A stretch of 61,730 bases of DNA from a virus (taxonomy: Duplodnaviria; Caudoviricetes): positions 1 through 61,730 of IMG/VR virus record IMGVR_UViG_3300042465_001781. The stretch is one strand, 5' to 3'. The translations under genes and the position numbers were made by a program. The notes under the pieces were generated by a model. The model worked only from the letters and a program-made list of their open reading frames with translations. It had not been told where the DNA came from and did not search any database. This document shows positions 1 to 61,730 of this stretch, in pieces; positions within the stretch are counted from its first letter, which is position 1; each line of letters opens with the position of its first letter.

Positions 1-127
1 TCATCTCCTCCAACACAGCATTCGCTGTAAGCAAATCATCACTGACAAAAGTGGGCAGTGGGTTGTTTGTGCTGTATGCCCAAGACTCAAGTGCCGACAG
101 CAGCTTGAGAATGCGTAGTGCGTCTAG
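1..127. repeat. Terminal direct repeat copy 1 (identical to 61604-61730); probable assembly overlap of a circular contig
   Basis: Exact 127-bp identity. A minus-strand ORF (136->1, then 61603->61584; MTKLDALRILKLL...ILREEK, 51 aa) reads in frame across the join. Confidence 0.93.
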
Positions 128-132
128 TTTGG

Positions 133-309
133 TCATGCTTGCTCCTTCTTCATAAAATCTTCGCATTTGCGCTTCCAGCCCCAAGAATCCTTGAGCCAAT
201 ACACGGGCGCATAAAACCGTGGCTTGTGCAGCATCGCACAGTTCAAAACTGGCTTAGGCAGCGCCCGCATGGTGGCGTGCTTGCACTCGTCACAGTGCTG
301 CGTTTTCAT
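133..309 (-). CDS. Small Cys-containing hypothetical protein (MKTQHCDECKH...EQA), 58 aa
   Basis: Translated by hand; AGGGGACAAGC RBS upstream; ATGA stop/start overlap with the next gene. Confidence 0.6.
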   Translation of the reverse strand: MKTQHCDECKHATMRALPKPVLNCAMLHKPRFYAPVYWLKDSWGWKRKCEDFMKKEQA

Positions 310-469
310 GCTTGTCCCCTTTAATCTTTGTTGCCAGTACTCTGATGTACTCGCGGGCTTGTTCGGCAGGCACTTCTGAGTGGTAAAAGATCAGCGCAGC
401 TTCTACAAGCTGCTTGCTTTGGGGCGTGCTGGTAAACACCGCCCATAGGTAGTCTCGTTTTGCGCTCAT
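290..469 (-). CDS. Hypothetical protein (MSAKRDYLW...), 59 aa
   Basis: Translated by hand; ATGA overlap with the upstream gene. Confidence 0.5.
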   Translation of the reverse strand: MSAKRDYLWAVFTSTPQSKQLVEAALIFYHSEVPAEQAREYIRVLATKIKGDKHENAAL

Positions 470-693
470 GGTGCGTACCCGTCCGTGATGATTTTGTTCT
501 TGGCTTCTTCCAGCGCCCCGATCAGCGTGAGCCGGTCAGGGATAGAGGAGGTCTTGATCTTGAACTGCCCTCGGTCTTTCCAAAAGCACAGCACGATCAC
601 CGTGTCAGGGTTCTCGTCCAGCGCCTCGTGCAAGATCACTGCGGCTTGCTCTTTGTGATGATCGGTGATTGCCACGGGTGTTAACTTTGCCAT
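466..693 (-). CDS. Hypothetical protein (MAKLTPVAIT...)
   Basis: ORF track 466..801, start trimmed to the ATG at 693; packed operon context. Confidence 0.6.
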   Translation of the reverse strand: MAKLTPVAITDHHKEQAAVILHEALDENPDTVIVLCFWKDRGQFKIKTSSIPDRLTLIGALEEAKNKIITDGYAP

Positions 694-695
694 GC

Positions 696-833
696 TCAAT
701 ACCCCCATCGAATACGGAAGCACACAAGGTAAAGGTGCAGCACAAATTCGTTGCCGCTGCTCACAAACCCTATGGCAAAGCACGGCCACTTGCGGGGCCA
801 AAACTCTGTTGTCAGGCGTAGGCTTTTTCTCAT
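696..833 (-). CDS. Small hypothetical protein (MRKSLRLTTEFW...), 45 aa
   Basis: Translated by hand; TGATG overlap with the upstream gene. Confidence 0.5.
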   Translation of the reverse strand: MRKSLRLTTEFWPRKWPCFAIGFVSSGNEFVLHLYLVCFRIRWGY

Positions 834-1102
834 CACTCTTCCCCCGTCAGGTTTCTAATCCCATCTTGCAGGCCAACTATTTGCTCGGCGCGGGTGACGA
901 GTATCTTGTGCAGCGTGTCGATCTCTGTGTGCAGGGCGGCAATTTCTGCACCCATACGCTGCATCTCCTCAACCAGCACAGCCTCGGTGTTGTAGTCTGG
1001 TTTGAATTGGTCAGGTTGCTGAGGTGTCCAAGGGCACATGCAGCCCGGCAATATGCTGCCGTGCATACCTTTAACCATTCCGCAATTGGGGCAGGTGTTC
1101 AT
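833..1102 (-). CDS. Hypothetical protein, N-terminal CxxC plus coiled coil
   Basis: ORF track; overlapping start and stop codons. Confidence 0.65.
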   Translation of the reverse strand: MNTCPNCGMVKGMHGSILPGCMCPWTPQQPDQFKPDYNTEAVLVEEMQRMGAEIAALHTEIDTLHKILVTRAEQIVGLQDGIRNLTGEE

Positions 1103-1251
1103 TTCTCTGTCTCCTGTTGTGGGAAGTAGCTCGTTATAAAACGCACAGATGTGTCACCATCTTTGACCAGCACCACCAGCGTGGCAGCGGTCAGATCGCT
1201 TCCATACACACTACGCAGCGCCTCCCAGACTTTTTGCATTTCGTTGTTCAT
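1099..1251 (-). CDS. Hypothetical protein (MNNEMQKVWE...)
   Basis: ORF track trimmed to the ATG overlapping the upstream stop. Confidence 0.55.
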   Translation of the reverse strand: MNNEMQKVWEALRSVYGSDLTAATLVVLVKDGDTSVRFITSYFPQQETEK

Positions 1252-1508
1252 ATCAGCAAGCTCCAAATCCAAACGCCAGTAAAGAACAGCGCCAAGCAGA
1301 TCACCGCCAGCACCCCCATAATGGCAGTCAGCATCACCGTGCCAACTGTCTGCCATGCCTCGGGCACAGGCTTGATGTCATCGGGCACGATGGGGTACGC
1401 CTTGATCTTGCGGCGCTCGACAACAGCGGTGTCGTACTTGCAGTCCCAGATGCACTCGGGCAAGTGCGGGCAGTCGATGCGGCCCGTGTCGCAGTAGCGT
1501 TTTGTCAT
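1248..1508 (-). CDS. Hypothetical protein with Cys-rich N-terminus and C-terminal transmembrane helix
   Basis: ORF track; hydrophobic C-terminus. Confidence 0.65.
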   Translation of the reverse strand: MTKRYCDTGRIDCPHLPECIWDCKYDTAVVERRKIKAYPIVPDDIKPVPEAWQTVGTVMLTAIMGVLAVICLALFFTGVWIWSLLI

Positions 1509-1705
1509 TTTGTCCTCGCTTTCAGCATGGCGTCTGCTTGTGCGTATGCAAAATTGGCGATCTCATTTGGCATGTACTTCCAATCAGCCACCTCCAAAAT
1601 CAAAGCCTCCATCGCCTTGGCCGCAAAGTAATCGCGCAGGGTCATGCCTACATTGCAGCAGTCTCTGTCCAGCGGAAACGCTGGTCCGCCTGTTTCGTCA
1701 ATCAT
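1505..1705 (-). CDS. Conserved phage hypothetical protein (GGPAFP...GMTLRDYFAAKAM family)
   Basis: Resembles a widespread small phage protein motif; RBS upstream. Confidence 0.75.
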   Translation of the reverse strand: MIDETGGPAFPLDRDCCNVGMTLRDYFAAKAMEALILEVADWKYMPNEIANFAYAQADAMLKARTK

Positions 1706-1716
1706 GCTTTTTCTCC

Positions 1717-1866
1717 TTACTTGAACCAAAGGTAGACACCGTGCAGGATGCCAATAGGGAACATGATTGCCCCCGCCACCAAGAACCCCCACAGTCCCTG
1801 CCCAAAGCAAGTGAAGATGTGCGTAAGCCATGCGATACAACATGCAATCCAAATCAAATCAATCAT
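1717..1866 (-). CDS. Small membrane protein (MIDLIWIACC...), 49 aa
   Basis: Translated by hand; strongly hydrophobic; ATGA overlap. Confidence 0.55.
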   Translation of the reverse strand: MIDLIWIACCIAWLTHIFTCFGQGLWGFLVAGAIMFPIGILHGVYLWFK

Positions 1867-2084
1867 GTCGTCTCCTTAACTTCTTCGGTGGTAGTCACAG
1901 CCATGTACGCCTTCAAACGCTTGACGCGATTCTTGTTGTAGGTCACCAATGCTTGGGCATACTCGACACCCGTCTCTGCGCGTAGCAGTGCCATCTCAGC
2001 CTCGGCAAGCTCCCACACAATGGCTTGCGCTGGTGTCACCGACTTGAGCATCAACTTTAATTCGTTCCATATTTCTCTAATCAT
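1863..2084 (-). CDS. Hypothetical protein
   Basis: ORF track; RBS and overlaps. Confidence 0.7.
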   Translation of the reverse strand: MIREIWNELKLMLKSVTPAQAIVWELAEAEMALLRAETGVEYAQALVTYNKNRVKRLKAYMAVTTTEEVKETT

Positions 2085-2293
2085 TTCTTTTCCTTGGTTA
2101 ACCTACGGAACCTAGCGATGTTGTTCTTTATCGCTCTCGGCTCATCCACGTTTCTAGTGAGGAACTGAGGCTCTGATATGCCATCGATCATCACCTTGTA
2201 ATGGGAACCCCCACGGGGCTCCACACTCACTACACAAAACCCAGCCTTCGCGTACTCGCTGAACTGCTTTCTTAGTTGTACTGAAACTTCCAT
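2081..2293 (-). CDS. Hypothetical protein (possibly HicA-like fold, GGSHYK)
   Basis: ORF track; a GSH motif in a 70-aa basic protein is only weakly suggestive. Confidence 0.55.
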   Translation of the reverse strand: MEVSVQLRKQFSEYAKAGFCVVSVEPRGGSHYKVMIDGISEPQFLTRNVDEPRAIKNNIARFRRLTKEKK

Positions 2294-2310
2294 AGCATCC
2301 CTAACAGTTG

Positions 2311-3168
2311 TTAGCTATGCGGCTCATCAAGAACCACGACGAACGCATTCACGCTGACTCGACAACCTATGCCAGTTACCACTTGCTCATTCTCAACAAG
2401 TTTCAACAAACCCAGCTTGCCGCGAATGTGTTCAGGGAGCGTATTATCATCGTAGAGTTGTACATTGTCACCTGTCTTAACGACATAATTTTTATCAACT
2501 ACGATAACCATAGACACTTTATTGTGGTCAAACGCATCCTTGACCCCCTCCACAGTCAGCATCTCAGTCTTGAGAACGTCGTTGTCCTGCATCAGTGCGA
2601 TGGTTGGGCTATCGTGCTGCTGCGTTAGATGCAAGGCGAACTGCACTGCCCCTGCGCCTCTAGCAAACTCAACCATCTTTGCGTTGATGCTGTAGTCGTT
2701 CCGCTCGATAGTCCGTCGCTTGTTCCTGACGGCAAGATCAAGAATCACAGCGGCTTTGTGTTCAGACGCATTCAGGTGCTCCTGTGCATCAGGTTTGCCG
2801 AACATCTTCTTGATAGTCTGCAACGCCTTCTTCGGGTCTGATGTGAACATCTCATTGCTACGCTCCATCTTCTTGCCTATGCGGTCGTTGCTTATGCAGA
2901 ACCCATCCTTGCCACGGTTGTAGCCATAGGAGATAGTGCCGAGGTCAACCCCATCGTGAGTCACCCTGAACTTAATGACGGTGATCTGTTCCCGATAGCT
3001 GCTTGTTTGCCAATTGTGGGTAGTGAAAGTCCACAGCGGGTTGGATGCAGCTACGCTGACAATAAGATCGTTCAACCCCACGCTCTTTGTACTCATGGTG
3101 TAGTCGGGGTGTTGCTTGCGACACTCGTCACTGACCACTACGTTCGTCATGCTAAATAGATTACTCAT
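2311..3168 (-). CDS. Hypothetical early protein, 285 aa
   Basis: Long ORF with AGGAG RBS. Confidence 0.8.
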   Translation of the reverse strand: MSNLFSMTNVVVSDECRKQHPDYTMSTKSVGLNDLIVSVAASNPLWTFTTHNWQTSSYREQITVIKFRVTHDGVDLGTISYGYNRGKDGFCISNDRIGKKMERSNEMFTSDPKKALQTIKKMFGKPDAQEHLNASEHKAAVILDLAVRNKRRTIERNDYSINAKMVEFARGAGAVQFALHLTQQHDSPTIALMQDNDVLKTEMLTVEGVKDAFDHNKVSMVIVVDKNYVVKTGDNVQLYDDNTLPEHIRGKLGLLKLVENEQVVTGIGCRVSVNAFVVVLDEPHS

Positions 3169-3198
3169 TCTTCGTTACTCCTAACAATTGTTAATTCA

Positions 3199-4053
3199 TC
3201 ACCACTGGAACTTGCCAAGAATCGCATCGACCTTGGCCTTGACTTCCTCGCGCACCACTGCGCTCTCCTTGATGGACTCGATGTTCGCGCACAGCATGGC
3301 CGACTCCAACTGCCGACGTGCTTCCTCCAGCTTGGGGTCGTTGGTCACGTTCATCTTGCCAAGCAACTCGCACAACTCAAGCGGGTTGGTAATCAGCGAA
3401 TCGAAGTACCGCTTCTTCTCGTCGTCACCTTCCTTGTCGGTGAGCTTCTCAGAGATACCCACCAGCATGGTGTGCAGTCGGTCCCACGGCGCTTTCATCG
3501 CGTCGGCGAGCCGGTCGGTGTGCTGCTTCTCGTATGAGACACGCAACTCTTCCAAGTCGGTAGCCGACACATCCAAGCGGAAGTCACCCGACTCAGGGAT
3601 AGGGTCGATAGCCCTGCGGAACCCGAACTTCTGCCGCACTGCATCAAGCTCAGGGTAGTCGTCTGCTCGGTACATCGTGCCCAAGTTACTGGGTGCTTCA
3701 GCAACCAGACGCGGATACTCAACGAAGAAGTTGTCGCACATGAACTCGAACGTCTGCTCGTACCCGTTCATCGTCTGCTTGTACTCCATGAACAACTTAG
3801 TCGGCAACAGGCGCTGACCCTTGTCTGCCCACGGTAATGTGTGCGTGTTGTGGTACAGGCGAACTCGCGCTGCGAACTTCTCGATGTCCTTGCGTAAGGA
3901 CGTACCCGCGAACAAATTCTTCTTGGTCTGCGATGCGTCACGCACTGCTGATGCTCCCGTATTGACTTGCTCAGTCATCTCCCGGTCGATCTTGCTGGCG
4001 GGCCAGACGCTGATGTTCAACTCAACTAACACTGCTGATGCGCTAATACTCAT
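3199..4053 (-). CDS. DUF3150-like helical protein, often found with phage AAA+/VWA modules
   Basis: 284-aa ORF (TLPWAD..RLLP motif); synteny. Confidence 0.6.
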   Translation of the reverse strand: MSISASAVLVELNISVWPASKIDREMTEQVNTGASAVRDASQTKKNLFAGTSLRKDIEKFAARVRLYHNTHTLPWADKGQRLLPTKLFMEYKQTMNGYEQTFEFMCDNFFVEYPRLVAEAPSNLGTMYRADDYPELDAVRQKFGFRRAIDPIPESGDFRLDVSATDLEELRVSYEKQHTDRLADAMKAPWDRLHTMLVGISEKLTDKEGDDEKKRYFDSLITNPLELCELLGKMNVTNDPKLEEARRQLESAMLCANIESIKESAVVREEVKAKVDAILGKFQW

Positions 4054-4054
4054 T

Positions 4055-4273
4055 TCATTTCTCCGTTAAAAGTTTAATAAATCCCATCGCCGCCACCTGA
4101 GCTTCATCTTGCGTGGCGTACTCAACCCCTACAGGTATTGCCCTGTAGTTAACAAATACAATCGCCCCAAACCCATCTCCACGGGGCCTAACTTTTGCCA
4201 TAAACTCCCAATCCAACCCAGTCTTTGAACGTACGTAAAAATCCTTAGCGGCGTCGTTGCCTACCCAGCCCAT
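4055..4273 (-). CDS. Hypothetical protein ending MGFIKLLTEK
   Basis: ORF track. Confidence 0.7.
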   Translation of the reverse strand: MGWVGNDAAKDFYVRSKTGLDWEFMAKVRPRGDGFGAIVFVNYRAIPVGVEYATQDEAQVAAMGFIKLLTEK

Positions 4274-4274
4274 G

Positions 4275-4514
4275 TCATTTCTCCATTAAAAGTTTGATAA
4301 ACCCCAGTGCTGTCTGTCGGCCCATAACAACTGTTAGGGTCTTCGTAGCTAGGTGTGGTGTACTGTGATCGTCCTCCACCACAGCCCACCTATTGCCACC
4401 CACGTTCACTATCCCGTACTTCCGTATGGGAGTCCTCAAGTCCCTAAAGTCATCAATCGGGTCGTAGTCGTACTGCCAGATGATGCTGCTGTATGAAAAG
4501 TATTCGGACGCCAT
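4275..4514 (-). CDS. Hypothetical protein ending LGFIKLLMEK
   Basis: ORF track. Confidence 0.7.
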   Translation of the reverse strand: MASEYFSYSSIIWQYDYDPIDDFRDLRTPIRKYGIVNVGGNRWAVVEDDHSTPHLATKTLTVVMGRQTALGFIKLLMEK

Positions 4515-4515
4515 T

Positions 4516-4764
4516 TCATTTCCCCCCTAAAAGTTTCATGTAGTTCTTCATCTCTCGCTCATTCAATCGCCCTACCAACTGCCAACCATATCTATCGTAA
4601 ATAGTCCACTTCCCATGCTTGCGTCTGGCGTAGTGGTAGGTCTTGCCCTCGCCGTCCATAATCATTTCGTAAATGCTCTTGCCCTGCACACGGATAGAAG
4701 CCGCAAGATTTTTTACGTAGTGGTCGCTAATGTCCTTGAACACTTCTTCTTGTAAGCTACCCAT
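4516..4764 (-). CDS. Hypothetical protein ending YMKLLGGK
   Basis: ORF track trimmed to the ATG at 4764 after GGAGG. Confidence 0.65.
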   Translation of the reverse strand: MGSLQEEVFKDISDHYVKNLAASIRVQGKSIYEMIMDGEGKTYHYARRKHGKWTIYDRYGWQLVGRLNEREMKNYMKLLGGK

Positions 4765-4765
4765 A

Positions 4766-4987
4766 TCAATCCTCCGGCTTGCCCGCCAACTTCGCCATGC
4801 TATAAAGCTCGTTGCCAATCATCTTCGCGTCAAATGTTGAGTCGTTCGGCCACACATGGTGAGTGCTCTCGTTGCCCGAACGATATTTGTGTACGTACCG
4901 CTCGGCCTTCTCAAGAATCTCCAGCACCTGCACCGCGTCCTTAGTCGGCATCACATAGTTGGCATATCCCAATTGGACAATCATCAT
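4766..4987 (-). CDS. Hypothetical protein (MMIVQLGYAN...)
   Basis: ORF track trimmed; AAGGGG RBS. Confidence 0.65.
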   Translation of the reverse strand: MMIVQLGYANYVMPTKDAVQVLEILEKAERYVHKYRSGNESTHHVWPNDSTFDAKMIGNELYSMAKLAGKPED

Positions 4988-5024
4988 TTCTTTCCCCTTA
5001 ACAATTGTTAGCCTGTCGGCTGCA

Positions 5025-6272
5025 TTAGTCACGAACGTGGATGGTCTTGCCATGCTCAGCCACCATGTCACCGCCACCGACGATGGCCCAAAGAATCGGC
5101 GCAGTCCAGTCGCTACCCCAATCACTACCGACATACCCATCGGTGAGAACGATGATGCACTCAGGCTGAATGCCCTCTTCCTTGAGATACCTAGAGACAC
5201 AACTTGGGCTCGTGCCTCCGCCGCCTCGTGGCTTCGTTGAGTCGATGATGTTCGCCACATCCGCATCAGTGTATTTTTCATGTGCTGCTACCTCACAGTC
5301 CCAATAAATCAAGTCGATCACGTCAGGGTTAACTTCCTCGGCCACGCCCTTCACTTCGGACAGGAACTCAGCTATCTGCTGACCGCCTATGGAGCCTGAC
5401 GTATCCACAGCGATGACAACATGGCCCACCTTCTCACCGATCAAGCTAGGCATGTAGATGCCAGTCGAAAGATGCCGACGATTAGGCCGACGCCACGATG
5501 ACGCATCCTTGGCTCTGCACGTAGCCTTAACGAACTCACGCAGCACCTCACGCCAGTTGACCCTCGGCTCCATCAACTCGGCAAGCTCTCGGTCCATACC
5601 ACCAGCGCTGCCACCTGCACGCTTGTCAGCCATCAAGCCCTGACGAATTGCTTGGTCGATGTCACGCTCAAGCTCCTTGGCTTCGGCCTCGGTCATGTTC
5701 TTAGCGCCTTCCCAGTCGTGCTCGTCAAGCCCACCATCACCACCTTCGCCGCTCCCATCGCTAGGCTCACCGCCTTCGCCGTCACCGTTACCACCACCGT
5801 TACCCTTGTCTTTCTGCTCCTGCTTGAGCAGGTCAAACACTTGTTTGGTGTTCATGCCGCGATACTTCTCATCGACCAGACCGATCTGCTTGCCGATGTT
5901 TGGACCCTCACGGAAGACAGGCATTGCGATGATCGAACCAGCCGGATCAAGGTCTTTGAGCATCAGGTTAATAACGTAGTCACAAGCCTGATTGGCAAGC
6001 TGATGATTCTCATCGTGCAGCTTCTTCCACGTAGTCAGGTGGCGATACATCTTGTGCGATGCTTCATGCGCGATAAGAAACGCTAACTCTGTGTCTCTTA
6101 GCTTAGCCACAAATCCACGGCCATACACCTCGTCACGTCCGTTAGTCTTAGCAGTCGGCGTAGTCTCATCGACTCGCGTTGTGCCTACCATCAACACACC
6201 AGACAGCAGTGCGAACTTGGGGCTGCGCATCAAACTGATCTTGGCTTTCTGTACTCGTCGTTCTTCTAACAT
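5025..6272 (-). CDS. Metallopeptidase-like plus VWA domain protein (DUF2201-like)
   Basis: HEASH (HExxH), acidic/Gly linker, MIDAS DTSGS, GGGT and TDGY motifs. Confidence 0.88.
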   Translation of the reverse strand: MLEERRVQKAKISLMRSPKFALLSGVLMVGTTRVDETTPTAKTNGRDEVYGRGFVAKLRDTELAFLIAHEASHKMYRHLTTWKKLHDENHQLANQACDYVINLMLKDLDPAGSIIAMPVFREGPNIGKQIGLVDEKYRGMNTKQVFDLLKQEQKDKGNGGGNGDGEGGEPSDGSGEGGDGGLDEHDWEGAKNMTEAEAKELERDIDQAIRQGLMADKRAGGSAGGMDRELAELMEPRVNWREVLREFVKATCRAKDASSWRRPNRRHLSTGIYMPSLIGEKVGHVVIAVDTSGSIGGQQIAEFLSEVKGVAEEVNPDVIDLIYWDCEVAAHEKYTDADVANIIDSTKPRGGGGTSPSCVSRYLKEEGIQPECIIVLTDGYVGSDWGSDWTAPILWAIVGGGDMVAEHGKTIHVRD

Positions 6273-6283
6273 TTGTTAGCTCC

Positions 6284-6631
6284 TTAAATTTTTCTATGTT
6301 GATACATGGCTTTAGTGAAAGCCTTAATCTCTTCCTGCCTCGCCGCGAACTTATCCTTAGCCATGCCTAGCAATAGGCGCAGCATCCCCGTCACCTCCTT
6401 CACATCGGTGTACTCACCTAGTACGTTCCTGTCAGGAGTAGCAAGAGCGGTATTTCTATTGCCCCACTCGATGATTGTGAATCTGACAACACCCCCTCCG
6501 AACATGCTCCGCTCAAGCACTACTTGAATGCTTGAGTTGGGTGTCGCGTACGTACTTAGTTGTTTCTGCAAGTACTCGACCTCCTCAAGCCCCAAGGGCC
6601 ATTGCTCTTTGGCTATCGGTGCGTATAACAT
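6284..6631 (-). CDS. Hypothetical protein
   Basis: ORF track. Confidence 0.7.
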   Translation of the reverse strand: MLYAPIAKEQWPLGLEEVEYLQKQLSTYATPNSSIQVVLERSMFGGGVVRFTIIEWGNRNTALATPDRNVLGEYTDVKEVTGMLRLLLGMAKDKFAARQEEIKAFTKAMYQHRKI

Positions 6632-6742
6632 TTGTTAGGCTCCACGTGATTCGTTTGTCCATGCGCTTGCGCTTGGTCCAGTAAGGCAACGCCCACTCCA
6701 CGTTGCTCTCCACTACGATCAACCGCCCGTTAAAAAAGACTC

Positions 6743-7807
6743 TCACAGCAGGTCTTGGTTCTTAGCAACCCACCCTGCGAACGCCTTGCTTGAGAACGCA
6801 ATGCTCTGCTTGCTCGTAGTCTTCGCCACGTTGATGGCAAACACCGCCTGCCACTCGGCCTCGAACCGCTCCAGATACTCCATGAACGGCGCGATGGTGT
6901 CCTTAGTGATACGCGATATCGCACCGAACACAACGATGGCACACGCGCCCGGACTTGTCGGTACTTTCGTACCCTTTGGGTCTTTGATGGTGTCGTCCCA
7001 CGTTGGGAGTTGGTCGGCGAACTCGATGTACGCCTGCATATCACGCGCACCGCTCTCGCCCAGTGCACCAGTCAACGCCGCGATCACTGCATCTGAGTCG
7101 TTAACCGCACGGGTCTTGACGATGTTCGATGCCGTCTCCAATGACCGTGGACTAACAAATGCTAGTTGGTTGCGCTTGGGGTTGTAGATGTACGGGTTGT
7201 CGGCCTGTGCTGCATCGGTGTAGCTTGCCAGTACGTGCGGATACTGGCTCACCCACGCACACACCTCGGGCGCTACGTCCTTACTGATAGCCCAGCTAAT
7301 CCACTGCTCAGCGTCTGGCTTCTGAATAGTCACCGGAACCAGTCGGTTGCGACTGTGCGCCTTCAAGCTATCGCCCACGCCGTCAGTGCTCAAGTTGCCC
7401 GTCAAAAACACAATATTCTGCTCGTGCAGTGAAATGTCACCCAGCCGTGGATTGGCCTTCTCAAGCATGGGGTGCAGCATGTTCTTCACTGGCTCAGCGC
7501 CTTTGGTGAACTCGTCGAGCATGATGACCAGTGGTTTCTTCTCGTGAATCTTGAACCGAGCGTTCGGGTAGTAGCGCGTGGTCTTGGTGTCGTGATCGAT
7601 CACCGGCATTGCAATGTCACCCAAGTCCATATTGGGTACGTCGATATAGGCATGGTCGAAGCCTAAGTCACCAGCGATCTGCTCTAACAGTGAAGACTTG
7701 CCGATGCCGGGCTCGCCTTGCAATAAGAACCGCAGGGTTGGGTTGGTGCGGATAAGAACACCCGCTTGCTTCAATGTCACCGACTTGCCAAACTTGATCT
7801 CAGCCAT
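6743..7807 (-). CDS. MoxR-like AAA+ ATPase
   Basis: Walker A GEPGIGKS, Walker B IMLDE, TGN sensor, SPRS; AGGAG RBS before MAEIKF. Confidence 0.9.
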   Translation of the reverse strand: MAEIKFGKSVTLKQAGVLIRTNPTLRFLLQGEPGIGKSSLLEQIAGDLGFDHAYIDVPNMDLGDIAMPVIDHDTKTTRYYPNARFKIHEKKPLVIMLDEFTKGAEPVKNMLHPMLEKANPRLGDISLHEQNIVFLTGNLSTDGVGDSLKAHSRNRLVPVTIQKPDAEQWISWAISKDVAPEVCAWVSQYPHVLASYTDAAQADNPYIYNPKRNQLAFVSPRSLETASNIVKTRAVNDSDAVIAALTGALGESGARDMQAYIEFADQLPTWDDTIKDPKGTKVPTSPGACAIVVFGAISRITKDTIAPFMEYLERFEAEWQAVFAINVAKTTSKQSIAFSSKAFAGWVAKNQDLL

Positions 7808-7901
7808 CTGATTACTCCTAATTGCGCCTAACATTTGTTAGGACTTTACTAACACACAAAAAAATAAAAACACTCGGACACATCTAACCTACTCAACTTA
7901 T

Positions 7902-7930
7902 ATTATAACACATTGTTACACCTAGATCAA
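7902..7930 (-). promoter_or_regulatory. Sigma70-type early promoter TTGATC-17-TATAAT
   Basis: Perfect -10, 17-bp spacer, intergenic; near-duplicate of the promoter at 10330. Confidence 0.8.
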
Positions 7931-7990
7931 TAGGAGGTCTCATTTCTAGTCATCGCCGATGACTAAGTGGTAACAATTGTTAGCGCTCTT

Positions 7991-9019
7991 TTATGCCAGT
8001 TCTTCGTACGCGCTCTTTAGCCAACTCATGTACTTGCGCGAACCCAACTCACCGAGGGGCAAGTCCACCCGCCGTATCGCCTCGTCGCTGTGCCACTTGT
8101 ACAGAACCTCCAGCATGTTCTTGCGTATGGCTACGGCTGAACATGCGATATTGCCACCCTGTGTCCGTTGCTGAACGCCTGACAGTGCACACATTAGCAT
8201 GAACGCCCCATAAAAAGAGGTGTGCTGCTTGTCGCTCGTGTCCGATATAAGGGCGATGAACTTAGTCACCGCGAACGAATAGTCGTTCCTGCTTCTGTCG
8301 TCCAAGCAACGGGCGAACTGATACACGCTACGGGGTGAGTTAATCGTTATCTCCATACCACCAGCTACGCTCTGCACTAATTCCCCCTCGGTGAACTTCA
8401 CTATCTCGCTGCCGTTGGCTTGGCCCCAATACCGCCCGTCAGCCTTCTCCTTGCGCAGTGCCACCATGCTGCCAAAGTACTTGATGAACTCGGCATAGCG
8501 TCGGCGAATTGCACTCGTGCCTGTTCGGTTAATCTCCAGCCTGTACTGCGGCTCACCATTGAGCACCTCGTACTGCCAGTATCTATTCCTGCGCATGAGC
8601 AGGGAAGTGGAATCCAAACTGTTTGAGCCCCGTGGGATTTCAAACCTGCCGTTGGCTGCGTGCAGCACCGTTGCCCCCTCGTGAGTGCTGACGCTAACAT
8701 TTGTTAGCCTACGAATGAACGCATGGGTGCTCTGTGTCACATACCCACCATCACGCACCGCTACAACGCCGTCGAACCTGAACCTAACCACGGTTGTGTT
8801 GTACAGCACGCAGTTGTATGACGGCTTGCACTCTCCATCGCTGCCGCCCTTGTCGTTCATCCAATGGCTCTTCGTTATGCTGAACCTATTAATGTCCCTG
8901 CGCTCACCCAGCGGTTTGCTGTGCTCACTGCGCCCACGGATGTGCTTAGTGTTCTCAAAGAACTTCTCTGCTGCGGCGTAGTCGGCGATAGTCGCCATTC
9001 TGTCTGTTGCTTTGCTCAT
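7991..9019 (-). CDS. Hypothetical early protein, 342 aa
   Basis: Long ORF with GGAG RBS. Confidence 0.8.
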   Translation of the reverse strand: MSKATDRMATIADYAAAEKFFENTKHIRGRSEHSKPLGERRDINRFSITKSHWMNDKGGSDGECKPSYNCVLYNTTVVRFRFDGVVAVRDGGYVTQSTHAFIRRLTNVSVSTHEGATVLHAANGRFEIPRGSNSLDSTSLLMRRNRYWQYEVLNGEPQYRLEINRTGTSAIRRRYAEFIKYFGSMVALRKEKADGRYWGQANGSEIVKFTEGELVQSVAGGMEITINSPRSVYQFARCLDDRSRNDYSFAVTKFIALISDTSDKQHTSFYGAFMLMCALSGVQQRTQGGNIACSAVAIRKNMLEVLYKWHSDEAIRRVDLPLGELGSRKYMSWLKSAYEELA

Positions 9020-9031
9020 TTCATTCTCCCT

Positions 9032-9181
9032 TTATGCCATCTCGTATATCTTCACTCTCTTGAGGCTCGGGTATAGGCAGACGAACTTCTCCTTGGCCGT
9101 CACCCTGCTGCGTGCCTCAACCATGTCGGTCTCCCAGCGCTTGAACCGCGCACTCCAGCCGACTACTGCGTATCGCTTCAT
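9032..9181 (-). CDS. Small hypothetical protein (MKRYAVVGW...), 49 aa
   Basis: Translated by hand; ATGA overlap. Confidence 0.55.
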   Translation of the reverse strand: MKRYAVVGWSARFKRWETDMVEARSRVTAKEKFVCLYPSLKRVKIYEMA

Positions 9182-9396
9182 AGGATTCTCCCCAGCTTGT
9201 TGCACACAAAGACCTTCATCGCTGCCATCGCTTGCTCATCCTTGCCCATGTGCAGCAGGTCGTAAATCTCACGGATACTGAGGTCGTCCGCAAGGCTTTC
9301 GCAGGACTCTGAACCCCGCTCGGCTAGCTCGTCGCGTAGCTCTCCATCAGAGAACTGACTGAGGTCTACTTCCACTTCTACAGTTACGTAGCTCAT
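9178..9396 (-). CDS. Acidic hypothetical protein (MSYVTVEVEVDL...)
   Basis: ORF track trimmed; GGAG RBS. Confidence 0.7.
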   Translation of the reverse strand: MSYVTVEVEVDLSQFSDGELRDELAERGSESCESLADDLSIREIYDLLHMGKDEQAMAAMKVFVCNKLGRIL

Positions 9397-9657
9397 GCTT
9401 TCTCCTTCATTAGTTTCTTGAATTGGTGCATAACGCTGTGCCTCCCCTTGGCGATGAACTCGTAGGTTGCTGGTTGGCTTTTGCCCCAAGAGTTGAACTC
9501 CTTCTCTTGAACAACGGCTAACTCAACAGAGTTAGAAAAGAACACACGGCACAGCACCCATACATCAGTCTTAAGGCACACTTGCTTCCTCCAACTCGCG
9601 TACCTTGTCCCACTCAGCGGCTTTGTATTCTTCCCATGTCATGTCGTTGCTCCTTCC

Positions 9658-9873
9658 TTAACAGTTGTTAATTGCTGCGGCCAGAGTCAGCAACTCGGGG
9701 TCGATTAACTCCGGCTCACCAAACGCACCCATGTCGTTGTCCAGCAGGGCCAGCAACTCAGCAAACTCGCCCGATACCTCCTCGGCCAGTGATACATCAG
9801 GCTCATCACCCAGCAGCACCTGTGCGGCTAACTCTTGGGCGCGTTCCAACATAGCGGTAAGTCTTGTTTTCAT
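9658..9873 (-). CDS. Acidic hypothetical protein
   Basis: ORF track; AAGGA RBS. Confidence 0.65.
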   Translation of the reverse strand: MKTRLTAMLERAQELAAQVLLGDEPDVSLAEEVSGEFAELLALLDNDMGAFGEPELIDPELLTLAAAINNC

Positions 9874-9903
9874 TTTGTGTCCTTAGATAACAGTTGTTAG
9901 GTC

Positions 9904-10140
9904 TTACGACCGAGTTGATTTCTGGTTTGTGTCCAGCAGGGTTGTGCGTGCTGCTGCGGTTGTGACGAATTGGTAGTTACCCTTGGTGTACTCCTGCACC
10001 ACGCACCATGAGGCGCGTTCGGCTTTGGCTCGGTCTTCACCGCAGAACAGGCAACAGCGATAGCCCAGCGCCCAGCGCTCGACGGGGAACTCATCACCGC
10101 AGTCGGCGCACTCTTTCCAGTCCATGTTGCCCATCTTCAT
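9904..10140 (-). CDS. DksA/TraR-like C4 zinc-finger protein
   Basis: CADCGDEFPVERWALGYRCCLFC pattern. Confidence 0.6.
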   Translation of the reverse strand: MKMGNMDWKECADCGDEFPVERWALGYRCCLFCGEDRAKAERASWCVVQEYTKGNYQFVTTAAARTTLLDTNQKSTRS

Positions 10141-10244
10141 GCCCTCCAGAACCAGATATCCAGACCGGCCACGATGAGGCACACGGCATAGATGAAGTAC
10201 AGGATGCGCTGGGCGGGGTTTAAGTTTGGTAGTTTGTCTGACAT
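10137..10244 (-). CDS. Small membrane protein (MSDKLPNLN...WFWRA), 35 aa
   Basis: Translated by hand; single hydrophobic helix; first ORF after the promoter at 10330. Confidence 0.5.
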   Translation of the reverse strand: MSDKLPNLNPAQRILYFIYAVCLIVAGLDIWFWRA

Positions 10245-10329
10245 TTTGTGTTTCCCTTGGTATGCCTAACAACTGTTAGGGCTGCTGGATTCGGGCGCAG
10301 TGAGTCCGCTTTTTTCCCATCCAACTTAT

Positions 10330-10358
10330 ATTATAACACAAAGTTATGTCTAAATCAA
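10330..10358 (-). promoter_or_regulatory. Sigma70-type early promoter TTGATT-17-TATAAT
   Basis: Perfect -10, 17-bp spacer. Confidence 0.8.
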
Positions 10359-10847
10359 TAGGAAGTCCCATTTTTAGCGATGGGCAATGACCAAAAGGGA
10401 TGTTACGAAATGGGGGCAGGGATTGTTATAATGTTACGCTTGACATTGTAAAACATAACAGAATATGTAACAAAAAGAACCCAGCATCCATGCGGGTTGC
10501 GGGGCGAAAATTGATGTATTGTTATAATGTTATATGATTTATAAGAAAGAGAGAGCCAGCCCAAAAAAGTTGCGTAATACAAATTGCGCTTGCTGCCTTG
10601 CGCGGCGCTTCAGATTTGACAGTGTTGGCGCTCTCAATTTCAAAATAAAACGTAACATGTAACAATAGGGGTTAAGTCGTTGATTTCATTGAAGAAAGTG
10701 TGTTACGAAAGTTTTTTGGCTTTGTAACATTGCCCCAAAACTGCCCAACTTTCGTAACAGACTAACAAATGTTACATTCTGGATTTGACAATACCAGCAG
10801 TAGGGGTTAATTTAGAACATAACAATATAACAGTCCGACGACGATTT

Positions 10848-10938
10848 TGGCCGCTGACGCCGCCCGGAGAACTGGTATACACCGACTACTCAAGCATCCA
10901 GAAGCATGGCCGCTGACGCCGCCCGGAGAACTGGTATA
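10848..10938. repeat. Perfect 32-bp direct repeat (10848-10879 and 10907-10938) with a 27-bp spacer
   Basis: TGGCCGCTGACGCCGCCCGGAGAACTGGTATA present twice. Confidence 0.92.
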
Positions 10939-10983
10939 GACCAGCCCTAACAAATGTTAGGTCGGTCGAGAAAATCCGGACAC

Positions 10984-11041
10984 AAAAAAGCCCGCATAAA
11001 GCGGGCAGGTGCGGGCACGAAAAAACCCGCCGAAGCGGGTT
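10984..11041 (-). terminator. Two tandem rho-independent terminators downstream of 11086..11598
   Basis: Minus strand AACCCGC-TTCG-GCGGGTTTTTT and GCCCGC-TTTAT-GCGGGC-TTTTTT. Confidence 0.8.
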
Positions 11042-11085
11042 AGTGAAGACTAACATATGTTAGGGGGCCGAAGCCCCCTCCCGTT

Positions 11086-11598
11086 TTACTTGCCGCTGTC
11101 GATCATGGACAAGTCCATTCCAAACGCTGTCAGTGCTGAGCTAACATGAGTCAGAACCTGCGACTGTTTATCGCTCAGACTATCCTGACGCTTCAGGAAT
11201 TTGTACAGTGGCACCAGCGTATCCACAATACGAACATCAGCGGACTTGCCGTGCTTTGCGCCACCCTCAGATTCCGGGGCAGTACCAAACATGGCCTCAT
11301 TCCCGTATTTGCGAACCCGTGCCCATACTGTAGAAGGGTTCGGGTGCTTGCCATTATGGTGCGCTGCGTGCAGTGCTTTATAGAACAACTCTTTCTCAGC
11401 CTTGACCAACTTACCCGCGTCGCTGATGTCATTTGCTTCGAAGGCAAACCATTCCGTCACGAATGACTCATTTAAGACCAGAGCATAGTTACGCTCAGAC
11501 GATGCAGTCGCGCCGGACTTATCGGCCACCTCTTGGCGGGCGGCGGCGATAGCGGTGAGGTCAAATGGGATAGCACTAGAGACAATGGATACTGACAT
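11086..11598 (-). CDS. Hypothetical first early protein with its own promoter and terminators
   Basis: 170-aa ORF. Confidence 0.8.
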   Translation of the reverse strand: MSVSIVSSAIPFDLTAIAAARQEVADKSGATASSERNYALVLNESFVTEWFAFEANDISDAGKLVKAEKELFYKALHAAHHNGKHPNPSTVWARVRKYGNEAMFGTAPESEGGAKHGKSADVRIVDTLVPLYKFLKRQDSLSDKQSQVLTHVSSALTAFGMDLSMIDSGK

Positions 11599-11653
11599 GA
11601 TACAAACCCTTTCAAGGTTTTATACTCGGGGACAATTCCCTTTGTATGACTGT

Positions 11654-11682
11654 ATTATATCACACAAAGTTATGTAATGCAA
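11654..11682 (-). promoter_or_regulatory. Sigma70-type early promoter TTGCAT-17-TATAAT
   Basis: Spacer shares ACATAACTTTGTGT with the promoter at 10330. Confidence 0.78.
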
Positions 11683-12018
11683 GCAAAGCGGGGGACAATA
11701 AATAAAGGGCATAACAATTGTTAGGGCGGTACGGCAAGGCAAAACGGGTAAGGGTTAACCCCACTACCACCCCACCCACCGGAATACGGGGAAAGGTACC
11801 TAGGGTCCTATACACTGGGTTGCACTCAAACAATATTCATTTTTTAAAAACGGGGTACATATTTTGTGTTCTAAAAAACACCCCCCACCCCCTGACTTTT
11901 TCCAAGACTACATTTATTTTTACTTGGCTGAAAAAAACCCCCCGGCATCATTCCAAAAAGCAAACCCCCCACCCCCATATTTTTTCTGTTATAGTTCGGC
12001 CATCTTCCCGCTAACCCG

Positions 12019-12639
12019 GTGCCTATGATCTCTATTACGCCTGACGCGGATCATCCGATCCCTTTCGATATGTCCGAGGAGTTGCCCAACACTCTTGCGG
12101 AAAGCGTAGCTATTGCTGCCAATACGATAGACATGCTCGAACAGCTTGGCGGCAGCATAGATTTCAAGCCAGAAGATTTTGCCAAGGCGGCTACGCTCAT
12201 CAAGGGCGAGAACCAAACCCCGCAGGTAAAGAACATCACAAGTACCGGCACTGCCAAGGTGCTGTCCATTGCGGTTAAAGAGTACGACTTCCAAGTCTTC
12301 TCTGACGTGCAGCAAGCACGGAACTTCATCACGAACAAGTTGGTGGGGATCGCAGACTGCGGAGACCCCAAGCTAGAACTCAAAGCTCTTGAGCTACTCG
12401 GCAAACACTCAGACATTGGCCTCTTCACGGAGCGCAGCGAGATCACGGTGCATCACACTACAAGTGAGTCACTGGAGAACTCCATCAAGGAGCGGGTCAA
12501 GCGTCTGCTCAACGCAGAGGTGGTAGATATCTCCCCAATTGACGATTTGGACGAACAATTAGGCCCCATCACTGAGCCGGGGACGTTCAAAGAAGTCGAT
12601 ACAGAGTCTCTGGATACGCTAGAAGATACAAATGACTAG
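12019..12639 (+). CDS. Putative terminase small subunit
   Basis: Immediately upstream of and overlapping terL; ALELLGK motif; mainly synteny. Confidence 0.6.
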   Translation: MPMISITPDADHPIPFDMSEELPNTLAESVAIAANTIDMLEQLGGSIDFKPEDFAKAATLIKGENQTPQVKNITSTGTAKVLSIAVKEYDFQVFSDVQQARNFITNKLVGIADCGDPKLELKALELLGKHSDIGLFTERSEITVHHTTSESLENSIKERVKRLLNAEVVDISPIDDLDEQLGPITEPGTFKEVDTESLDTLEDTND

Positions 12640-14155
12640 CCAAGTCTCCCTCAAAGACATAAACACCCTGATTAACTCGGGGAGTCTGTCGGAGTCTGAC
12701 CTTCGGGTGCTTGATGCGCAGCTTGATAAGCTGGAGGAGCTAAAAACCAACGAGTTGATGCACGAGAAGTTCATCAAGTTCGTTGAGAAGATGTGGCCGA
12801 GCTTCATTTCCGGGCGTCACCACAAGCGGATGGCAGAAGCGTTCGAGCGCGTGGCGAATGGGTCATGCAAACGGCTCATCATCAACATGCCACCCCGGCA
12901 CACCAAGTCAGAATTCGCCTCTTATCTGCTACCAGCTTGGTTTTTGGGTAAAAATCCGGGCAAAAAGGTGATCCAAACGTCCCACACTGCCGAATTAGCG
13001 GTGGGTTTTGGCCGAAAAGTACGAAATCTTGTGGATACTGAGGCTTACCACGATGTTTTTCCGGGGTTAGCGCTGCAAAGCGACTCGAAAGCTGCCGGTC
13101 GGTGGAACACGTCCAAGGGCGGTGACTATTTCGCTATCGGTGTAGGCGGTGCGGTGACCGGAAAGGGTGCTGACCTGCTGATTATTGACGATCCGCACTC
13201 TGAACAAGAGGCTGCGATGGCAGCTACGAATCCGGAAGTCTACGACAAGGTGTATGAGTGGTACACATCCGGTCCTCGGCAGCGTCTTCAGCCGGGTGGG
13301 GCGATTGTTATTGTGATGACGCGCTGGGCACAGCGGGACTTGACTGGTCAGGTGCTGAAATCCGCCGCTCAGCGCACGGGTGAGGAGTGGGAGGTCATCG
13401 AGTTCCCTGCGATTCTTCCATCGGGCAACCCACTCTGGCCTGAGTTCTGGTCGCTTGAAGAGTTGGAGGCACTGCACGAAGAACTGCCGAACTCCAAGTG
13501 GCAAGCACAGTATCAGCAGAACCCCGTTGGTAACGAGTCGGCGATTGTCAAACGAGATTGGTGGCAGTGGTGGGAGCAGGACAATCCACCTGAGTGCGAG
13601 TACGTACTCCAGACATGGGACACGGCGTTCGAGAAACATCAGAGGGCCGACTACTCTGCTGGGACGACGTGGGGGGTTTTTACCAACGAAGAGGACATGA
13701 CCAAAAACATCATCCTGTTGAACACGTACAAGAAACGTGTCGAGTGGGTGGACTTGAAGCGCGATGTGCTCAAGGAGTACAACGACTTTGAGCCGGACGG
13801 TCTGCTCATTGAGAAGAAGGCCACGGGTGCACCGCTGATCTATGAATTGCGAGCGATGGGTATACCTGTCATGGAGTACACCCCCAGTAAAGGACAAGAC
13901 AAAATAGCCCGTTTGAACAGTGTTTCGGACATAATTGCGTCAGGTAAAGTATGGGTGCCACGTACACGTTGGGCAGAGGAACTCGTGGACGAGATTGCTG
14001 CGTTTCCGTCAGGCGAACACGATGACTTGGTTGACGCAACAACACTGGCGCTTATGCGGTTCAGGCAGGGTGGCTTTCTTCGTTTGCCGAGCGACGAGCC
14101 AGAAGAAGTTAAATGGTTCAAGGGCGCTCGCCGCGAAAAGTTTTACACAATTTAA
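12632..14155 (+). CDS. terL: Terminase large subunit
   Basis: MPPRHTKS Walker A, LLIIDD Walker B, WDTA nuclease Asp, FP..HDDLVDA C-terminus. Confidence 0.95.
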   Translation: MTSQVSLKDINTLINSGSLSESDLRVLDAQLDKLEELKTNELMHEKFIKFVEKMWPSFISGRHHKRMAEAFERVANGSCKRLIINMPPRHTKSEFASYLLPAWFLGKNPGKKVIQTSHTAELAVGFGRKVRNLVDTEAYHDVFPGLALQSDSKAAGRWNTSKGGDYFAIGVGGAVTGKGADLLIIDDPHSEQEAAMAATNPEVYDKVYEWYTSGPRQRLQPGGAIVIVMTRWAQRDLTGQVLKSAAQRTGEEWEVIEFPAILPSGNPLWPEFWSLEELEALHEELPNSKWQAQYQQNPVGNESAIVKRDWWQWWEQDNPPECEYVLQTWDTAFEKHQRADYSAGTTWGVFTNEEDMTKNIILLNTYKKRVEWVDLKRDVLKEYNDFEPDGLLIEKKATGAPLIYELRAMGIPVMEYTPSKGQDKIARLNSVSDIIASGKVWVPRTRWAEELVDEIAAFPSGEHDDLVDATTLALMRFRQGGFLRLPSDEPEEVKWFKGARREKFYTI

Positions 14156-14164
14156 GGAACGAAC

Positions 14165-16678
14165 ATGGCAATGAACAAAGGCTTATACGCCGCCCCTTTG
14201 GGACTCGACCAGATCGATAACGAAGAGCCCGATATTGAAATTGAAATCGAGGACCCAGAGGCTGTGCATATTGGCATCGGCGGCATGGAGATTGATATTG
14301 TTAAAGGTGAAGGCACCGCCGAAGAGTTTGACGCCAATTTGGCCGAGTTCATGGACGACAGCGTGCTGGGCACTTTGGGCAGTGAACTGATTGAGGACTT
14401 TGGCAAAGACATCATGGACCGCAAGGACTGGATGCAGACTTATGTTGATGGTCTGAAGTTACTGGGTCTGAAGTACGAAGAGCGCACTGAACCTTGGAAC
14501 GGAGCCTGTGGTGTATTCCACCCTATGCTGACTGAATCAGTCGTGCGCTTCCAGTCAGAGGCAATGATGGAGACGTTCCCAGCGATGGGTCCAGTCAAGA
14601 CACAGATTGTTGGTGCTATCGACAGACTCAAAGAAGAGTCCGCTGCTCGCGTGCGCGAGGATATGAATTATCAACTGACCGATGTGATGGTCGAGTATCG
14701 GCCTGAGCACGAGAAGATGTTGTGGTCGCTGCCACTGGCAGGCTCTGCGTTCAAGAAGGTGTATTACGACCCGAGCAAGGGTCGTCAGACTGCGATGTTT
14801 ATCAGCGCTGAAGATATCGTGGTGCCCTATGGCGCGTCGAGTCTTGAGTCCTCCGAGCGCGTTTCACATGTGATGCGCAAGACAAAGAACGAGTTGCTGA
14901 AGTTGATGGCGGCTGGGTTCTACATGGACGTGGAGTTGGGCGAGCCGAGCCACGAGTTGGACGATATTGAGAAGCAGAAGGCAGAAGAGACGGGCATGTC
15001 TGCCACTCAGGACGACAGGTTCCGTGTGCTTGAGATGCACGTTGATTTGGACCTTGAAGGGTTTGAGGACAAGGATAAGGACGGCGAGATGACAGGTATC
15101 GCCCTGCCGTACGTTGTCACTGTTGAGAAGGGCACGCGCAAAATTCTGGCTATTCGCCGCAATTGGTACGAGGACGATGTGCTAATGACCAAGCGTCAAC
15201 ACTTCGTGCACTACCAGTACATTCCGGGCTTTGGCTTCTACGGCTACGGTCTGATTCACCTGATCGGTGGCTACGCCAAGTCCTCGACAATGATCCTGCG
15301 TCAGTTGGTCGATGCAGGTACGCTGTCTAATCTGCCGGGTGGTCTGAAGTCCCGTGGTCTGCGTATCAAGGGTGATGACACACCAATTGCACCGGGTGAG
15401 TTCCGTGACGTGGACGTGCCGAGCGGCTCCATCCGTGACAACATTCTCCCGTTGCCGTACAAAGAGCCAAGCCAAGTTCTATTCACGCTGTTCCAGAACA
15501 TTGTGTCGGAAGGCCGTAGCTTTGCATCCAGCGGTGACATGAATGTGAGCGACATGAGCGCTCAAGCCCCAGTGGGCACAACTCTGGCTCTGCTGGAGCG
15601 GACGTTGAAAGTGATGACGGCTGTTCAGGCCCGCATCCACTACGCCATGAAGCAGGAATTCAAACTGCTCAAGGTCATCATCGCCGACTACACACCAGAA
15701 GAGTATGACTACGAGCCGGAAGATGCTGGTCGTCGTGCCAAGAAGGCCGACTACGACGCAGTGGAGGTTATCCCTGTCAGCGATCCAAACGCGGCCACGA
15801 TGGCTCAGAAGATTGTGCAGTACCAAGCTGTTCTCCAGCTTGCACAGTCAGCACCCCAGTTGTACAACCTCCCACTTCTGCACCGTCAGATGATTGAAGT
15901 GTTGGGCATCAAGAACGCCAATAAGCTTGTGCCTGTTGACGAAGATGCAGTGCCAACAGACCCGGTGCAGGAGAATCAGAACCTGCTGACTGGCAAGCCG
16001 GTCAAGGCGTTCATGGAGCAGAACCATCAGGCCCACTTGGGTGTGCACATGGGTGCGATGCAGGACCCCAAGATCATGCAGATCGTCGGTCAGAACCCAC
16101 AAGCACAGATGATTCAAGCTGCAATGATGGCTCACATTAACGAGCACATTGCGTTTGAGTACCGCCGTCAGATGGAAGAGAAGATGGGCATGGTCTTGCC
16201 AAGCGAAGAAGAAACCAAAAACATGCCGCCTGAAATGGCTGACCAGATAGCTGTCATGGCGGCTCAAGCATCACAGGCCATTCTTCAGAAGAACCAGCAG
16301 GAAGCACAACAGCAACAGGCCCAGCAGCAGATGCAGGACCCGGTTATCCAGATGCAGATGCAGGAACTTCAAATCAAGCAGGGCGAGCTTCAACTCAAAC
16401 AGCAAAAGCTCCAGATCGACGCAGCGTCCAAAGCCGACCAGCTTCGCATCGAAGAGTCACGCATCGAGTCTCAGAAAGAGATTGCAGCCATGCAGGTCAG
16501 CGCTACCGCCGCCGCTGCTAAAGACCGTATTGAGAAACAGCAAGAGCTTGAAGGTGCTCGTATGGGCATTGATATGGCAAAGCACCGCGCACAACAGGCT
16601 ACGCAACGTGCACAGCAGTCCGCTCAACGCACGCAGCAGCAACCCCAAAATCGTACGCCACGTACAAAAGGAGAATGA
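14165..16678 (+). CDS. Portal protein with long Gln-rich C-terminal coiled coil (P22-like barrel)
   Basis: 837 aa, directly after terL; size and C-terminal composition fit. Confidence 0.85.
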   Translation: MAMNKGLYAAPLGLDQIDNEEPDIEIEIEDPEAVHIGIGGMEIDIVKGEGTAEEFDANLAEFMDDSVLGTLGSELIEDFGKDIMDRKDWMQTYVDGLKLLGLKYEERTEPWNGACGVFHPMLTESVVRFQSEAMMETFPAMGPVKTQIVGAIDRLKEESAARVREDMNYQLTDVMVEYRPEHEKMLWSLPLAGSAFKKVYYDPSKGRQTAMFISAEDIVVPYGASSLESSERVSHVMRKTKNELLKLMAAGFYMDVELGEPSHELDDIEKQKAEETGMSATQDDRFRVLEMHVDLDLEGFEDKDKDGEMTGIALPYVVTVEKGTRKILAIRRNWYEDDVLMTKRQHFVHYQYIPGFGFYGYGLIHLIGGYAKSSTMILRQLVDAGTLSNLPGGLKSRGLRIKGDDTPIAPGEFRDVDVPSGSIRDNILPLPYKEPSQVLFTLFQNIVSEGRSFASSGDMNVSDMSAQAPVGTTLALLERTLKVMTAVQARIHYAMKQEFKLLKVIIADYTPEEYDYEPEDAGRRAKKADYDAVEVIPVSDPNAATMAQKIVQYQAVLQLAQSAPQLYNLPLLHRQMIEVLGIKNANKLVPVDEDAVPTDPVQENQNLLTGKPVKAFMEQNHQAHLGVHMGAMQDPKIMQIVGQNPQAQMIQAAMMAHINEHIAFEYRRQMEEKMGMVLPSEEETKNMPPEMADQIAVMAAQASQAILQKNQQEAQQQQAQQQMQDPVIQMQMQELQIKQGELQLKQQKLQIDAASKADQLRIEESRIESQKEIAAMQVSATAAAAKDRIEKQQELEGARMGIDMAKHRAQQATQRAQQSAQRTQQQPQNRTPRTKGE

Positions 16679-16683
16679 TCTAA

Positions 16684-16881
16684 ATGGAAAACTATCGCGT
16701 GCTTGGGCACGTTGCTAAGGAGATTGACAAGCTCCGAGCCGACCAGATTAGCTTTTTAGTTGCTGGCAGCGTTAAAGATTTTGCCGAGTATCGGCATTTA
16801 TGCGGAGTCATCCGGGGTCTGACTTTCGCAGAAACTTTTGTCAACGACCTCGTGCAAAAAATGGAGACTAGTGATGACTGA
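16684..16881 (+). CDS. Small conserved hypothetical protein
   Basis: ORF track; lies between portal and GroES. Confidence 0.7.
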   Translation: MENYRVLGHVAKEIDKLRADQISFLVAGSVKDFAEYRHLCGVIRGLTFAETFVNDLVQKMETSDD

Positions 16882-17278
16882 TTTTGATCTCGCTGCGGTA
16901 GACCTCTCGGGTATCTTGAACAAGACGCCTGAGCAAAAAGCCAAGCAGTTGCCCGACCCTAAACGTTTTTTTGTTCTCTGTGTCATCCCCGATGCCGCTG
17001 AAGAGTTTGAAGACAGTACGCTAATTAAGTCCAGCCAAACCATGCACTACGAAGAGGTACTGACTCCCGTATTGTTTGTGGTCAAACTTGGCCCAGACGC
17101 TTACAAAGACCCGAGCCGATTCCCATCTGGGCCGTCGTGCAAGGAAGGTGATTTTGTCATCGTCCGCCCCAATTCAGGAACTCGCCTGAAAATTCATGGC
17201 CGTGAATTCCGCATCATCAACGATGACTCGGTTGAAGCAGTCGTGGAAGACCCGCGTGGTATTACGCGTGCATCGTAA
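16874..17278 (+). CDS. groES: GroES-like co-chaperonin (Cpn10)
   Basis: VVKLGPDAY...KEGDFVIV...GTRLKIHGREFRIINDDSVEAVV matches the Cpn10 pattern. Confidence 0.85.
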   Translation: MTDFDLAAVDLSGILNKTPEQKAKQLPDPKRFFVLCVIPDAAEEFEDSTLIKSSQTMHYEEVLTPVLFVVKLGPDAYKDPSRFPSGPSCKEGDFVIVRPNSGTRLKIHGREFRIINDDSVEAVVEDPRGITRAS

Positions 17279-17289
17279 AGGAACTAATC

Positions 17290-18288
17290 ATGGCTACTAA
17301 AGTTGAAGACGACGATTTTGAGTTTTCTGACGAGCAGGAAACAAAAAAAGAAACAGCTAAGGCTGCTGCTGAAGATAATCTAAGTTTTGAGATTGAAGAT
17401 GACACTCCCGTTGAGGACCGTGGCCGCAAGCCCATGAAAGCTCCGCCGGAAGACCCGACGGAAGATGAATTGGCCTCTTACGACGAGAAGGTCAAGCAAC
17501 GCATCAACAAGTTCACTCGTGGCTATCACGACGAACGCCGAGCCAAGGAAGAAGCACTGCGGGAACGCCAAGCTGCTGAAGCCTATGCCCGTCAGATGTT
17601 GGACGAGAACAAGAAACTTCAACAGCAGCTTGCTACTGGCAGCGTGGCTTATATCGAGCAGTCAAAATCGTCTGCTGATATTGAGTTGAACGCGGCCAAG
17701 AAGAAATACAAAGAGGCTTATGACGCTGGGGACCCAGATTCTCTCGCCGACGCACAAGCTGAAATCACCCGTGCCACTCTGAAAGCAGAGCGCGTGCAGG
17801 CGATGAAGCCTATTGAGGTCGATGAGAAAGAGTACGCTCCGGCCCCCACAGCACCTAAGTTGGATACTCGCACCGCCAAATGGGTGCAAAATAACGACAG
17901 TTGGTGGGGTAAAGACGAAGAAATGACGATGGCAGCTACCGGGCTTGACAAAAAACTTGCGCGGGAGTATGGTCCTGAATATGTGGGTACTGAAGAGTAC
18001 TTTAAAACCATCGATAAAACGATGCGCAAACGATTTCCTGAGCATTTTGAAGATGTTCAGAGCGATGAGGAAGAAGACACTCCTCGGAGAAAAGTGTCAG
18101 AACCGGCTTACGAGGATGAAACCCCGCGCCGTGCAACAAAACCAAGCTCCGTTGTGGCTCCGGCTACACGTAGCACTCCGCCTAATCGCATTAAGTTGAA
18201 GGCATCCGAAGCAGCGATAGCTCGCCGTCTTGGGGTTCCGTTAGAACAGTATGCTAAACAGGTTGCTTTGCTGAAAAGAGGTGAATAA
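17290..18288 (+). CDS. Putative capsid scaffolding protein
   Basis: Acidic coiled-coil protein upstream of the capsid genes. Confidence 0.6.
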   Translation: MATKVEDDDFEFSDEQETKKETAKAAAEDNLSFEIEDDTPVEDRGRKPMKAPPEDPTEDELASYDEKVKQRINKFTRGYHDERRAKEEALRERQAAEAYARQMLDENKKLQQQLATGSVAYIEQSKSSADIELNAAKKKYKEAYDAGDPDSLADAQAEITRATLKAERVQAMKPIEVDEKEYAPAPTAPKLDTRTAKWVQNNDSWWGKDEEMTMAATGLDKKLAREYGPEYVGTEEYFKTIDKTMRKRFPEHFEDVQSDEEEDTPRRKVSEPAYEDETPRRATKPSSVVAPATRSTPPNRIKLKASEAAIARRLGVPLEQYAKQVALLKRGE

Positions 18289-18767
18289 TGGAAAACGCTA
18301 AAACTCCCGAAAAGGGACAAAACCGACTTGCCCGCGAATTGGATACCCGAGAAGCGTATGCACGCCCACAAGCGTGGCGTCCGCCGGAAGTCCTGCCTAG
18401 CCCAGACCCTCGTGAAGGTTGGTCTCACCGCTGGGTTCGTATGTCAACAAACGGTGTGGCCGATCCTAGTAACATTTCTTCTAAGCTCCGCGAAGGTTAC
18501 GAGCCCTGCAAAGGTGACGAGTACCCCGAGCTAATGATGCACGCTACTACTGAAGGTCGTTTCAAAGGCGGCATTGAAGTGGGTGGTTTGTTGCTCTGCC
18601 GCATCCCGGCTGAGTTTTTGGTCCAACGTGATAGACACTATTACGAAAAGAACAAAGCCCAAATGGAATCCGTGGACAACAATTTTCTTGGTGAGAGAGA
18701 CGGTCGATCAAATATGGCGTTATTCGCCGATAAAAAATCGAAAGTCACTTTCGGTTCTGGTTCTTAA
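18288..18767 (+). CDS. Conserved head-module hypothetical protein
   Basis: ORF track; synteny. Confidence 0.7.
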   Translation: MENAKTPEKGQNRLARELDTREAYARPQAWRPPEVLPSPDPREGWSHRWVRMSTNGVADPSNISSKLREGYEPCKGDEYPELMMHATTEGRFKGGIEVGGLLLCRIPAEFLVQRDRHYYEKNKAQMESVDNNFLGERDGRSNMALFADKKSKVTFGSGS

Positions 18768-18782
18768 TTTAGGAGTCCTTAA

Positions 18783-19385
18783 ATGGCATCTACTGCTTCT
18801 CCCTACGGGCTTCGTCCCGTTAATCGTACCGACGGCATGCCTTATGCTGGCGCTACGAGTCAGTTCCTGATCGACCCTGCTGGTGAAGCGACAAACCTGT
18901 TTTACGGGCAAGTCGTTATCATCGGTGCGGACGGTTATATCGCTCTGTCTACTGCTACCGGCGCAGACTTGACCACCAATAACCTTGGTGGAAATGAAAT
19001 GGGCGCTTGGGGCGTGTTCGTCGGTTGTTCTTTCGTTAACGCGCAAGGCCAACAAATGTTTAGCCAGTACTACCCTTCCGGCACAACCGGCGTGGTGACT
19101 GCGTATGTCATTACCGACGCTAGCGTGACGTTCCAAGCTCAACTGGACGGCGTTGCTGACCAGTCGGACCTCGGCGCGAACACTTTCTTTGCTGCTGTCC
19201 AGTCTACTTCTACAGGTTCTACCCGTTCAGGTAACTCGACCAGCGCACTGGAGTCAACCACTGTGACCACTGCCGCCGCGTTCAAAATCATTGGTTTCGC
19301 TTCCCCAGTGACCGATGCTTTCCCAGACGTGCTGGTTAAGTTCAATCCCGGCGCTTCTGCCTTTACTAACGCCGTTGGCATCTAA
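18783..19385 (+). CDS. Putative capsid decoration/cement protein
   Basis: Ala/Thr/Gly-rich beta-type protein directly upstream of the major capsid gene; strong RBS. Confidence 0.6.
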   Translation: MASTASPYGLRPVNRTDGMPYAGATSQFLIDPAGEATNLFYGQVVIIGADGYIALSTATGADLTTNNLGGNEMGAWGVFVGCSFVNAQGQQMFSQYYPSGTTGVVTAYVITDASVTFQAQLDGVADQSDLGANTFFAAVQSTSTGSTRSGNSTSALESTTVTTAAAFKIIGFASPVTDAFPDVLVKFNPGASAFTNAVGI

Positions 19386-19396
19386 GGAGCACATAA

Positions 19397-20311
19397 ATGG
19401 CTATTTCACGCGCACAACTGCTTAAAGAATTGCTCCCCGGCCTGAACGCTTTGTTTGGTATGGAGTACGCTCGTTACGGCGAGCAGCATAAAGAAATCTA
19501 CGAAAGCGAAACCTCTGAGCGTTCGTTTGAAGAAGAGACAAAACTGTCCGGCTTCAACACCGCTCCGGTGAAGAACGAGGGCTCAGCCATTGCCTATGAC
19601 AATGCGCAAGAGGCTTGGTCTACTCGCTATACGCACGAAACCATCGCCCTTGGCTTCAGTATCACTGAAGAAGCTATCGAAGATAATCTCTACGACAGCC
19701 TGTCTTCACGCTACACCAAGTCGCTGGCTCGCGCTATGGCTAACACCAAACAGGTCAAGTCTGCTGCTGTCCTGAACAACGGTTTCACCAACAACTCCGC
19801 TTATTACGGTGGTGATGGCGTGCCTTTGTTCTCTACAGCGCACCCGCTGGTTTCTGGTGGTACCAACGCCAACGCCCCGTCAGTCGGTGTCGATTTGAAC
19901 GAGACTTCTTTGGAAGCCGCCGTTATTCAGATCGCTGCATGGACCGATGAGCGCGGTATGCTGATTGCTGCCAAGCCCCGCAAGATGATTGTTCCTCCTG
20001 CTCTGCAATTCGTTGCTACTCGTCTGTTGGAAACCAGCCTCCGTGTTGGCACCGCTGACAACGACATCAACGCAATCAAGAACAATGGTTCGGTCTCTGA
20101 AGGCTACACCATCAACAACTTCTTGACCGACACCAATGCTTGGTTCCTGACCACAGACGTGCCTAACGGTATGAAGCATTTTGTCCGCACCCCGCTGCAA
20201 AACAGCATGGACGGCGATTTCGACACCGGCAACGTGCGTTACAAGGCCCGCGAGCGTTATTCGTTCGGCTGGTCTGACCCACTGGGTATGTGGGGCTCGT
20301 CCGGTTCGTAA
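19397..20311 (+). CDS. Major capsid protein
   Basis: 304 aa; DGVPLFSTAHP and RERYSFGWSD motifs; strong RBS; followed by a terminator. Confidence 0.88.
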   Translation: MAISRAQLLKELLPGLNALFGMEYARYGEQHKEIYESETSERSFEEETKLSGFNTAPVKNEGSAIAYDNAQEAWSTRYTHETIALGFSITEEAIEDNLYDSLSSRYTKSLARAMANTKQVKSAAVLNNGFTNNSAYYGGDGVPLFSTAHPLVSGGTNANAPSVGVDLNETSLEAAVIQIAAWTDERGMLIAAKPRKMIVPPALQFVATRLLETSLRVGTADNDINAIKNNGSVSEGYTINNFLTDTNAWFLTTDVPNGMKHFVRTPLQNSMDGDFDTGNVRYKARERYSFGWSDPLGMWGSSGS

Positions 20312-20351
20312 TTGACCGGCAGGCTGGGTGGGGGGTTCCCCGCCGTCCACT

Positions 20352-20377
20352 AAAAGGCTCCTTCGGGAGCCTTTTTT
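20352..20377 (+). terminator. Rho-independent terminator after the capsid gene
   Basis: AAAAGGCTCC-(C)TTCG-GGAGCC-TTTTTT. Confidence 0.88.
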
Positions 20378-20381
20378 GTTG

Positions 20382-20409
20382 TTGACAGAATTTGTAGTTG
20401 GTGTATATT
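20382..20409 (+). promoter_or_regulatory. Possible sigma70 promoter TTGACA-16-TATATT
   Basis: Perfect -35 immediately after the terminator. Confidence 0.55.
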
Positions 20410-20417
20410 GCAGCTAT

Positions 20418-20491
20418 TCCGGGCCTTCCGGTGTATCAGACAGTCCCGGCTGACGACATGCAGACTGATACGCCCAACTTGCATGTAAGGA
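20418..20491 (+). ncRNA. Candidate doubly pseudoknotted leader RNA
   Basis: Four compatible pairings read by hand (see findings). Confidence 0.55.
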
Positions 20492-20498
20492 CCAAATC

Positions 20499-21071
20499 AT
20501 GGCATTGACCACATTCTCCGGCCCAGTCTCTTCCCTCAACGGTTTTATCACCACGATTTCCAATTCTTCCACTGGTGCCTCCGCCTTTAATGCGGGTGCA
20601 ACTGCCGTCACGATGACAGGTGTTGGAGGCACGGGCGGGCGCACGCTGTTCCAGATGGGCACTAACGTCGCTCTGGGTTCGTTTTCTAACGCGCTGAAAG
20701 CCGAAGTCACTTACGGTGCTACTGGCCGCACGACTGGTCTGGGTTCAGCCTTTGTTGCTGAGTTGACCCTTTCTGCCGGTACTACTTCTGGCACCTACGC
20801 TCCTGTTGAAATCGAGTTGAACGCTGGCACTGGCGCTTCTACTGGCGGAGCAACTTCAATGATTTACGCTTCGGTTAACGGCGATGGCGCTGCTACTGTT
20901 GACACCAACGGCTACCTGCTGAATCTGGCGGGCGTGACTGTTGCTGCTGCCAAATTGGCTGCTACTGGCACAATTACCAACGTCAACGAAATTACGCACG
21001 GCCTTCGTGTAAAAATTGCTGGCAGTGACTACTACCTGCTGGCCGCTACTGCCGCTAACTTCAACGCCTAA
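20499..21071 (+). CDS. Putative head fibre/decoration protein (MALTTFSGPV...)
   Basis: Ala/Gly/Thr-rich; follows the capsid gene. Confidence 0.6.
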   Translation: MALTTFSGPVSSLNGFITTISNSSTGASAFNAGATAVTMTGVGGTGGRTLFQMGTNVALGSFSNALKAEVTYGATGRTTGLGSAFVAELTLSAGTTSGTYAPVEIELNAGTGASTGGATSMIYASVNGDGAATVDTNGYLLNLAGVTVAAAKLAATGTITNVNEITHGLRVKIAGSDYYLLAATAANFNA

Positions 21072-21235
21072 TGGCTGCGTTGGATAAGGACTACCTGTTG
21101 GGTTTGAGGAATCAGGCGCTTGAGCAAAGGCAAAAGTATCTGGACCTTATCCAACAGGCTAACGGAGCAATCGCAATGGTGGATGTTTTGTTGACCGAAT
21201 TAGATCGACCATCAGCAGAGCATAAAGAGGATTAA
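21071..21235 (+). CDS. Small coiled-coil protein (MAALDKDYLL...), 54 aa
   Basis: Translated by hand; TAATG overlap. Confidence 0.6.
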   Translation: MAALDKDYLLGLRNQALEQRQKYLDLIQQANGAIAMVDVLLTELDRPSAEHKED

Positions 21236-21237
21236 TT

Positions 21238-21549
21238 ATGTCAATGCAAACAGACGTACTGCTGACCCAACCCCTTGGCAGTTCAAATACGTTTAAAACT
21301 CAGTCCGGCGCTGTTTTAGGCCCCTGCCGCATTAAAGCAATATACGGTACTTCCGCCGCTTTGGCGGGCACGGTTGTGCTGTATGACGGTGCTAGCAATG
21401 CGGGAAAAGCTATTGGGACGATCAGCACACCAACGGCTGCAAACGGCGGTACGTACTACCTGCTGCTGCCGGGTGAAGGCATACTGGCACGCACAGGTGT
21501 GTACGCGGTAATCACCAATGTTGATTCGGCGATGCTTGTTTATGGCTAA
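21238..21549 (+). CDS. Putative virion structural protein
   Basis: ORF track; late block. Confidence 0.65.
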   Translation: MSMQTDVLLTQPLGSSNTFKTQSGAVLGPCRIKAIYGTSAALAGTVVLYDGASNAGKAIGTISTPTAANGGTYYLLLPGEGILARTGVYAVITNVDSAMLVYG

Positions 21550-21856
21550 AACCCCAGCATGGACACGCAAAGAGGGCAAGTCAGAGAAGGGCGGCTTGAA
21601 CGCGAAGGGCCGTGCCTCGGCCAAAGCGCAAGGCATGAACTTGAAGCCTCCCCAACCCGAGGGCGGCAGCAGGCGCGACTCTTTCTGCGCCCGGATGGAG
21701 GGCATGAAGAAGAAGCTCACCAGCGCCAAAACAGCCAAAGACCCGGACAGCCGTATTAACAAAAGCCTACGGGCATGGAACTGCGCTGAAGGTGGATATG
21801 TATCTACAGCAGATGGTGTAGCCCAGCGCGGGAAAACCCGTGGAAAGATGTGCTGA
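21542..21856 (+). CDS. Basic hypothetical protein (SFCARM...LRAWNC core) with C-terminal ADGVAQRGKTRGKMC tag
   Basis: ORF track trimmed to MAKTPAW. Confidence 0.75.
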   Translation: MAKTPAWTRKEGKSEKGGLNAKGRASAKAQGMNLKPPQPEGGSRRDSFCARMEGMKKKLTSAKTAKDPDSRINKSLRAWNCAEGGYVSTADGVAQRGKTRGKMC

Positions 21857-21857
21857 T

Positions 21858-22100
21858 ATGAGTACGCCAGAAATCCTTACCGCTCGTGAACTTGCCACCC
21901 ATGCTGCTGATATCAAGCACATGCAGGAAGACATGGACAAGATGCTTGAGAGCATGAAATCCATGCAGGTCACGCTGACATCCATAAACTCCACCCTGTC
22001 TGAAGCCAAAGGTGGCTGGAAAGTGCTGATGTTGGTTGGCGGTGCAGCCGGTACGGTTGGCGCAGGTATTGTCCAGTTAGTTCATTGGTGGAGTAAATAA
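21858..22100 (+). CDS. Coiled-coil protein with C-terminal transmembrane helix
   Basis: ORF track trimmed. Confidence 0.7.
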   Translation: MSTPEILTARELATHAADIKHMQEDMDKMLESMKSMQVTLTSINSTLSEAKGGWKVLMLVGGAAGTVGAGIVQLVHWWSK

Positions 22101-22585
22101 TGCCAGCGACAAGTAAAAAACAAAAGGCGTTTATGGACGCCGCAGCCCACAACCCAGCATTTGCCAAGAAGGCGGGTGTGCCAGTAGCGGTTGCTAAAGA
22201 TTTTAGCAAGGAAAGCAAAGGCATCAAGTTTGGTGGCCCAAAGACCAGACCTGATCTTCAGAAGGTAAACGAGCCAAAAACTCGTCAAGGTAAGACTGAA
22301 CTTTTTTCAAAAGGTGGCGACATGAAAGAATCCAAAGCAATGATGAAGAAGGAAGTTAGCTTTATGAAAAAAGCTGGCGCTCCCAAATCCATGATTAAGC
22401 ACGAGAAAGCCGAAGCTGGCATGAAAAAAGGCGGTATGCCTCCTGCTCTGGCTAAACATGCAGCCAAACCCGCTTCTGTTGCCCACAAGGGTCTCAAGTC
22501 CGGTGGCGCAGTTAACGGCATTGCCACCAAGGGTAAAACCAAGGGTACGATGATTAAAATGGCTCGCGGCGGTAAGTCCTGCTAA
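22100..22585 (+). CDS. Lys-rich protein with repeated xxGG motifs
   Basis: ORF track. Confidence 0.75.
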   Translation: MPATSKKQKAFMDAAAHNPAFAKKAGVPVAVAKDFSKESKGIKFGGPKTRPDLQKVNEPKTRQGKTELFSKGGDMKESKAMMKKEVSFMKKAGAPKSMIKHEKAEAGMKKGGMPPALAKHAAKPASVAHKGLKSGGAVNGIATKGKTKGTMIKMARGGKSC

Positions 22586-22599
22586 TCTAAGGAGCCATC

Positions 22600-23364
22600 A
22601 TGGCAAGCAAAAAAACGGGCCGTTTGGCCGGACTCGCAGCACTGGCTGGCGCAGCTTATCTGGCTAACAAAAAAGGTATGTTTGGCGGTAAGGGCGAAGG
22701 TAAGGGCGATACAAGTACCGCAGCGGACCGCGAAGACGCTGAAATGGGCGCGGCAATGAGGGCTAATGCAGCCTCCAAAAGCAAATCTGATGATTTCAGC
22801 ATGGCTGGCGAAGGTGGCTTTGATGCTCCTGCGGACATGAGCCGTGTTGAGCGTACTGGCACGCCAGCGGCAGTAGCTACTCGCCCTGCAACACCTACCG
22901 CAACCCCACGGGCTGAACGATTCGCCCCTAGCGGCTCTCCTGTACTTAGCAGCGGTGCTGGCAGTGGTGGCCCAAGAACAATTGGGCTTGGCCGTTCTAG
23001 CGGTCGTGGTGGTGCTGAAGCCGGTGAAGAAGCCGCTTATAAATCAGCTAAACAAGCCCAAGCACTTAAAGACTTCAGTGCCAAACGTCCCGGCATCATG
23101 GCTCGTATGCGCGAGAAAGACAAAGCAATGATGGAAGACGGCGGCAAGTCGATGGTAGATCGCCAAGATGCCGGAGCCAAGAAAGCAGGTCTCAGCGTTG
23201 ACGATTACTACAAGAGCGGCAAAGCTCAAATTGACAAGCAGGATGAAACATTTAAGCGTGGTGGTGTTATCAAGAAGATGGCTTCTGGCGGCATGACCTC
23301 TTCAGCCTCTAAACGTGCAGATGGTATCGCCACTAAAGGCAAAACTCGTGGAAAGATTTGCTAA
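22600..23364 (+). CDS. Low-complexity protein with C-terminal ADGIATKGKTRGKIC tag
   Basis: ORF track; AAGGAG RBS. Confidence 0.75.
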   Translation: MASKKTGRLAGLAALAGAAYLANKKGMFGGKGEGKGDTSTAADREDAEMGAAMRANAASKSKSDDFSMAGEGGFDAPADMSRVERTGTPAAVATRPATPTATPRAERFAPSGSPVLSSGAGSGGPRTIGLGRSSGRGGAEAGEEAAYKSAKQAQALKDFSAKRPGIMARMREKDKAMMEDGGKSMVDRQDAGAKKAGLSVDDYYKSGKAQIDKQDETFKRGGVIKKMASGGMTSSASKRADGIATKGKTRGKIC

Positions 23365-23366
23365 TC

Positions 23367-23579
23367 ATGGCAACTAAAGAAGAACTCCTGCAAGCGGCTA
23401 AAGACGCTAAAGACCAGCCTAAGATCGACGCGGCGTATAGCGCTTCGCTGACTAGCACTGAAGAAAAACCAGCGGCAAAGCCAGCCCCCGCACCTAAGCC
23501 CAAGAAAATGGCTAAAGGCGGCGTAACTCGTGCTGATGGCTGCATCTCCAAGGGCCATACAAAAGGTCGGATGGTATGA
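23367..23579 (+). CDS. Small protein with MAKGG...ADGCISKGHTKG tag
   Basis: ORF track trimmed. Confidence 0.7.
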   Translation: MATKEELLQAAKDAKDQPKIDAAYSASLTSTEEKPAAKPAPAPKPKKMAKGGVTRADGCISKGHTKGRMV

Positions 23580-23854
23580 GGCCGAGCCGTGGCATGGGGG
23601 ACATCAACCCCAAGAAGATGCCCAAAGCCCGAGTCGTGAAGAAGCGGGACGGCGATTACCCAGTGGATATGTACGCCGAAGGCGGCAGTGTCAATGCGGC
23701 TGGCAATTACACGAAGCCAGAACTGCGTAAGCGTATCGTGAGCCAAGTCAAAGCCGCCGCGACTCATGGCACGGGGGCAGGCCAGTGGAGCGCGAGAAAA
23801 GCCCAGCTTGTGGCTAAGAAGTACAAAGCCGCAGGCGGTTCGTACAAGGACTAA
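23576..23854 (+). CDS. Basic hypothetical protein (NYTKPELR...GQWSARKAQ)
   Basis: ORF track. Confidence 0.7.
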   Translation: MRPSRGMGDINPKKMPKARVVKKRDGDYPVDMYAEGGSVNAAGNYTKPELRKRIVSQVKAAATHGTGAGQWSARKAQLVAKKYKAAGGSYKD

Positions 23855-23855
23855 A

Positions 23856-24089
23856 GTGAAAGCACCGCAGAAATCCCTCAAGGACTGGGGCGACCAGAAG
23901 TGGCGCACCAAGTCTGGCAAACCGTCTTCCAAGACGGGGGAGCGGTATTTGCCTGAGAAAGCCATACAATCACTTAGCCCTGCCGAGTACGCTGCAACCA
24001 CAAAGGCCAAGCGTACAGGTAAAGCAGCAGGCAAGCAGTTTGTGGCGCAGCCCAAGCGTATTGCAAAGAAAACAGCAGGGTTTAGATAA
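23856..24089 (+). CDS. Basic hypothetical protein (QKSLKDWGDQKW...ERYLP)
   Basis: ORF track trimmed to the GTG at 23856. Confidence 0.7.
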   Translation: MKAPQKSLKDWGDQKWRTKSGKPSSKTGERYLPEKAIQSLSPAEYAATTKAKRTGKAAGKQFVAQPKRIAKKTAGFR

Positions 24090-24778
24090 TGGCAACCTCC
24101 GGCACCACAGCATTTAACCTAGACCTCGTTGAGTTGGTCGAGGAGGCGTTTGAGCGTTGCGGTGGTGAACTGCGCACGGGTTACGACCTCAAAACAGCGC
24201 GGCGTTCTTTGAACCTGCTGTTCGCCGACTGGGCTAATCGCGGCATCAACATGTGGACGTTTGAGCAAGGCTCAATTACGTTGGTTCCGGGCACGGCGAC
24301 ATACAACCTGCCCACAGACACCGTTGACCTCTTGGAGCACGTTATTCGTACGGGTGCAGGCAATGCAGCCACACAGGCCGATCTTACGATTACACGCATT
24401 AGCGTCTCCACATACGCTACGCTGCCTAACAAGCTCCAGCAAGCTCGCCCTATCCAAGTATGGATTGAGCGCTTGGACACCCCGCGCATCACTGTGTGGC
24501 CTGTCCCTGATGCCAGCCAGACCTACACCTTTGTGTACTGGCGCTTGAAGAGAATTGATGATGCTGGTAGCGGTGTGAACACAATGGATATCCCGTTTCG
24601 GTTCCTGCCCTGTATGGTGGCTGGCTTGGCCTACTACTTGGCTATGAAAGTGCCGGGTGGCACTGAGCGTCTGATGGTGCTCAAACAGCAGTATGACGAA
24701 GCTTGGGCTCTCGCTGCGGAAGAAGATCGTGAAAAAGCTGCGGTGCGCTTTGTGCCGCGCCAGATGTTTATAAATTGA
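24089..24778 (+). CDS. Putative head-tail adaptor / tail tubular protein
   Basis: Size, position and helical N- and C-termini typical of adaptors. Confidence 0.6.
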   Translation: MATSGTTAFNLDLVELVEEAFERCGGELRTGYDLKTARRSLNLLFADWANRGINMWTFEQGSITLVPGTATYNLPTDTVDLLEHVIRTGAGNAATQADLTITRISVSTYATLPNKLQQARPIQVWIERLDTPRITVWPVPDASQTYTFVYWRLKRIDDAGSGVNTMDIPFRFLPCMVAGLAYYLAMKVPGGTERLMVLKQQYDEAWALAAEEDREKAAVRFVPRQMFIN

Positions 24779-24779
24779 C

Positions 24780-25172
24780 ATGGGCAATAGGTTTGCCAGT
24801 GGTAAGAATGCAATTAGCGAATGTGACCGCTGTGGGCAACGCTATAAGCTAAAACTGCTGAAAAAAGAAGTTGTCAAGACTAAGACGTACAATTTGCTTG
24901 TGTGTCCAGAGTGCTGGGACCCAGATCAACCACAATTGCAATTGGGTATGTACCCAGTTAGCGACCCACAAGGCTTGCGTGATCCCCGCCCAGACCGTAG
25001 CTACGTAGCTTCTGGACTCTTGGCAGACGGCAATCAAGGTGAGGGTAGCCGGAATATCCAGTGGGGCTGGAACCCAGTAGGTGGGTCTAGGTTTTTCGAT
25101 GATGCACTAACGCCGAATCTCTTGGCTTTAGCGGCACAAGTTGGTACAGTAACGATACAGATTGGAGCTTAA
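24780..25172 (+). CDS. Hypothetical protein with CxxC...CxxC zinc motif
   Basis: CDRCG...CPEC. Confidence 0.7.
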   Translation: MGNRFASGKNAISECDRCGQRYKLKLLKKEVVKTKTYNLLVCPECWDPDQPQLQLGMYPVSDPQGLRDPRPDRSYVASGLLADGNQGEGSRNIQWGWNPVGGSRFFDDALTPNLLALAAQVGTVTIQIGA

Positions 25173-25173
25173 A

Positions 25174-25362
25174 ATGGCGTTCACAAAATCCGCAGATGGC
25201 ATAGCCTCCAAAGGCAAGACCAAGGGTAAAAACCTTGGCGATAGTGGCCCGACAGTTTCTATCCAAAAAGGTGGCAAGGGCGGCGCTGGCGGCAAGACTG
25301 ATGCCGACATGCTTAAACTTGGCCGTGGTCTGGCTAAAGTTGCAAACCAAAAGCGAGGCTAA
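25174..25362 (+). CDS. Small basic protein with N-terminal ADGIASKGKTKGK motif
   Basis: ORF track trimmed; GGAG RBS. Confidence 0.7.
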   Translation: MAFTKSADGIASKGKTKGKNLGDSGPTVSIQKGGKGGAGGKTDADMLKLGRGLAKVANQKRG

Positions 25363-25364
25363 TC

Positions 25365-25637
25365 ATGGCTAAATTCAGCATGAAAAAAGACGGCAAAGAA
25401 GTTGGCCCAGCTAGCGTATACGCCAAGCCCCACACTATGGACGGCAAGGCTGGTACGGGTGCCAAAGTTATGCAAGACCCGAACAAACTTGCTGCCGACA
25501 AAATGACAAAGCAAACAGCTACACCCCGTGTAAGTATGGGTGACCCCGCTGCCGATAATGTCAAAACCTCGGGCATTAAAATCCGTGGCACTGGCTGCGC
25601 TACCAAGGGCTTGATGGCTCGCGGGCCGATGGCATAA
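25365..25637 (+). CDS. Small basic protein (…RGTGCATKG)
   Basis: ORF track. Confidence 0.7.
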   Translation: MAKFSMKKDGKEVGPASVYAKPHTMDGKAGTGAKVMQDPNKLAADKMTKQTATPRVSMGDPAADNVKTSGIKIRGTGCATKGLMARGPMA

Positions 25638-25640
25638 AGT

Positions 25641-26333
25641 ATGAACTATACGCAGCTTGTCGCGGCCATTGAGTCGTACACGGAGAATCAGTTCCCAGCC
25701 ACAACTCTGGCGGACGGCTCCACCGTGTCCAGCACACAACAGATTAACCGTCTGATTGAGCAGGCCGAGCAGCGTATATACAACTCAGTGCAGTTCCCGT
25801 CGATTCGCAAGAACGTGACTGGCAGCATCACAGCCAACAACAAGTACTTGGCTTGTCCGAGTGACTTTCTGGCGGTGTACTCCATTGCGGTCATTGATGC
25901 ACTCGGGGTGTACGAGTTCTTGCTGAACAAGGATGTGAACTTCATCCGCCAAGCATATCCACAGCCAACAGACACGGCGCAGCCCAAGTACTACGCTTTG
26001 TTTGGACCACAGACCAATGACCCAAATGAGTTGACGTTCATCCTTGGCCCAACTCCAAACCTGACGTACGGCGTCGAACTGCACTATTACTACTACCCTG
26101 AGTCGATTACCGTAGCTGCCTCGGGTCAAACGTGGTTGGGTGATAACTTTGACTCCGTGCTGCTGTATGGCAGCTTGGTTGAGGCGTACACGTACATGAA
26201 AGGCGAAACCGATCTGGTCACCCTTTACAACACCAAGTACAACGAAGCTCTCGCACTTGCAAAACGTCTGGGTGATGGTATGGAGCGTCAAGACGCCTAC
26301 CGCAGTGGACAAGTTAGGATCGCAGTAACATGA
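25641..26333 (+). CDS. Second adaptor-like / tail tubular protein
   Basis: PKYYA...LGPTP...YYY.P..LLYGSLVEAY pattern; synteny. Confidence 0.6.
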   Translation: MNYTQLVAAIESYTENQFPATTLADGSTVSSTQQINRLIEQAEQRIYNSVQFPSIRKNVTGSITANNKYLACPSDFLAVYSIAVIDALGVYEFLLNKDVNFIRQAYPQPTDTAQPKYYALFGPQTNDPNELTFILGPTPNLTYGVELHYYYYPESITVAASGQTWLGDNFDSVLLYGSLVEAYTYMKGETDLVTLYNTKYNEALALAKRLGDGMERQDAYRSGQVRIAVT

Positions 26334-26776
26334 CCATCGCACAAACCGCAACGACGAGCTTCAAAGTTGAACTGCTTCAGGCAATTCACAGCTTTGGCCC
26401 TACGTCACCCGACACGTTCAAAATTGCGCTGTACACAGCGGCCTCAAGTGTTGGCCCAACAACGACTGTGTACACAACGACGGCTGAAGTCGTGGGTGCT
26501 GGCTATACGGCTGGCGGCAATACGCTGGTCATCTCCACAAGCCCAACGTCTGGTAACAACAACCTGAGTGTGCCCACGGCGTTCATCAGCTTTGCCAACT
26601 CATCTTGGCCCGGTTCGACATTTACAGCCCGTGGCGCACTGATCTACAACAGCACTGAGGGCAACAAGTCCGTAGCGGTGCTGGATTTCGGTGCAGACAA
26701 GACAGTCAGCAATGACACCTTCCAAGTTATTTTCCCCACTGCCGATGCCACCAGTGCAATCGTGCGAATCAGCTAA
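26330..26776 (+). CDS. Virion structural (tail-associated) protein
   Basis: FKIALYT...GYTAGG...ARGALIYN. Confidence 0.7.
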   Translation: MTIAQTATTSFKVELLQAIHSFGPTSPDTFKIALYTAASSVGPTTTVYTTTAEVVGAGYTAGGNTLVISTSPTSGNNNLSVPTAFISFANSSWPGSTFTARGALIYNSTEGNKSVAVLDFGADKTVSNDTFQVIFPTADATSAIVRIS

Positions 26777-26788
26777 ACAGGAGCTACC

Positions 26789-27361
26789 ATGCCAATCGAA
26801 AACAGCCAAACCCAAGACGCCGTGCAAGCAGGCATGGTCGCTAACAAAACGGCCACGGAGCAAATGGGCGCTGGCGGCGTGTATTCCGTCGAGTGCGTAG
26901 GCGCTGACGGTCAGGTCAAGTGGACCGACACGTTCCACAATCTCGTGATGAACGAGGGCGTGCAGGACATGAACACCAAGTACTTCAAGGGCGCTACGTA
27001 CACTGCGGCGTTCTTTTTGGGTCTTGTCACTGGCCCCGGTTCCGGCACTACGTACGCTGCTGGTAACACCCTAGCAGTTCATGCGGGTTGGGTTGAAAAC
27101 ACTGACTACACTGGTGCTCGCAAGGCCGTTACGTTTGGCACGGCAACTACGGCCAACCCTTCGGTAATTACCAACTCTGCTTCGCCCTCATCGTTTGCTA
27201 TGAACGCCACGGCTACGATTGCTGGTGCCTTCCTGTGTACCGTGGATAGCGGTACATCTGGTATTCTGTTTTCCGCTGGAGACTTCACTGGCGGCGACAA
27301 GTTCGTAGACAGCGGCGACACACTGAACGTCACATACACATTCTCCCTGACTGCTACCTAA
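26789..27361 (+). CDS. Virion structural (tail-associated) protein
   Basis: ORF track; C-terminal GDTLNVTYT. Confidence 0.7.
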   Translation: MPIENSQTQDAVQAGMVANKTATEQMGAGGVYSVECVGADGQVKWTDTFHNLVMNEGVQDMNTKYFKGATYTAAFFLGLVTGPGSGTTYAAGNTLAVHAGWVENTDYTGARKAVTFGTATTANPSVITNSASPSSFAMNATATIAGAFLCTVDSGTSGILFSAGDFTGGDKFVDSGDTLNVTYTFSLTAT

Positions 27362-27372
27362 AAGGCGGCTAG

Positions 27373-28065
27373 GTGTTTGGCTACGCTACATTCGCTAACT
27401 CCCCGTTTGCTGCACTTGGCGCAACGGGGGTTGTGTATAACGTGGCGGTTGATGAGGCAGGCGCTGTTATAGCAAGCTCGGAGTCGGCCAACGCGGTGTT
27501 TTTAGCTTCTCAAGCGGAAGCGGCCTCAACGTCCGGCGTGTTCAACACGCTGAACAACATCTTCAACAATGTGATCTCCGAGGCAGGGTCGGGTTCCTCG
27601 ACGCAGACGGCGCAAGCAGCTTTGGTTACCTTTCTTGCAGAAGTCGCTTCGGCCCAAGCCGCCCAAACAGTCATTGCAACGATGTTGGCAAGCCAAGCAG
27701 AGGGCGTTACGGCACTTGCTACGCCCACGGCAAATTCGGTGCTCCTTGCAGCAATCTTGGAAGCCGCATCGGGAGCGGATGCAAACACGGGTAGCAAGCT
27801 GGTCGTTGCCAGTATTTCTGAAGCGGCGTCTGGCGCGGGCGTGTTTGCTGCAAGCGCGGTGTTTTCCGGAACAGTAGCGGAAGTGGCGTCTGCTGTTGCA
27901 GCCTTTACGGTAGTGCGACAAGCAAATGTGTACCCAACGGGCGTTCAGCTTTATGTCTACATTGGTGGCGTTCTTGTGTGGGCAACCATTGATGACAGTC
28001 AGACGCCAAACTGGCAAAATATAGACGACACGCAGACACCCGGCTGGACCATCCTGCCATCGTAA
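27373..28065 (+). CDS. Ala-rich virion/tail protein
   Basis: Periodic Ala-rich repeats; IDDxQTPxW repeated at the C-terminus. Confidence 0.7.
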   Translation: MFGYATFANSPFAALGATGVVYNVAVDEAGAVIASSESANAVFLASQAEAASTSGVFNTLNNIFNNVISEAGSGSSTQTAQAALVTFLAEVASAQAAQTVIATMLASQAEGVTALATPTANSVLLAAILEAASGADANTGSKLVVASISEAASGAGVFAASAVFSGTVAEVASAVAAFTVVRQANVYPTGVQLYVYIGGVLVWATIDDSQTPNWQNIDDTQTPGWTILPS

Positions 28066-28074
28066 GGAATAAAA

Positions 28075-30219
28075 ATGGCAATCGTTGTAAAAGACCGAGT
28101 AAAAGTCGTATCCACCACCACTGGCACAAGTGACTTTACGCTTGGTAGCGCGTCTCTCGGGTTCCAGTCCTTCGCAGTCATTGGCGACGGTAACGAGACG
28201 TATTACGCGGCTGTTGACCCAATTACGGGCGACTTTGAAGTAGGCATCGGCACGTACACCACCGCAGGCCCGACGCTCACACGCACCACAATTCTTGAGT
28301 CCAGCGCAGCAGGCGCAAAGGTCTCGTTTGGCTCCGGCTCCAAGGACGTGTTTGTAACGTACCCAGCAGAGCGTTCGGTGTACTTGGACACTGCGGGTGC
28401 GTACCCCGTTCAGAGTACGTTTAATGCGCTAACCGCCGCATCCATTGGGCTGACAACAGGCACAATTTCTACTCAACCCGGCGCTGGAACAGACATCGCC
28501 AACAAAACCTACGTGGATACCGTTGCAGCGCAGAGCCTGACATACCACGCTCCCGTGTTTGTAGAGTCACCGAGTACTGTGGGTAACCTGAATGCCACGT
28601 ACAACCAGCCCGGCGGCGCTACTGTGGGTGTCGGTGCAACTCTGACCAATAACGGGACAAAAGCTGCGTTGGTAATCGACAACGTGCTGATGACAACCAC
28701 CAAGCGGGTACTGATCTACAACCAGACCAATGCGTTTGAGAATGGCGTTTACACGGTCACCACGGTGGGTACACCTGACCCCGGCGGCACTAACTGGGTG
28801 CTGACTCGCGCAACGGATGCAGATACCTACGCCCCGGCTGACCCTGATGCGCTTGGTCAAGGTGATGCGTTTTTTGTCACCGCTGGTGACACGGGGGCGG
28901 GTGAGCTTTACGCTTGCAATACAGTTGGAACCATTACCTTTGGCACAACGGCGATTACGTTTGTGCAGATCAGCGCTTCGATCCCATACCTTGCTGGCAC
29001 GGGCCTGAACCTAAACCCAGCCACGACGTTCAACATCTCCAATGTGGGTACAGCGGGCACTTACGGATCATCATCTAACGTCCCTGTCTTTGTCACCAAC
29101 GCGCAGGGTCAGGTAACCAGCGTCACGAACACAGGCATCGCCATCACATCGTCAGCAGTCTCCGGTCTGGCTGCATCGGCTACAACGGACACGACCAACG
29201 CATCGAATATTTCCAACGGGACCCTTCCAGTCGCTAGGCTTTCCGGCTCCTACACAGGCATTACCGGGGTTGGCGCATTGGCAGCAGGATCGTTGGCTTC
29301 TGGCTTTACCGCAGTCTCAGCCCCACTGGGCGGCACGGGTTTTTCGTCTTACGCTGTTGGCGACCTGATTTACGCAGACACCACGACTTCTTTTGCCAAG
29401 CTGGCCGACGTAGCTGTCGGTAACGCCCTAATCTCTGGTGGTGTTGGTTCGGCCCCAAGCTACGGCAAGATTGGTCTGGCGACTCATGTTAGCGGCACCC
29501 TGCCCGTAGCTAACGGCGGTACAGGGGTTACGTCTTCAACCGGCTCAGGTTCTAACGTACTGTCCGACAGCCCAACTTTAGTGACTCCTGCGCTGGGCAC
29601 GCCGTCAGCTTTGGTCGGCACAAACATCACGGGTACAGCCACAGCCTTCACGGCCAGCAACGTCACCACAAATGCCAACTTGACCGGCGATGTCACTTCG
29701 GTTGGGAACGCCACGACACTGGCAACCGTCAACTCAAACGTCGGCTCATTTACAAGTGCAAGCATAACCGTCAATGCCAAAGGCTTGATTACCGCCGCCT
29801 CTAGCGGCGCAGGCGCGTCCCCCGGCGGTTCAACAACACAGGTTCAGTACAACAACGCAGGTGTTTTTGCAGGCTCTGCCAACTTGACGTTCAACGGCAC
29901 TAACCTGACTTGCGGCGGTACTGTAACGGCCAACTCGGATGAGCGCCTCAAAACCAACTGGCGCGACCTGCCGGAAGATTTTGTAGCCCAACTGGCGGGA
30001 GTCAAACACGGTGTTTATGACCGTACCGACATCGAAGCAACTCAAGTTGGCGTTTCGGCACAGTCGCTGCAAACCTTGTTGGAGCAGGCTGTTTTGACCG
30101 ACGCGGATGGCACTCTGTCTGTAGCCTATGGCAATGCAGCGCTTGTTGCCTGCATTCAGCTAGCCCAGAAAGTTGTCGCGCTAGAGCAAACCGTGGCAAA
30201 ATTGACCAAAGGCACATAA
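28075..30219 (+). CDS. Tail fibre with C-terminal intramolecular chaperone (peptidase S74-like)
   Basis: GGTG repeats, TVNAKG modules, SDERLK...GVSAQ...V.Y and terminal coiled coil. Confidence 0.85.
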   Translation: MAIVVKDRVKVVSTTTGTSDFTLGSASLGFQSFAVIGDGNETYYAAVDPITGDFEVGIGTYTTAGPTLTRTTILESSAAGAKVSFGSGSKDVFVTYPAERSVYLDTAGAYPVQSTFNALTAASIGLTTGTISTQPGAGTDIANKTYVDTVAAQSLTYHAPVFVESPSTVGNLNATYNQPGGATVGVGATLTNNGTKAALVIDNVLMTTTKRVLIYNQTNAFENGVYTVTTVGTPDPGGTNWVLTRATDADTYAPADPDALGQGDAFFVTAGDTGAGELYACNTVGTITFGTTAITFVQISASIPYLAGTGLNLNPATTFNISNVGTAGTYGSSSNVPVFVTNAQGQVTSVTNTGIAITSSAVSGLAASATTDTTNASNISNGTLPVARLSGSYTGITGVGALAAGSLASGFTAVSAPLGGTGFSSYAVGDLIYADTTTSFAKLADVAVGNALISGGVGSAPSYGKIGLATHVSGTLPVANGGTGVTSSTGSGSNVLSDSPTLVTPALGTPSALVGTNITGTATAFTASNVTTNANLTGDVTSVGNATTLATVNSNVGSFTSASITVNAKGLITAASSGAGASPGGSTTQVQYNNAGVFAGSANLTFNGTNLTCGGTVTANSDERLKTNWRDLPEDFVAQLAGVKHGVYDRTDIEATQVGVSAQSLQTLLEQAVLTDADGTLSVAYGNAALVACIQLAQKVVALEQTVAKLTKGT

Positions 30220-30220
30220 C

Positions 30221-31024
30221 ATGGCAAGCACATTCTCCCCCGATCTTCGGATCGAACTCATTGGCGCTGGCGACCAAGCCGGTACGTGGGGAACTACGAC
30301 CAATACCAACCTCGGCACGCTAATCGAAGACGCGATTTCGGGCTACGTTACGGTGTCCGTTACCTCGGCCAACCAAGCATTCACTGCACTGGACGGGGCC
30401 GCTGACCAAGCTCGGAACGCCACTATTGCACTGACTACCACTACCGGCGCAAACTTTGCTATATACGCCCCACCAGCGTCCAAACAGTACGTCATCTACA
30501 ACACCACTGCCTACACAGCTACGGTCTACAACTCTACTGTGCTGGGCAACACGACGGCAGCGGGTCTGGGAGTTGCAGTGGCGGCAGGCACAAAAGTAGC
30601 AATGTTCAGTAACGGGACTAATTTCCGCTCTGTTGATGCTGCGAGCTTTTCCGGCGTTCTTCCAGTTGTCAACGGAGGCACCGGAATCACAACCTCCACA
30701 GGCACAGGCTCCGTAGTCCTGAGTACAAGCCCCACGTTGGTAACTCCCGCTTTGGGAACACCATCGGCTCTAGTCGGCACAAACATCACAGGCACAGCGG
30801 CGGGCTTGAGCATTGGCGGAAACGCAGCTACGGCCACACTGGCTACGAACGCTACGAACGCCACCACGGCAGCGGCGGCAACTACGTTGGTTACGGCAGG
30901 GTTTTCAATCGTAGAATCTGGCGGTAAGTTACTGTTTAAGTATGGCGCAACAACTATTGCGTCCATGAGTTCGGCTGGAGTTATTACTGCTATCAGCGAT
31001 ATTGAAGCTGGCGGCACACCTTAA
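30221..31024 (+). CDS. Tail fibre-like protein
   Basis: GTWGTTTNTN N-terminus; shares a segment of about 50 aa with the preceding fibre. Confidence 0.75.
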   Translation: MASTFSPDLRIELIGAGDQAGTWGTTTNTNLGTLIEDAISGYVTVSVTSANQAFTALDGAADQARNATIALTTTTGANFAIYAPPASKQYVIYNTTAYTATVYNSTVLGNTTAAGLGVAVAAGTKVAMFSNGTNFRSVDAASFSGVLPVVNGGTGITTSTGTGSVVLSTSPTLVTPALGTPSALVGTNITGTAAGLSIGGNAATATLATNATNATTAAAATTLVTAGFSIVESGGKLLFKYGATTIASMSSAGVITAISDIEAGGTP

Positions 31025-31033
31025 AGGAAAAAT

Positions 31034-31444
31034 ATGTCAACACTTACTACAGCGGGTATTACTTTTGGGGATGCCACAAATCAAACTACAGCGGCGACGG
31101 CAGCGGCTTTGGTAACTACAACCAATGTGCTTAATGCTACTGCGGGAGCTTCAACGGGAGCGGTTGGCACTTATGCCTTTCTTGGGAATAACTCTAATGC
31201 CTCGGTAAGTGCCGGGTCTACATATGCCGGGTCTGGTTTACGCTATGCAGCTTTGCAGCGCAGCAGTGGGTGTGCTGGTAGATCAATTTGGAGCTATACC
31301 GGCGGCGTTTCGGTTGGAAGTGTACAACCGTCAGTACCAGCAGCGCCAGCGGGAACGTGGCGAGCGATGGGGTATGGCGGTGGGGGTAGTCTGGGATGCT
31401 GTCAAAACTATGCCCCTGCCACTTTATTTCTTCGTATTTCTTAA
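31034..31444 (+). CDS. Fibre tip / receptor-binding-like protein
   Basis: VGTYAFL...GTWRAMG...LFLRIS pattern. Confidence 0.6.
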   Translation: MSTLTTAGITFGDATNQTTAATAAALVTTTNVLNATAGASTGAVGTYAFLGNNSNASVSAGSTYAGSGLRYAALQRSSGCAGRSIWSYTGGVSVGSVQPSVPAAPAGTWRAMGYGGGGSLGCCQNYAPATLFLRIS

Positions 31445-31453
31445 GGATTTATT

Positions 31454-31714
31454 GTGCAATCAACTCTCACATCCCTAACAAGCCCAGTTTGGTCAAACGC
31501 AGAACATACTGCAATTGACTGTTTGATTACAACATCACAGTTTGGCAATGAAATATTGCCGTTTACTGCTGACCAAAATGATATTGAGCCACATGGCCGC
31601 GCAATCTTTGCCGATATTGTTGCCGGTGCTTACGGTGCGATTGGTGAGTATGTTGCTCCACCAGAGCCAGTTATCCAAGAGCAACCGACAACCACAGGTT
31701 CGCAAACGCTATGA
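31454..31714 (+). CDS. Tail fibre assembly-like protein
   Basis: PFTA...D.EPHGRAIF...GAYGAI pattern. Confidence 0.65.
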   Translation: MQSTLTSLTSPVWSNAEHTAIDCLITTSQFGNEILPFTADQNDIEPHGRAIFADIVAGAYGAIGEYVAPPEPVIQEQPTTTGSQTL

Positions 31715-31989
31715 CACCCGCTGCACCCAAACACATGGTTACCTATGACGGCGCGTCATTGAATATATTCCACTGCGATAAAGGTCAAGGCTTGCCGCGC
31801 CATGAGCATGTTTACTCGCACCTTACCATGTGCCATGCGGGTAGCTGCACTGTCCGTAAGGAAGGCCGTGAGCTTGTAATGACGAAAGACACGCAGCCTG
31901 TAAACCTGACGGCAAACGAGTGGCATGAGATCGAGGCGTTGGAAGACGGCACCGTGTTTGTCAATGTGTTTGCAGAAGGCAAGGCATAA
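31711..31989 (+). CDS. Cupin-domain protein
   Basis: HEH..H..GS...HEIEALED cupin motifs. Confidence 0.75.
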   Translation: MTPAAPKHMVTYDGASLNIFHCDKGQGLPRHEHVYSHLTMCHAGSCTVRKEGRELVMTKDTQPVNLTANEWHEIEALEDGTVFVNVFAEGKA

Positions 31990-31994
31990 CGTGC

Positions 31995-32123
31995 ATGGAC
32001 GCCCTGCCACCCCCACCTCCGGCAGTGCAAGCTCCCGCGCCAGTATTTGAGTGCGTGAGGTGGAGTTGGTCGTCTGATCGTTTGCTGGTCTGGTGTTTGC
32101 AGTGGCGGGAAAGAAAGAAGTGA
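31995..32123 (+). CDS. Small Pro/Trp/Cys-rich protein (MDALPPPPP...CVRWSW...WCLQW), 42 aa
   Basis: Translated by hand; fills the gap; GTGA overlap with the next gene. Confidence 0.55.
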   Translation: MDALPPPPPAVQAPAPVFECVRWSWSSDRLLVWCLQWRERKK

Positions 32124-32608
32124 TTGATCCCTTCACCGCGCTTGCGGCAATCCAGACAGCAGTAAAGCTCGTCAAGACCGCAGCGCAAACGGTCAAGGAT
32201 GTGGAGTCGCTCGGGCCGGTACTGGGTAAGTTCTTCAGCGCCAAGTCGGACGCCATCAAGGTTGTTCAGCAGTCAAAGACCAGCGGCTTCAAGGGTTCGG
32301 CAATGGGTAAAGCCATTGAGTTGGAGCTTGCCATCGAGTCCGCTCGTGCCTTTGAGGAAGAGATAAAAATGCTCTTTTTCCAGAGCAACAAGATGGACGT
32401 GTGGGCCAAGATTCTGGCCCGTGCTGCAAGTATTGACAAAGAAGCAGCGCATGACGCAAGGCGGCAGCGCGAAGCTGCGGCCCGCCACAAGAAAGAAATG
32501 GACGAGATCATTACTCTTGTCCTGATGTTCGTGGTTCTGGCGCTGGTCTGCGGCGGTGTCGGCTGGATCATCTACAAAGCTGTGCAAGAGTGCGGCGGCA
32601 AATGTTAA
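32120..32608 (+). CDS. Membrane-anchored coiled-coil protein (MIDPFTALAA...)
   Basis: ORF track trimmed; C-terminal transmembrane helix. Confidence 0.7.
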   Translation: MIDPFTALAAIQTAVKLVKTAAQTVKDVESLGPVLGKFFSAKSDAIKVVQQSKTSGFKGSAMGKAIELELAIESARAFEEEIKMLFFQSNKMDVWAKILARAASIDKEAAHDARRQREAAARHKKEMDEIITLVLMFVVLALVCGGVGWIIYKAVQECGGKC

Positions 32609-32619
32609 AAAGGTAAATT

Positions 32620-33114
32620 ATGGATACCCTCCTTGCTCTACTCAAAGGCGCAGCCCCAATGCTGGCTACCGTTGTGGCTGGCCCACTGGGTGGTAAGGCC
32701 GTTTCAATGCTGGCGGAAAAGTTCGGCGTTGAAGATACTGTTGCTGCGGTGGCTGAGGCCATTGCGGGTGACCCACAAGCCGCCCAAAAGCTGGCTGAGA
32801 TCGACCTGAAACAATTTGAAGCCGAGGCCGCAGACCGCGACAGCGCTCGTGATCGTGAAGTCGGCATGGCGGCAGCTAATGCAACCCCGTTGGCCCAGTT
32901 GGTTGTCCCGATCTTGGCCCTCGGCACGGTTGCCATGACGTTTATGTTTATCGCTGCCCTGCTGTTCTTGGAGATCAAGACCGAGCAGCAGCAACTCATC
33001 ATCTTTGCGCTGGGCTACGCCACCGCTGCCGCACAGCAGGTTCTGTCCTACTACTTCGGCTCCAGCAAGTCCAGCCAAGACAAAACCGCAGCCATGACGA
33101 AAGCAAGTAAATGA
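32620..33114 (+). CDS. Putative holin (3TM-type)
   Basis: DRDSARDRE, two C-terminal transmembrane helices, YYFGSS; directly before the endolysin. Confidence 0.75.
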   Translation: MDTLLALLKGAAPMLATVVAGPLGGKAVSMLAEKFGVEDTVAAVAEAIAGDPQAAQKLAEIDLKQFEAEAADRDSARDREVGMAAANATPLAQLVVPILALGTVAMTFMFIAALLFLEIKTEQQQLIIFALGYATAAAQQVLSYYFGSSKSSQDKTAAMTKASK

Positions 33115-33623
33115 AAGAGAACTTCCCCGCAGCCCTGCAAGCCCTGTTGAAACACGAGGGCGGCTACGTTAATCACCCCAGCGATCCGGGCGGCATGACC
33201 AACCTCGGCGTTACCAAGCGCGTCTGGGAGGAGTGGGTCGGCCACGAGGTAGACGAAAAGCAGATGCGTGCGCTTACCCCTGAGCTTGTTGCCCCCTTGT
33301 ACAAGAAGAAGTACTGGGATAAGGTCTGCGGTGACGAGTTACCAACAGGTTTGGACTTGGCTGTGTTTGATCTGGCCGTTAACTCAGGTCCGGGCCGCGC
33401 TGCCAAGATGCTGCAAAAGATACTGGGCGTGACCCAAGATGGCGCTATCGGCCCGCAAACCATTGCCAAAGCACTAAATGTTGATAGCAGTAAACTCATA
33501 GCCGACTACAATGCTGAGAGGCTGGCGTTCTTGCAAGCCCTACCCACATGGGGCACCTTCGGCAAGGGTTGGGGTCGCCGCGTTGCTGAAGTTACTGAGC
33601 AAGCCACCCACATGACCGCGTAA
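33111..33623 (+). CDS. Endolysin, glycoside hydrolase family 108 with peptidoglycan-binding domain
   Basis: HEGGYVNHPSDPGGMTNLGVT, FD.AVNSG, FGKGW.RR. Confidence 0.92.
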   Translation: MKENFPAALQALLKHEGGYVNHPSDPGGMTNLGVTKRVWEEWVGHEVDEKQMRALTPELVAPLYKKKYWDKVCGDELPTGLDLAVFDLAVNSGPGRAAKMLQKILGVTQDGAIGPQTIAKALNVDSSKLIADYNAERLAFLQALPTWGTFGKGWGRRVAEVTEQATHMTA

Positions 33624-33632
33624 GGAGCCAAC

Positions 33633-35564
33633 GTGCCTCTACAAAAACTCCAGTTCCGCCCCGGTATCAACCGAGAATCCACCACGCTTGCCAATGAGGG
33701 CGGCTGGTTTGAGAGCGACAAGATTCGTTTTCGTTCGGGTTCGGCTGAAAAGATTGGCGGCTGGGTTCAGGACGTGGGCCGTTCAAACGCTGCGCTACAA
33801 CCGCCAACAGGCTCATTCTGGGGAGTCTGCCGCGCATTGTGGAATTGGATTACGCTGTCCAGCTACAACTTGCTAGGTGTTGGCACCAACCTCAAATACT
33901 ACATCCAGAACGGCACGGGCGGTTTCTTTTACGACATCACGCCGATTAGAGCTACCACCGCCGCTGGCGATGTAACTTTTGCAGCCACCAACGGCTCTAC
34001 GACCTTGACGGTTACCGACACCGCGCATGGAGCGCAGGCTGGGGATTTTGTAACGTACAGCGGCGCGGTCAGCTTGGGCGGGGTCATCACGGCCACTATC
34101 CTCAACGCCGAGTTCCAAGTCGTTTCAGTTACCAGCACGAGTATCTACACCGTCACTTCCAGCGTAGCAGCAAATGCTTCGGACGTGGGCAATGGCGGCG
34201 CTGCTGTGGTTGGCGCGTATCAAATCACGACAGGCTCCGACGTTAATACAGTCAGCGTTGGTTGGGGTTCTGGGGGTTGGAGCGGCGTCACAACCGGATA
34301 CACATCTACGGGCTGGGGTTCTCCGTCTTCTGCGGGTCTGGGTCTTGGTGTGCAGCTTCGGCTCTGGAGTCAGGCCAACTACGGGCAGAATTTGATCTTC
34401 AACCCCCGTGGTGGCGCTTTATATTACTGGGCTGTTAATGCCAACCCCAACATATTTGATCGAGGCGTGCAGATTACGGCCGCAGACGCGCCTACGGTGT
34501 GCAACTTCGTCATGGTGTCGGATGCTTCCCGCTTTGTGCTTTCGTTTGGCGTAAATGACTACGGCTCTGCCGTACAAAATCCTATGCTTGTGCGCTGGTC
34601 AGATCAGGAAGACTACACAAGCTGGACCCCCGCAATTACCAATCAGGCAGGTAGCTACCAACTGAGCCACGGTTCAACTGTTGTTACAGCATCACAGGCG
34701 CGGCAAGAAATTCTGGTGTGGACTGACTCGGCCCTGTATTCAATGCAGTACCTCGGCCCCCCGTTTGTCTGGGGCTTTCAGATTCTTGCGGACAACCTGT
34801 CAATTGCCAGTCCTAACGCAGTGGCTACAGCCAACAACATCACCTACTGGATGGGTGTGGATAAGTTTTACGTGTACTCTGGCCGCGTTGAAACGCTTCC
34901 TTGTACTCTGCGCTCGTTTGTCTACAACGACATTAATATGTCTCAGGCAGCGCAGTTCTTTGCCGGGACCAACGAGGGTTTTAATGAGGTCTGGTGGTAC
35001 TACTGCTCGGCCAACTCCACCACCATCGACAGGTATGTGGTGTACAACTACCTTGAGCGCATCTGGTACTACGGCACGCTTAACCGCACAGCTTGGCTAG
35101 ACAGCGCCCTGCGCGTGGAGCCTATGGCAACTACTTACGGCAACCAGCTTGTGTACCACGAGACTGGCGTAGACGACGGCACAACCAACCCACCTTCGCC
35201 TATTACTGCGTATGTGCAGTCTTCCGACTTTGACATCGGGGACGGCCACAACTTTGGCTTTGTCTGGCGGATCATCCCGGACGTGACCTTTGACGGTTCC
35301 ACGGTAAATGCCCCCGCGCTGGACTTCACGGTTCGGCCACGGCAATTCCCCGGCTCCAACTACGGCACTTCAAACAACCCCGCCGTTACAAGCGCCCAGT
35401 CTTATGCTGGTCAGCGTACGTACAACGTACAGCAGTTTACCGAACAGGTCTATGTTCGGATTCGGGGTCGTCAGATGGCGTTCAAAGTTGGCTCCGCGGC
35501 GCTGGGTACGGCGTGGCAGTTGGGTGTCCCCCGAATTGAAGTGCGTCCGGACGGCAGGAAGTAA
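33633..35564 (+). CDS. Putative tail nozzle / DNA-stabilisation protein (tail tubular B / P22 gp10-like)
   Basis: 643 aa, beta-rich, VRWSDQE motif; precedes the ejection proteins. Confidence 0.7.
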   Translation: MPLQKLQFRPGINRESTTLANEGGWFESDKIRFRSGSAEKIGGWVQDVGRSNAALQPPTGSFWGVCRALWNWITLSSYNLLGVGTNLKYYIQNGTGGFFYDITPIRATTAAGDVTFAATNGSTTLTVTDTAHGAQAGDFVTYSGAVSLGGVITATILNAEFQVVSVTSTSIYTVTSSVAANASDVGNGGAAVVGAYQITTGSDVNTVSVGWGSGGWSGVTTGYTSTGWGSPSSAGLGLGVQLRLWSQANYGQNLIFNPRGGALYYWAVNANPNIFDRGVQITAADAPTVCNFVMVSDASRFVLSFGVNDYGSAVQNPMLVRWSDQEDYTSWTPAITNQAGSYQLSHGSTVVTASQARQEILVWTDSALYSMQYLGPPFVWGFQILADNLSIASPNAVATANNITYWMGVDKFYVYSGRVETLPCTLRSFVYNDINMSQAAQFFAGTNEGFNEVWWYYCSANSTTIDRYVVYNYLERIWYYGTLNRTAWLDSALRVEPMATTYGNQLVYHETGVDDGTTNPPSPITAYVQSSDFDIGDGHNFGFVWRIIPDVTFDGSTVNAPALDFTVRPRQFPGSNYGTSNNPAVTSAQSYAGQRTYNVQQFTEQVYVRIRGRQMAFKVGSAALGTAWQLGVPRIEVRPDGRK

Positions 35565-35567
35565 GCA

Positions 35568-36938
35568 ATGACTTTGATCGTCACCTCTGATTTTGAACTC
35601 AACAGGGTAGTTGCGCCAAGCCTACCGGCGGCTCCTGTCGAATACGAACGGCTGTACCAAGAGCAGTACTCAAACATTTTGCGGCTGTATTTCAACCGTC
35701 TAGACAACCTTCTGGGGCAACTTGTGGCAACCATTGATACCCTTCCCGTCTCTATCGGCGGCACCAATGTAGACGCTTTTGGGCGAATCCGGGTCAGCCA
35801 GCCCTACACGCTGTTTGACAGCCAAAACCGCTACGCTATTGACACGCAATACGACACCGCTTTGACTGGGACGGGGGCCACTGCCTACCAAGTAAACGAA
35901 TCCGCAGTCAATTTGTCCGTCACTGCCGGTGGCGTTGGCTCCGTGGTCCGCCAGACATTCCGCAGCTTTCCTTACCAGCCGGGCAAAGGCTTGCTGGTGC
36001 TGGCTACCTTCTGTATGGATGGCAGTATGAGTTTAAATCTGACCCAGCGGGTTGGCTACTTCAACACGCAAAACGGCGTATTCTTCCAGCGCATCGACGG
36101 TACAAACTCGTTTGTCCTGCGCTCCAATATTACTGGAACCCCAAGCGACGCTCGGTCGATTCCTCAAAGTGCTTGGAACGGCGACAAGTTAGATGGCACA
36201 GGCGCATCAGGGATTACCCTAGATTCCGCCAAGTCTCAAATTCTTTGGATGGACTTTGAGTGGTTGGGCGTCGGCTCGGTGCGCTGCGGCTTCATCATCA
36301 ATGGCGAGTACATCGTCTGCCACACATTTACCAACGCCAACGAGATCACCGCCACGTACATGACTACGGCTATTTTGCCTGTGCGGTATGAGATTACTTC
36401 CACTTCGGCGGTTGCTGCCACGCTCAAGCAGATATGCTCTTCGGTCATGTCTGAGGGCGGATATAACGCTCAATCAGCGAACTACACAGCAGCGAGGACA
36501 ACTGAACTGACTGGGTTTAGCTCTACTTTCGTCCCTCTGATATCCATCCGTCTGGCAACAGGCAGGCTCGGCGCTGTGGTGCTTTTGACCAAGGGTCAGG
36601 CTTTTCCCACTGTCACCCAGAACTACGAGGTCGTCATTCTCAAAAACGCTACGTTGACTGGCCCGTCTTGGGCGGCAGCTGTTTCCTCCAACGTGGAGTT
36701 TGACCAGACGGCTACAGCGCTTACTGGCGGAGTGGTCGTAGACCAAGAATACATATCCTCCACTTCCCAGAACAGAAGCGCTGCTCGGGTGGATGTGGGC
36801 TATAACTGGGACTTGCAGTTAGGTGCATCTCTTACCGACGTAAGTGACGTTTACACGCTTGCCATCCGCACCTTGGACGCAACCCCTACCGGGGACGCTT
36901 GGGGGGCCATTTCCTTCTACGACCTGACTACCCAATAA
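35568..36938 (+). CDS. Virion/tail-associated protein
   Basis: 456 aa; DAFGRIRVS, YQPGK and WLGVG motifs. Confidence 0.7.
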   Translation: MTLIVTSDFELNRVVAPSLPAAPVEYERLYQEQYSNILRLYFNRLDNLLGQLVATIDTLPVSIGGTNVDAFGRIRVSQPYTLFDSQNRYAIDTQYDTALTGTGATAYQVNESAVNLSVTAGGVGSVVRQTFRSFPYQPGKGLLVLATFCMDGSMSLNLTQRVGYFNTQNGVFFQRIDGTNSFVLRSNITGTPSDARSIPQSAWNGDKLDGTGASGITLDSAKSQILWMDFEWLGVGSVRCGFIINGEYIVCHTFTNANEITATYMTTAILPVRYEITSTSAVAATLKQICSSVMSEGGYNAQSANYTAARTTELTGFSSTFVPLISIRLATGRLGAVVLLTKGQAFPTVTQNYEVVILKNATLTGPSWAAAVSSNVEFDQTATALTGGVVVDQEYISSTSQNRSAARVDVGYNWDLQLGASLTDVSDVYTLAIRTLDATPTGDAWGAISFYDLTTQ

Positions 36939-36985
36939 GCACCCGCCGTGATACCATCCAAACACCCCCGATTCCAGAGGCAACC

Positions 36986-38320
36986 ATGAATCAAACTGCA
37001 CAAGGACTTGCTGCGCTTGGCAGAGGGCCAGACACCCAACTCGTCCACATGGCTCCGGGCGAAGTTAAGAGCCTTCAGCAATTGGCTATGGCCCACGGTG
37101 GCTCCCTTACCACCAACCCAGAAACAGGTCTGCCAGAGGCGGGCTTTTTGTCGTCCATCTTGCCGATGGTTATTGGTGCAGGTCTGACCGCTGCTTCAGG
37201 TGGTGCACTTACTCCCATGATGGCCGCGATGATGACCGGCGGTGGGTATGGCCTTGCTACAGGCAGCCTGAAAAAAGGTCTGATGGCAGGTTTTGGTGCT
37301 TATGGTGGTGCTGGTATTGGCAGTGCTTTGACTGGGGCTGGGGCAACACAAGGACTCATAGCTGGGGATGCAGCTTCTCAAGCGGCTATGGGCGGGGCAA
37401 GCAACGCCAAGGATTTGCTTTTGGCTCGGGGGGCTGAAACTGCGGCTCCGGGTATGTTCGGCAATGCAGCGGGTAATCTGAGCAACATGGGTGCCGGTAT
37501 CACAGGGTTAGGTTCAGAAGCCGGTCGTGGTGCGTTCATGTCTCAGATTGGCGGGGCCAAAGGTTTGGGTATGGCGGGACTCGCTGCTGCTGCCCCAATG
37601 CTGATGGATACAACCACCAAGCAGCCAGAAATAAAGACCGACGCCAATATAGGGCAGCGGTACAGCTATGCTCCCGGTGCTGTTGGTCCAACTCCTCCGC
37701 CTGATGTGCCCGGTTACGGAAACCAAGGCCAGAACTTCGGTCGAGAGCAGACATACTTCCGCCCACAGTACGCACAAATCGACAACGAAGCGGCTAGAAA
37801 ATTGTACGGTTTTGCTGCTGGCGGTCCTGTCGAGGCTATGTCAAATGCAAACGCAATCGGTGCCAATACGGGCTACCCACAAGCAGACATTCGCACGGGC
37901 GCGTACGCTACGCCATACCAGCAGCCAATGGCTCAGAACGTGGTGACCGGAGTGCAGGGCGCAGGCATTGACCAATATACCGGCCAGATGGCGTTTGCTG
38001 AAGGCGGCGAAGCAATGGCTAAAGGTGGCATCTCCCATCTCGGTGACTATTCCGACGGTGGCAGGCTTTTGCGCGGCCCCGGTGATGGCGTTTCGGATGA
38101 CATCCCTGCCACTATCGGTAAGAAGCAGCCTGCTCGGCTTGCCGACGGTGAATTTGTGGTTCCTGCGCGTATTGTGTCTGAACTGGGTAATGGCTCGACT
38201 GAAGCTGGTGCTCGTAAGCTGTACGCCATGATGGATCGGGTGCAGAAGACTCGGGGTAAGACAGTAGGTAAAGGCAAAGTGGCTACAAATAGCCGTGCGG
38301 CTCGGCATCTGCCAGCATGA
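36986..38320 (+). CDS. Putative internal virion/ejection protein with GPGDGVSDDIPA...GEFVV domain
   Basis: Gly/Ala-rich hydrophobic stretch and repeated xAxGG motifs. Confidence 0.7.
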   Translation: MNQTAQGLAALGRGPDTQLVHMAPGEVKSLQQLAMAHGGSLTTNPETGLPEAGFLSSILPMVIGAGLTAASGGALTPMMAAMMTGGGYGLATGSLKKGLMAGFGAYGGAGIGSALTGAGATQGLIAGDAASQAAMGGASNAKDLLLARGAETAAPGMFGNAAGNLSNMGAGITGLGSEAGRGAFMSQIGGAKGLGMAGLAAAAPMLMDTTTKQPEIKTDANIGQRYSYAPGAVGPTPPPDVPGYGNQGQNFGREQTYFRPQYAQIDNEAARKLYGFAAGGPVEAMSNANAIGANTGYPQADIRTGAYATPYQQPMAQNVVTGVQGAGIDQYTGQMAFAEGGEAMAKGGISHLGDYSDGGRLLRGPGDGVSDDIPATIGKKQPARLADGEFVVPARIVSELGNGSTEAGARKLYAMMDRVQKTRGKTVGKGKVATNSRAARHLPA

Positions 38321-38745
38321 ATATGTTCTTGGTTCCAGTCGGGCAGGTCTATACAGTACTCACACCACTGCTGCCCTACTTGCTGGAATCCGCAGAATGG
38401 ACAAAAGGCAGAGCTAACGCTGACGATTTAATTCGCCTTGTTGTTACTGGACAGATGCAGTTGTGGGTAGTTATGGACGAAAATACAGTTCTAGGCCACA
38501 CCATCACAGAAATTAAACAGTACCCACAGTGCAAGATGCTGACCATTCAGTATTGCGCTATGAAGCCGGGTACGTTAGAAGAAGTAGAAGACCACATGCA
38601 GGACTTGGCGAGTCGATTTGCCAAAGATGCAGGTTGCGCAGGGGTTGAATTTATTGGGCGTCCGGGTTGGCGCAGTACAGCAAATAAGTACGGGTACAGC
38701 ACGCAAAGCGTTACATACCAGAAGTTTTTTAAGGATGAGCTATGA
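38317..38745 (+). CDS. Possible GNAT-fold protein in the ejection module
   Basis: FAKDAGC..VEFIGRPGW; size and position. Confidence 0.55.
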   Translation: MNMFLVPVGQVYTVLTPLLPYLLESAEWTKGRANADDLIRLVVTGQMQLWVVMDENTVLGHTITEIKQYPQCKMLTIQYCAMKPGTLEEVEDHMQDLASRFAKDAGCAGVEFIGRPGWRSTANKYGYSTQSVTYQKFFKDEL

Positions 38746-41054
38746 GCTACTCACGTCGGCAACTTTACGCATTTGGCGAACCCCTCGGCGAATCTATTAC
38801 TCGTAAAGAGGGTGGTCGTGTTGTTTGCGGTGATGGCGGCGGCGGTAGTTCTGCTCCATCTACAACTACGCAAGTATCCGAACTCCCAGATTGGGCTAAA
38901 GGTTACGCCAAAGATACGTTGGCTAAGACCGCCGCGTTGACAGATGTAAACCAGAACCCGTATCAAGCCTACGGTGCGGAACGCATTGCTGGTTTTAGCC
39001 CGATGCAGCAGCAAGCACAGCAAAAAGCCGCCGGTATGCAGACTTCGGGTGCTACTGGTTTTGGTACTCAACTCGCGGGCGCAGCGGGCCTCGGCGCTCT
39101 TGGCGCTAGTTACGACCCTACGCAATTCCAAGCTGGGCAATTTGGTGGGCAAGAAGCGCAGCAGTACATGTCTCCGTACATGCAGAATGTTGTTGATATC
39201 CAGCAGCGTGAAGCTCAACGTCAGGGCGATATTGCAGGCACTCAGCGCGGCGCTCAAGCTGTAAAGTCTGGTGCGTTTGGTGGTGGTCGTCAAGCCATCA
39301 TGGAAGCCGAAGCCGCCCGTAATCTGGCAACCCAGAAGGGCGATATCCAAGCGCAGGGTTTGCAGTCGTCGTACCAACAGGCTCAGGCGCAGTTCAATGC
39401 AGACCAAGCCCGCCGTATGCAGGCGCAGCAGTTGGCAGAGCAGTCCAAGCAGTACGGTGCTGGTTACGGTATGCAGGGTCTTCAGACTGCCCTCCAAGGT
39501 GCGGGTCAGTTGGGTGCACTCGGCCAGCAAGAGTTTGGTCAGGGCATGGACATTAATAAGCTGCAAGCTGGTTACGGTGCTCAGCAGCAGGCTCTACAAC
39601 AACAGGGTCTGACTCAGGCGTATCAAGACTTCCAGAACCAGCAGAACTACCCGTACAAGCAGTTGGGCTTCATGTCTGACATGATTCGTGGTTTGCCGCT
39701 CGGTCAGCAGTCTACGCAGCAAGTGTACGAAGCTGAACCCGGTATGGCTCAGCAGATCGGCTCTATTGGTATGGGCGCTATGGGCCTGTCCAAGTTCATG
39801 GCTGAAGGCGGCGAAGTTAAGAGCTACAAAGTCGGTGGCGGTGTAGACAGCCAAGAAAACGTAGCCGACATCGTTGACTCGTTGTCCCCGCAGCAGATGG
39901 CTAAAGGACTGGAGGCTGCACAAGCCCGTGGTGACATGAACCAGATCAGAGCCATCCAAGATGAGATGGGGTTTCAAGCCTCGCTCAAGCGTGGTCTGGC
40001 TGGCACTGTGACTCCTGACATGGCCCAGCGTATGGCTGGCGGCGGCGCTGTTGCGTTTGCTAAGGGTGGCACTCCTTCTATCAGCGAAGCACTTGAGCGT
40101 ATGCGTAGCGCCGGTAGCTACACCCCACCTACTTCTGAAGAAACCGTATCCGGTATACAGGCTCAGATGCCCGGACTTAAAAGTCTATACGGCGAGAGCA
40201 AAACCGCTCCATATACGGAAGAAGTTAAAGCTGAACGCGCAGCACTCAAAGCTGGTCGGCCTGAAGACGAAGCTGCTGGTTGGTTTGCCGGTGCTGAAGG
40301 AATGCTCAAAGGTCGGGGTATTGCCGCTGGTCTTGCAAATGCGCTGCCTGCCTTCGGCAAAGAAGTAATCAAGATGAAGCAGGAAAACCGTAAAGCCGAT
40401 CAGCTTCTGCGTGCTTCTGAGATTCAATTGGCTACCGCAGATCAAGCCCGTGCTGATGGCATGGTCGGCAAAGCTACAGAGCTTGAAAACAAAGCTCAGA
40501 CTATGGCCCAGAAAGCCGCTGAGATGAAAAGCAACGTGGCTGAGAAAGAAGCGACGATTGCCGCAACTATCCGTGGTCAGGATGTGCAGGCTGCTACCAG
40601 CGCAGCGGCGTCCGCGAAGCCGACGGACTTGGACAAGCAGACACGCATCCGCTACGAAGCTGCGTTGGAAGCAGGAGAGCCAGCAAACAAAGCCACTATG
40701 TCCAAGGCTGCTCAGCAAGCAGCAAGCGATCTGGGTCGGTATCCCGGTGAGCAACGGGCTGCGGCTGCGGAAGATAAACTGAACCAAGCTGCGTTGCAAA
40801 AAGCGCGGGAAGCTGTGGACAGCGCAAAGATGTACGACCCTGCTTGGAAGGCCGCAAAAACTGCTAAAGACTCTGTGGCTATGGAGCGGCGCGAGAGTGA
40901 GATGATTGCGCAGCGTATGAAAGCCCCCGCTACTGGTGCCGCCGCTGCTCCGTCTACCACCCCAATTAAAATTGCTAACAAAGCTGAGTTTGATAAACTG
41001 CCAAGCGGTACATCATTTATCGCACCTGATGGTTCGATCCGCACTAAACCGTAA
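38742..41054 (+). CDS. Putative internal virion/ejection protein
   Basis: Gln/Ala/Gly-rich; GAFGGGRQAI motif. Confidence 0.72.
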   Translation: MSYSRRQLYAFGEPLGESITRKEGGRVVCGDGGGGSSAPSTTTQVSELPDWAKGYAKDTLAKTAALTDVNQNPYQAYGAERIAGFSPMQQQAQQKAAGMQTSGATGFGTQLAGAAGLGALGASYDPTQFQAGQFGGQEAQQYMSPYMQNVVDIQQREAQRQGDIAGTQRGAQAVKSGAFGGGRQAIMEAEAARNLATQKGDIQAQGLQSSYQQAQAQFNADQARRMQAQQLAEQSKQYGAGYGMQGLQTALQGAGQLGALGQQEFGQGMDINKLQAGYGAQQQALQQQGLTQAYQDFQNQQNYPYKQLGFMSDMIRGLPLGQQSTQQVYEAEPGMAQQIGSIGMGAMGLSKFMAEGGEVKSYKVGGGVDSQENVADIVDSLSPQQMAKGLEAAQARGDMNQIRAIQDEMGFQASLKRGLAGTVTPDMAQRMAGGGAVAFAKGGTPSISEALERMRSAGSYTPPTSEETVSGIQAQMPGLKSLYGESKTAPYTEEVKAERAALKAGRPEDEAAGWFAGAEGMLKGRGIAAGLANALPAFGKEVIKMKQENRKADQLLRASEIQLATADQARADGMVGKATELENKAQTMAQKAAEMKSNVAEKEATIAATIRGQDVQAATSAAASAKPTDLDKQTRIRYEAALEAGEPANKATMSKAAQQAASDLGRYPGEQRAAAAEDKLNQAALQKAREAVDSAKMYDPAWKAAKTAKDSVAMERRESEMIAQRMKAPATGAAAAPSTTPIKIANKAEFDKLPSGTSFIAPDGSIRTKP

Positions 41055-41062
41055 GGCACACT

Positions 41063-44000
41063 ATGGCAAACAATTGGTGGGAAGAAGCACCGCTGGCAGA
41101 ACAAAAATCTGACGAGTGGTGGCAAGCAGCACCACTTGCTAAAGCCGCAGAAAAAGAAGAGCGCCCTGAAGATCAGTCCATCCTTCGCAGCGTAGCCGAC
41201 ATCCCACTTAAAGGTGTGTCTGGTGCAGTCACGGGCGTGCGCCTTATTGCCGACGCATTTGGTGCGGGTAACGAAGTGTCGAACACTCTCAAGGGTGCTG
41301 AAGATTGGGTTGGCGCTCTCTATAGCGCACAGTCCAAAAAGGATTCCAAAGAAGTCGCCCGCATTATGAAGGATGCCGAAGACAAAGGCATGGGCGAACA
41401 AGTCGCTGCGGCTATCAAAGCATTCTCCGTTGCCCCTGTAGACCTCGTTTCCAATGCGTTGGGTACATCAGCCCCCGCTATCATTGCTGGCCTTGGCGCT
41501 ACGTTGTTTGGTGCACCTGTGCTTGTGGGTACAGGTATAGCTGCCGGTGTCGGCTCAACTATGGGTGCAGGTACGGTTAAGGGCTCCATCTACGATGCGG
41601 TCAAAGAAGAACTTGCTAAGACGGATATGCCACCCGAGCAAGTAGAAGCTCGCGCTAAGTTGGCTCAAGACTACGATGGTCAGAACCTCGGGCTCATTCT
41701 TACTGGCGCTGCCCTCGGTGGCATTGGTGCGACTACCGGCTTTGAACCTGCCGCTGCTCGTCAACTAGCTAAACAAATTGCTACAAAAGGAGCGAAAGCT
41801 GAAGCCGTGGCTATTGCAGCTAAAGAAGCTACAGAAGAAGCGGCCAAACGTGGTGTCATCAAGCAAGGTGCTGTAACAGGCGCAAAAGAGTTTGCTGGTG
41901 AAGCGGCGGAAGCAGGGCAAGAACAAGCAGCGCAAAACATTGCACTTCAGCGGGAAGGTTTCGACGTACCTACTATGCGTGGTGTAGTGGGCGCAGCTAC
42001 CCTTGAGGGTATGGCTGGCCTTGGTTTGGGTGCTGTCGGCGGTGGTCGAGAAGCTGCTCGGGCCAGAAAAGAATTGGAGCTTGAAAAAGCTGCCGCAACG
42101 ATTGATGCGGTTAACAGAGGCACGACCACAACAGTGCGGCCCCCAGCAGCAGAGGGCGAAGCACCTACCGTCGAAACTGTGCCTGCTGGTCAGCCAGACC
42201 CAGAGCGCGTGGCTCAGCTTGCCACCGTATTTAAGGAGATGAAGCTTTCAAATCCTGAAGAAGCCGCTATTGAACAGGCCACTGTAGAAGCCGTAGAGGA
42301 CCAAGAATATGCGAGTGCCCAGAGAGAAGCTCAAGGAGCAGCAACTGCTGTCGGACCTGTCGTCGAACCAAGTGGAGTTGGCGCTGGAGTGGCTGCACAG
42401 CCCGGTACAGAGCCCGCCCCCGGAGGAGTTGGAGTCCCTGAGCCAACTGGAATGGTTTCTGCTGGACCGGATGTTGGCGAGCCTGTTGCACGAGAAGCAG
42501 CAGAACCGGCTGCACTGACTCCCCTTGAGACCGCAATCGCCGAAGCCGACAAGATAGCCACTGAGCAATTCCAGCCTGTCGAAGAAGCCATCGCTGAGTT
42601 GCAGACGCCTGAAGCTGCGCCTGTTGCGGAAGAAGCTGTGCCTGAAGCTGTGCCTGTTGCGGAAGAGGTTGCGCCTGAAGCTGCGTTGGAAATAGCACCA
42701 GATGCTACGACCCAAGAGATAGCAGAACAAGTTGAAGTTACACCCGAAGTTGCTAAGACTGTTGCCGACATCGAAGCTGCCTCCACAGCAGTAGTCACCC
42801 CCGAAGCCCCGAAGAAAGGGCGTGGTCGTCCTGCGCTTACTGAAGAACAGCGGATAGCCAACCGTGCTGCTACTAAGGCTGCGTACAGGAACAAGGGCAA
42901 AGCTGCCGCCGCTGTGTCGTCCACAACTGACACGGCCATCGAAGCACTCAACACAGCCCTTGCTCCTATTGACGAAGCAAAGATTGAGACTGACGAGCAA
43001 CTGTCAGAAGCTGAGACAAACAAGCGGGTTGATAAGGTCAAGGCCATCAAGGCACTGCTCACGCTGCAAGAGTCTCTTCCAGCAACGGACACTGCACGGG
43101 GTCGCATAACTGCTGCCCTTAAAAACTCAGCAATCAGCGCAAAAGAAATCGCTGACGTAAGAACTGGTATGGCGTACGAGAAGAGCAAAGTTTCTCGCTC
43201 TGAAAAAGGTGGCAAAGCCGACCAGCCAGACGAAGGCTTCTCCAAAGCCACTACCGGAACGCAGGCACTTGCACGGGTCATAAAGACCGGCGACGCATTC
43301 CAAAAGTTTATCGCTCAGCGTTTGCGCGGCTTTGTTAAAGATGTAGAGTTCATCGTCATTGAAAAAGGTGACCCTGTTCCAGAACAGCTTCGCCGGAACA
43401 TGAACGACTGGAACGCCGCACGAGGGTTGTTCATTGAAGACCTACCTGCTAAAACTCGCAGGGTCTATGTGCGTGGTGCTAGCTTCGGGGCCGACCAAGG
43501 TGTAAACAACATCACAGTGCTGCATGAGTTGCTGCACGCTGCCACAAATCAAAAGCTATCCCTTGGCCTAGCGGCTATAGCCAATAAATTTTCCCCCGAT
43601 GCGCTGTTGACTAGGGCTACGCGAGCGTTTACCCGCGTGATGATGAACGCAAGTGATGCGTATGAAACTATGGATGCAGCGGGTAAAGTGCCTGATGACC
43701 TCCGTGCGTTGGTGGAATCCACTCTAGACATAGACGAGAACGGTAAGCCATACTTTAAGATTTTTGAATTGCATCAAGAGTTCTTGGCCTACGGCATGAC
43801 TGAGCCTGTGATGCAAAAGTTTTTGATGACCGTAGATGCTACGCAGGCTAAGGGCTCGGCATTCAACCGTTTTGTCCGTGCCATGATGGAATTCTTTGGG
43901 GTCGGCGAAAAAGACTTTAGCGCCATGACCGACTTGGTATTGATTACCGACAAGATTCTCACGGCACAGAAGACACCCACCATGCAGAAGCTGGAGCGGA

Positions 44001-47000
44001 TTGAGCGTGGCGAAAGCTATGAGCAAGTCTTTGCCTCGGCTAAACAGACCCGTGCAAAAGTTGACAAGACCGTTGAGAAGCTGGAGAAATCTACCTTTGC
44101 CGATAGCATTAAGTCGGGCGGCACCATCGAGCAGTTGGTGGGTATGCGCAACATGGAGCAGTTCCTTGACGTGCTTACAGATAGCAAAGTCTGGTTGAAA
44201 GACAACGTGATGCAGCAGTTGCTCCCAGCGTTGCAGACTGAAGCTCTTGTGCGGTGGGCGGGCAAACTTGGCATTGGCGGCATAAAAGAAACGTGGGCTG
44301 GCATCAACAAGATGAACGCCATGCGTAACAAGGCTAAGAACGCCATATTTGAAACCGCTGAAGACCTAAACAACCTCGCAGCAAAAGACGCCAAGCAGTA
44401 CATAGCGCTTGGCAATGTGATGCACTACTCAACGATCACATCGAAGGACCCCAATAAGGTTACGATAGATCGAAATCTGACTGAGTTGTGGGGCCGACTG
44501 ACTCCAGAAAACAAGAAGCTCTACAACAAGGTGCGCGAGTTCTACGCAGATAACCACAAGGCGTATCACGCAGTCCTTGAAGAGCAGATTGAAGCGTCCG
44601 GCCTGCCCGGTAGCGCCAGCGACCCTAAGTCGCCAAAAGGTAAGTTGATTGCCTCCATCAAGCAGATGTACGAGGACGGCACGAAGCTGTATCCGTACTT
44701 CCCACTGATGCGCTACGGGCAGTACTGGGTGCGCGTGGGCAAGGGCAAAGCTCGTGAGTTCCACATGTTTGAGAGCCAGTTCGACCGCGATAACTTTGTG
44801 AAAGATCGCGTTGAACAACTGAACGCTGAGACCGGCAACACGCGCACTAAAGCTGAGATGATGGGGGGTGGTGATATTGACGAAGGCAACGACCTGTCTA
44901 GCGCACGTAAGAACGATGTAGCTGCCAGTGAGATGCTGAAAGAAATCTTCAACACGCTTGAGGCTAAGCCTGTGACCAGCGTCACTGATGACTTCGGTAA
45001 TGTCGTCGGCAGTACGGCTACTTTGAACATGGACAAGCTCAAGGATGACATCTACCAGATGTACTTGCAGACTCTTCCAGACCGCAACTTCCGTAGGCAG
45101 TTCATGCACCGCCAAGGTGTAGCTGGCTTCTCAGGTGACATTCACCGCAACTTCGTGGCTACTGGTACGAACATGGCAAACCAGATTGCGCGTATCAAGT
45201 ACGGCCCTGAAGTCATGCGTAGCCTTGAGACTGCCACTGCTTCCCTAGAAGGTAACCCAGACAAAGCACGGCTGGGTGATTTTGTTTCGGAGATGCGCTT
45301 GCGGGCGGAAGAACAAGTGCGACCTTCCTCAGAAGATAGTCTTGGATTCCAAGTGTCCAACCTTGCGAACACTACCGCCTTCTTGTGGATGATGACCTCC
45401 ATTAAGACTGTGGTGGCCCAGTTCACCGCTGTGCCTATCTTCGTTGCCCCAGTGCTTGCATCTAAACACGGCACTGTCAAAACCGCCGCTGCACTTGCTA
45501 AGTCACTGAATGTGTTCAACGGTGTCGGTGTGACCAAGACTAACCCTGATGGGTCTACGAGCTACACGATGCCGAGCATGTCGCAGCTTAAAGGTCTGAC
45601 GGCAGATGAGAAGCTGGCTACCCAGTACATGCAGGACTTCGGTATCAGCGATACCACGATGGCCTTTGACTTGGGTAACCGCCGTGACGTGCCGACTAAG
45701 TTGGGGCAGAGCAAAGCTCGCCGTATCGCCAAGGCTACTACCAACACAATGACTGCGCTGTTCCACCACTCGGAGCGGATGATTCGTGAAGTGACCTTTA
45801 TGACTTCGTACCGTCTTAACCGAGAGAAACTTGGAGATATACCCGGTGCACATGAGTCTGCGCTAGAAGCAGCTACGCAAGAAAGCCACGAAGCGCTTGG
45901 TAACTACCACGCATCGAATCGCCCACGGGGCCTTGCGGCAAGCAAATCGCGTGAAGTGCTTATCAACGCTAGCAGTCCAGTCGGTCGCAGTCTTTTGCAG
46001 TTTAAGATGTTCCCGGCGTTTGTGACTACGTACTTCATCCGTAATGCGTACAACATGTTTAAGGGTTTGACTCCTGAAGATCGCAAGCAAGCAAAGGTTC
46101 AATTGTTGGGTTCACTCGGCATGTCGTATGCACTGGCTGGCTACGTCGGCATCCCCGGCATCAGTATGGCTATGGGTGTGTTGCAGGGTTTGCTGAACGC
46201 CAGAAAAGACGATGATGAGGATGACCCGCTTGAGGGCCGCGACCTTGAGTTCTGGTTCCGCAACGTGTGGCTCCCTCAGACTTTTGGAAACGTAAAAGTT
46301 GGCGGTCATACGCTTGACGAGTTTCTGGATAAGGGTTTGATTACTGGTCTGACTGGCTACGACATTACCAGTAGCATGTCGATGAACAACATGTGGTTCC
46401 CAGACGTTAAGGAGCAAGCTACTGCCCAAGCCGAAGTAATTGACTACGGAGTGTCTTTGCTCGGCCCCAGTGCCTCACTTGTAAAGCAAGCGGCAAAAGG
46501 TGTTGACTACTTCAGCCAAGGCAAGATTCTTCAGGGTATGGAGCAGTGGGCTCCGGCACTCTTCCGTGCTCCGTTGACCGCTGTTCGGTATAGCCGAGAA
46601 GGTGCACAGACTACTACAGGTGCATCTATCAAGGACGCTGAAGAGTTCACCATCGGGCAGTTGATGGCGCAGTCGGCGGGCTTTGCTACTGAAGGACTTC
46701 AGGCTCGGCGTGAGGCCATCTTCAAAATCCAAGGTTTGATGTTGGAAGCTAAGCGTGAACGCTCAGACTCACTTGCTAGGTTGGATTTGGAAATTACCAA
46801 AGGTTCTGACGATGCTGTTGAGAAGGCTATCGACAAGATCATCAAGTACAACAGCAAGAACTACTGGGACCCAATCACATCAGACCAGATCAGCCAGTCC
46901 ACCAAAAAACGTATGGAGCGCAGGTTGATGTCTGATCGTGGATTCCCAATCGACAAGAAGTACTATCCGCAAGTCATGGACCTGCTGGAGCCAAGCTCCA

Positions 47001-47029
47001 AGAAACTGGAACGCGAAGTCAGCAAATAA
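41063..47029 (+). CDS. Giant (1988 aa) internal virion/ejection protein with HExxH motif
   Basis: Last late gene; LHELLH and KKGRGRP motifs. Confidence 0.78.
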   Translation: MANNWWEEAPLAEQKSDEWWQAAPLAKAAEKEERPEDQSILRSVADIPLKGVSGAVTGVRLIADAFGAGNEVSNTLKGAEDWVGALYSAQSKKDSKEVARIMKDAEDKGMGEQVAAAIKAFSVAPVDLVSNALGTSAPAIIAGLGATLFGAPVLVGTGIAAGVGSTMGAGTVKGSIYDAVKEELAKTDMPPEQVEARAKLAQDYDGQNLGLILTGAALGGIGATTGFEPAAARQLAKQIATKGAKAEAVAIAAKEATEEAAKRGVIKQGAVTGAKEFAGEAAEAGQEQAAQNIALQREGFDVPTMRGVVGAATLEGMAGLGLGAVGGGREAARARKELELEKAAATIDAVNRGTTTTVRPPAAEGEAPTVETVPAGQPDPERVAQLATVFKEMKLSNPEEAAIEQATVEAVEDQEYASAQREAQGAATAVGPVVEPSGVGAGVAAQPGTEPAPGGVGVPEPTGMVSAGPDVGEPVAREAAEPAALTPLETAIAEADKIATEQFQPVEEAIAELQTPEAAPVAEEAVPEAVPVAEEVAPEAALEIAPDATTQEIAEQVEVTPEVAKTVADIEAASTAVVTPEAPKKGRGRPALTEEQRIANRAATKAAYRNKGKAAAAVSSTTDTAIEALNTALAPIDEAKIETDEQLSEAETNKRVDKVKAIKALLTLQESLPATDTARGRITAALKNSAISAKEIADVRTGMAYEKSKVSRSEKGGKADQPDEGFSKATTGTQALARVIKTGDAFQKFIAQRLRGFVKDVEFIVIEKGDPVPEQLRRNMNDWNAARGLFIEDLPAKTRRVYVRGASFGADQGVNNITVLHELLHAATNQKLSLGLAAIANKFSPDALLTRATRAFTRVMMNASDAYETMDAAGKVPDDLRALVESTLDIDENGKPYFKIFELHQEFLAYGMTEPVMQKFLMTVDATQAKGSAFNRFVRAMMEFFGVGEKDFSAMTDLVLITDKILTAQKTPTMQKLERIERGESYEQVFASAKQTRAKVDKTVEKLEKSTFADSIKSGGTIEQLVGMRNMEQFLDVLTDSKVWLKDNVMQQLLPALQTEALVRWAGKLGIGGIKETWAGINKMNAMRNKAKNAIFETAEDLNNLAAKDAKQYIALGNVMHYSTITSKDPNKVTIDRNLTELWGRLTPENKKLYNKVREFYADNHKAYHAVLEEQIEASGLPGSASDPKSPKGKLIASIKQMYEDGTKLYPYFPLMRYGQYWVRVGKGKAREFHMFESQFDRDNFVKDRVEQLNAETGNTRTKAEMMGGGDIDEGNDLSSARKNDVAASEMLKEIFNTLEAKPVTSVTDDFGNVVGSTATLNMDKLKDDIYQMYLQTLPDRNFRRQFMHRQGVAGFSGDIHRNFVATGTNMANQIARIKYGPEVMRSLETATASLEGNPDKARLGDFVSEMRLRAEEQVRPSSEDSLGFQVSNLANTTAFLWMMTSIKTVVAQFTAVPIFVAPVLASKHGTVKTAAALAKSLNVFNGVGVTKTNPDGSTSYTMPSMSQLKGLTADEKLATQYMQDFGISDTTMAFDLGNRRDVPTKLGQSKARRIAKATTNTMTALFHHSERMIREVTFMTSYRLNREKLGDIPGAHESALEAATQESHEALGNYHASNRPRGLAASKSREVLINASSPVGRSLLQFKMFPAFVTTYFIRNAYNMFKGLTPEDRKQAKVQLLGSLGMSYALAGYVGIPGISMAMGVLQGLLNARKDDDEDDPLEGRDLEFWFRNVWLPQTFGNVKVGGHTLDEFLDKGLITGLTGYDITSSMSMNNMWFPDVKEQATAQAEVIDYGVSLLGPSASLVKQAAKGVDYFSQGKILQGMEQWAPALFRAPLTAVRYSREGAQTTTGASIKDAEEFTIGQLMAQSAGFATEGLQARREAIFKIQGLMLEAKRERSDSLARLDLEITKGSDDAVEKAIDKIIKYNSKNYWDPITSDQISQSTKKRMERRLMSDRGFPIDKKYYPQVMDLLEPSSKKLEREVSK
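42608..42685 (+). repeat. Imperfect 33-bp tandem repeat (about 2.4 copies) encoding PEAxPVAEExx
   Basis: CCTGAAGCTG starts at 42608, 42641 and 42674. Confidence 0.8.
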
Positions 47030-47057
47030 AAAAGCCCCCGGTTTTTACGCCGGGGGC
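47028..47057 (-). terminator. Terminator at the convergence of the two transcription blocks
   Basis: GCCCCCGG/CCGGGGGC stem with an A-tract on its left (U-tract on the minus strand). Confidence 0.75.
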
Positions 47058-47099
47058 AATGTGGCTAGAGGACCACCAAGGAGACGGCTCCAGTCTACT

Positions 47100-47294
47100 C
47101 TAGGTGCGCCACACGCGCAATCCCTTGATACCTTCTACGATCACCACCTTGGTGATGATCTGGATTTTCAGTCGGCGACACGTAACTGCTAGGGCTTCCC
47201 TTGCCTCCCTGTGGTTGATGCAGGGGACAAAGAAAGAGTAGCCGGGCCTGAACTTGGCCCAGTTAATCCTGTACGCTACTGTCTCGATCTTCAT
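47100..47294 (-). CDS. Small hypothetical protein (…SFFVPC…GLRVWR)
   Basis: ORF track trimmed. Confidence 0.65.
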   Translation of the reverse strand: MKIETVAYRINWAKFRPGYSFFVPCINHREAREALAVTCRRLKIQIITKVVIVEGIKGLRVWRT

Positions 47295-50109
47295 TTGCAG
47301 GTGCTGCGGCTTCTTCAAGGAATCCAAAGTGCGTACTATCAAATTGCAACACGCGAACTGCTGGTGAGATTACCCTCATGCCTTTGGACATGCGCTTGTT
47401 GACGGCTTCAATAAACACCCCAGAGGTCTTGAGTTGTTGCAGCAATTCCTTGTAGTTGATCTGTGACTTGACGCAGTAGTCCTTGAATTGCTTGGCCGCG
47501 ATGAACAAGCACTTGGTGTCCGGCTCAAAGCGGATAAGTAGCTCACCTTTAGGTTCTTGCGTAGGCATAGCTACCAAAGTGCTCCGGGCATCAATCTCGC
47601 CGTTAACCACCAGCAGATTGTTAAGGTAGGCGTTAACGAATTCGCCGACGATGGCGTCTGGGTTTGACTGCGGTGGGGCAACGTCTTCACGCATCTCGCC
47701 GAGCATCTTGACCATCCACTTGTAGACTTCCTTCATGTCGTAGTTGTGCAGACCGAGGCTACGGGAGATCAAACCACCAGCGATGTTGCAAGCAGCAACG
47801 GCAGACCAGAATCGTTCACGGGAGGTGAACTGCACTTCCTTATCAATACGCGCCTGAACTTGGCGGATGAGGTCTTTGACTTCCTCAAGGTTGTCCACCA
47901 GATACTTGGCGTAGATTTCTCCGGCAAAGCCGTAGTTGTTCATAAGCTGGTGGTCAAACATCTGCTTGCCCTCTTCGACGCTGATGATCGTAGTCGGCGC
48001 AATCTTGTACTCCAGCAGACGCATGGACTCACCATCTGGGGAATTCTTAGCCGAGCCAAGTTTCTCGTAGAAGCTAGCGTTAGCGGATGCCAGCGTTATG
48101 CCCTGCCAGCTTGTGTGATTGACGCGCTCTTCGTTGGTCTGGGACTTCATGCGGTTCTTGCCGCGACCCTGAGAAATGCTGTATGCCAGATCAGAGAACT
48201 CCATCGGGCTGGTGTTTGTAATCTCGTCGATGGTGTTGGGCAGGTTGTTCATCACGCCGAGCCGGTGCATCTTCACGTTGTATGTGTCTTTCCACATACA
48301 GGCAAGCTCCTTGGAGTGCCCCCAGATACTGTTGCACATGTAGAGTGCTGTTGACTTGCCTGAGCCTGATGACTTGTGAATGACGTTGATGATCGCGCCG
48401 CTCATGCCCGTGAACTTGAGCAGTGGAGAGCCGAACCCTGTGAGTGCAGCAAACGCATGTGGCTCAAGACCCGGCCTAGCGTACATGTTGAACACTTCTT
48501 TCCACGCTTCAAACGAGCCAGTCGGCGTCATCTTGTCGGCAACGGTCTTGGTCGTGTTCGATGGCGGGCTGTAGAACGTGCCGTCCTTTGTGACTTCCCT
48601 GTCGCCAATGATGAACTTACTGTCGTTGTCCACCCATCCAAATTGTGTTCTCATAACTTCCGCTTTCTTTACGTATTGGAGTGATTTCATAAAAGTAATA
48701 ATGAAATACATTAGGTTCTCTAGCTGCTTAGGGTGCGCTGCCACACCTTGATGCGCCAATGCTTCCCTGAGTTTTTCCTTGACTGCAATGGACGCCAGTG
48801 GGATAACAAACTCTTTGACGCCATCCATCGGCAGGTGCAGCCGAAACAACGCAGTCTCACCAAGCTCTGGGTCTTTCATGCGCTTGACCACGTACAGGTC
48901 ATGCTCGTACACCATCTCTGGTTCGTCTTCTTCGTCTTGGGCTTTCTTCCAAATGCCGCCGTTAGTTGGTCTGATGAAAGGAAATGGGTACTCAGGGATG
49001 TAGTGCGTTACTCCAGTGTCCGCATCCGGCAGTACGTACTCACCATCTTCTACTTCAGACTCAGCCAACTCCATGCCGAGCACGATGGGGGATTTGATCT
49101 TGCCTTTGTGCTTGCAGTTGTCGCAGCCGGTCTTGTTCTGTTTCTCAAACGTAGCGCAGTGGTGTGGGCCACCGCCGCTAATCAGGTTCTTGATCTTTTC
49201 ATCTACTTCAGCAGGGTTATAGCCGGGGTGTTGGTCCGACATCATGTGCGCTGCTTTATCAACGTCAACGCAGAACGCAGCAATCGAAAGGGCTGAACGC
49301 CACAACGGTTCTTCTATTGAGGCTTGGTTCTGGAATGCTTCAAGCAGTTGGTTACAGCCATCGCCGTTCGCCGACCGCATCATAATTGTCTTGAACCGTT
49401 TGACCCTGCTGCCCATCATTGCTTCCATCATCGGGCTGACGGAGCGTGGCAGGAAATCTGGTCGGTCTGGTTTTGCGTCGGTTGCGCCAAGCAACTCTTT
49501 GACATACGCATAAGTCATGCGCACAGTCTCTGCACTGATTACAGTGACTTCTTTCTGCGCATCATATTTAAAATTGAACGTACCGGGGACACGAAGGATT
49601 CGGGATGCTTCAAAAACAGATGAGTCTACGATCAGACCGTTTTCACTGCACAACTCACACAAGCGTTCAGACAAGGGCTCCCACTCTGCGCGGGTCAGTG
49701 TCTCTTCAAGCAGCCAGTAGGCATGTACTCCGTAGCCGGAGTTAACGAGGATTGGTTTGGGCAAGCCGACTGTGGTGCAAAACTTCTCAAGCTCGTCAAG
49801 ACCAGTCTGCTGGTCCAGATATCCCTTGACCACACCTTTGTCGTCTGGCACACCCTTGGTAGCGCCGCAATCAATGTCCACCCATAGGGCGCGTATATGC
49901 GTGACGTTATCGTGGTTTCGCTTGTTCAGTGGGCCGTACTTGGCGCACCCGAAGTAGGCATCAATTCCGTTGGCTACATGCTCTGCAAATACTTCCGCTG
50001 CTTCTTCTCTCGTGTCTACAAATCTTTGGTCCGGATAACGCCCAATGCCCATCACGCAGTACCGACCTTCTACTGGCAGTACCGCGTCAAGCAAATCAAA
50101 ATTGGACAT
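47263..50109 (-). CDS. DNA primase-helicase (RepB/AEP-like primase, Cys cluster, DUF927-like helicase)
   Basis: WVDID, SGYGVHAYW, RILRVPGT, C..C, SGSGKST Walker A, TIDE Walker B. Confidence 0.88.
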   Translation of the reverse strand: MSNFDLLDAVLPVEGRYCVMGIGRYPDQRFVDTREEAAEVFAEHVANGIDAYFGCAKYGPLNKRNHDNVTHIRALWVDIDCGATKGVPDDKGVVKGYLDQQTGLDELEKFCTTVGLPKPILVNSGYGVHAYWLLEETLTRAEWEPLSERLCELCSENGLIVDSSVFEASRILRVPGTFNFKYDAQKEVTVISAETVRMTYAYVKELLGATDAKPDRPDFLPRSVSPMMEAMMGSRVKRFKTIMMRSANGDGCNQLLEAFQNQASIEEPLWRSALSIAAFCVDVDKAAHMMSDQHPGYNPAEVDEKIKNLISGGGPHHCATFEKQNKTGCDNCKHKGKIKSPIVLGMELAESEVEDGEYVLPDADTGVTHYIPEYPFPFIRPTNGGIWKKAQDEEDEPEMVYEHDLYVVKRMKDPELGETALFRLHLPMDGVKEFVIPLASIAVKEKLREALAHQGVAAHPKQLENLMYFIITFMKSLQYVKKAEVMRTQFGWVDNDSKFIIGDREVTKDGTFYSPPSNTTKTVADKMTPTGSFEAWKEVFNMYARPGLEPHAFAALTGFGSPLLKFTGMSGAIINVIHKSSGSGKSTALYMCNSIWGHSKELACMWKDTYNVKMHRLGVMNNLPNTIDEITNTSPMEFSDLAYSISQGRGKNRMKSQTNEERVNHTSWQGITLASANASFYEKLGSAKNSPDGESMRLLEYKIAPTTIISVEEGKQMFDHQLMNNYGFAGEIYAKYLVDNLEEVKDLIRQVQARIDKEVQFTSRERFWSAVAACNIAGGLISRSLGLHNYDMKEVYKWMVKMLGEMREDVAPPQSNPDAIVGEFVNAYLNNLLVVNGEIDARSTLVAMPTQEPKGELLIRFEPDTKCLFIAAKQFKDYCVKSQINYKELLQQLKTSGVFIEAVNKRMSKGMRVISPAVRVLQFDSTHFGFLEEAAAPANEDRDSSVQD

Positions 50110-50165
50110 AGGGTTTCTTTAGGAAATAGCTACGCAGGGGGCCGAAGCCCCCCTTGTGGCACGGA

Positions 50166-50405
50166 TTATTGGGTCTTCTTCAGGCGGGGGAGCATCCGCT
50201 CAATCGCTATTGCATGTGCTTGGCTCGGGGTTGTTGCACCCCAGAACCAGTTGTATATCGTCGCTCGGCTCACGTTGAACCTCGCAGCAATTACATTCAC
50301 AGGAATATCGAGCGCGATGCACTTACGCCCAAGGAGTACACCCCACGATTGCTCATCGGCTTCTTTGTTAGCTTCGACCAATCGTTGGCTGTATCCGTAG
50401 CTCAT
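50166..50405 (-). CDS. Helix-turn-helix DNA-binding protein
   Basis: IAARFNVSRATIYNWFWG. Confidence 0.8.
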   Translation of the reverse strand: MSYGYSQRLVEANKEADEQSWGVLLGRKCIALDIPVNVIAARFNVSRATIYNWFWGATTPSQAHAIAIERMLPRLKKTQ

Positions 50406-50408
50406 TGC

Positions 50409-51299
50409 TTAGTCCTCCTTCGACCAAGCGTCAATAACCGAACCCAAGTCCTTCTTGGTCACAGCCGTAGGCTCAGCCTTTTTGCTTTCGCGCTTTGTGG
50501 GCTCGGCAACTTCCTCGGCCTCAACTTTAGGAGCAGCAGCTTTCGGGGCAGGGATATCCAATGCAGCACGACCAGACATATCTGCTTGGTACGGAGTCAT
50601 GGTGACCATCTTCTGCACTTCAGGCTTCTGTGCAACTACGCTGGTAACCGAGTACTCAGCCTTGTTGATGAAGCGAGTCGGCGTGAACAGCACGGACTGG
50701 TTGTCGTTGTTTTCGTTGAAGCTCAGTTGAGTCACAACGTAGTCCAAGCTCTTGCCGTTGTTGGCGAGGTACTTGGTGTAGCTCTCAAAGGGGTGCGTGT
50801 TACCGATGCTGTCACCGAACAACGACTTGGATGCCAAGTTCATTTGGTAGATTTCACCTTCGAGTGATGTACCAAAGTCTTCGACCAGAGTCATAGCGAT
50901 GCGGCGTGAGTAACGGCAAGCCTTAGAACTGCCTTGGCCCGAACCCTTGATGTTCTGAGCGCAGGTATCGCAGCGTGTAGACTGCGGAGCAGTAGAGCCA
51001 GCGTCAGGAGCATTGCCATCGTTGGAGAAGCAGTCCGGTGCAGTCGGCTCGGCATCAGGTGTCCACTGCTTAGCGTAGAAGATACGGCCAACTTTGGGGG
51101 AGGCGTTAACGATCACTACATCCATAGTGCCTTTGACCTTACCCATTTCTTCGCCGCCGACTGTCTTGCGGAAAATGCCGTTCTTGGGCACGATACGCTT
51201 AACGCCAGTACGACCAGCAAGTGCTTTGGTGAGGTCAGAAACACCTGCGGTTTGCAGGAAGTCGGGGAGGTCTTGATTCAAAATTGTGAGGTTGCTCAT
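50409..51299 (-). CDS. Putative single-stranded DNA-binding protein
   Basis: PDCFS.DG...C..C...GS...KACR pattern; low-complexity tail ending WSKED; replication context. Confidence 0.6.
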   Translation of the reverse strand: MSNLTILNQDLPDFLQTAGVSDLTKALAGRTGVKRIVPKNGIFRKTVGGEEMGKVKGTMDVVIVNASPKVGRIFYAKQWTPDAEPTAPDCFSNDGNAPDAGSTAPQSTRCDTCAQNIKGSGQGSSKACRYSRRIAMTLVEDFGTSLEGEIYQMNLASKSLFGDSIGNTHPFESYTKYLANNGKSLDYVVTQLSFNENNDNQSVLFTPTRFINKAEYSVTSVVAQKPEVQKMVTMTPYQADMSGRAALDIPAPKAAAPKVEAEEVAEPTKRESKKAEPTAVTKKDLGSVIDAWSKED

Positions 51300-51301
51300 T
51301 T

Positions 51302-51718
51302 TCATTTGTCCTTAGAACGTCTAACAGAAACGGTGTACTCGCTTTCGACATTCAAGCCCATAGGCAGAACGTCTGGATTCTCGTAGAGGAAGTCCTTCAT
51401 GTTTGTTTGATGAAGTCGTTTCTCCAACAGGCCAAATGCACCATGCTTCTCGATGAAGTCGTACATTGAATCCCAATCGCTCGTCCAGTACCGTGACTTA
51501 ACTGTACGAATGATTGTGCCGTGTGGTGTTCGGATGCTGTCAGCACCCATCTCTTTGCAGGTGTCCAGCATCTGCGTTGCAAGCACTGTTAGCTGGTCCT
51601 CAAGCTCTTTGTCTTGCTCTTCAAAAGCCCGCTTCTTGTCGGCCCTAGCGTCTCTGATCTTGATGTAGATCGAGGTTAGCTGGTCCAAGTCTACAGGGGC
51701 TGTAGTCTCGTCATTCAT
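51302..51718 (-). CDS. Conserved phage replication-module protein
   Basis: SIRT.HGT...DWD..Y.FI...LLEKR; AGGAG RBS. Confidence 0.75.
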   Translation of the reverse strand: MNDETTAPVDLDQLTSIYIKIRDARADKKRAFEEQDKELEDQLTVLATQMLDTCKEMGADSIRTPHGTIIRTVKSRYWTSDWDSMYDFIEKHGAFGLLEKRLHQTNMKDFLYENPDVLPMGLNVESEYTVSVRRSKDK

Positions 51719-51746
51719 CTAATGCTCCTAACAATTGTTAATGGGT

Positions 51747-51838
51747 GTGAGCGGATGTTGGTCACATAAAGCAGTGTTTGCTTCAACCATGAAAGGAAAC
51801 CTACAACGGCGCTAACCCGTTACCCAACATCCACTCAC
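51747..51838 (-). ncRNA. Candidate multi-branched structured leader RNA
   Basis: 15-bp closing stem (one G-U on the minus strand) plus two internal hairpins. Confidence 0.55.
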
Positions 51839-51845
51839 GAAAACA

Positions 51846-51873
51846 AGTCTACCACAGCTTTGTACATTGTCAA
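51846..51873 (-). promoter_or_regulatory. Sigma70-type promoter TTGACA-16-TAGACT with extended TGn
   Basis: Perfect -35; predicted +1 near 51839. Confidence 0.6.
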
Positions 51874-53255
51874 GGGGTGTCGTCAAGAATTTGACGATAA
51901 AGATCAATTATTTTTTGGTGGCTGTTCACGTTGCCGCGCAGCATGGAGTACATCTTGCGTTCAGCCGAGCTACCCATGATGTGGTGGATGGTCATTGGGT
52001 TGACCTGTCCGGGCCTGTCGATACGTGCGTTTGCTTGCAGATATGTCTCAACGCTAGAGCAGGGAGCGTACCAGATGATCGTGTCGGCGGCAGTTAGGGT
52101 AAGCCCGTGTGATGCAGCTTGGGGCTGGATGATGAGCACCTTGATCTTGTCAGTCTCTTGAAAGTCTTTGACGATATCACTGCGGCGGTTCACTGGCACT
52201 GCGCCGTTTATGACTTCGCAGGGAATCTTGCTTTTCTCCAAGTGCCGCTTGAGCAACTCAATCGTGTGCGTGAAGGGTACGAACACCAGCACCTTGTGGC
52301 TGCACTCGTCAATGATTTCCTGCACCACGTTGAGCCGGTTGGATACATCGAACTCCAGCACTTCGCCTTGGTCTGTGTACACAGCGCCGCCTGATATCTG
52401 GAGCAGCTTGTTAGTCTTGGCAGCGGCATTGACCGCAGAGACTTCTTCACCCGCAGCCTCAATCAGCAACTCTTTGACCAGCATAATGTAATACGCTTTT
52501 TGTTGCGGTGTCAGCGGTGCATCTCGGTCGGCGAACGTAACCGGAGGCAAGTCCAAGCACTGCGCCTTCTCAAACCGAATCGCTGGCTGCAATGCCTTGT
52601 GCACCGTTTGGTTCGCTGTAGGCTTTGGAGCCCACTTGAACGTGGTGATCTTATTCATCACCGAGTCGCGGTACTGACCAAAGAAGTGCGGCACTCCCTT
52701 GGGATTGACCAGCTTGGCTAGCCCATACGCATCTACAGGGGACTGTGCGGCAGGTGTACCCGTCAGCATCCACAGACCTTTTACCGTCTTGTTTATGTCG
52801 CGTAGTACTTTCCAGCGTTCTGTTTGTGCGTTCTTATACGCAGAGGCTTCATCTACAACGATGAGGTCAAAGCCACCGTCGATGATTTCTTTCTTCACGA
52901 TAGCTACGCCATCAAAGTTGATGACCACGAACTCAGTGCCCCCGGCAATAATCTCTTTGCGCTTACGTGCGCTGCCATAAGCTACATCAACTGTGCGGTG
53001 TATGGCGAACTTGAACAAGTCCTGCTGCCATGCTGACTTCATAATCGACAGTGGGCAGATGACCAGCACTCGCTTCACTACGCCAAGATTCATCAAGTGA
53101 TCGACCGCCCAGATAACCGACGCTGTTTTACCCGTGCCTTGCTCGTTGAAGCAAAAGGCTTTGGGGTTGCTGATTAGAAATTCAGCGGTTACTTTCTGGT
53201 GATCGAACGGTGTGAACCCATGTGGCCGAGGCCACGTATACGTATCAAGGCTCAT
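51870..53255 (-). CDS. SNF2-family helicase
   Basis: QGTGKT, VVDEA, LTGTP, HGLTL, QANARIDRPGQ. Confidence 0.92.
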   Translation of the reverse strand: MSLDTYTWPRPHGFTPFDHQKVTAEFLISNPKAFCFNEQGTGKTASVIWAVDHLMNLGVVKRVLVICPLSIMKSAWQQDLFKFAIHRTVDVAYGSARKRKEIIAGGTEFVVINFDGVAIVKKEIIDGGFDLIVVDEASAYKNAQTERWKVLRDINKTVKGLWMLTGTPAAQSPVDAYGLAKLVNPKGVPHFFGQYRDSVMNKITTFKWAPKPTANQTVHKALQPAIRFEKAQCLDLPPVTFADRDAPLTPQQKAYYIMLVKELLIEAAGEEVSAVNAAAKTNKLLQISGGAVYTDQGEVLEFDVSNRLNVVQEIIDECSHKVLVFVPFTHTIELLKRHLEKSKIPCEVINGAVPVNRRSDIVKDFQETDKIKVLIIQPQAASHGLTLTAADTIIWYAPCSSVETYLQANARIDRPGQVNPMTIHHIMGSSAERKMYSMLRGNVNSHQKIIDLYRQILDDTP

Positions 53256-53436
53256 TTTCTCTCTTTGGTTTTAATCTAACGCACATCGTATTTTTGTTAA
53301 TCTCCACCTTCCCCGCTTCTAAAAGTCGCGTATGGATGGGGTCAACTTCTTGTTCTCCGGTGGGGCCATACATAAGGTCATACCAAGGCACCCAGCCTCT
53401 ACCGTACTTCAATAGCCAAATCTGCTCGTCCGTCAT
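53245..53436 (-). CDS. Hypothetical protein
   Basis: ORF track. Confidence 0.6.
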   Translation of the reverse strand: MTDEQIWLLKYGRGWVPWYDLMYGPTGEQEVDPIHTRLLEAGKVEINKNTMCVRLKPKRENEP

Positions 53437-53747
53437 TTCTTTTTACGTTCTTTCGTGCTGGTCTCCGTAACCAGCTTGTGTTGGGAGTCGCGCTTGAACG
53501 AACGGTTCTTAGCTACAGCTTCAACACGCACGCCATCTTTGTTAGTGCCACCCTTGGACAGCGCCTTAACGTGGGCAATATCTTTACCTGCTCTGGAATC
53601 GGCAGTGCCGTCCTTGTTCTTGTCTGGGTGCTTCTTGTCGTACTCTTCGCGGGCACGCTGGCGCTCCATGCGGTCGGGCAGTTCGCCTCGGGCAACTTGC
53701 TGGGCGTACTCTTTTTTGTAGGGGCGGGGTTTGTTTACGTAGGGCAT
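53433..53747 (-). CDS. HNH-like endonuclease
   Basis: DIAHVKALSKGGTN...KNRS. Confidence 0.7.
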   Translation of the reverse strand: MPYVNKPRPYKKEYAQQVARGELPDRMERQRAREEYDKKHPDKNKDGTADSRAGKDIAHVKALSKGGTNKDGVRVEAVAKNRSFKRDSQHKLVTETSTKERKKK

Positions 53748-53749
53748 GG

Positions 53750-54421
53750 TTAGCTCCGGTTGTGTTCACAGGTTTTGATCGAGCAGAATCTGCACAGTGG
53801 GCCGCTGATTGGGTTCCACACGCCGTTCTCTCGGGCTGCTTCGATACGCGCAACATCAAGTGCTGGCTTCTCAAGGTACTTCTCTTTCATCTCAGCGTGG
53901 TGCTTGGCCTTGATGAACTCTTTGCTCACCACAAACAGCAGTGCCGACTTGATCGTTTTGATCTTAGGGTACTTGGCAAAGATAGCCGCAGCCACCAAGT
54001 CCAACTGCTTCACGTCTGCGTAACGGGCATTCTTGCTAGTCTTGTAGTCAACAGAGTGTGCGATGCCGTTCTCTTCGTCGAGCACAACCAAGTCGGCGAT
54101 ACCGTGCCACCAAACATCGTCGGCGTGAAACTCACAGGGCTGCAAGTCTTTGGTCAGGCCCAACATTACTTCGCACAACTTCTCGCCGGGGATAGCGTTG
54201 AGTTGGTCGAGCATGTCCTTCATGTACTCAAACTGCGGCGGTACGGGAACCCCATCACGGATGTACTCTTCTGCTACCGTATGCGCAGACTTGCCGTAGA
54301 GCGTGGCTACAGTGTCTGGCTCCCGCACGTCCTTGAGAATCTTCGTGTGGTAGTACTTCCTCGGGCACTGCTGAAATGTCTTCAGGCTACTGAATGACCA
54401 GACGATTGGCTGCGTACTCAC
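53750..54421 (-). CDS. PD-(D/E)XK exonuclease, Cas4/RecB-like
   Basis: SFSSL...CPRKY, GIADL, VDYKT, CRFC...C (four Cys). Confidence 0.88.
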   Translation of the reverse strand: MSTQPIVWSFSSLKTFQQCPRKYYHTKILKDVREPDTVATLYGKSAHTVAEEYIRDGVPVPPQFEYMKDMLDQLNAIPGEKLCEVMLGLTKDLQPCEFHADDVWWHGIADLVVLDEENGIAHSVDYKTSKNARYADVKQLDLVAAAIFAKYPKIKTIKSALLFVVSKEFIKAKHHAEMKEKYLEKPALDVARIEAARENGVWNPISGPLCRFCSIKTCEHNRS

Positions 54422-54588
54422 TTCGCCCGCTCCTGCATGTCCTTGATGGAGTTAATCATCAGCTTCGTCTCGGCCAAGGCAGCGAACCCTTGCTCAATGG
54501 CCTCTTCGTAATCCCTCTTCAGCATCGCATCGTGCGCTGCTTTCAAAGCCATCTCAGCCAACATGCAAGGCCGTGCGTAATCAACAAT
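54418..54588 (-). CDS. Small hypothetical protein (IVDYARPCMLAE...)
   Basis: ORF track 54418..54618; exact start uncertain. Confidence 0.55.
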   Translation of the reverse strand: MVDYARPCMLAEMALKAAHDAMLKRDYEEAIEQGFAALAETKLMINSIKDMQERAK

Positions 54589-56404
54589 CGCCATAACTAG
54601 CTCCATATCCTGTTTCACAATTAAGGGGTAGCTCCAACCCCCATGAGGGTCGGATTCGCATACAGAGCTCGACGTATTCCTTCCCTGTTTCAGCTTCAGC
54701 GATTGGAACTAGGGAGCCCACGGCATCATGCACCGTTATAACGACACGGTACTTGCGGTCCACGGCAAGCATCTGCTCACCAATGATAATCCGGGCTAAC
54801 GCTTGGCACACGTTCTCAATTACCTTGCCGCCATATATCCGATTAGGTATAACAGCGCGGCCTTTCTTGGTGTCGTATACAAGCTCGTTCTTGCCGTTGT
54901 CGTCTTGGTGCTTACGCAAGTTGGGGTACTTCAAGTACAGCCCGTTCGGCAGGAGGATGCCCTTGCGTCCCTCGATCTTGAGTACTCCGTTGCGCCCGAG
55001 CGTGGTGCTCTGGTTGTCCATGATGGCATCCAAAATCTTACCGGCTTCTCTCCACAGCGCCGTGATCTTGGGGTAAGTTCTCCGGTATACGTCGATGATG
55101 TTCTGAGCTTCATCTAGCGTAATAGTCACACCGAAGTTCTTCAGTTGGGTCATAAACTTGACAGCACCCATGCCATAACCGCACCCAAGAATCGTGGTCT
55201 TACCCACGAAGCGTTCACGGGTGTCAGCCTTGGTGATTGTCCGGCCATAGATAGCCGAAGCCATGATGCAGTACACATCCTCGTCACGATCAAAAGCGGC
55301 GACCAAATCTTCCTGCCCAGCCAGCCATGCCAGCGTACGGGCTTCAATCTGAGAAGAGTCCGAGTCCATGAAAACGTAGCCAGTCGGCGCAAGGATGGCG
55401 TGCTTCAGGGGCGAAGTGCGGGGCAGATTCTGTAGGTTGAGCTTGTCATCACCACCCCAACGGCCTGTGTGGGCAGCGTAATAACGAAGGGGAACTGGCA
55501 TGGGTCCACGATCAGCAATCCCAAGGAACCTCGCAGTCCGTGTCTCTTCCAGCGTAGACTTAACACCCAGTCGAGCAGCCACAATCGCCTGTACGATCAC
55601 GTTCTCGTGCTCCAATAACGCCTTGAAGCCCTCGTCATTCTTAGCGAAGGCATAAGTACCCTTGCCCGTAGTCGGACTGATCTTCATCGGCGGCTCTACG
55701 CCAAGAGACAGAAGCACGCTGGCGAGTTTGGGGTTGCTCATCAGATCGTCCTTGTCAATGAGCATCTTGCTCATCAGCATTTCTTTCTTCTCCCTAACAA
55801 TTGTTAGATGGTCGGTGAGCACCCGCTTGTCCAACTGCAACACTGGCTCGGTGAACATACGCACAGTCAGGTCGATGAGACGCAACTCCACGCCGGGGAA
55901 CCCCTCGCTCATGTGCCCGAACAACTTCCACGTCATAGCTACATCGTTCTTGCAGTAGCCGCCGTAGTCGGCAAGTTCTTCAGGGGTGAAGGTGTCTCTG
56001 AAGTAGTTGATGTACTGCTTGACCTGCTCACCCTTAACGCCCACACCGTAGTGCTCGGCAAGCACAGCCAAGCTGCCGCCGACCTCAGTGCCATGCAGCG
56101 CACGTCCCATCGACAGTGTGTCCAGCCAGCCCTTCGGCTTGATACCAAAATGGTGGCTCAGGATGAACCCATCGAACACGGCGTTGTGCGCCAGTGCAAG
56201 TGACTCGCTCCAATCAAATTGCTTCAGGAACGCAGCAGTCTCGATCATGGAACCACTGAACCACTGAGGCTCATCATTCTCTATCTGTACTGCAACACCG
56301 ATAACTTCAAAGCGGGGGTCACGTACGTACTCTTCTGTCGTCTGCTTGGCAAAGCCAAGGTCACCGCCGTAGGCAGTCTCAAAGTCAATCGTAATAATCT
56401 TCAT
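54581..56404 (-). CDS. polA: Family A DNA polymerase with 3'-5' exonuclease domain
   Basis: IDFET (ExoI), HNAVFD, DSSQIEAR (motif A), KTTILGCGYG (motif B), VHD (motif C). Confidence 0.93.
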   Translation of the reverse strand: MKIITIDFETAYGGDLGFAKQTTEEYVRDPRFEVIGVAVQIENDEPQWFSGSMIETAAFLKQFDWSESLALAHNAVFDGFILSHHFGIKPKGWLDTLSMGRALHGTEVGGSLAVLAEHYGVGVKGEQVKQYINYFRDTFTPEELADYGGYCKNDVAMTWKLFGHMSEGFPGVELRLIDLTVRMFTEPVLQLDKRVLTDHLTIVREKKEMLMSKMLIDKDDLMSNPKLASVLLSLGVEPPMKISPTTGKGTYAFAKNDEGFKALLEHENVIVQAIVAARLGVKSTLEETRTARFLGIADRGPMPVPLRYYAAHTGRWGGDDKLNLQNLPRTSPLKHAILAPTGYVFMDSDSSQIEARTLAWLAGQEDLVAAFDRDEDVYCIMASAIYGRTITKADTRERFVGKTTILGCGYGMGAVKFMTQLKNFGVTITLDEAQNIIDVYRRTYPKITALWREAGKILDAIMDNQSTTLGRNGVLKIEGRKGILLPNGLYLKYPNLRKHQDDNGKNELVYDTKKGRAVIPNRIYGGKVIENVCQALARIIIGEQMLAVDRKYRVVITVHDAVGSLVPIAEAETGKEYVELCMRIRPSWGLELPLNCETGYGASYGDC

Positions 56405-56850
56405 TTGAAAAAGCTCTTCAAGTAGTCGCTCGGGAAATTTTGCTGAACGCCTATGCCGTTCATGCTGTTACTCGCGTACTGCTGCCCAAGTGCATTGTTT
56501 TGTTGATTTGCTCGTTCCATGTCCATCTTCAGTTGTTGTGTCTGAGTCCGGATAACGGCTTTTTGGCCGAGGACGCCCGCAATACTAGCGCCAGTGCCGC
56601 CGTATTGAACTTTCTCGTATTCGTGCTCTGGCTCTTCCAGCAGCGAGTGCAGTATGGAATTGTTTATCTCGGCTCGGCGCACGTAGGCCACCCCCTCCGC
56701 CAGCAGCTTAAGTTCGTCCTCGGTCAAAACTTCTTTGACCCCCTCCCGCCAAAGAAAGTCCCACTTGTATGTATTCGCAAAGAACTCGGACGGGTTTGTT
56801 TTCATACGCCCCAGCAAAGCCGTCAGTGCGGCGCTTAAATCAAATGTCAT
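56401..56850 (-). CDS. Hypothetical protein
   Basis: ORF track; overlaps. Confidence 0.7.
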   Translation of the reverse strand: MTFDLSAALTALLGRMKTNPSEFFANTYKWDFLWREGVKEVLTEDELKLLAEGVAYVRRAEINNSILHSLLEEPEHEYEKVQYGGTGASIAGVLGQKAVIRTQTQQLKMDMERANQQNNALGQQYASNSMNGIGVQQNFPSDYLKSFFK

Positions 56851-57143
56851 TTCATGTTCTCCAATACAGCTTCTAAAACTTTTTGTGTGATCGGGTCATC
56901 AGAGACTACAAGTGCTCTACCACCAGCAGCTTCAATGTCCCGCATGTTCTTCTCCTGCAAGGCCGTCGGCACGCCCTTACCAGCCTTGGCTTCGATGGCT
57001 AGGAACTCACCGTTAACGCAGCATAGGAAGTCGGGCACTCCACTGTTACCGAACCCCGTGCCAATCGGCATCGCGTAGTACGCACCATGCTCTTTAAGAA
57101 TCTTCTTTATCTTCTCTTTGACCTTGCCCTCTGGTGTCATCAT
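56847..57143 (-). CDS. VRR-NUC family nuclease / putative Holliday junction resolvase
   Basis: E..V...GVPD...AIEAK...LQ...GG. Confidence 0.85.
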   Translation of the reverse strand: MMTPEGKVKEKIKKILKEHGAYYAMPIGTGFGNSGVPDFLCCVNGEFLAIEAKAGKGVPTALQEKNMRDIEAAGGRALVVSDDPITQKVLEAVLENMK

Positions 57144-57177
57144 AGCCTCTAATTGTACTTTGTCAATAGGTAAAGGT

Positions 57178-57249
57178 GGGGGTACTCGCTGCGTCTGTAC
57201 TTGCTACTCGGCCACAAGAATTACGCAGTTACAGCATCCGCTTTCCCCC
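57178..57249 (-). ncRNA. Candidate structured RNA with loop-E-like internal loop
   Basis: GGGGG-AAAGCGGATGCTGTA...TACAGACGCAGCGAGTA-CCCCC in an intergenic gap. Confidence 0.5.
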
Positions 57250-57255
57250 CGAAAC

Positions 57256-57495
57256 TCATGGGTTCAATTCATCTACCGCGCCAAATTTGCCGCGAGGGTG
57301 CAGCATAAGGACTGCCTTAGTAGCACCAGCTACGACCAACTCCTCCGCAGTCCATCGTGTCTGGTTGAGCCGTGGGTAGCCCGGACCTACAAAGATCGAA
57401 TCGTTCCTGTAGTGGGGCACGTATGTGACTCCCCTAGCTTGGTAGACGTGGGTCTGGACAAGCGGCACTGCATCAGCATTTTTATGTTTGGTCAT
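57256..57495 (-). CDS. Hypothetical protein
   Basis: ORF track; AGGAG RBS. Confidence 0.65.
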   Translation of the reverse strand: MTKHKNADAVPLVQTHVYQARGVTYVPHYRNDSIFVGPGYPRLNQTRWTAEELVVAGATKAVLMLHPRGKFGAVDELNP

Positions 57496-57504
57496 GTCAA
57501 CTCC

Positions 57505-58050
57505 TTAAACTTCTTTGCCGAACTCAAGGCGGTCGGCGACCAGCTTGGCGTACCCTGCGATATCAACCCAGCTATCAGCGTAGTCAGGGTCACCGTTCAC
57601 GATGCGGCCCAGCTTGTGGCAGATCATGTCGAGGGCTTCGGCTTGGTCAAGAGCAAACGACTTGTCGTGGCGAACAGCGTGTTCATGCAAAACGCGCTTG
57701 AGTTTCTGCGTGAGGGTAGCGTGGTCAATAAACTTGCCGTACTTGCTGCCTCGCTCGGCCAGTGTTGCGTCGATACCTTCAAGTGCCTTCGGTGCAGCGG
57801 TGCGGTCACGGCCTTGGGTAGCTTTGAACACCAACTCCTCCATCTCTGCCGTGGTCATTTTTGTCGCGGTATCAATAGATGTGTTGGAGCTAACAGTTGT
57901 TCCGGTTTTCCAATCGTCTTTCTTCATCTTCCCTTTGATCGTGCAGACGTAGGCATAAGACGCTTTGGTGGCCGCGCACACATCACGCAGGGTCGCGTTC
58001 GGGTTCTTGGCAATGTAGTTACGGACGGTTTGTGCTTTAGATTTTTTCAC
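57505..58050 (-). CDS. N-terminal HTH-like region plus DUF6378-like helical domain
   Basis: L.ERG..YG.F...K..RI..GD..Y.DSW.DIAGYA. Confidence 0.7.
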   Translation of the reverse strand: MKKSKAQTVRNYIAKNPNATLRDVCAATKASYAYVCTIKGKMKKDDWKTGTTVSSNTSIDTATKMTTAEMEELVFKATQGRDRTAAPKALEGIDATLAERGSKYGKFIDHATLTQKLKRVLHEHAVRHDKSFALDQAEALDMICHKLGRIVNGDPDYADSWVDIAGYAKLVADRLEFGKEV

Positions 58051-58258
58051 TTGGGTTTCCTTGGTTGGTTATGTTGTTAACGTAGTCGGCAAGAATTTCT
58101 CTGATCTTGGCTTGCTTCGAGTGAGGGTGGTGCTTAGCCAAATAGTCCAGCACCTCCTTCGGTAGTCGCAAGCTCACGCATACAAGAGTAGGCTTCTTGC
58201 TAGGGCCTCTTCCTTTGCGCTTCTTCTCTGGCTTCAAAAACTCAATCCCTGTTGTCAT
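58037..58258 (-). CDS. Ribbon-helix-helix-like DNA-binding protein
   Basis: GRGPSKKP...VSLRLPKEVLDYL...IREIL. Confidence 0.7.
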   Translation of the reverse strand: MTTGIEFLKPEKKRKGRGPSKKPTLVCVSLRLPKEVLDYLAKHHPHSKQAKIREILADYVNNITNQGNPSEKI

Positions 58259-58572
58259 GTCTGCTCCTTTTTAACTTTGTTGTAGATGGTGAACGTCTTT
58301 GGTTTCATGGCAATCACGGCTGCGGTTTTGCTGGAAATGCCAAGGGTTCCGTAGTGTGGGTCTGTCTCGCGCTTCTTCTCAACGGCTTTAGACGCGGCCT
58401 CACTGCGCTTGTAGTCACCGGGCGGCAGCAGGGGCTTGCCACCACGGCGCTCTTTCTCTTCTTCGGTGAAGCGCATGTATTCAAACGCATTGGCTAGGGG
58501 CTTGGGGGCGAGGTCTTTCAAAACAAAACATCCTTTGATGGGGTCATAACGGGACAGGGTGGCTAGTGTCAT
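58255..58572 (-). CDS. Hypothetical protein
   Basis: ORF track trimmed to MTLATL. Confidence 0.6.
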   Translation of the reverse strand: MTLATLSRYDPIKGCFVLKDLAPKPLANAFEYMRFTEEEKERRGGKPLLPPGDYKRSEAASKAVEKKRETDPHYGTLGISSKTAAVIAMKPKTFTIYNKVKKEQT

Positions 58573-58750
58573 TTGCTTTCTCCTTGGCTGCGCGGTTTTT
58601 GTTGGAGCCGCCGTGCGTCTTGCTCGGTACGATTGACTCCTCGGTTGTAAACGTGTGTTCATTGGCACACTTCCTTCGGCGCTGTACAGAGCCGCCGTTG
58701 TTCTTTGTCTGCTCGACTGTTGTCCATGTGTTACAGGTTGGGCACTTCAT
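58544..58750 (-). CDS. NrdR-like N-terminal zinc-ribbon protein
   Basis: MKCPTC...RRRKC...H.FTTEE. Confidence 0.7.
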   Translation of the reverse strand: MKCPTCNTWTTVEQTKNNGGSVQRRRKCANEHTFTTEESIVPSKTHGGSNKNRAAKEKANDTSHPVPL

Positions 58751-59114
58751 ATCGTTTCTTAGGCAGGGGACACCAGTGTGTGAAGAAGCTAGTATCGGCT
58801 TGCAGGACGCTGTACTGGGCTACGCCTCCGATGGACAGCAGTTGCAGCTTGACACTACGCGGCGTGTCCTTGTCGATGGGCATCCAGTAAGTGTCCGTTG
58901 ATACCGCCACAGCGTGGTTGGTGCTGATGGTGTGAGTAGGTGCAGTCTCTCCCGCTGTCACGCATTTGCCGCCCGCGTTTGGCGTACTTACCGGCTCGGT
59001 AGGAAATCCGTAAAAAGCCTGTGAACCGGCTGCAACTGGTGGTGTGCATGTGTGAATCGTGGTCATGTCACCCGTGCGTTTGCCGCACCTTGGGCAGAAG
59101 TTATTGTCGCTCAT
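58731..59114 (-). CDS. Hypothetical protein (NFCPRCGKR...IHTCTPP)
   Basis: ORF track trimmed. Confidence 0.65.
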   Translation of the reverse strand: MSDNNFCPRCGKRTGDMTTIHTCTPPVAAGSQAFYGFPTEPVSTPNAGGKCVTAGETAPTHTISTNHAVAVSTDTYWMPIDKDTPRSVKLQLLSIGGVAQYSVLQADTSFFTHWCPLPKKRYEVPNL

Positions 59115-59479
59115 GTGTTCTTCTCCGGTCTTTGTTCGTAACAATTCATCCCCATAAAGTCATCGGGGTGGAACAGCAGCTTGGGCATCGTTTGGCACTC
59201 GCCCTGTAGCATCCCGTCTTTTCTTGGCTCATGCTTCACGCGAACAAGGTGCTTGCAGGTATTGCAGTTAGCCTCGCTCTCGTCAAAATTGCGCTTGGAC
59301 TTCTTAAAGAAGGGCAGTGCAGTCGGGTGGCACACGTATGTACCGTTGACCTGTGGTACACATGGCCCCAAGAAGATGGACTCTTCACGCGACACCTTCA
59401 GACCTGTGTACTGGCAGGTGTACAACCCTTCAGCATCTGGCTCGTTGAGTATCGGCTTGCCGTTCGGCGCTCGCATCAT
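59111..59479 (-). CDS. Cys-rich hypothetical protein ending EKNT
   Basis: ORF track trimmed. Confidence 0.65.
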   Translation of the reverse strand: MMRAPNGKPILNEPDAEGLYTCQYTGLKVSREESIFLGPCVPQVNGTYVCHPTALPFFKKSKRNFDESEANCNTCKHLVRVKHEPRKDGMLQGECQTMPKLLFHPDDFMGMNCYEQRPEKNT

Positions 59480-59637
59480 TTCTTCTTCTCCTTGGGCCAT
59501 GTTTCCTCGACCTGTCCGCACATCCCCTCGGGTGTAAGCGATTTAATGCAGGGCTTCTCGCTGACCGCGCATATCAAGACGACTGCGTGCTTGGTGCGTA
59601 CTTTCTGGAAGTAAATACATTTCAGGCAAGGCTTCAT
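59476..59637 (-). CDS. Small Cys-rich hypothetical protein (MKPCLKC...), 53 aa
   Basis: Translated by hand; ATGA overlaps on both sides. Confidence 0.55.
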   Translation of the reverse strand: MKPCLKCIYFQKVRTKHAVVLICAVSEKPCIKSLTPEGMCGQVEETWPKEKKK

Positions 59638-59840
59638 ATGATCTTCTCCCTGAGTTCTCTGTAGAAACGAGTTTTTTCATCTTCCACTTTCCAATACCGC
59701 TTGGGGATATCAAACGTACACGTAAACGCAGACCACCACAAACGCAGGGTGACAGTCCCCTTTGAGTCGTAGTTGGCAAACTCAACCCCAAAGCTGGGGG
59801 TGATACCAATGCGCCGATGGAAATTAAAGTGTGCTGTCAT
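59634..59840 (-). CDS. Hypothetical protein
   Basis: ORF track. Confidence 0.6.
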   Translation of the reverse strand: MTAHFNFHRRIGITPSFGVEFANYDSKGTVTLRLWWSAFTCTFDIPKRYWKVEDEKTRFYRELREKII

Positions 59841-60043
59841 GTGTTCTTCTCCTCAACCATCGCTTTGCTGATTGCCAAATCAATGTCTGAATCAAACTTA
59901 GCAAAGTGTTCCTCGGCTATTGTCTGTGCAAAGGCTTGCTTGATTGCAATCAGGGCATCAAGTCTGCGCCGTTTAAAGTTGGAATGTTCAAGGTTTTCCA
60001 GCGCCTCAAGCGCCAGCTTCAGTGCTTCTTGTTCTTTAGTCAT
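59837..60043 (-). CDS. Hypothetical protein MTKEQEALKL...EKNT
   Basis: ORF track. Confidence 0.7.
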   Translation of the reverse strand: MTKEQEALKLALEALENLEHSNFKRRRLDALIAIKQAFAQTIAEEHFAKFDSDIDLAISKAMVEEKNT

Positions 60044-60672
60044 GCTTGTCCTTCGGCTTTTATGGCTCGGTCAATTGCCTCATCCAAGTTTGGGCCGCGA
60101 ATGTCTCGCAGACCCATGTGCCAGTAATGATTGCCACCCATGTCCAGCGACATTGCACGGGCCATACCCTTGATGTGTTGATAGCGGGCAGCATCCTTCT
60201 GCTCTGGCTGTGCCAAGGCGGCTTTAAGCAACCCATCGACGGCCCTGCACAGGTTGTAAAGCTGCTCCGGTAGACGTGCGCCAAATACTTCTAGGCCGCC
60301 TTCCGGTGTTGCATACCCTAATTTTGTCAGCGTTGCCTTGAGTCGTTCAAGCAGATCGACAGTGATTCCGTTATCGTCAGGCTGCACAGGTGCTGGCTGC
60401 GCTGCGGGTGGGGTGGCGGCCTGAGATTGGTAATGCTCGTAGGCTCGGCCAAGTTCTGCGCGGATGTAGTCTTGCCACCACTCCACATTTCCGCCGCCGT
60501 AGTCGTTCAATAGACCAGCGTCATATTCATCAAGGGCCACCGACTCCTGCACTGGCTGTGCCAAGGCTCGGTCAATGATCGAAATCATTTTTCCTGCGCT
60601 GACAGGTCGGTCAGCGGGGCGCTCTGCAATCCAGTCACGCACCAGCTTCAGTGCTTCTTGTTCTTTAGTCAT
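60040..60672 (-). CDS. Mosaic hypothetical protein MTKEQEALKL...GQA
   Basis: ORF track; internal ALAQP repeats. Confidence 0.75.
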   Translation of the reverse strand: MTKEQEALKLVRDWIAERPADRPVSAGKMISIIDRALAQPVQESVALDEYDAGLLNDYGGGNVEWWQDYIRAELGRAYEHYQSQAATPPAAQPAPVQPDDNGITVDLLERLKATLTKLGYATPEGGLEVFGARLPEQLYNLCRAVDGLLKAALAQPEQKDAARYQHIKGMARAMSLDMGGNHYWHMGLRDIRGPNLDEAIDRAIKAEGQA

Positions 60673-60675
60673 GCT

Positions 60676-60855
60676 TCACTTCCCCCAAAACATATGAAAC
60701 GGAAAATCTCGCTCGGTGTAGTCACGCTTTTCAAGACTAGGTGCATACTCCCATGCGTAAAAATCTGACATGTGTAACCCTTTGTTGCTTGGTTGATATA
60801 ACACTCGGCGGTAACCAAGAAAATTCATAAAGTGCCACCAAATCCAATAGGTCAT
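60676..60855 (-). CDS. Small hypothetical protein (MTYWIWWHF...), 59 aa
   Basis: Translated by hand; ATGA overlap. Confidence 0.55.
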   Translation of the reverse strand: MTYWIWWHFMNFLGYRRVLYQPSNKGLHMSDFYAWEYAPSLEKRDYTERDFPFHMFWGK

Positions 60856-61205
60856 GCTTGTCCCCTTGCTCGGATGGCAGCTTCAATACCCGCGCTTGCC
60901 GCTTGCTCGCCTTCCCATCGGCCAACAATTTGCGGCGCGGGGTTCTTACTGACGATTGGACGGCTTGGTCCGTAATCTGCCGCCACCCTTGCACACGCCT
61001 CGTTCTCAAAGGCCACCATCTTCTTGCACATCAGCGTCCATGAGGTATTGGCTCGGGCGTTGGCGGCTTCTGTGGCTGCTTCTTCGACAAGGGCGGCGAA
61101 GGCTTCAAGCCACGCCATTGTTTCGTGATTGAGACAATACGGCTCGCTAAGATTGGCTTTAGGGTCGGCCTCCCGCGCCATGTGGATGATGTCTTCTTTG
61201 TTCAT
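60852..61205 (-). CDS. Hypothetical protein MNKEDII.MARE...AIRARGQA
   Basis: ORF track trimmed. Confidence 0.7.
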   Translation of the reverse strand: MNKEDIIHMAREADPKANLSEPYCLNHETMAWLEAFAALVEEAATEAANARANTSWTLMCKKMVAFENEACARVAADYGPSRPIVSKNPAPQIVGRWEGEQAASAGIEAAIRARGQA

Positions 61206-61411
61206 GCGTCCACCCACTTCTGTTCAATCGAGCACCATGTGACATGGGAACACCATGTGAGGCAATACCCACCTACAACATCGTCAAGCTGCCCCGCAAG
61301 GCGATAGTAGTTGCCGTCTTTAAACGCCATCAGTTGCTCGTCGTGGTCTAGCTCAACAGTAACTCGGCGGCGGCGCTTCAATGTGGCGATTTCGTCTTTG
61401 ATAACTTTCAT
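61202..61411 (-). CDS. Hypothetical protein ending WVDA
   Basis: ORF track trimmed. Confidence 0.6.
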   Translation of the reverse strand: MKVIKDEIATLKRRRRVTVELDHDEQLMAFKDGNYYRLAGQLDDVVGGYCLTWCSHVTWCSIEQKWVDA

Positions 61412-61587
61412 GCGTCCACCCACACCCAGCCAAGCACCAGACGCACACCCATGCGGTGAATCCAGCGCGGTTTCTTCGGTAGGTTAAAAAGAATCCAGCC
61501 ATCATCGGCCTCGTCACCCATGCGGTAGCCGCCAACAGGCGGGGGCGGGGTGCGTATCTTGAGACTTCCTGTGTCGTATGTGTTCAT
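61408..61587 (-). CDS. Hypothetical protein (MNTYDTG...WVDA), 59 aa
   Basis: Translated by hand; GGAGGAG RBS. Confidence 0.6.
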   Translation of the reverse strand: MNTYDTGSLKIRTPPPPVGGYRMGDEADDGWILFNLPKKPRWIHRMGVRLVLGWVWVDA

Positions 61588-61603
61588 TTCTCCTCCCTCA
61601 AAA

Positions 61604-61730
61604 TCATCTCCTCCAACACAGCATTCGCTGTAAGCAAATCATCACTGACAAAAGTGGGCAGTGGGTTGTTTGTGCTGTATGCCCAAGACTCAAGTGCCGA
61701 CAGCAGCTTGAGAATGCGTAGTGCGTCTAG
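61604..61730. repeat. Terminal direct repeat copy 2
   Basis: Identical to 1-127. Confidence 0.93.

Follow-up and report, generated by a model that had tools for sequence, protein, structure and literature searches.

The early arm of a lake-water phage carries an array of short, symmetric palindromes whose spacing is lineage-specific and whose flanking bases do not covary. We read these palindromes as a double-stranded DNA operator array for a phage-encoded, spacing-specific dimer that would control early transcription, and give this reading a probability of roughly 0.45.

A palindrome array confined to the early arm

The window, by which we mean the whole stretch of DNA analysed (61,730 nucleotides), is a complete 61.7-kb viral contig, the entire viral record with its terminal repeats, and its early genes lie on the minus strand. 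Scanning it for TAACA-NN-TGTTA (TAACANNTGTTA) gave 18 exact copies where 0.03 would be expected by chance, and none of 100 shuffles attained that number; a backwards version of the pattern, used as a control, had no match in the window. The exact copies are confined to the minus-strand early arm of the contig, 16 of them within 2302-11723 and the remaining two at 51729 and 55795. When up to one mismatch was allowed there were 20 matches (1.54 expected), the additional two being at 7153 and 57891, and since no match with 0 or 1 mismatch falls between 11724 and 51728, the late block is motif-free. A preliminary description of this DNA had reported such an array, a near copy at 57890 and no motif in the late block. 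The array is real, the late block is indeed empty and the near copy reappears as the one-mismatch site starting at 57891; only the count of 17 copies (15 plus 2) has to be raised to 18 (16 plus 2). Its start positions were one base lower than ours because the flanking C had been included.

The sites, and the early promoters and terminators among which they lie, are as follows (palindromes are given without strand; N1 and N2 are the gap types described below):

11712..11723, palindrome copy with AT as spacer, some 30 bp upstream from the P1 -35, centre near -70
11654..11682, minus strand, promoter P1, sigma-70-like (TTGCAT, 17 nt, TATAAT), before the first early gene, read from the sequence
11086..11598, minus strand, first early gene (170 aa), product all-helical and a predicted homodimer, best binder candidate
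11051..11062, palindrome copy, spacer TA on the sense strand, directly after a GC hairpin 3' of the first gene, terminator next
10990..11041, minus strand, two terminator-like hairpins with T runs, 3' of the first early gene
10948..10959, palindrome copy after the second terminator, equivalent site in the relatives G003 and G004
10763..10774, palindrome copy in a non-coding, iteron-rich region
10330..10358, minus strand, promoter P2 (TTGATT, 17 nt, TATAAT, with TG), from sequence and promoter scan
10267..10278, palindrome copy in the P2 5' leader, followed by a short ORF and a Zn-ribbon gene
9888..9899, palindrome copy flanked by stop 9904 and ATG 9873
9659..9670, palindrome copy overlapping the stop of ORF 9658-9873; in a close relative a mosaic junction falls at its edge (joint 9670 to 9923)
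8695..8706, palindrome copy within ORF 7991-9019
7971..7982, palindrome copy 9 nt past the stop of 7991-9019, upstream of P3
7902..7930, minus strand, promoter P3 (TTGATC, 17 nt, TATAAT, with TG), nearly identical to P2
7829..7840, palindrome copy in the P3 5' leader, ATG 7807 of the AAA ATPase gene 21 nt on
7153..7164, near copy (one mismatch) within the AAA ATPase gene
6626..6637, palindrome copy with the ATG (6631) of gene 6284-6631 inside it; in a close relative a mosaic junction falls at its edge (joint 6638 to 6747)
6267..6278, palindrome copy containing the ATG (6272) of the DUF2201/VWA gene, orthologous site N1 in the relative L055 and N2 in L025
4999..5010, palindrome copy 11 nt ahead of ATG 4987
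4325..4336, palindrome copy within ORF 4275-4514, core kept in relatives, spacer and one flank base variable
3182..3193, palindrome copy between stop 3199 and ATG 3168, its 3' end merging into GGAG
2302..2313, palindrome copy whose TAA supplies the stop of gene 2311-3168, ATG 2293 8 nt away
57891..57902, near copy (one mismatch)
55795..55806, palindrome copy within the family-A DNA polymerase gene, between exonuclease and polymerase domains
51729..51740, palindrome copy ahead of ATG 51718

From these contexts we read 10 of the 18 copies in the window as touching a start region. The ATG lies within the palindrome at 6267 and 6626, the palindrome leads into AGGAG at 3182 and 51729, and at 2302, 4999, 7829, 9888 and 10267 it stands just before the start, 8-22 nt from the ATG. 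These particulars agree with the preliminary description, as do the in-gene copies at 8695 and 55795, to which the copy at 4325, also within an ORF, can be added. Its view that the palindromes mark translation starts thus holds for ten sites and fails as a full description: the palindromes are more than start-codon marks.

Three promoters were found in the early arm, of which P1 is absent from the promoter scan because its -35 matches only three of six positions. An off-type N3 copy, TAACA-ATG-TGTTA (7906-7918), overlaps the -10 of P3. A site lies 40-75 nt upstream of the first promoter's -35 in the window, in G002/L055 and in G003, and the early-gene transcripts probably leave out some of the sites. 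The majority of sites come without a promoter and without a T run.

The gap is lineage-specific and in-gene sites are retained

Extended from the window to its relatives, the pattern scan that the preliminary description had proposed found the TAAC and GTTA cores in 76 of 80 related loci. The type of site is specific to the lineage, with a gap of N1, N2 or N3, or with the core TGAC/GTCA instead; by majority type the 80 loci comprise 34 N1, 34 N2, 3 N3, 4 TGACA-N2 and 1 TGACA-N1, and 4 have none. The gap rule is not absolute, because several N2 genomes hold a few N1 copies. Four further genome records (two 100% complete, one 95%, one a 43% fragment) each have type-specific sites within one early region of 10-12 kb. 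On a tree of the DUF2201 core gene (81 rows) the type changes at least 13 times, and the site at the start codon of this gene is N2 in the window and L025 and N1 in L055.

At four places inside three conserved genes, a site matching the type of the genome is retained at synonymous codon positions (counts are of distinct sequences). In the AAA ATPase gene, at the peptide TASNIVR, an N1 site is present in 18 of 20 N1, 6 of 19 N2 and 0 of 5 other sequences, about 680 nt into the gene and remote from any start. The place inside DUF2201 has an N1 site in 19/21 N1, 0/26 N2 and 0/8 others. Gene 3199-4053 has two such places, the first with an N1 site in 16/20 N1 and 0/25 N2, the second with an N2 site in 10/23 N2 and 0/21 N1. 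Judged from this comparison of sequences, the in-gene sites are under selection. Together, the gap switch at an orthologous site, the changes on the tree and the retention at synonymous positions point to a trans-acting factor that would read the gap length.

The make-up of the site favours DNA over RNA

The TAAC and GTTA cores are nearly invariant and the gap is composed of A/T only. Among 230 one-mismatch variants, the left outer base changes from C to A in 65, to G in 31 and to T in 7, and the right outer base from G to T in 44, to C in 11 and to A in 6, so that the two preferences are mirror images. Covariation between left and right flank bases was sought and found at no flank position: at position ±2, Watson-Crick pairs number 100 in N1 sites against 109.8 expected and 95 in N2 sites against 92.0, and A on the left with T on the right was counted 10 times (about 6.7 expected). 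The inner A and T are symmetric even in N1 sites, where a 1-nt loop precludes pairing. This make-up favours a site for a dimer on DNA. The preliminary description had left the choice between a dimer on double-stranded DNA and an RNA hairpin; mirrored flanks without covariation, sites upstream of the promoter and sites at synonymous positions favour the former, and we infer that DNA is the target.

We consider it unlikely that the operator is instead an mRNA hairpin (stem CUAAC/GUUAG, loop of 3-5 A/U), bound by a loop-size-specific phage protein so as to repress starts or direct cleavage or termination. A binder sensitive to loop size would likewise account for the lineage-specific gap, and the association with starts (10/18 sites in the window) extends to relatives: 359 of 830 loosely defined sites adjoin a start codon that has a Shine-Dalgarno sequence in front of it, compared with 178 of as many random positions, and 138 of the 830 contain the start codon. 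The hairpins have predicted energies between -3.8 and -8.0 kcal/mol, and in N2 sites without an internal start the gap is biased on the sense strand (AA 99 vs TT 54, AC 22 vs GT 7, GA 13 vs TC 1). Some copies also cap terminator-like hairpins, as in L015 (4435-4462), where the palindrome is at the tip of 12 pairs followed by a T run, and TTTT follows 6 of 18 TGACA sites; after N2 sites it is found in 9 of 302. However, the commonest variants (left C to A, right G to U) break the closing pair uncompensated, mirrored preferences are not required by a protein on one side of a hairpin, and the inner A and U keep their symmetry in N1 sites although unable to pair. The N1 gap is strand-symmetric (central A 128 vs T 113 in sites without an internal start, p = 0.37), sites stand upstream of the first promoter in three genomes and far from starts in the AAA gene, and no Rfam family matches the site.

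Candidate binding proteins

Of the three binders named in the preliminary description, the product of gene 11086-11598 stands as the best candidate, still unproven, and the other two are weaker. The RHH protein (58037-58258) and the HTH_3-like protein (50166-50405) do not track site type, and both are present in G001, a relative without palindromes. This relative keeps the RHH, HTH, AAA, DUF2201 and polymerase genes and is devoid of the first-gene family and of the rest of the first ~4 kb module.

Site type is tracked best by the first gene, most likely the gene of the binder. Over 38 taxa its tree needs the type to change 4 times (3-4 times on subsets), where the trees of eight other families with identical taxa need 4-8 changes, and its two deep clades contain N1 and N2 genomes in proportions of 16/2 and 2/16. 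The window is an exception, being an N2 genome with a first gene within the 'N1' clade. When relatedness is considered, the association of type and clade comes to 4 independent pairs, 2-3 changing in the same way and 0 in the opposite (p >= 0.25, not significant). The product has a pI of 5-7 in most members, and searches found no Pfam or PHROG match, no known fold resembling it and no DNA-binding fold or family. Structure prediction has it form a homodimer, with a score of 0.69 against 0.00 for the best of three controls; the score mark is reached by 20 of 30 proteins solved as one-chain pairs and 1 of 23 solved as single chains, counts that are approximate here, since the alignment was one of our own making. 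Agreement between runs covers at least 81% of contacts, with a partner pLDDT of at least 77.

That no phage binder is proven, and that no nucleic-acid-binding fold is recognisable in either of the two best phage candidates, would suit a host protein (a regulator, nucleoid protein or nuclease) recruited to or kept off the first-expressed DNA, the types then corresponding to different hosts. We regard this as very improbable: G+C, a rough proxy for the host, does not separate the types (N1 loci 0.41-0.55, N2 loci 0.46-0.54), the very close relatives L037 (N1) and L025 (N2) differ in type with proteins 68-99% identical except for one hypervariable gene, and the palindrome-free clade differs in the first early gene module.

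Sites as recombination junctions

The sites are also found where relatives part. Of 4435 ends of homology between relatives, 555 fall no more than 15 nt from a site, compared with 126 of an equal number of random positions; a site is at the junction in 5 of 19 clean indels; and in the contig of a close relative 2 of 5 joints have their boundary exactly at a site edge (6638, 9670). In L029 a 504-nt gene lies between two copies of site plus Shine-Dalgarno where L019 has a single copy, and gene content of the arm is highly variable. Boundary repeats could let co-infecting relatives gain, lose and swap cassettes, either through short homology, in the manner of the PeSL cassettes of T4-type phages discussed below, or through a site-specific enzyme, in the manner of integron attC sites. 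The flanked half-site, R-Y-C-T-A-A-C ... G-T-T-A-G-R, is similar to the core motifs of integrons (RYYYAAC and GTTRRRY), but at 11-15 bp the site is much shorter than attC sites.

As the main function of the array, however, recombination is rather improbable. No site is present at the junction in 14 of the 19 indels and 3 of the 5 joints, and type-specific sites stand at synonymous positions in core genes, which are not cassette boundaries. A search of the complete genome found no integrase and no tyrosine recombinase (a control search matched 14 of 14 genomes), and a gap that switches throughout the genome calls for a factor that senses spacing, for which short-homology recombination has no need. 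By placing one and the same 12-20 nt at many gene boundaries, the array also provides junctions for gene gain, loss and replacement, a role that we read as a by-product.

Proposed mechanism

Under the operator reading, a two-fold symmetric phage protein, most likely the homodimer of the 11086-11598 product, would recognise a pair of C-TAAC half-sites separated by an A/T-only gap of constant length. The sites are distributed over the ~10-kb early arm, at gene boundaries, in gene interiors and near the early promoters and their leaders, and the binder would most likely time or shut down transcription of the early genes by host RNA polymerase, through promoter-proximal binding and roadblocks to elongation. 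Each lineage has its own gap (N1, N2, N3) or core (TGAC); since all sites in a genome follow one type, protein and sites would co-evolve like an immunity specificity. Repression is the effect we propose, and it could equally be activation, insulation or something outside transcription.

Comparison with known systems

Dispersed phage operators are already a known kind of system, and we place the present array among them. The stoperators of Cluster A mycobacteriophages (L5, Bxb1 and relatives) are treated in PMC9283540, PMC6550527 and PMC3203893. As generally portrayed, they too are many copies of a short, highly conserved site spread across transcription units, often intergenic, and their specificity diverges between related phages; their reader is a phage protein with an additional action at promoters and a blocking effect on elongation, and for our array the protein side and that role are proposals. 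Stoperators differ in being asymmetric, 13 bp long and uniformly oriented, in having a monomeric immunity repressor as their binder and in being spread genome-wide in temperate phages, whereas here we have a palindrome with a lineage-specific gap, restricted to the early arm, no integrase found and a candidate binder without an HTH match.

A second comparison is with the start-associated sequences (SAS) and extended SAS (ESAS) of Cluster K mycobacteriophages, for which PMC3203893 describes repeats limited to the non-structural half of the genome, mostly adjoining translation starts, kept before unrelated genes and sometimes containing the upstream stop codon. As with our sites, the consensus of the ESAS inverted repeats differs between subclusters with no RNA-type compensation, and they were hence proposed to be DNA-binding sites (PMC3203893). 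The SAS, however, is a 13-bp asymmetric sequence that includes the Shine-Dalgarno core, 3-7 bp before the start, and the ESAS has imperfect 17-bp arms and a gap of 4-13 bp (PMC3203893); ours is a single perfect palindrome of 12-15 bp in no fixed register to the start, with copies also inside genes and upstream of a promoter, and with a strict genome-wide gap length. Finally, the promoter-early stem-loop (PeSL) cassettes of T4-type phages (PMC2839356, PMC4122927) are likewise a repeated regulatory motif at gene boundaries of hyperplastic early regions, where they are junctions of insertion, deletion and replacement. The PeSL is a composite of promoter plus terminator, whereas only three promoters were found in the present arm, and TTTT follows just 9 of 302 N2 sites.

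A palindrome array in the early arm

In the window there are 18 copies of the palindrome TAACANNTGTTA, against 0.03 expected by chance, and none of 100 shuffled sequences reached 18. The preliminary description had reported such an array, and it is borne out; its count of 17 was one short and its coordinates ran one base early. Sixteen copies fall within 2302-11723 and the remaining two at 51729 and 55795. With one mismatch permitted only 7153 and 57891 are added, the latter being the near copy that had been placed at 57890, which gives 20 matches versus 1.54 expected; the reversed pattern, used as a control, had no match in the window. Between 11724 and 51728 no copy with zero or one mismatch was found, so the late block is as free of the motif as had been claimed.

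Terminal repeats mark the window as a whole viral record. GC skew and ORF lists place minus-strand genes at 1-11700 and 47263-61730 and a 35-kb structural block on the plus strand. With the ends joined into a circle, the two minus-strand parts make a single arm beginning near 11700. Its genes, promoters and sites are:

6743-7807, minus arm: MoxR-like AAA ATPase
5025-6272, minus arm: DUF2201 metallopeptidase/VWA protein
Minus arm, further identified genes: SNF2 helicase, PD-(D/E)XK nuclease, family-A DNA polymerase, DUF927 primase-helicase
About 11682-11654, leftward: P1, sigma-70-like promoter, read from the sequence
10358-10330, leftward: P2, sigma-70-like promoter
7930-7902, leftward: P3, sigma-70-like promoter
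10267, 9888, 9659, 7829, 6626, 6267, 4999, 3182, 2302, 51729: sites touching a translation start (10/18)
8695, 4325, 55795: sites within ORFs (3/18)
11712, 11051, 10948, 10763, 7971: sites in non-coding control DNA (5/18)

P1-P3 are the only promoters found in the early arm, P2 and P3 being almost the same in sequence, and the first early gene (11086-11598, minus strand, 170 aa) is followed by two terminator-like hairpins. A search of the window for phage-type RNA polymerase (PF00940) gave no match, and the control genomes were likewise without one. The sense-strand sequence of the site is C-TAACA-NN-TGTTA-G. The palindromes had been taken to mark early-gene translation starts, which holds for ten of them but not for the three inside ORFs, two of which (8695 and 55795) had already been recognized as lying in coding sequence, nor for the five in control DNA. 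Among these five, the site at 11712 lies ~30 bp upstream of the P1 -35 and that at 7971 upstream of P3.

Across its spacer and -10, P3 is overlapped by an off-type copy, TAACA-ATG-TGTTA (7906-7918), and P2 has TAAC-TTTGT-GTTA (10334-10346) at the same position; these may be promoter-occluding operators or chance. In the DNA polymerase gene (55765-55806, minus strand) a palindrome in the linker between the exonuclease and polymerase domains precedes GGGAGAAG, which is Shine-Dalgarno-like, and then an ATG in frame at 55780, where an internal start yielding the polymerase domain alone is conceivable; some relatives with a one-base gap between half-sites (N1) also have an N1 site in this linker region. 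After the palindrome at 10948 there are two direct copies of a ~36-nt element (..TATACCAGTTCTCCGGGCGGCGTCAGCGGCCA; about 10850-10940, minus strand), whose counterpart in the further genome record G004 (sense about 29260-29290) contains GGCGGTAGCGTA, which we take to be like the ops/JUMPStart antitermination element. G-rich runs (GGGGTGGGGGG-like; 11760-11990, minus strand) lie between the divergent early and late arms, and similar runs occur in G001, G002, G003 and G005. In every relative the AAA ATPase and DUF2201 genes (5025-7807, minus strand) are kept as a pair within the early arm. In the structural block, 41063-47029 (plus strand) encodes a 1988-aa protein that matches a single family, the large polyvalent protein domain LPD39.

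Gap length among related phages

A search with the DUF2201 protein found a relative encoded in 98 stretches, of which the best 80 were kept. The preliminary description had proposed scanning related genomes for the motif, and the palindrome family is present in 76 of these best 80 of 98 loci; L028, L051, L057 and L060 have no palindrome. By majority type, the best 80 of 98 loci include 34 with a one-base gap (N1), 34 with a two-base gap (N2; 35 counting the window) and 3 with a three-base gap (N3), plus four with the variant core TGACA-N2-TGTCA and one with two TGACA-N1 copies. Related loci with the palindrome have 2-23 copies each, compared with 18 in the window. The half-site is retained among phages, while gap length varies by phage, and some N1 copies persist in a few N2 genomes, such as L024 with 11 N2 and 6 N1 sites. 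On the DUF2201 tree, site type must have switched 13 times or more; it does not track G+C content. The DUF2201 start codon carries an N2 site in the window and in L025 but an N1 site in L055.

In four further genome records, G002 and G003 (both 100% complete), G004 (95%) and G005 (a 43% fragment), the type-specific sites are confined to one early region of 10-12 kb each; G001, from a palindrome-free clade, has zero sites. Neither a nucleotide search with 2000-12000 nor a search with the first early gene protein gave a match in the public phage collection, and no cultured phage in it has the early arm or the first gene in common with the window. The nearest named phage by terminase, DSL-LC04 (57% identity), has no array, its 2 loose pattern matches comparing with 3 for the control.

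Type-matching sites inside genes

Besides the three window sites within ORFs, four conserved positions inside genes were found to carry sites. One lies in the AAA ATPase, where the peptide TASNIVR is kept in all relatives. The codons of N1 genomes here, TCT AAC ATT GTT AGG, spell a perfect N1 site; the majority of other genomes choose different codons, and silent positions near the site are free to vary.

Sites at four conserved positions inside genes, by site type of the genome (distinct sequences, strict pattern)
AAA ATPase, N1 site: N1 genomes 18/20; N2 genomes 6/19; others 0/5
DUF2201, N1 site: N1 genomes 19/21; N2 genomes 0/26; others 0/8
Gene 3199-4053, first place, N1 site: N1 genomes 16/20; N2 genomes 0/25; others 0/8
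Gene 3199-4053, second place, N2 site: N1 genomes 0/21; N2 genomes 10/23; others 0/8

A hand count for the AAA ATPase gave 20/21 versus 7/26 (Fisher test, p = 1.5e-6), a p value that is too small because the rows are related. Taken with the switch at the DUF2201 start site, these type-matching sites show that selection acts on sites remote from any start codon and that gap length is read by some factor within each genome.

Make-up and probable target of the site

The comparison drew on 384 perfect 14-mers and on 230 variants with one mismatch, each at its own genome's spacing; at control spacings 4 and 6 bases wider there were 0 perfect copies and 2-3 one-mismatch copies. The TAAC and GTTA cores are nearly invariant, and the inner A and T are exchanged for T or A in 17 and 32 cases, and almost never for G/C. 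In the one-mismatch variants the outer C becomes A 65 times, G 31 times and T 7 times, and the outer G becomes T 44 times, C 11 times and A 6 times, so that the two sides have a mirror-image base preference. Left and right flank preferences are independent, a left A being unmatched by a right T, and Watson-Crick pairs at flank positions 2-8 stay near the base-frequency expectation (for example 100 vs 109.8, and 95 vs 92.0). The gap is rich in A/T. The gap base of all N1 sites is A in 171, T in 121, G in 4 and C in 3 (unique sites, here and below). Without an internal start, the gap is A in 128 and T in 113 N1 sites (p = 0.37), and AA in 99 and TT in 54 N2 sites (p = 3e-4); N2 sites with a start codon inside have AA in 64 and TT in 1, because AA supplies the ATG.

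Double-stranded DNA and RNA had both been put forward as the target. That proposal is supported in part: on the sequence data we favour double-stranded DNA, weighing it roughly 2:1 over RNA. Counted for DNA are the flank preferences, mirror-symmetric yet independent and without compensation; the inner A/T, symmetric also in N1 sites, where pairing is impossible; the strand-symmetric N1 gap; the sites inside genes; and a site that precedes the first promoter, as seen in the window, G002/L055 (site 6169, promoter 6220-6248) and G003. Counted for RNA is the closeness of sites to translation starts: under a lax test, a start codon with Shine-Dalgarno sequence adjoins 359/830 loosely defined sites versus 178/830 random positions, and in 138 of the 830 the start codon is inside the site. 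Further points for RNA are the sense-strand bias remaining in the N2 gap, the position of some copies at the tip of terminator-like hairpins (for example L015, 4435-4462), and TTTT after 6/18 TGACA sites versus 8/299 N1 and 9/302 N2 sites. The predicted RNA fold of the site with two flanking pairs has -3.8 to -8.0 kcal/mol.

Site-to-start offsets are 5-7 nt when the start is inside the site, or are scattered over 18-44 nt. With a crude gene caller, 404/624 strict sites versus 144/624 random positions lie between genes or in start zones, the class 'inside' genes being overcounted because the caller over-extends ORFs. Rfam 15 matches in 9800-12100 of the window and 8200-10200 of the related locus L100 were all far below the gathering score, and PF01818 (the RegA family, of T4 RegA-type translational operators) had no match, nor had it in the control genomes.

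Candidate binders

Among the three proteins named as possible binders in the preliminary description, the product of the first early gene is our best candidate for binding the palindromes. The palindrome-free G001 differs in its first ~4 kb, where it is without the first-gene family and without a small Zn-ribbon protein. The first gene falls into two deep homologous clades, in which N1 and N2 genomes split 16/2 and 2/16. On the first-gene tree, 4 changes of type suffice for 38 taxa (3-4 on taxon subsets), and eight other families on the same taxa need 4-8. On the 4 independent contrasts available, the link between site type and clade is not significant (p >= 0.25), and the window itself is an exception to the split.

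The first-gene protein is all-helical (model pLDDT 84) and is predicted to form a symmetric homodimer, with a score of 0.69 versus 0.00 for the best of 3 controls, contact agreement of at least 81% and partner pLDDT of at least 77. The score mark is reached by 20/30 solved same-chain pairs and 1/23 solved single chains, counts that are only roughly valid because our own alignment was used. The family is small and viral (302 representative clusters). Foldseek gave nothing at E <= 0.001 with this product, the VIA fold search only generic helical bundles (best Z 6.6), and the Atlas search only viral hypothetical proteins.

The other two proteins named earlier fared worse, both being present in G001 and neither tracking site type. 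In the RHH-like protein (58037-58258), which has a GRGxGKKP arm and a beta strand and a weak Pfam FitA-like match (E = 0.06), the strand residues do not follow site type, and its tree has 7 changes on 29 taxa. The HTH_3-like protein (50166-50405) is found in G001 at 50% identity and is 63% similar in an N1 and an N2 genome alike. An unbiased screen of families against type returned associations that follow large clades only.

We also rejected two further proteins. The Zn-ribbon protein (about 9904-10140, minus strand) has a tree that needs 7 changes on 36 taxa. It is small, with four Cys and a strongly conserved C-terminal half (..TTLKQTNPKENR), and is present in 42 of the best 80 of 98 loci and missing from the palindrome-free clade; upstream of its gene is an ORF of 35 codons that has a separate Shine-Dalgarno sequence. 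The protein encoded by 2311-3168 is the only one strongly diverged between L037 (N1) and L025 (N2), at 42% compared with 68-99% for the others, but within one type it is equally diverged (28-48% identity). This hypervariable protein (minus strand, 285 aa) is in all relatives, its 28-48% identity contrasting with 67-91% for neighbouring genes. Its model is confident (pLDDT 93), with a beta domain and a long helical hairpin, plus a second, small beta domain at the C terminus; a fold search with it found no match.

In non-coding DNA at 10330-10830 (minus strand) GTAACA/TGTTAC occurs as 15 lone words, some of them directly repeated, in a cluster that includes a conserved TGTTACATGTTAC-like element. 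Because G001, which has no palindromes (sense 6200-6800), and the TGACA-type G005 (sense 15880-15990) have such a cluster too, we regard it as a separate element and do not count it in support of DNA binding; it may be a replication origin or the iterons of a different regulator.

Gene-exchange seams

Between relatives, stretches of homology stop no more than 15 nt from a site in 555/4435 cases versus 126/4435 for random positions, a 4.4-fold enrichment, and 5/19 clean indels have a site at the junction. The clearest of these indels is a 504-nt gene in L029, which lies between two copies of the site with its Shine-Dalgarno sequence; L019 has a single copy there. A contig of a close relative, sampled in another lake, has 2/5 joints with their boundary exactly at a site edge (6638, 9670). 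The majority of junctions are without a site. Pfam Phage_integrase had no match in the complete genome, and the control search matched in 14/14 genomes. We read these seams as a consequence of the repeated boundary sequence, because the same 12-20 letters recur at gene boundaries.

Interpretation and comparison with known systems

We propose, with a probability of about 0.45, that the palindromes are an operator array coded by spacing, on which a dimer encoded by the phage controls early transcription: the dimer would bind the array and, bound there, would control transcription of the early genes. It is a more doubtful idea that gap and core form a specificity code by which the first early protein, as a dimer, distinguishes the early DNA of its own phage from the early DNA of relatives in the same cell. 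If this were true, apparently lytic lake phages would have fast-switching, mutually blind 'immunity' types (N1, N2, N3, TGACA), and transcription control, competitor exclusion and cassette exchange would be coupled at the same sites.

The related phages constitute a natural data set of 76 loci (among the best 80 of 98), in which four types of site have been exchanged 13 times or more. The gap of a genome's sites shifts together and in-gene sites are held by selection at silent codon positions, so protein-site co-evolution and the choice between DNA and RNA as target are directly testable. The first early protein family, with its 302 representative clusters, is possibly a new kind of regulator, and the array would be a regulatory repeat doubling as a gene-exchange seam in uncultivated freshwater phages.

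To our knowledge, dispersed operator arrays are well studied only in a few cultured temperate phages, and a literature search, outside supplementary material, found no description of this motif. The integron attC is long, forms an imperfect palindrome from an inner and an outer pair of cores, and goes with an encoded tyrosine recombinase, whereas the site here has 11-15 bp and a single pair of arms, and an integron-type recombinase was not found.

One of the nearest kinds is the stoperator of Cluster A mycobacteriophages (PMC9283540, PMC6550527). As here, many copies of a short conserved site are dispersed in transcription units. However, stoperators are asymmetric and lie in one orientation, whereas our site is a palindrome with mirror-symmetric flanks. 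Stoperators are bound by a temperate phage's immunity repressor; here Phage_integrase had no match in the complete genome, and the first-gene product is a candidate binder. The start-associated sequences of Cluster K share the restriction to the non-structural half of the genome, but they lie 3-7 bp before the start, contain a Shine-Dalgarno core and are asymmetric, whereas our palindromic site either has the start inside it or lies at scattered offsets, and is also found inside genes. They have no known binder or function, and DNA binding of the extended inverted repeats was argued by the authors from missing compensation (PMC3203893). T4-type PeSL cassettes unite an early promoter with a stem-loop terminator and lie at indel or replacement junctions (PMC2839356, PMC4122927). 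Here only P1-P3 were found in the arm and TTTT follows few sites. As to junctions, sites lie at 5/19 indels and 2/5 joints. The array therefore is without some defining features of stoperators, start-associated sequences and PeSL cassettes, and adds to them a strict, genome-wide and often-switching gap length together with silent-site selection inside genes.

What the first reader, a model, noticed from the sequence alone, without database searches (positions are those of the whole stretch)
20418..20491. Candidate doubly pseudoknotted RNA between the capsid terminator and the next structural gene
Seen: a 10-bp stem GGTGTATCAG (20430-39) / CTGATACGCC (20465-74, one G-U). Inside it, a hairpin CAG (20441-43) / CTG (20450-52) has a loop CCCGG (20445-49) complementary to upstream CCGGG (20419-23). 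The internal-loop strand ACATGCA (20456-62) is complementary to downstream TGCATGT (20480-86), which directly abuts the AAGGA Shine-Dalgarno. A TTGACA promoter would start transcription just before it. Almost every base in about 70 nt is accounted for by four compatible helices. Inference: a riboswitch-, ribozyme- or protein-responsive translational switch setting the ratio of accessory head proteins to capsid. I cannot match it to a named family.
Basis: partly seen in the sequence, partly recalled or inferred. Interest (0 to 1): 0.8.

Follow-up and report, generated by a model that had tools for sequence, protein, structure and literature searches.

The report
Knotted RNA leader of phage cement gene
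The stretch is a real, strongly conserved, doubly knotted RNA fold at the very start of the message for a capsid "cement" (decoration) protein in hundreds of uncultured water phages; it is in no RNA catalogue and probably controls how much of that protein is made.

Summary
Observation confirmed; interpretation partly supported. All four helices lie at the stated coordinates. Single-sequence folding is no better than shuffles (z = +1.0), so the case is comparative. In 228 unique IMG/VR hits to the core pattern, the stem is kept in 90.8% (control 0.4%), the 5' pseudoknot partner in 93.4% (controls 3-4%) and the 3' partner in 88.6% (controls 2-10%). Only 2 of 120 pattern hits in prokaryote genomes pass all tests. 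Gapless alignments give 96-99% pairing against 20-44% when slid, with 21-22 of 27 pairs changed on both sides.

Two corrections. A fifth 3-bp helix makes that strand the loop of a small hairpin overlapping the Shine-Dalgarno.

A -10 box ends 7-9 nt before the fold in 98 of 194 instances. The Shine-Dalgarno overlaps or abuts the fold in 182 of 191. Relatives of the downstream gene are capsid cement proteins.

Rfam 15 has no match, Mu-gpT-DE included. First readers of this scan noted the same fold in 7 other genomes. The most likely function, untested, is control of translation in cis.

The parts
19397..20311 (+). Major capsid protein gene (304 aa) upstream of the element
   Evidence: ORF. Pfam Phage_capsid_4 at 1.1e-15 and Mu-like_gpT at 2.2e-09. 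PHROG major head protein. An MCP-like gene lies upstream on the same strand in 164 of 169 motif instances with at least 1000 nt upstream.
20352..20381 (+). Terminator-like GC hairpin plus T run after the capsid gene
   Evidence: 10-pair stem, 4-nt loop, T run. A terminator-like hairpin lies within 90 nt upstream of the fold in 144 of 193 instances.
20382..20409 (+). Sigma-70-type promoter: TTGACA, 16-nt spacer, TATATT. The predicted start is about 20416-20418.
   Evidence: 11 of 12 matches. A TANNNT box ends 7-9 nt before the first helix in 98 of 194 instances. The start site is inferred, not measured.
20419..20423 (+). PK1 5' strand (CCGGG), at or within about 3 nt of the predicted 5' end of the mRNA
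   Evidence: Pairs with 20445-49. An exact complement is found upstream in 93.4% of 228 unique pattern hits, against 3-4% for controls. Variants covary: CTGGG/CCCAG, CTAGG/CCTAG, CTTGG/CCAAG and ACTATAC/GTATAGT.
20424..20429 (+). Linker. Bases 20427-30 (CCGG) can instead pair with 20419-22, a weak alternative 5' hairpin.
   Evidence: 94% paired in the CCGGG-type alignment; 76% in the other alignment, mostly G-U, with the first pair broken in 17 of 26.: -0.7 kcal/mol.
20430..20439 (+). Stem S, 5' strand
   Evidence: Pairs with 20465-74. All 10 of 10 pairs show changes on both sides. At least 8 of 10 pairs are kept in 90.8% of raw pattern hits, against 0.4% for the slid control.
20440..20455 (+). 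Junction A20440; hairpin H (CAG 20441-43 with CTG 20450-52); loop U20444 plus PK1 3' strand CCCGG 20445-49; junction ACG 20453-55
   Evidence: The middle pair of H is standard in 96.5% of 228 raw hits but in only 43 of 120 mostly chance hits in prokaryote genomes. It has high mutual information (1.42 bits).
20456..20461 (+). K 5' strand (ACATGC) in the junction
   Evidence: Pairs with 20481-86. All 6 of 6 pairs change on both sides. These are the top mutual-information pairs.
20462..20464 (+). Junction AGA. Together with 20439-41 and 20452-54 it gives three GAC triplets, one at each corner of the S/H/K junction.
   Evidence: Invariant in the homology-based alignment A1. Variants have CGA. GAC is the most enriched triplet in cement-gene leaders.
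20465..20474 (+). Stem S, 3' strand
20478..20489 (+). Mini-hairpin P5: CTT 20478-80 with AAG 20487-89. Its whole 6-nt loop GCATGT 20481-86 is the K 3' strand.
   Evidence: P5 covaries (CTT/AAG, CTC/GAG, GTG/CAC, GCG/CGC, GAG/CTC). All 3 pairs form in 167 of 197 unique instances. An exact Watson-Crick partner for K is found downstream in 88.6% of raw hits, against 2-10% for controls.
20487..20491 (+). Shine-Dalgarno AAGGA. Its first 3 bases are the 3' strand of P5.
   Evidence: The SD overlaps P5/K by 2-6 nt in 125 of 191 instances and starts 0-3 nt after P5 in 57 more.
20499..21071 (+). Downstream gene (190 aa). It occupies the position of, and shares the N-terminal peptide with, a capsid cement (decoration) protein family.
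   Evidence: ORF. No Pfam or PHROG family. The AF2 model is poor, pLDDT 56. A subfamily behind the same leader, with the same N-terminus, hits solved cement proteins. The GenBank homologue in phage DSL-LC04 is annotated 'cement protein'. Calling the window's own protein a cement protein is inference.

Best explanation
The element is a cis-acting, doubly pseudoknotted 5' leader of the mRNA for the capsid cement (decoration) protein gene that follows the major capsid gene.

Shown. About 73 nt (20419-20491) form five helices.
- A 10-bp stem S.
- A 3-bp hairpin H, whose loop pairs with the extreme 5' segment (PK1).
- A 3-bp hairpin P5, whose whole loop pairs with a strand of the S/H junction (K).

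S, H+PK1 and K+P5 meet at a three-way junction. Its three short linkers each carry an invariant GAC. The fold begins at the predicted transcription start and ends in or against the Shine-Dalgarno.

Inferred. The compact fold sets how readily the 30S subunit can engage the ribosome-binding site. It probably also shields the 5' end, and so sets the output of cement protein.

Most speculative step (about one in three). A phage protein, most plausibly cement protein not yet bound to capsids, recognises the GAC-lined junction and stabilises the closed fold. That would be an autogenous, assembly-coupled translational operator.
For: Structure:
- An alignment from loci found by protein homology (not by any RNA pattern) gives 97.5% of cells paired against 24-37% when slid, with 15 of 26 pairs changed on both sides and 0 of 500 shuffles reaching this.
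- Gapless alignments give 98.8% against 28-39% and 21 of 27 pairs, and 95.9% against 20-44% and 22 of 27 pairs.
- Unbiased helix tests on 228 unique raw pattern hits are.
- The negative control is: 120 pattern hits in prokaryote genomes give H 43, PK1 8, S 3 and K 3, and only 2 pass S, PK1 and K together.
- The top mutual-information pairs are exactly the five helices, and none reaches into the coding region.

Cis leader:
- There is one copy in the 61.7-kb genome.
- The fold runs straight into the SD and ATG, with no terminator after it.
- The SD overlaps or abuts the fold in 182 of 191 instances.
- A -10 box ends 7-9 nt before PK1 in 98 of 194.
- The fold stays with the downstream gene when the upstream gene differs (L019 and L052; 5 of 169).

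Gene identity:
- A profile of 19 downstream proteins hits Pam1 cement protein 7EEL_H at E = 4.3e-5 and KHP30 gp15 at 0.005.
- The AF2 model has pLDDT 80.4, and its top Foldseek hits are four capsid cement proteins.

A shared recognition element is possible. GAC is the most enriched triplet in 77 unique cement-gene leaders of all classes: 2.92 per 62 nt against 0.88 in coding controls, at least two copies in 75 of 77 against 47 of 225, with spacing peaks at 11 and 13 nt.
Against: - No expression, probing or binding data exist. RNA-library contigs that cover the fold come from relatives and do not prove transcription.
- In the CTAGG-type subgroup the SD is mostly not inside a helix (55 of 73 start 0-3 nt after P5), so simple SD sequestration is not universal.
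- No stable conserved alternative fold was found, so 'switching' is unsupported.
- In 23 instances a terminator-like hairpin ends only 4-8 nt before PK1, leaving no room for a promoter. The fold is therefore not always at a primary 5' end.
- Some leaders of the same sequence type precede proteins with a different N-terminus (MALSTTQSIW...). This weakens the idea that the conserved N-terminal peptide is the RNA-binding part.
- 14 of 45 unique upstream regions of homologues of the window protein lack the fold. 45 of 77 cement-gene leaders have other architectures. The protein does not strictly need this RNA.
- The window's own 190-aa protein has no detectable similarity to solved cement proteins.
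Confidence: 0.55

Rival explanations
1. A constitutive 5'-terminal armour and translation platform. The fold has no effector. By tying the 5' end (PK1) and the SD-proximal end (K/P5) into one compact knot, it protects a very abundant late mRNA from 5'-end-dependent decay or 5'-3' exonucleases. It also presents the ribosome-binding site in a fixed geometry.
For: A -10 box is placed so that transcription starts 0-3 nt before PK1 in 98 of 194 instances. Both ends of the element are engaged in pseudoknots. No conserved alternative fold exists. Cement proteins are needed in capsid-like amounts (established knowledge, recalled). The window has a near-consensus promoter.
Against: A simple 5' hairpin would do the same job. 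The invariant junction bases and the GAC enrichment across unrelated leader classes suggest specific recognition. 23 instances have no room for a promoter, so there the fold is internal to a read-through transcript.
Confidence: 0.2
2. A riboswitch. The GAC-lined three-way junction is a pocket for a small molecule or ion, and binding stabilises K/P5 and changes ribosome access.
For: A complex pseudoknotted fold with invariant unpaired bases at the junction. It sits directly on the ribosome-binding site. No protein partner is known.
Against: The regulated gene is a virion structural protein with no metabolic link. No separate expression platform or mutually exclusive helix is seen. No Rfam riboswitch matches. 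The loop and PK1 sequences vary freely, including 7-bp versions, so the conserved part is only about ten bases.
Confidence: 0.1
3. A self-cleaving ribozyme or nuclease-processing signal. It cuts just 5' of PK1, separating the capsid and cement messages and creating the same 5' end that the promoter gives elsewhere.
For: The 5' boundary of conservation is sharp at 20418/20419 (loose ends). Promoter-bearing and promoter-less variants would both give an RNA that starts at PK1. The fold is a double pseudoknot with few invariant bases.
Against: The strand order differs from HDV-like, twister and pistol ribozymes as I recall them. No Rfam ribozyme family matches. Most instances have their own promoter, which makes cleavage unnecessary. 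Nothing was tested.
Confidence: 0.06
4. A DNA-level signal (a protein-binding or recombination site), or chance complementarity with no function.
For: Single-sequence folding energy is not exceptional.
Against: Compensatory changes keep pairing, not sequence. Many G-U pairs would be A-C mismatches on the other strand (e.g. columns 16/56 UG 15 and 14/58 GU 10). Controls are near background.
Confidence: 0.02

Closest known systems
Mu-gpT-DE RNA motif (Rfam RF03012). Its described position is recalled; the accession comes from a passage of PMC7657543.
   Same: The genomic niche is the same: just downstream of a Mu-gpT-like major head gene. The window's capsid protein has a partial Mu-like_gpT match. 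Its function is unknown.
   Different: The 53-position model does not match the element. No hit appears at E <= 10 on 121 nt. In the whole genome the best scores are 13.8 and 7.4 bits, both elsewhere, against a cut-off of 49. Nothing appears at the motif in 18 + 12 related loci. Our element is about 73 nt with five helices.
Phage T4 gene 32 mRNA leader pseudoknot, an autogenous translational operator (recalled; also mentioned in a passage of PMC10690425)
   Same: A pseudoknot near the 5' end of a phage mRNA leader, upstream of the ribosome-binding site of a protein needed in stoichiometric amounts. It is the model for 'free protein represses its own translation'.
   Different: T4 gene 32 has a simple H-type pseudoknot followed by an unstructured tract. 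Here there is a three-way junction with two hairpin-loop pseudoknots ending on the SD. A binding protein is known for T4 and unknown here. No family model exists to test membership.
Ribosomal-protein operators with pseudoknots: the E. coli alpha-operon S4 site (nested double pseudoknot) and the rpsO S15 site (recalled)
   Same: A double or single pseudoknot that includes or abuts the ribosome-binding site. The mechanism is entrapment or occlusion of the 30S subunit.
   Different: These are host genes with different strand topology and sequence, and their effectors are known ribosomal proteins. No Rfam leader family matched.
Exoribonuclease-resistant RNAs
   Same: A three-way junction locked by two pseudoknots, with the 5' end tucked into the fold.
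   Different: The pairing scheme is mirrored (xrRNA scheme recalled). Here the 5' tail pairs with an apical loop and a junction strand pairs with a 3' hairpin loop. In xrRNA the 5' tail pairs with the junction and the apical loop pairs with the 3' tail. Nuclease resistance was not tested.
Candidate structured RNAs of IMG/VR (Fremin, Bhatt and Kyrpides 2023, PMC10690425). I read the abstract, sections 9 and 11 and passages. Supplements are closed.
   Same: The source collection is the same (IMG/VR). That study lists 10,006 covarying candidates, 879 of them within 25 nt of a gene start with a known domain.
   Different: The main text does not describe this element or a cement-gene leader. Whether it sits unnamed in the supplementary tables could not be checked.

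Membership tests
Mu-gpT-DE (RF03012) | Scores at or above the Rfam gathering cut-off (49 bits) with the covariance model | tested here: not met
   No hit at the element with E <= 10. In the own genome the best scores are 13.8 bits at 56943-56962 and 7.4 bits at 10766-10795. No hits at gathering score in 18 related loci, and none at E <= 1 in 12 more.
Mu-gpT-DE (RF03012) | Lies downstream of a Mu-like gpT major head gene (recalled description) | tested here: met
   The capsid protein has PF10124 Mu-like_gpT at 2.2e-09 over residues 166-224. An MCP-like gene lies upstream in 164 of 169 instances.
Polynucleobacter-1 (RF01718) | Scores with the covariance model (cut-off 37 bits). The family is a fresh-water cis-regulatory motif (table in PMC2864571). 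| tested here: not met
   No match at E <= 10 in the whole genome or on the element.
Any Rfam 15 family (4227 models, including riboswitches, ribozymes and leaders) | A match on the + strand over 20419-20491 | tested here: not met
   The only overlaps are a minus-strand CRISPR-DR56 match of 16 bits and a 12-nt COG2908 fragment of 10.6 bits, both far below their cut-offs.
HDV-like, twister and pistol self-cleaving ribozymes | The characteristic strand order of the helices and pseudoknots | tested here: not met
   The strand order here is PK1a, Sa, Ha, PK1b, Hb, Ka, Sb, P5a, Kb, P5b. It does not map onto those topologies as I recall them. No Rfam model of these classes matched.
HDV-like, twister and pistol self-cleaving ribozymes | Site-specific self-cleavage | not testable with these tools
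   Needs in vitro transcription and a cleavage assay.
Riboswitch (generic) | A conserved aptamer plus a mutually exclusive expression-platform fold | tested here: inconclusive
   A conserved junction is present. The only alternative pairing found is weak (-0.7 kcal/mol) and subgroup-specific.
Riboswitch (generic) | Specific ligand binding | not testable with these tools
   Needs in-line probing or ITC.
Autogenous translational operator (T4 gene 32 or ribosomal-protein type) | A structured leader that includes or abuts the ribosome-binding site of the regulated gene | tested here: met
   The SD overlaps P5/K in 125 of 191 instances and starts 0-3 nt after it in 57.
Autogenous translational operator (T4 gene 32 or ribosomal-protein type) | The gene product, or a partner, binds the leader and represses translation | not testable with these tools
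   Needs EMSA, toeprinting and a reporter with co-expression.
Capsid cement (decoration) protein, for the downstream gene | Sequence and fold similarity to solved cement proteins | tested here: inconclusive
   Met for the 151-aa subfamily behind the same leader: 7EEL_H at E = 4.3e-5 and 7DN2 at 0.005, and Foldseek top hits 7eel_H, 7dn2_1, 8h89_J and 7dou_4. Not met for the window's own 190-aa protein: no PDB hit at E <= 10 and an AF2 model of pLDDT 56. That protein shares only the N-terminal peptide, the gene position and the leader.

The most novel reading that the evidence does not exclude
The fold is a new class of effector-responsive riboregulator dedicated to capsid decoration. In one form it is an assembly sensor: cement protein not yet laid on capsids binds the GAC-lined three-way junction and shuts off its own translation. 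In the other it is a new small ribozyme or riboswitch fold. The three GAC corners, shared with otherwise different cement-gene leaders in marine and freshwater phages, would be the common recognition code.
Probability: 0.25. Interest if true: 0.85.

Novelty: new variant of a known kind. Interest (0 to 1): 0.68.

Why it matters
How tailed phages match the supply of accessory head proteins to capsid production is largely unknown. The few known cases (P22 scaffold, T4 gene 32; recalled) act after transcription, and for P22 the RNA signal has not been defined, as far as I recall.

This element is compact (about 73 nt) and has very strong covariation support. It is tied to a single gene family, and its boundaries coincide with the predicted transcription start and the ribosome-binding site.

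It is a ready test case for translational control of virion stoichiometry. Its fold is unusual: two 3-bp hairpins whose loops are fully used in pseudoknots around a three-way junction. It is also a clean marker for annotating cement-protein genes that have no detectable protein family. Because the promoter is near-consensus sigma-70, it can be tested in laboratory E. coli reporters.

Tried and rejected
- **Single-sequence thermodynamics.** Not better than shuffles. The nested MFE picks the PK1+K set and the centroid picks S, so nested folding cannot judge this fold.
- **MAFFT on all 23 variants and the model-based alignment A3.** Both misaligned the 3' part of divergent members. I replaced them with gapless classes of equal length. 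Model R1 also missed L052.
- **Bias in A5 and A6.** Rows were chosen with the core pattern, an exact complement for PK1 and a best complement for K. Their 100% pairing for PK1, H and K is therefore partly built in.
- **Cultured phages.** blastn with the element found only chance matches. tblastn with the 190-aa protein found none. Planktothrix phage Pag-Yong1, Pelagibacter phage HTVC027P and Roseobacter phage CRP-902 lack this fold at the same position. Only the metagenome-assembled phage DSL-LC04 has it.
- **Prokaryote genomes.** 118 of 120 pattern hits fail the helix tests, so no host could be named.
- **Sequencing runs.** All runs are contigs. Two RNA libraries hold only small shares, from relatives. 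Contigs of relatives match from 20418 to 20491 and then diverge, which fits the conserved island. This shows neither transcription nor a start site.
- **Protein of the window.** No Pfam or PHROG family. The AF2 model is too poor to search with. The Atlas gives only a weak lead to Phage_cement_2 (score 0.79). The profile has no PDB hit.
- **Pairing of the leader with the early coding region.** None found.
- **An anti-SD role for the linker.** Considered by eye, but it is not conserved, and the mutual-information scan listed no linker-to-SD pair.
- **Literature.** Searches found no description of this element. Supplements of PMC10690425 and PMC5737381 are closed and may list it or define Mu-gpT-DE.
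- **Not used.** Complex prediction, the search of protein representatives, the listing of cluster members and the look-up of encoding contigs.
Full report
**1. What is in the window.**

The window is a complete 61,730-bp IMG/VR virus record with direct terminal repeats. The region reads as follows:
- The major capsid gene lies at 19397-20311.
- It is followed by a terminator-like hairpin at 20352-75.
- Next comes a near-consensus sigma-70 promoter: TTGACA 20382-87, a 16-nt spacer and TATATT 20404-09.
- A 190-aa ORF starts at 20499.

On its own the sequence is not remarkable. Nested MFE folding gives -19.5 kcal/mol with z = +1.0. One of 20,000 shuffles reproduces the layout, but I defined that layout after the fact.

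**2. Comparative evidence from loci found by protein homology.**

Relatives of the 190-aa protein were found in 147 IMG/VR stretches, and 80 were kept. Of these, 75 have at least 200 nt upstream, giving 45 unique upstream regions. Of the 45, 31 carry the element and 14 do not. In those 14 the gene follows another coding gene.

These loci were chosen by protein, not by RNA. An 11-row alignment of them gives:
- 97.5% of cells paired, against 24-37% when the 3' partners are slid;
- 15 of 26 pairs changed on both sides;
- 0 of 500 shuffles reaching the observed values.

**3. Comparative evidence from a core-pattern scan.**

I tested 228 unique raw hits for features that the pattern does not constrain:

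| Feature | Kept | Control |
|---|---|---|
| Middle pair of H is standard | 96.5% | 43 of 120 mostly chance hits |
| At least 8 of 10 pairs in S | 90.8% | 0.4% (slid) |
| Exact 5-nt complement of the H loop upstream | 93.4% | 3-4% |
| Exact Watson-Crick 6-mer partner of the junction strand downstream | 88.6% | 2-10% |

The same pattern in 596 Gb of prokaryote genomes gave 120 rows that behave like chance: H 43, PK1 8, S 3, K 3. Only two small MAG contigs pass everything.

Two gapless alignments of equal-length members give 98.8% and 95.9% pairing, with 21 and 22 of 27 pairs changed on both sides. Their rows were selected with the help of PK1 and K complementarity, so only S and P5 are unbiased there.

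A mutual-information scan over 186 rows returns exactly these helices at the top. It finds nothing reaching into the coding region.

**4. The corrected anatomy.**

A20462 is invariant. T20480 covaries with A20487 as part of a 3-bp helix P5.

The fold is therefore:
- PK1 5' strand, 20419-23;
- linker;
- S 5' strand, 20430-39;
- junction A;
- hairpin H, 20441-43 with 20450-52, whose loop (20445-49) is the PK1 3' strand;
- junction ACG;
- K 5' strand, 20456-61;
- junction AGA;
- S 3' strand, 20465-74;
- linker CAA;
- hairpin P5, 20478-80 with 20487-89, whose whole loop (20481-86) is the K 3' strand.

Both pseudoknots are of the 'hairpin loop plus single strand' kind. S, H+PK1 and K+P5 meet at a three-way junction, and each corner reads GAC (20439-41, 20452-54, 20463-65).

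Frequent G-U pairs put the RNA on the + strand.

Evaluated separately, S is worth -13.1, PK1 -6.0 and K -5.8 kcal/mol.

A possible alternative 5' hairpin (20419-22 with 20427-30) covaries within the CCGGG subgroup. It is weak at -0.7 kcal/mol and poorly kept elsewhere.

**5. Context.**

I parsed 197 unique instances.

*Upstream gene.* An MCP-like gene lies upstream on the same strand in 164 of 169 with enough flank.

*Promoter.* A TANNNT box ends 7-9 nt before PK1 in 98 of 194. Transcription would then begin 0-3 nt before the fold.

*Terminator.* A terminator-like hairpin precedes the fold in 144 of 193. In 23 instances it ends only 4-8 nt before PK1, with no room for a promoter.

*Shine-Dalgarno.* It overlaps P5/K by 2-6 nt in 125 of 191 instances and starts 0-3 nt after P5 in 57. 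The overlap is universal in the CCCGG type (92 of 92). It is the minority in the CCTAG type (18 of 73).

*Copy number.* The window holds one copy.

**6. The gene behind it.**

The downstream ORFs are 81-331 aa, with a median of 164. Only 82 of 197 resemble the window protein by BLASTP. Most still open with the same peptide, M-A-x-T-T-F-S-G-P-V....

A profile of 19 members of a 151-aa subfamily, all behind the fold, hits solved cement proteins:
- cyanophage Pam1 (7EEL_H) at E = 4.3e-5;
- Helicobacter phage KHP30 gp15 (7DN2) at 0.005.

An AF2 model of one member has pLDDT 80.4 and a disordered N-terminal arm. Its best Foldseek matches are four capsid cement proteins.

GenBank annotates the homologue in the metagenome-assembled phage DSL-LC04 as 'cement protein', and that phage carries the fold.

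The window's own 190-aa protein has a different, unrecognised C-terminal part. Calling it a cement or decoration protein rests on position, N-terminus and leader.

**7. A wider family.**

I sampled by cement-protein homology, independent of the RNA. This gave 77 unique leaders.
- 10 have the strict core pattern.
- 32 have the general architecture: S at least 7 of 8, PK1 at least 5, K at least 5, with the AC...GAC...GA junction.

The 32 include a subclass with a quite different 6-7-bp PK1 (ACTATAC/GTATAGT). In that subclass the K helix lies inside the Shine-Dalgarno.

The other 45 fall into other leader types, among them that of Roseobacter phage CRP-902.

Across all 77, GAC is the most enriched triplet:
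- 2.92 per 62 nt, against 0.88 in coding controls;
- at least two copies in 75 of 77, against 47 of 225;
- spacings peaking at 11 and 13 nt, the spacings seen in the window.

I take this as a lead to a shared recognition element, not a finding.

**8. Known families.**

Rfam 15 gives nothing on the element or at the motif in 30 related loci. Mu-gpT-DE (RF03012) shares the genomic niche, and several first readers of this scan suspected it. It scores 13.8 bits at best, elsewhere in the genome, against a cut-off of 49. Polynucleobacter-1 (RF01718) gives nothing.

The strand order does not fit HDV-like, twister or pistol ribozymes as I recall them.

The IMG/VR survey of Fremin et al. (PMC10690425) may list the element among its 10,006 candidates. 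Its main text does not describe it, and its supplements are closed.

Literature searches found no description.

**9. Mechanism.**

*Shown:* a conserved five-helix fold that spans from the predicted 5' end to the ribosome-binding site of one gene family.

*Inferred:* it acts in cis on translation initiation and perhaps on stability.

My odds for the sub-mechanisms:

| Sub-mechanism | Odds |
|---|---|
| Protein-responsive operator | about 0.3-0.35 |
| Constitutive armour or platform | 0.2 |
| Riboswitch | 0.1 |
| Ribozyme or processing signal | 0.06 |

Points against a simple SD-occlusion switch:
- the free SD in most CTAGG-type members;
- the lack of a stable alternative fold;
- promoter-less variants.

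**10. Verdict.**

The element is a new, widespread RNA family of a known general kind, a structured phage mRNA leader at a ribosome-binding site. Its architecture is unusual. It has been seen repeatedly by this scan in other genomes, and its function is untested.

Noticed in passing
20499-20550 and the downstream ORFs of L082-L321: The genes behind the fold share a conserved N-terminal peptide of about 16 residues (M-A-x-T-T-F-S-G-P-V-x-S-x-N-G-F). Their remaining 80-330 residues fall into several unrelated-looking types: only 82 of 197 are BLASTP-similar to the window protein. In the AF2 model the N-terminus is a disordered arm. This looks like a common capsid anchor carrying swappable outer domains.
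   Followed up: partly
L447-L526, upstream 130 nt; L446 1891-2032: Cement-gene leaders that lack this fold fall into at least two other recurring types. One is CCTGAC-hairpin-GAC...GACAGGAG, as in Roseobacter phage CRP-902. The other is a short GAC-hairpin-GAC type. All are rich in GAC triplets spaced about 11-13 nt apart.
   Followed up: partly
L218, L301, L320, L307, L252, L159 and others: In 23 instances the GC-rich terminator-like hairpin ends only 4-8 nt before the first helix, with no room for a promoter. The fold must then be read through from the capsid gene, or the hairpin is part of a longer variant of the element.
   Followed up: no
L381 and L383: The only true instances among 120 pattern hits in prokaryote genome assemblies lie on short contigs (6.5 and 9.9 kb) of a gammaproteobacterial MAG and a Spirochaetaceae MAG. 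They are probably phage contigs binned with the MAGs.
   Followed up: no
20418 and 20491 (table 7): Contigs of related phages in lake metagenomes and in one freshwater RNA library align to the window only from 20418 to 20491 and diverge on both sides. At the DNA level the fold is a conserved island between variable promoter and coding sequences.
   Followed up: partly
21518-21856: A 112-aa ORF three genes downstream carries DUF6321 (2.3e-18). It also matches the C-terminal ends of many long PHROG families.
   Followed up: no
L081 3904-4007 (Planktothrix phage Pag-Yong1): The same position (capsid gene, then a 'minor capsid protein' starting M-S-T-T-L-F-P-A-P-V) holds a GC-rich spacer with a long inverted repeat, not this fold.
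   Followed up: no
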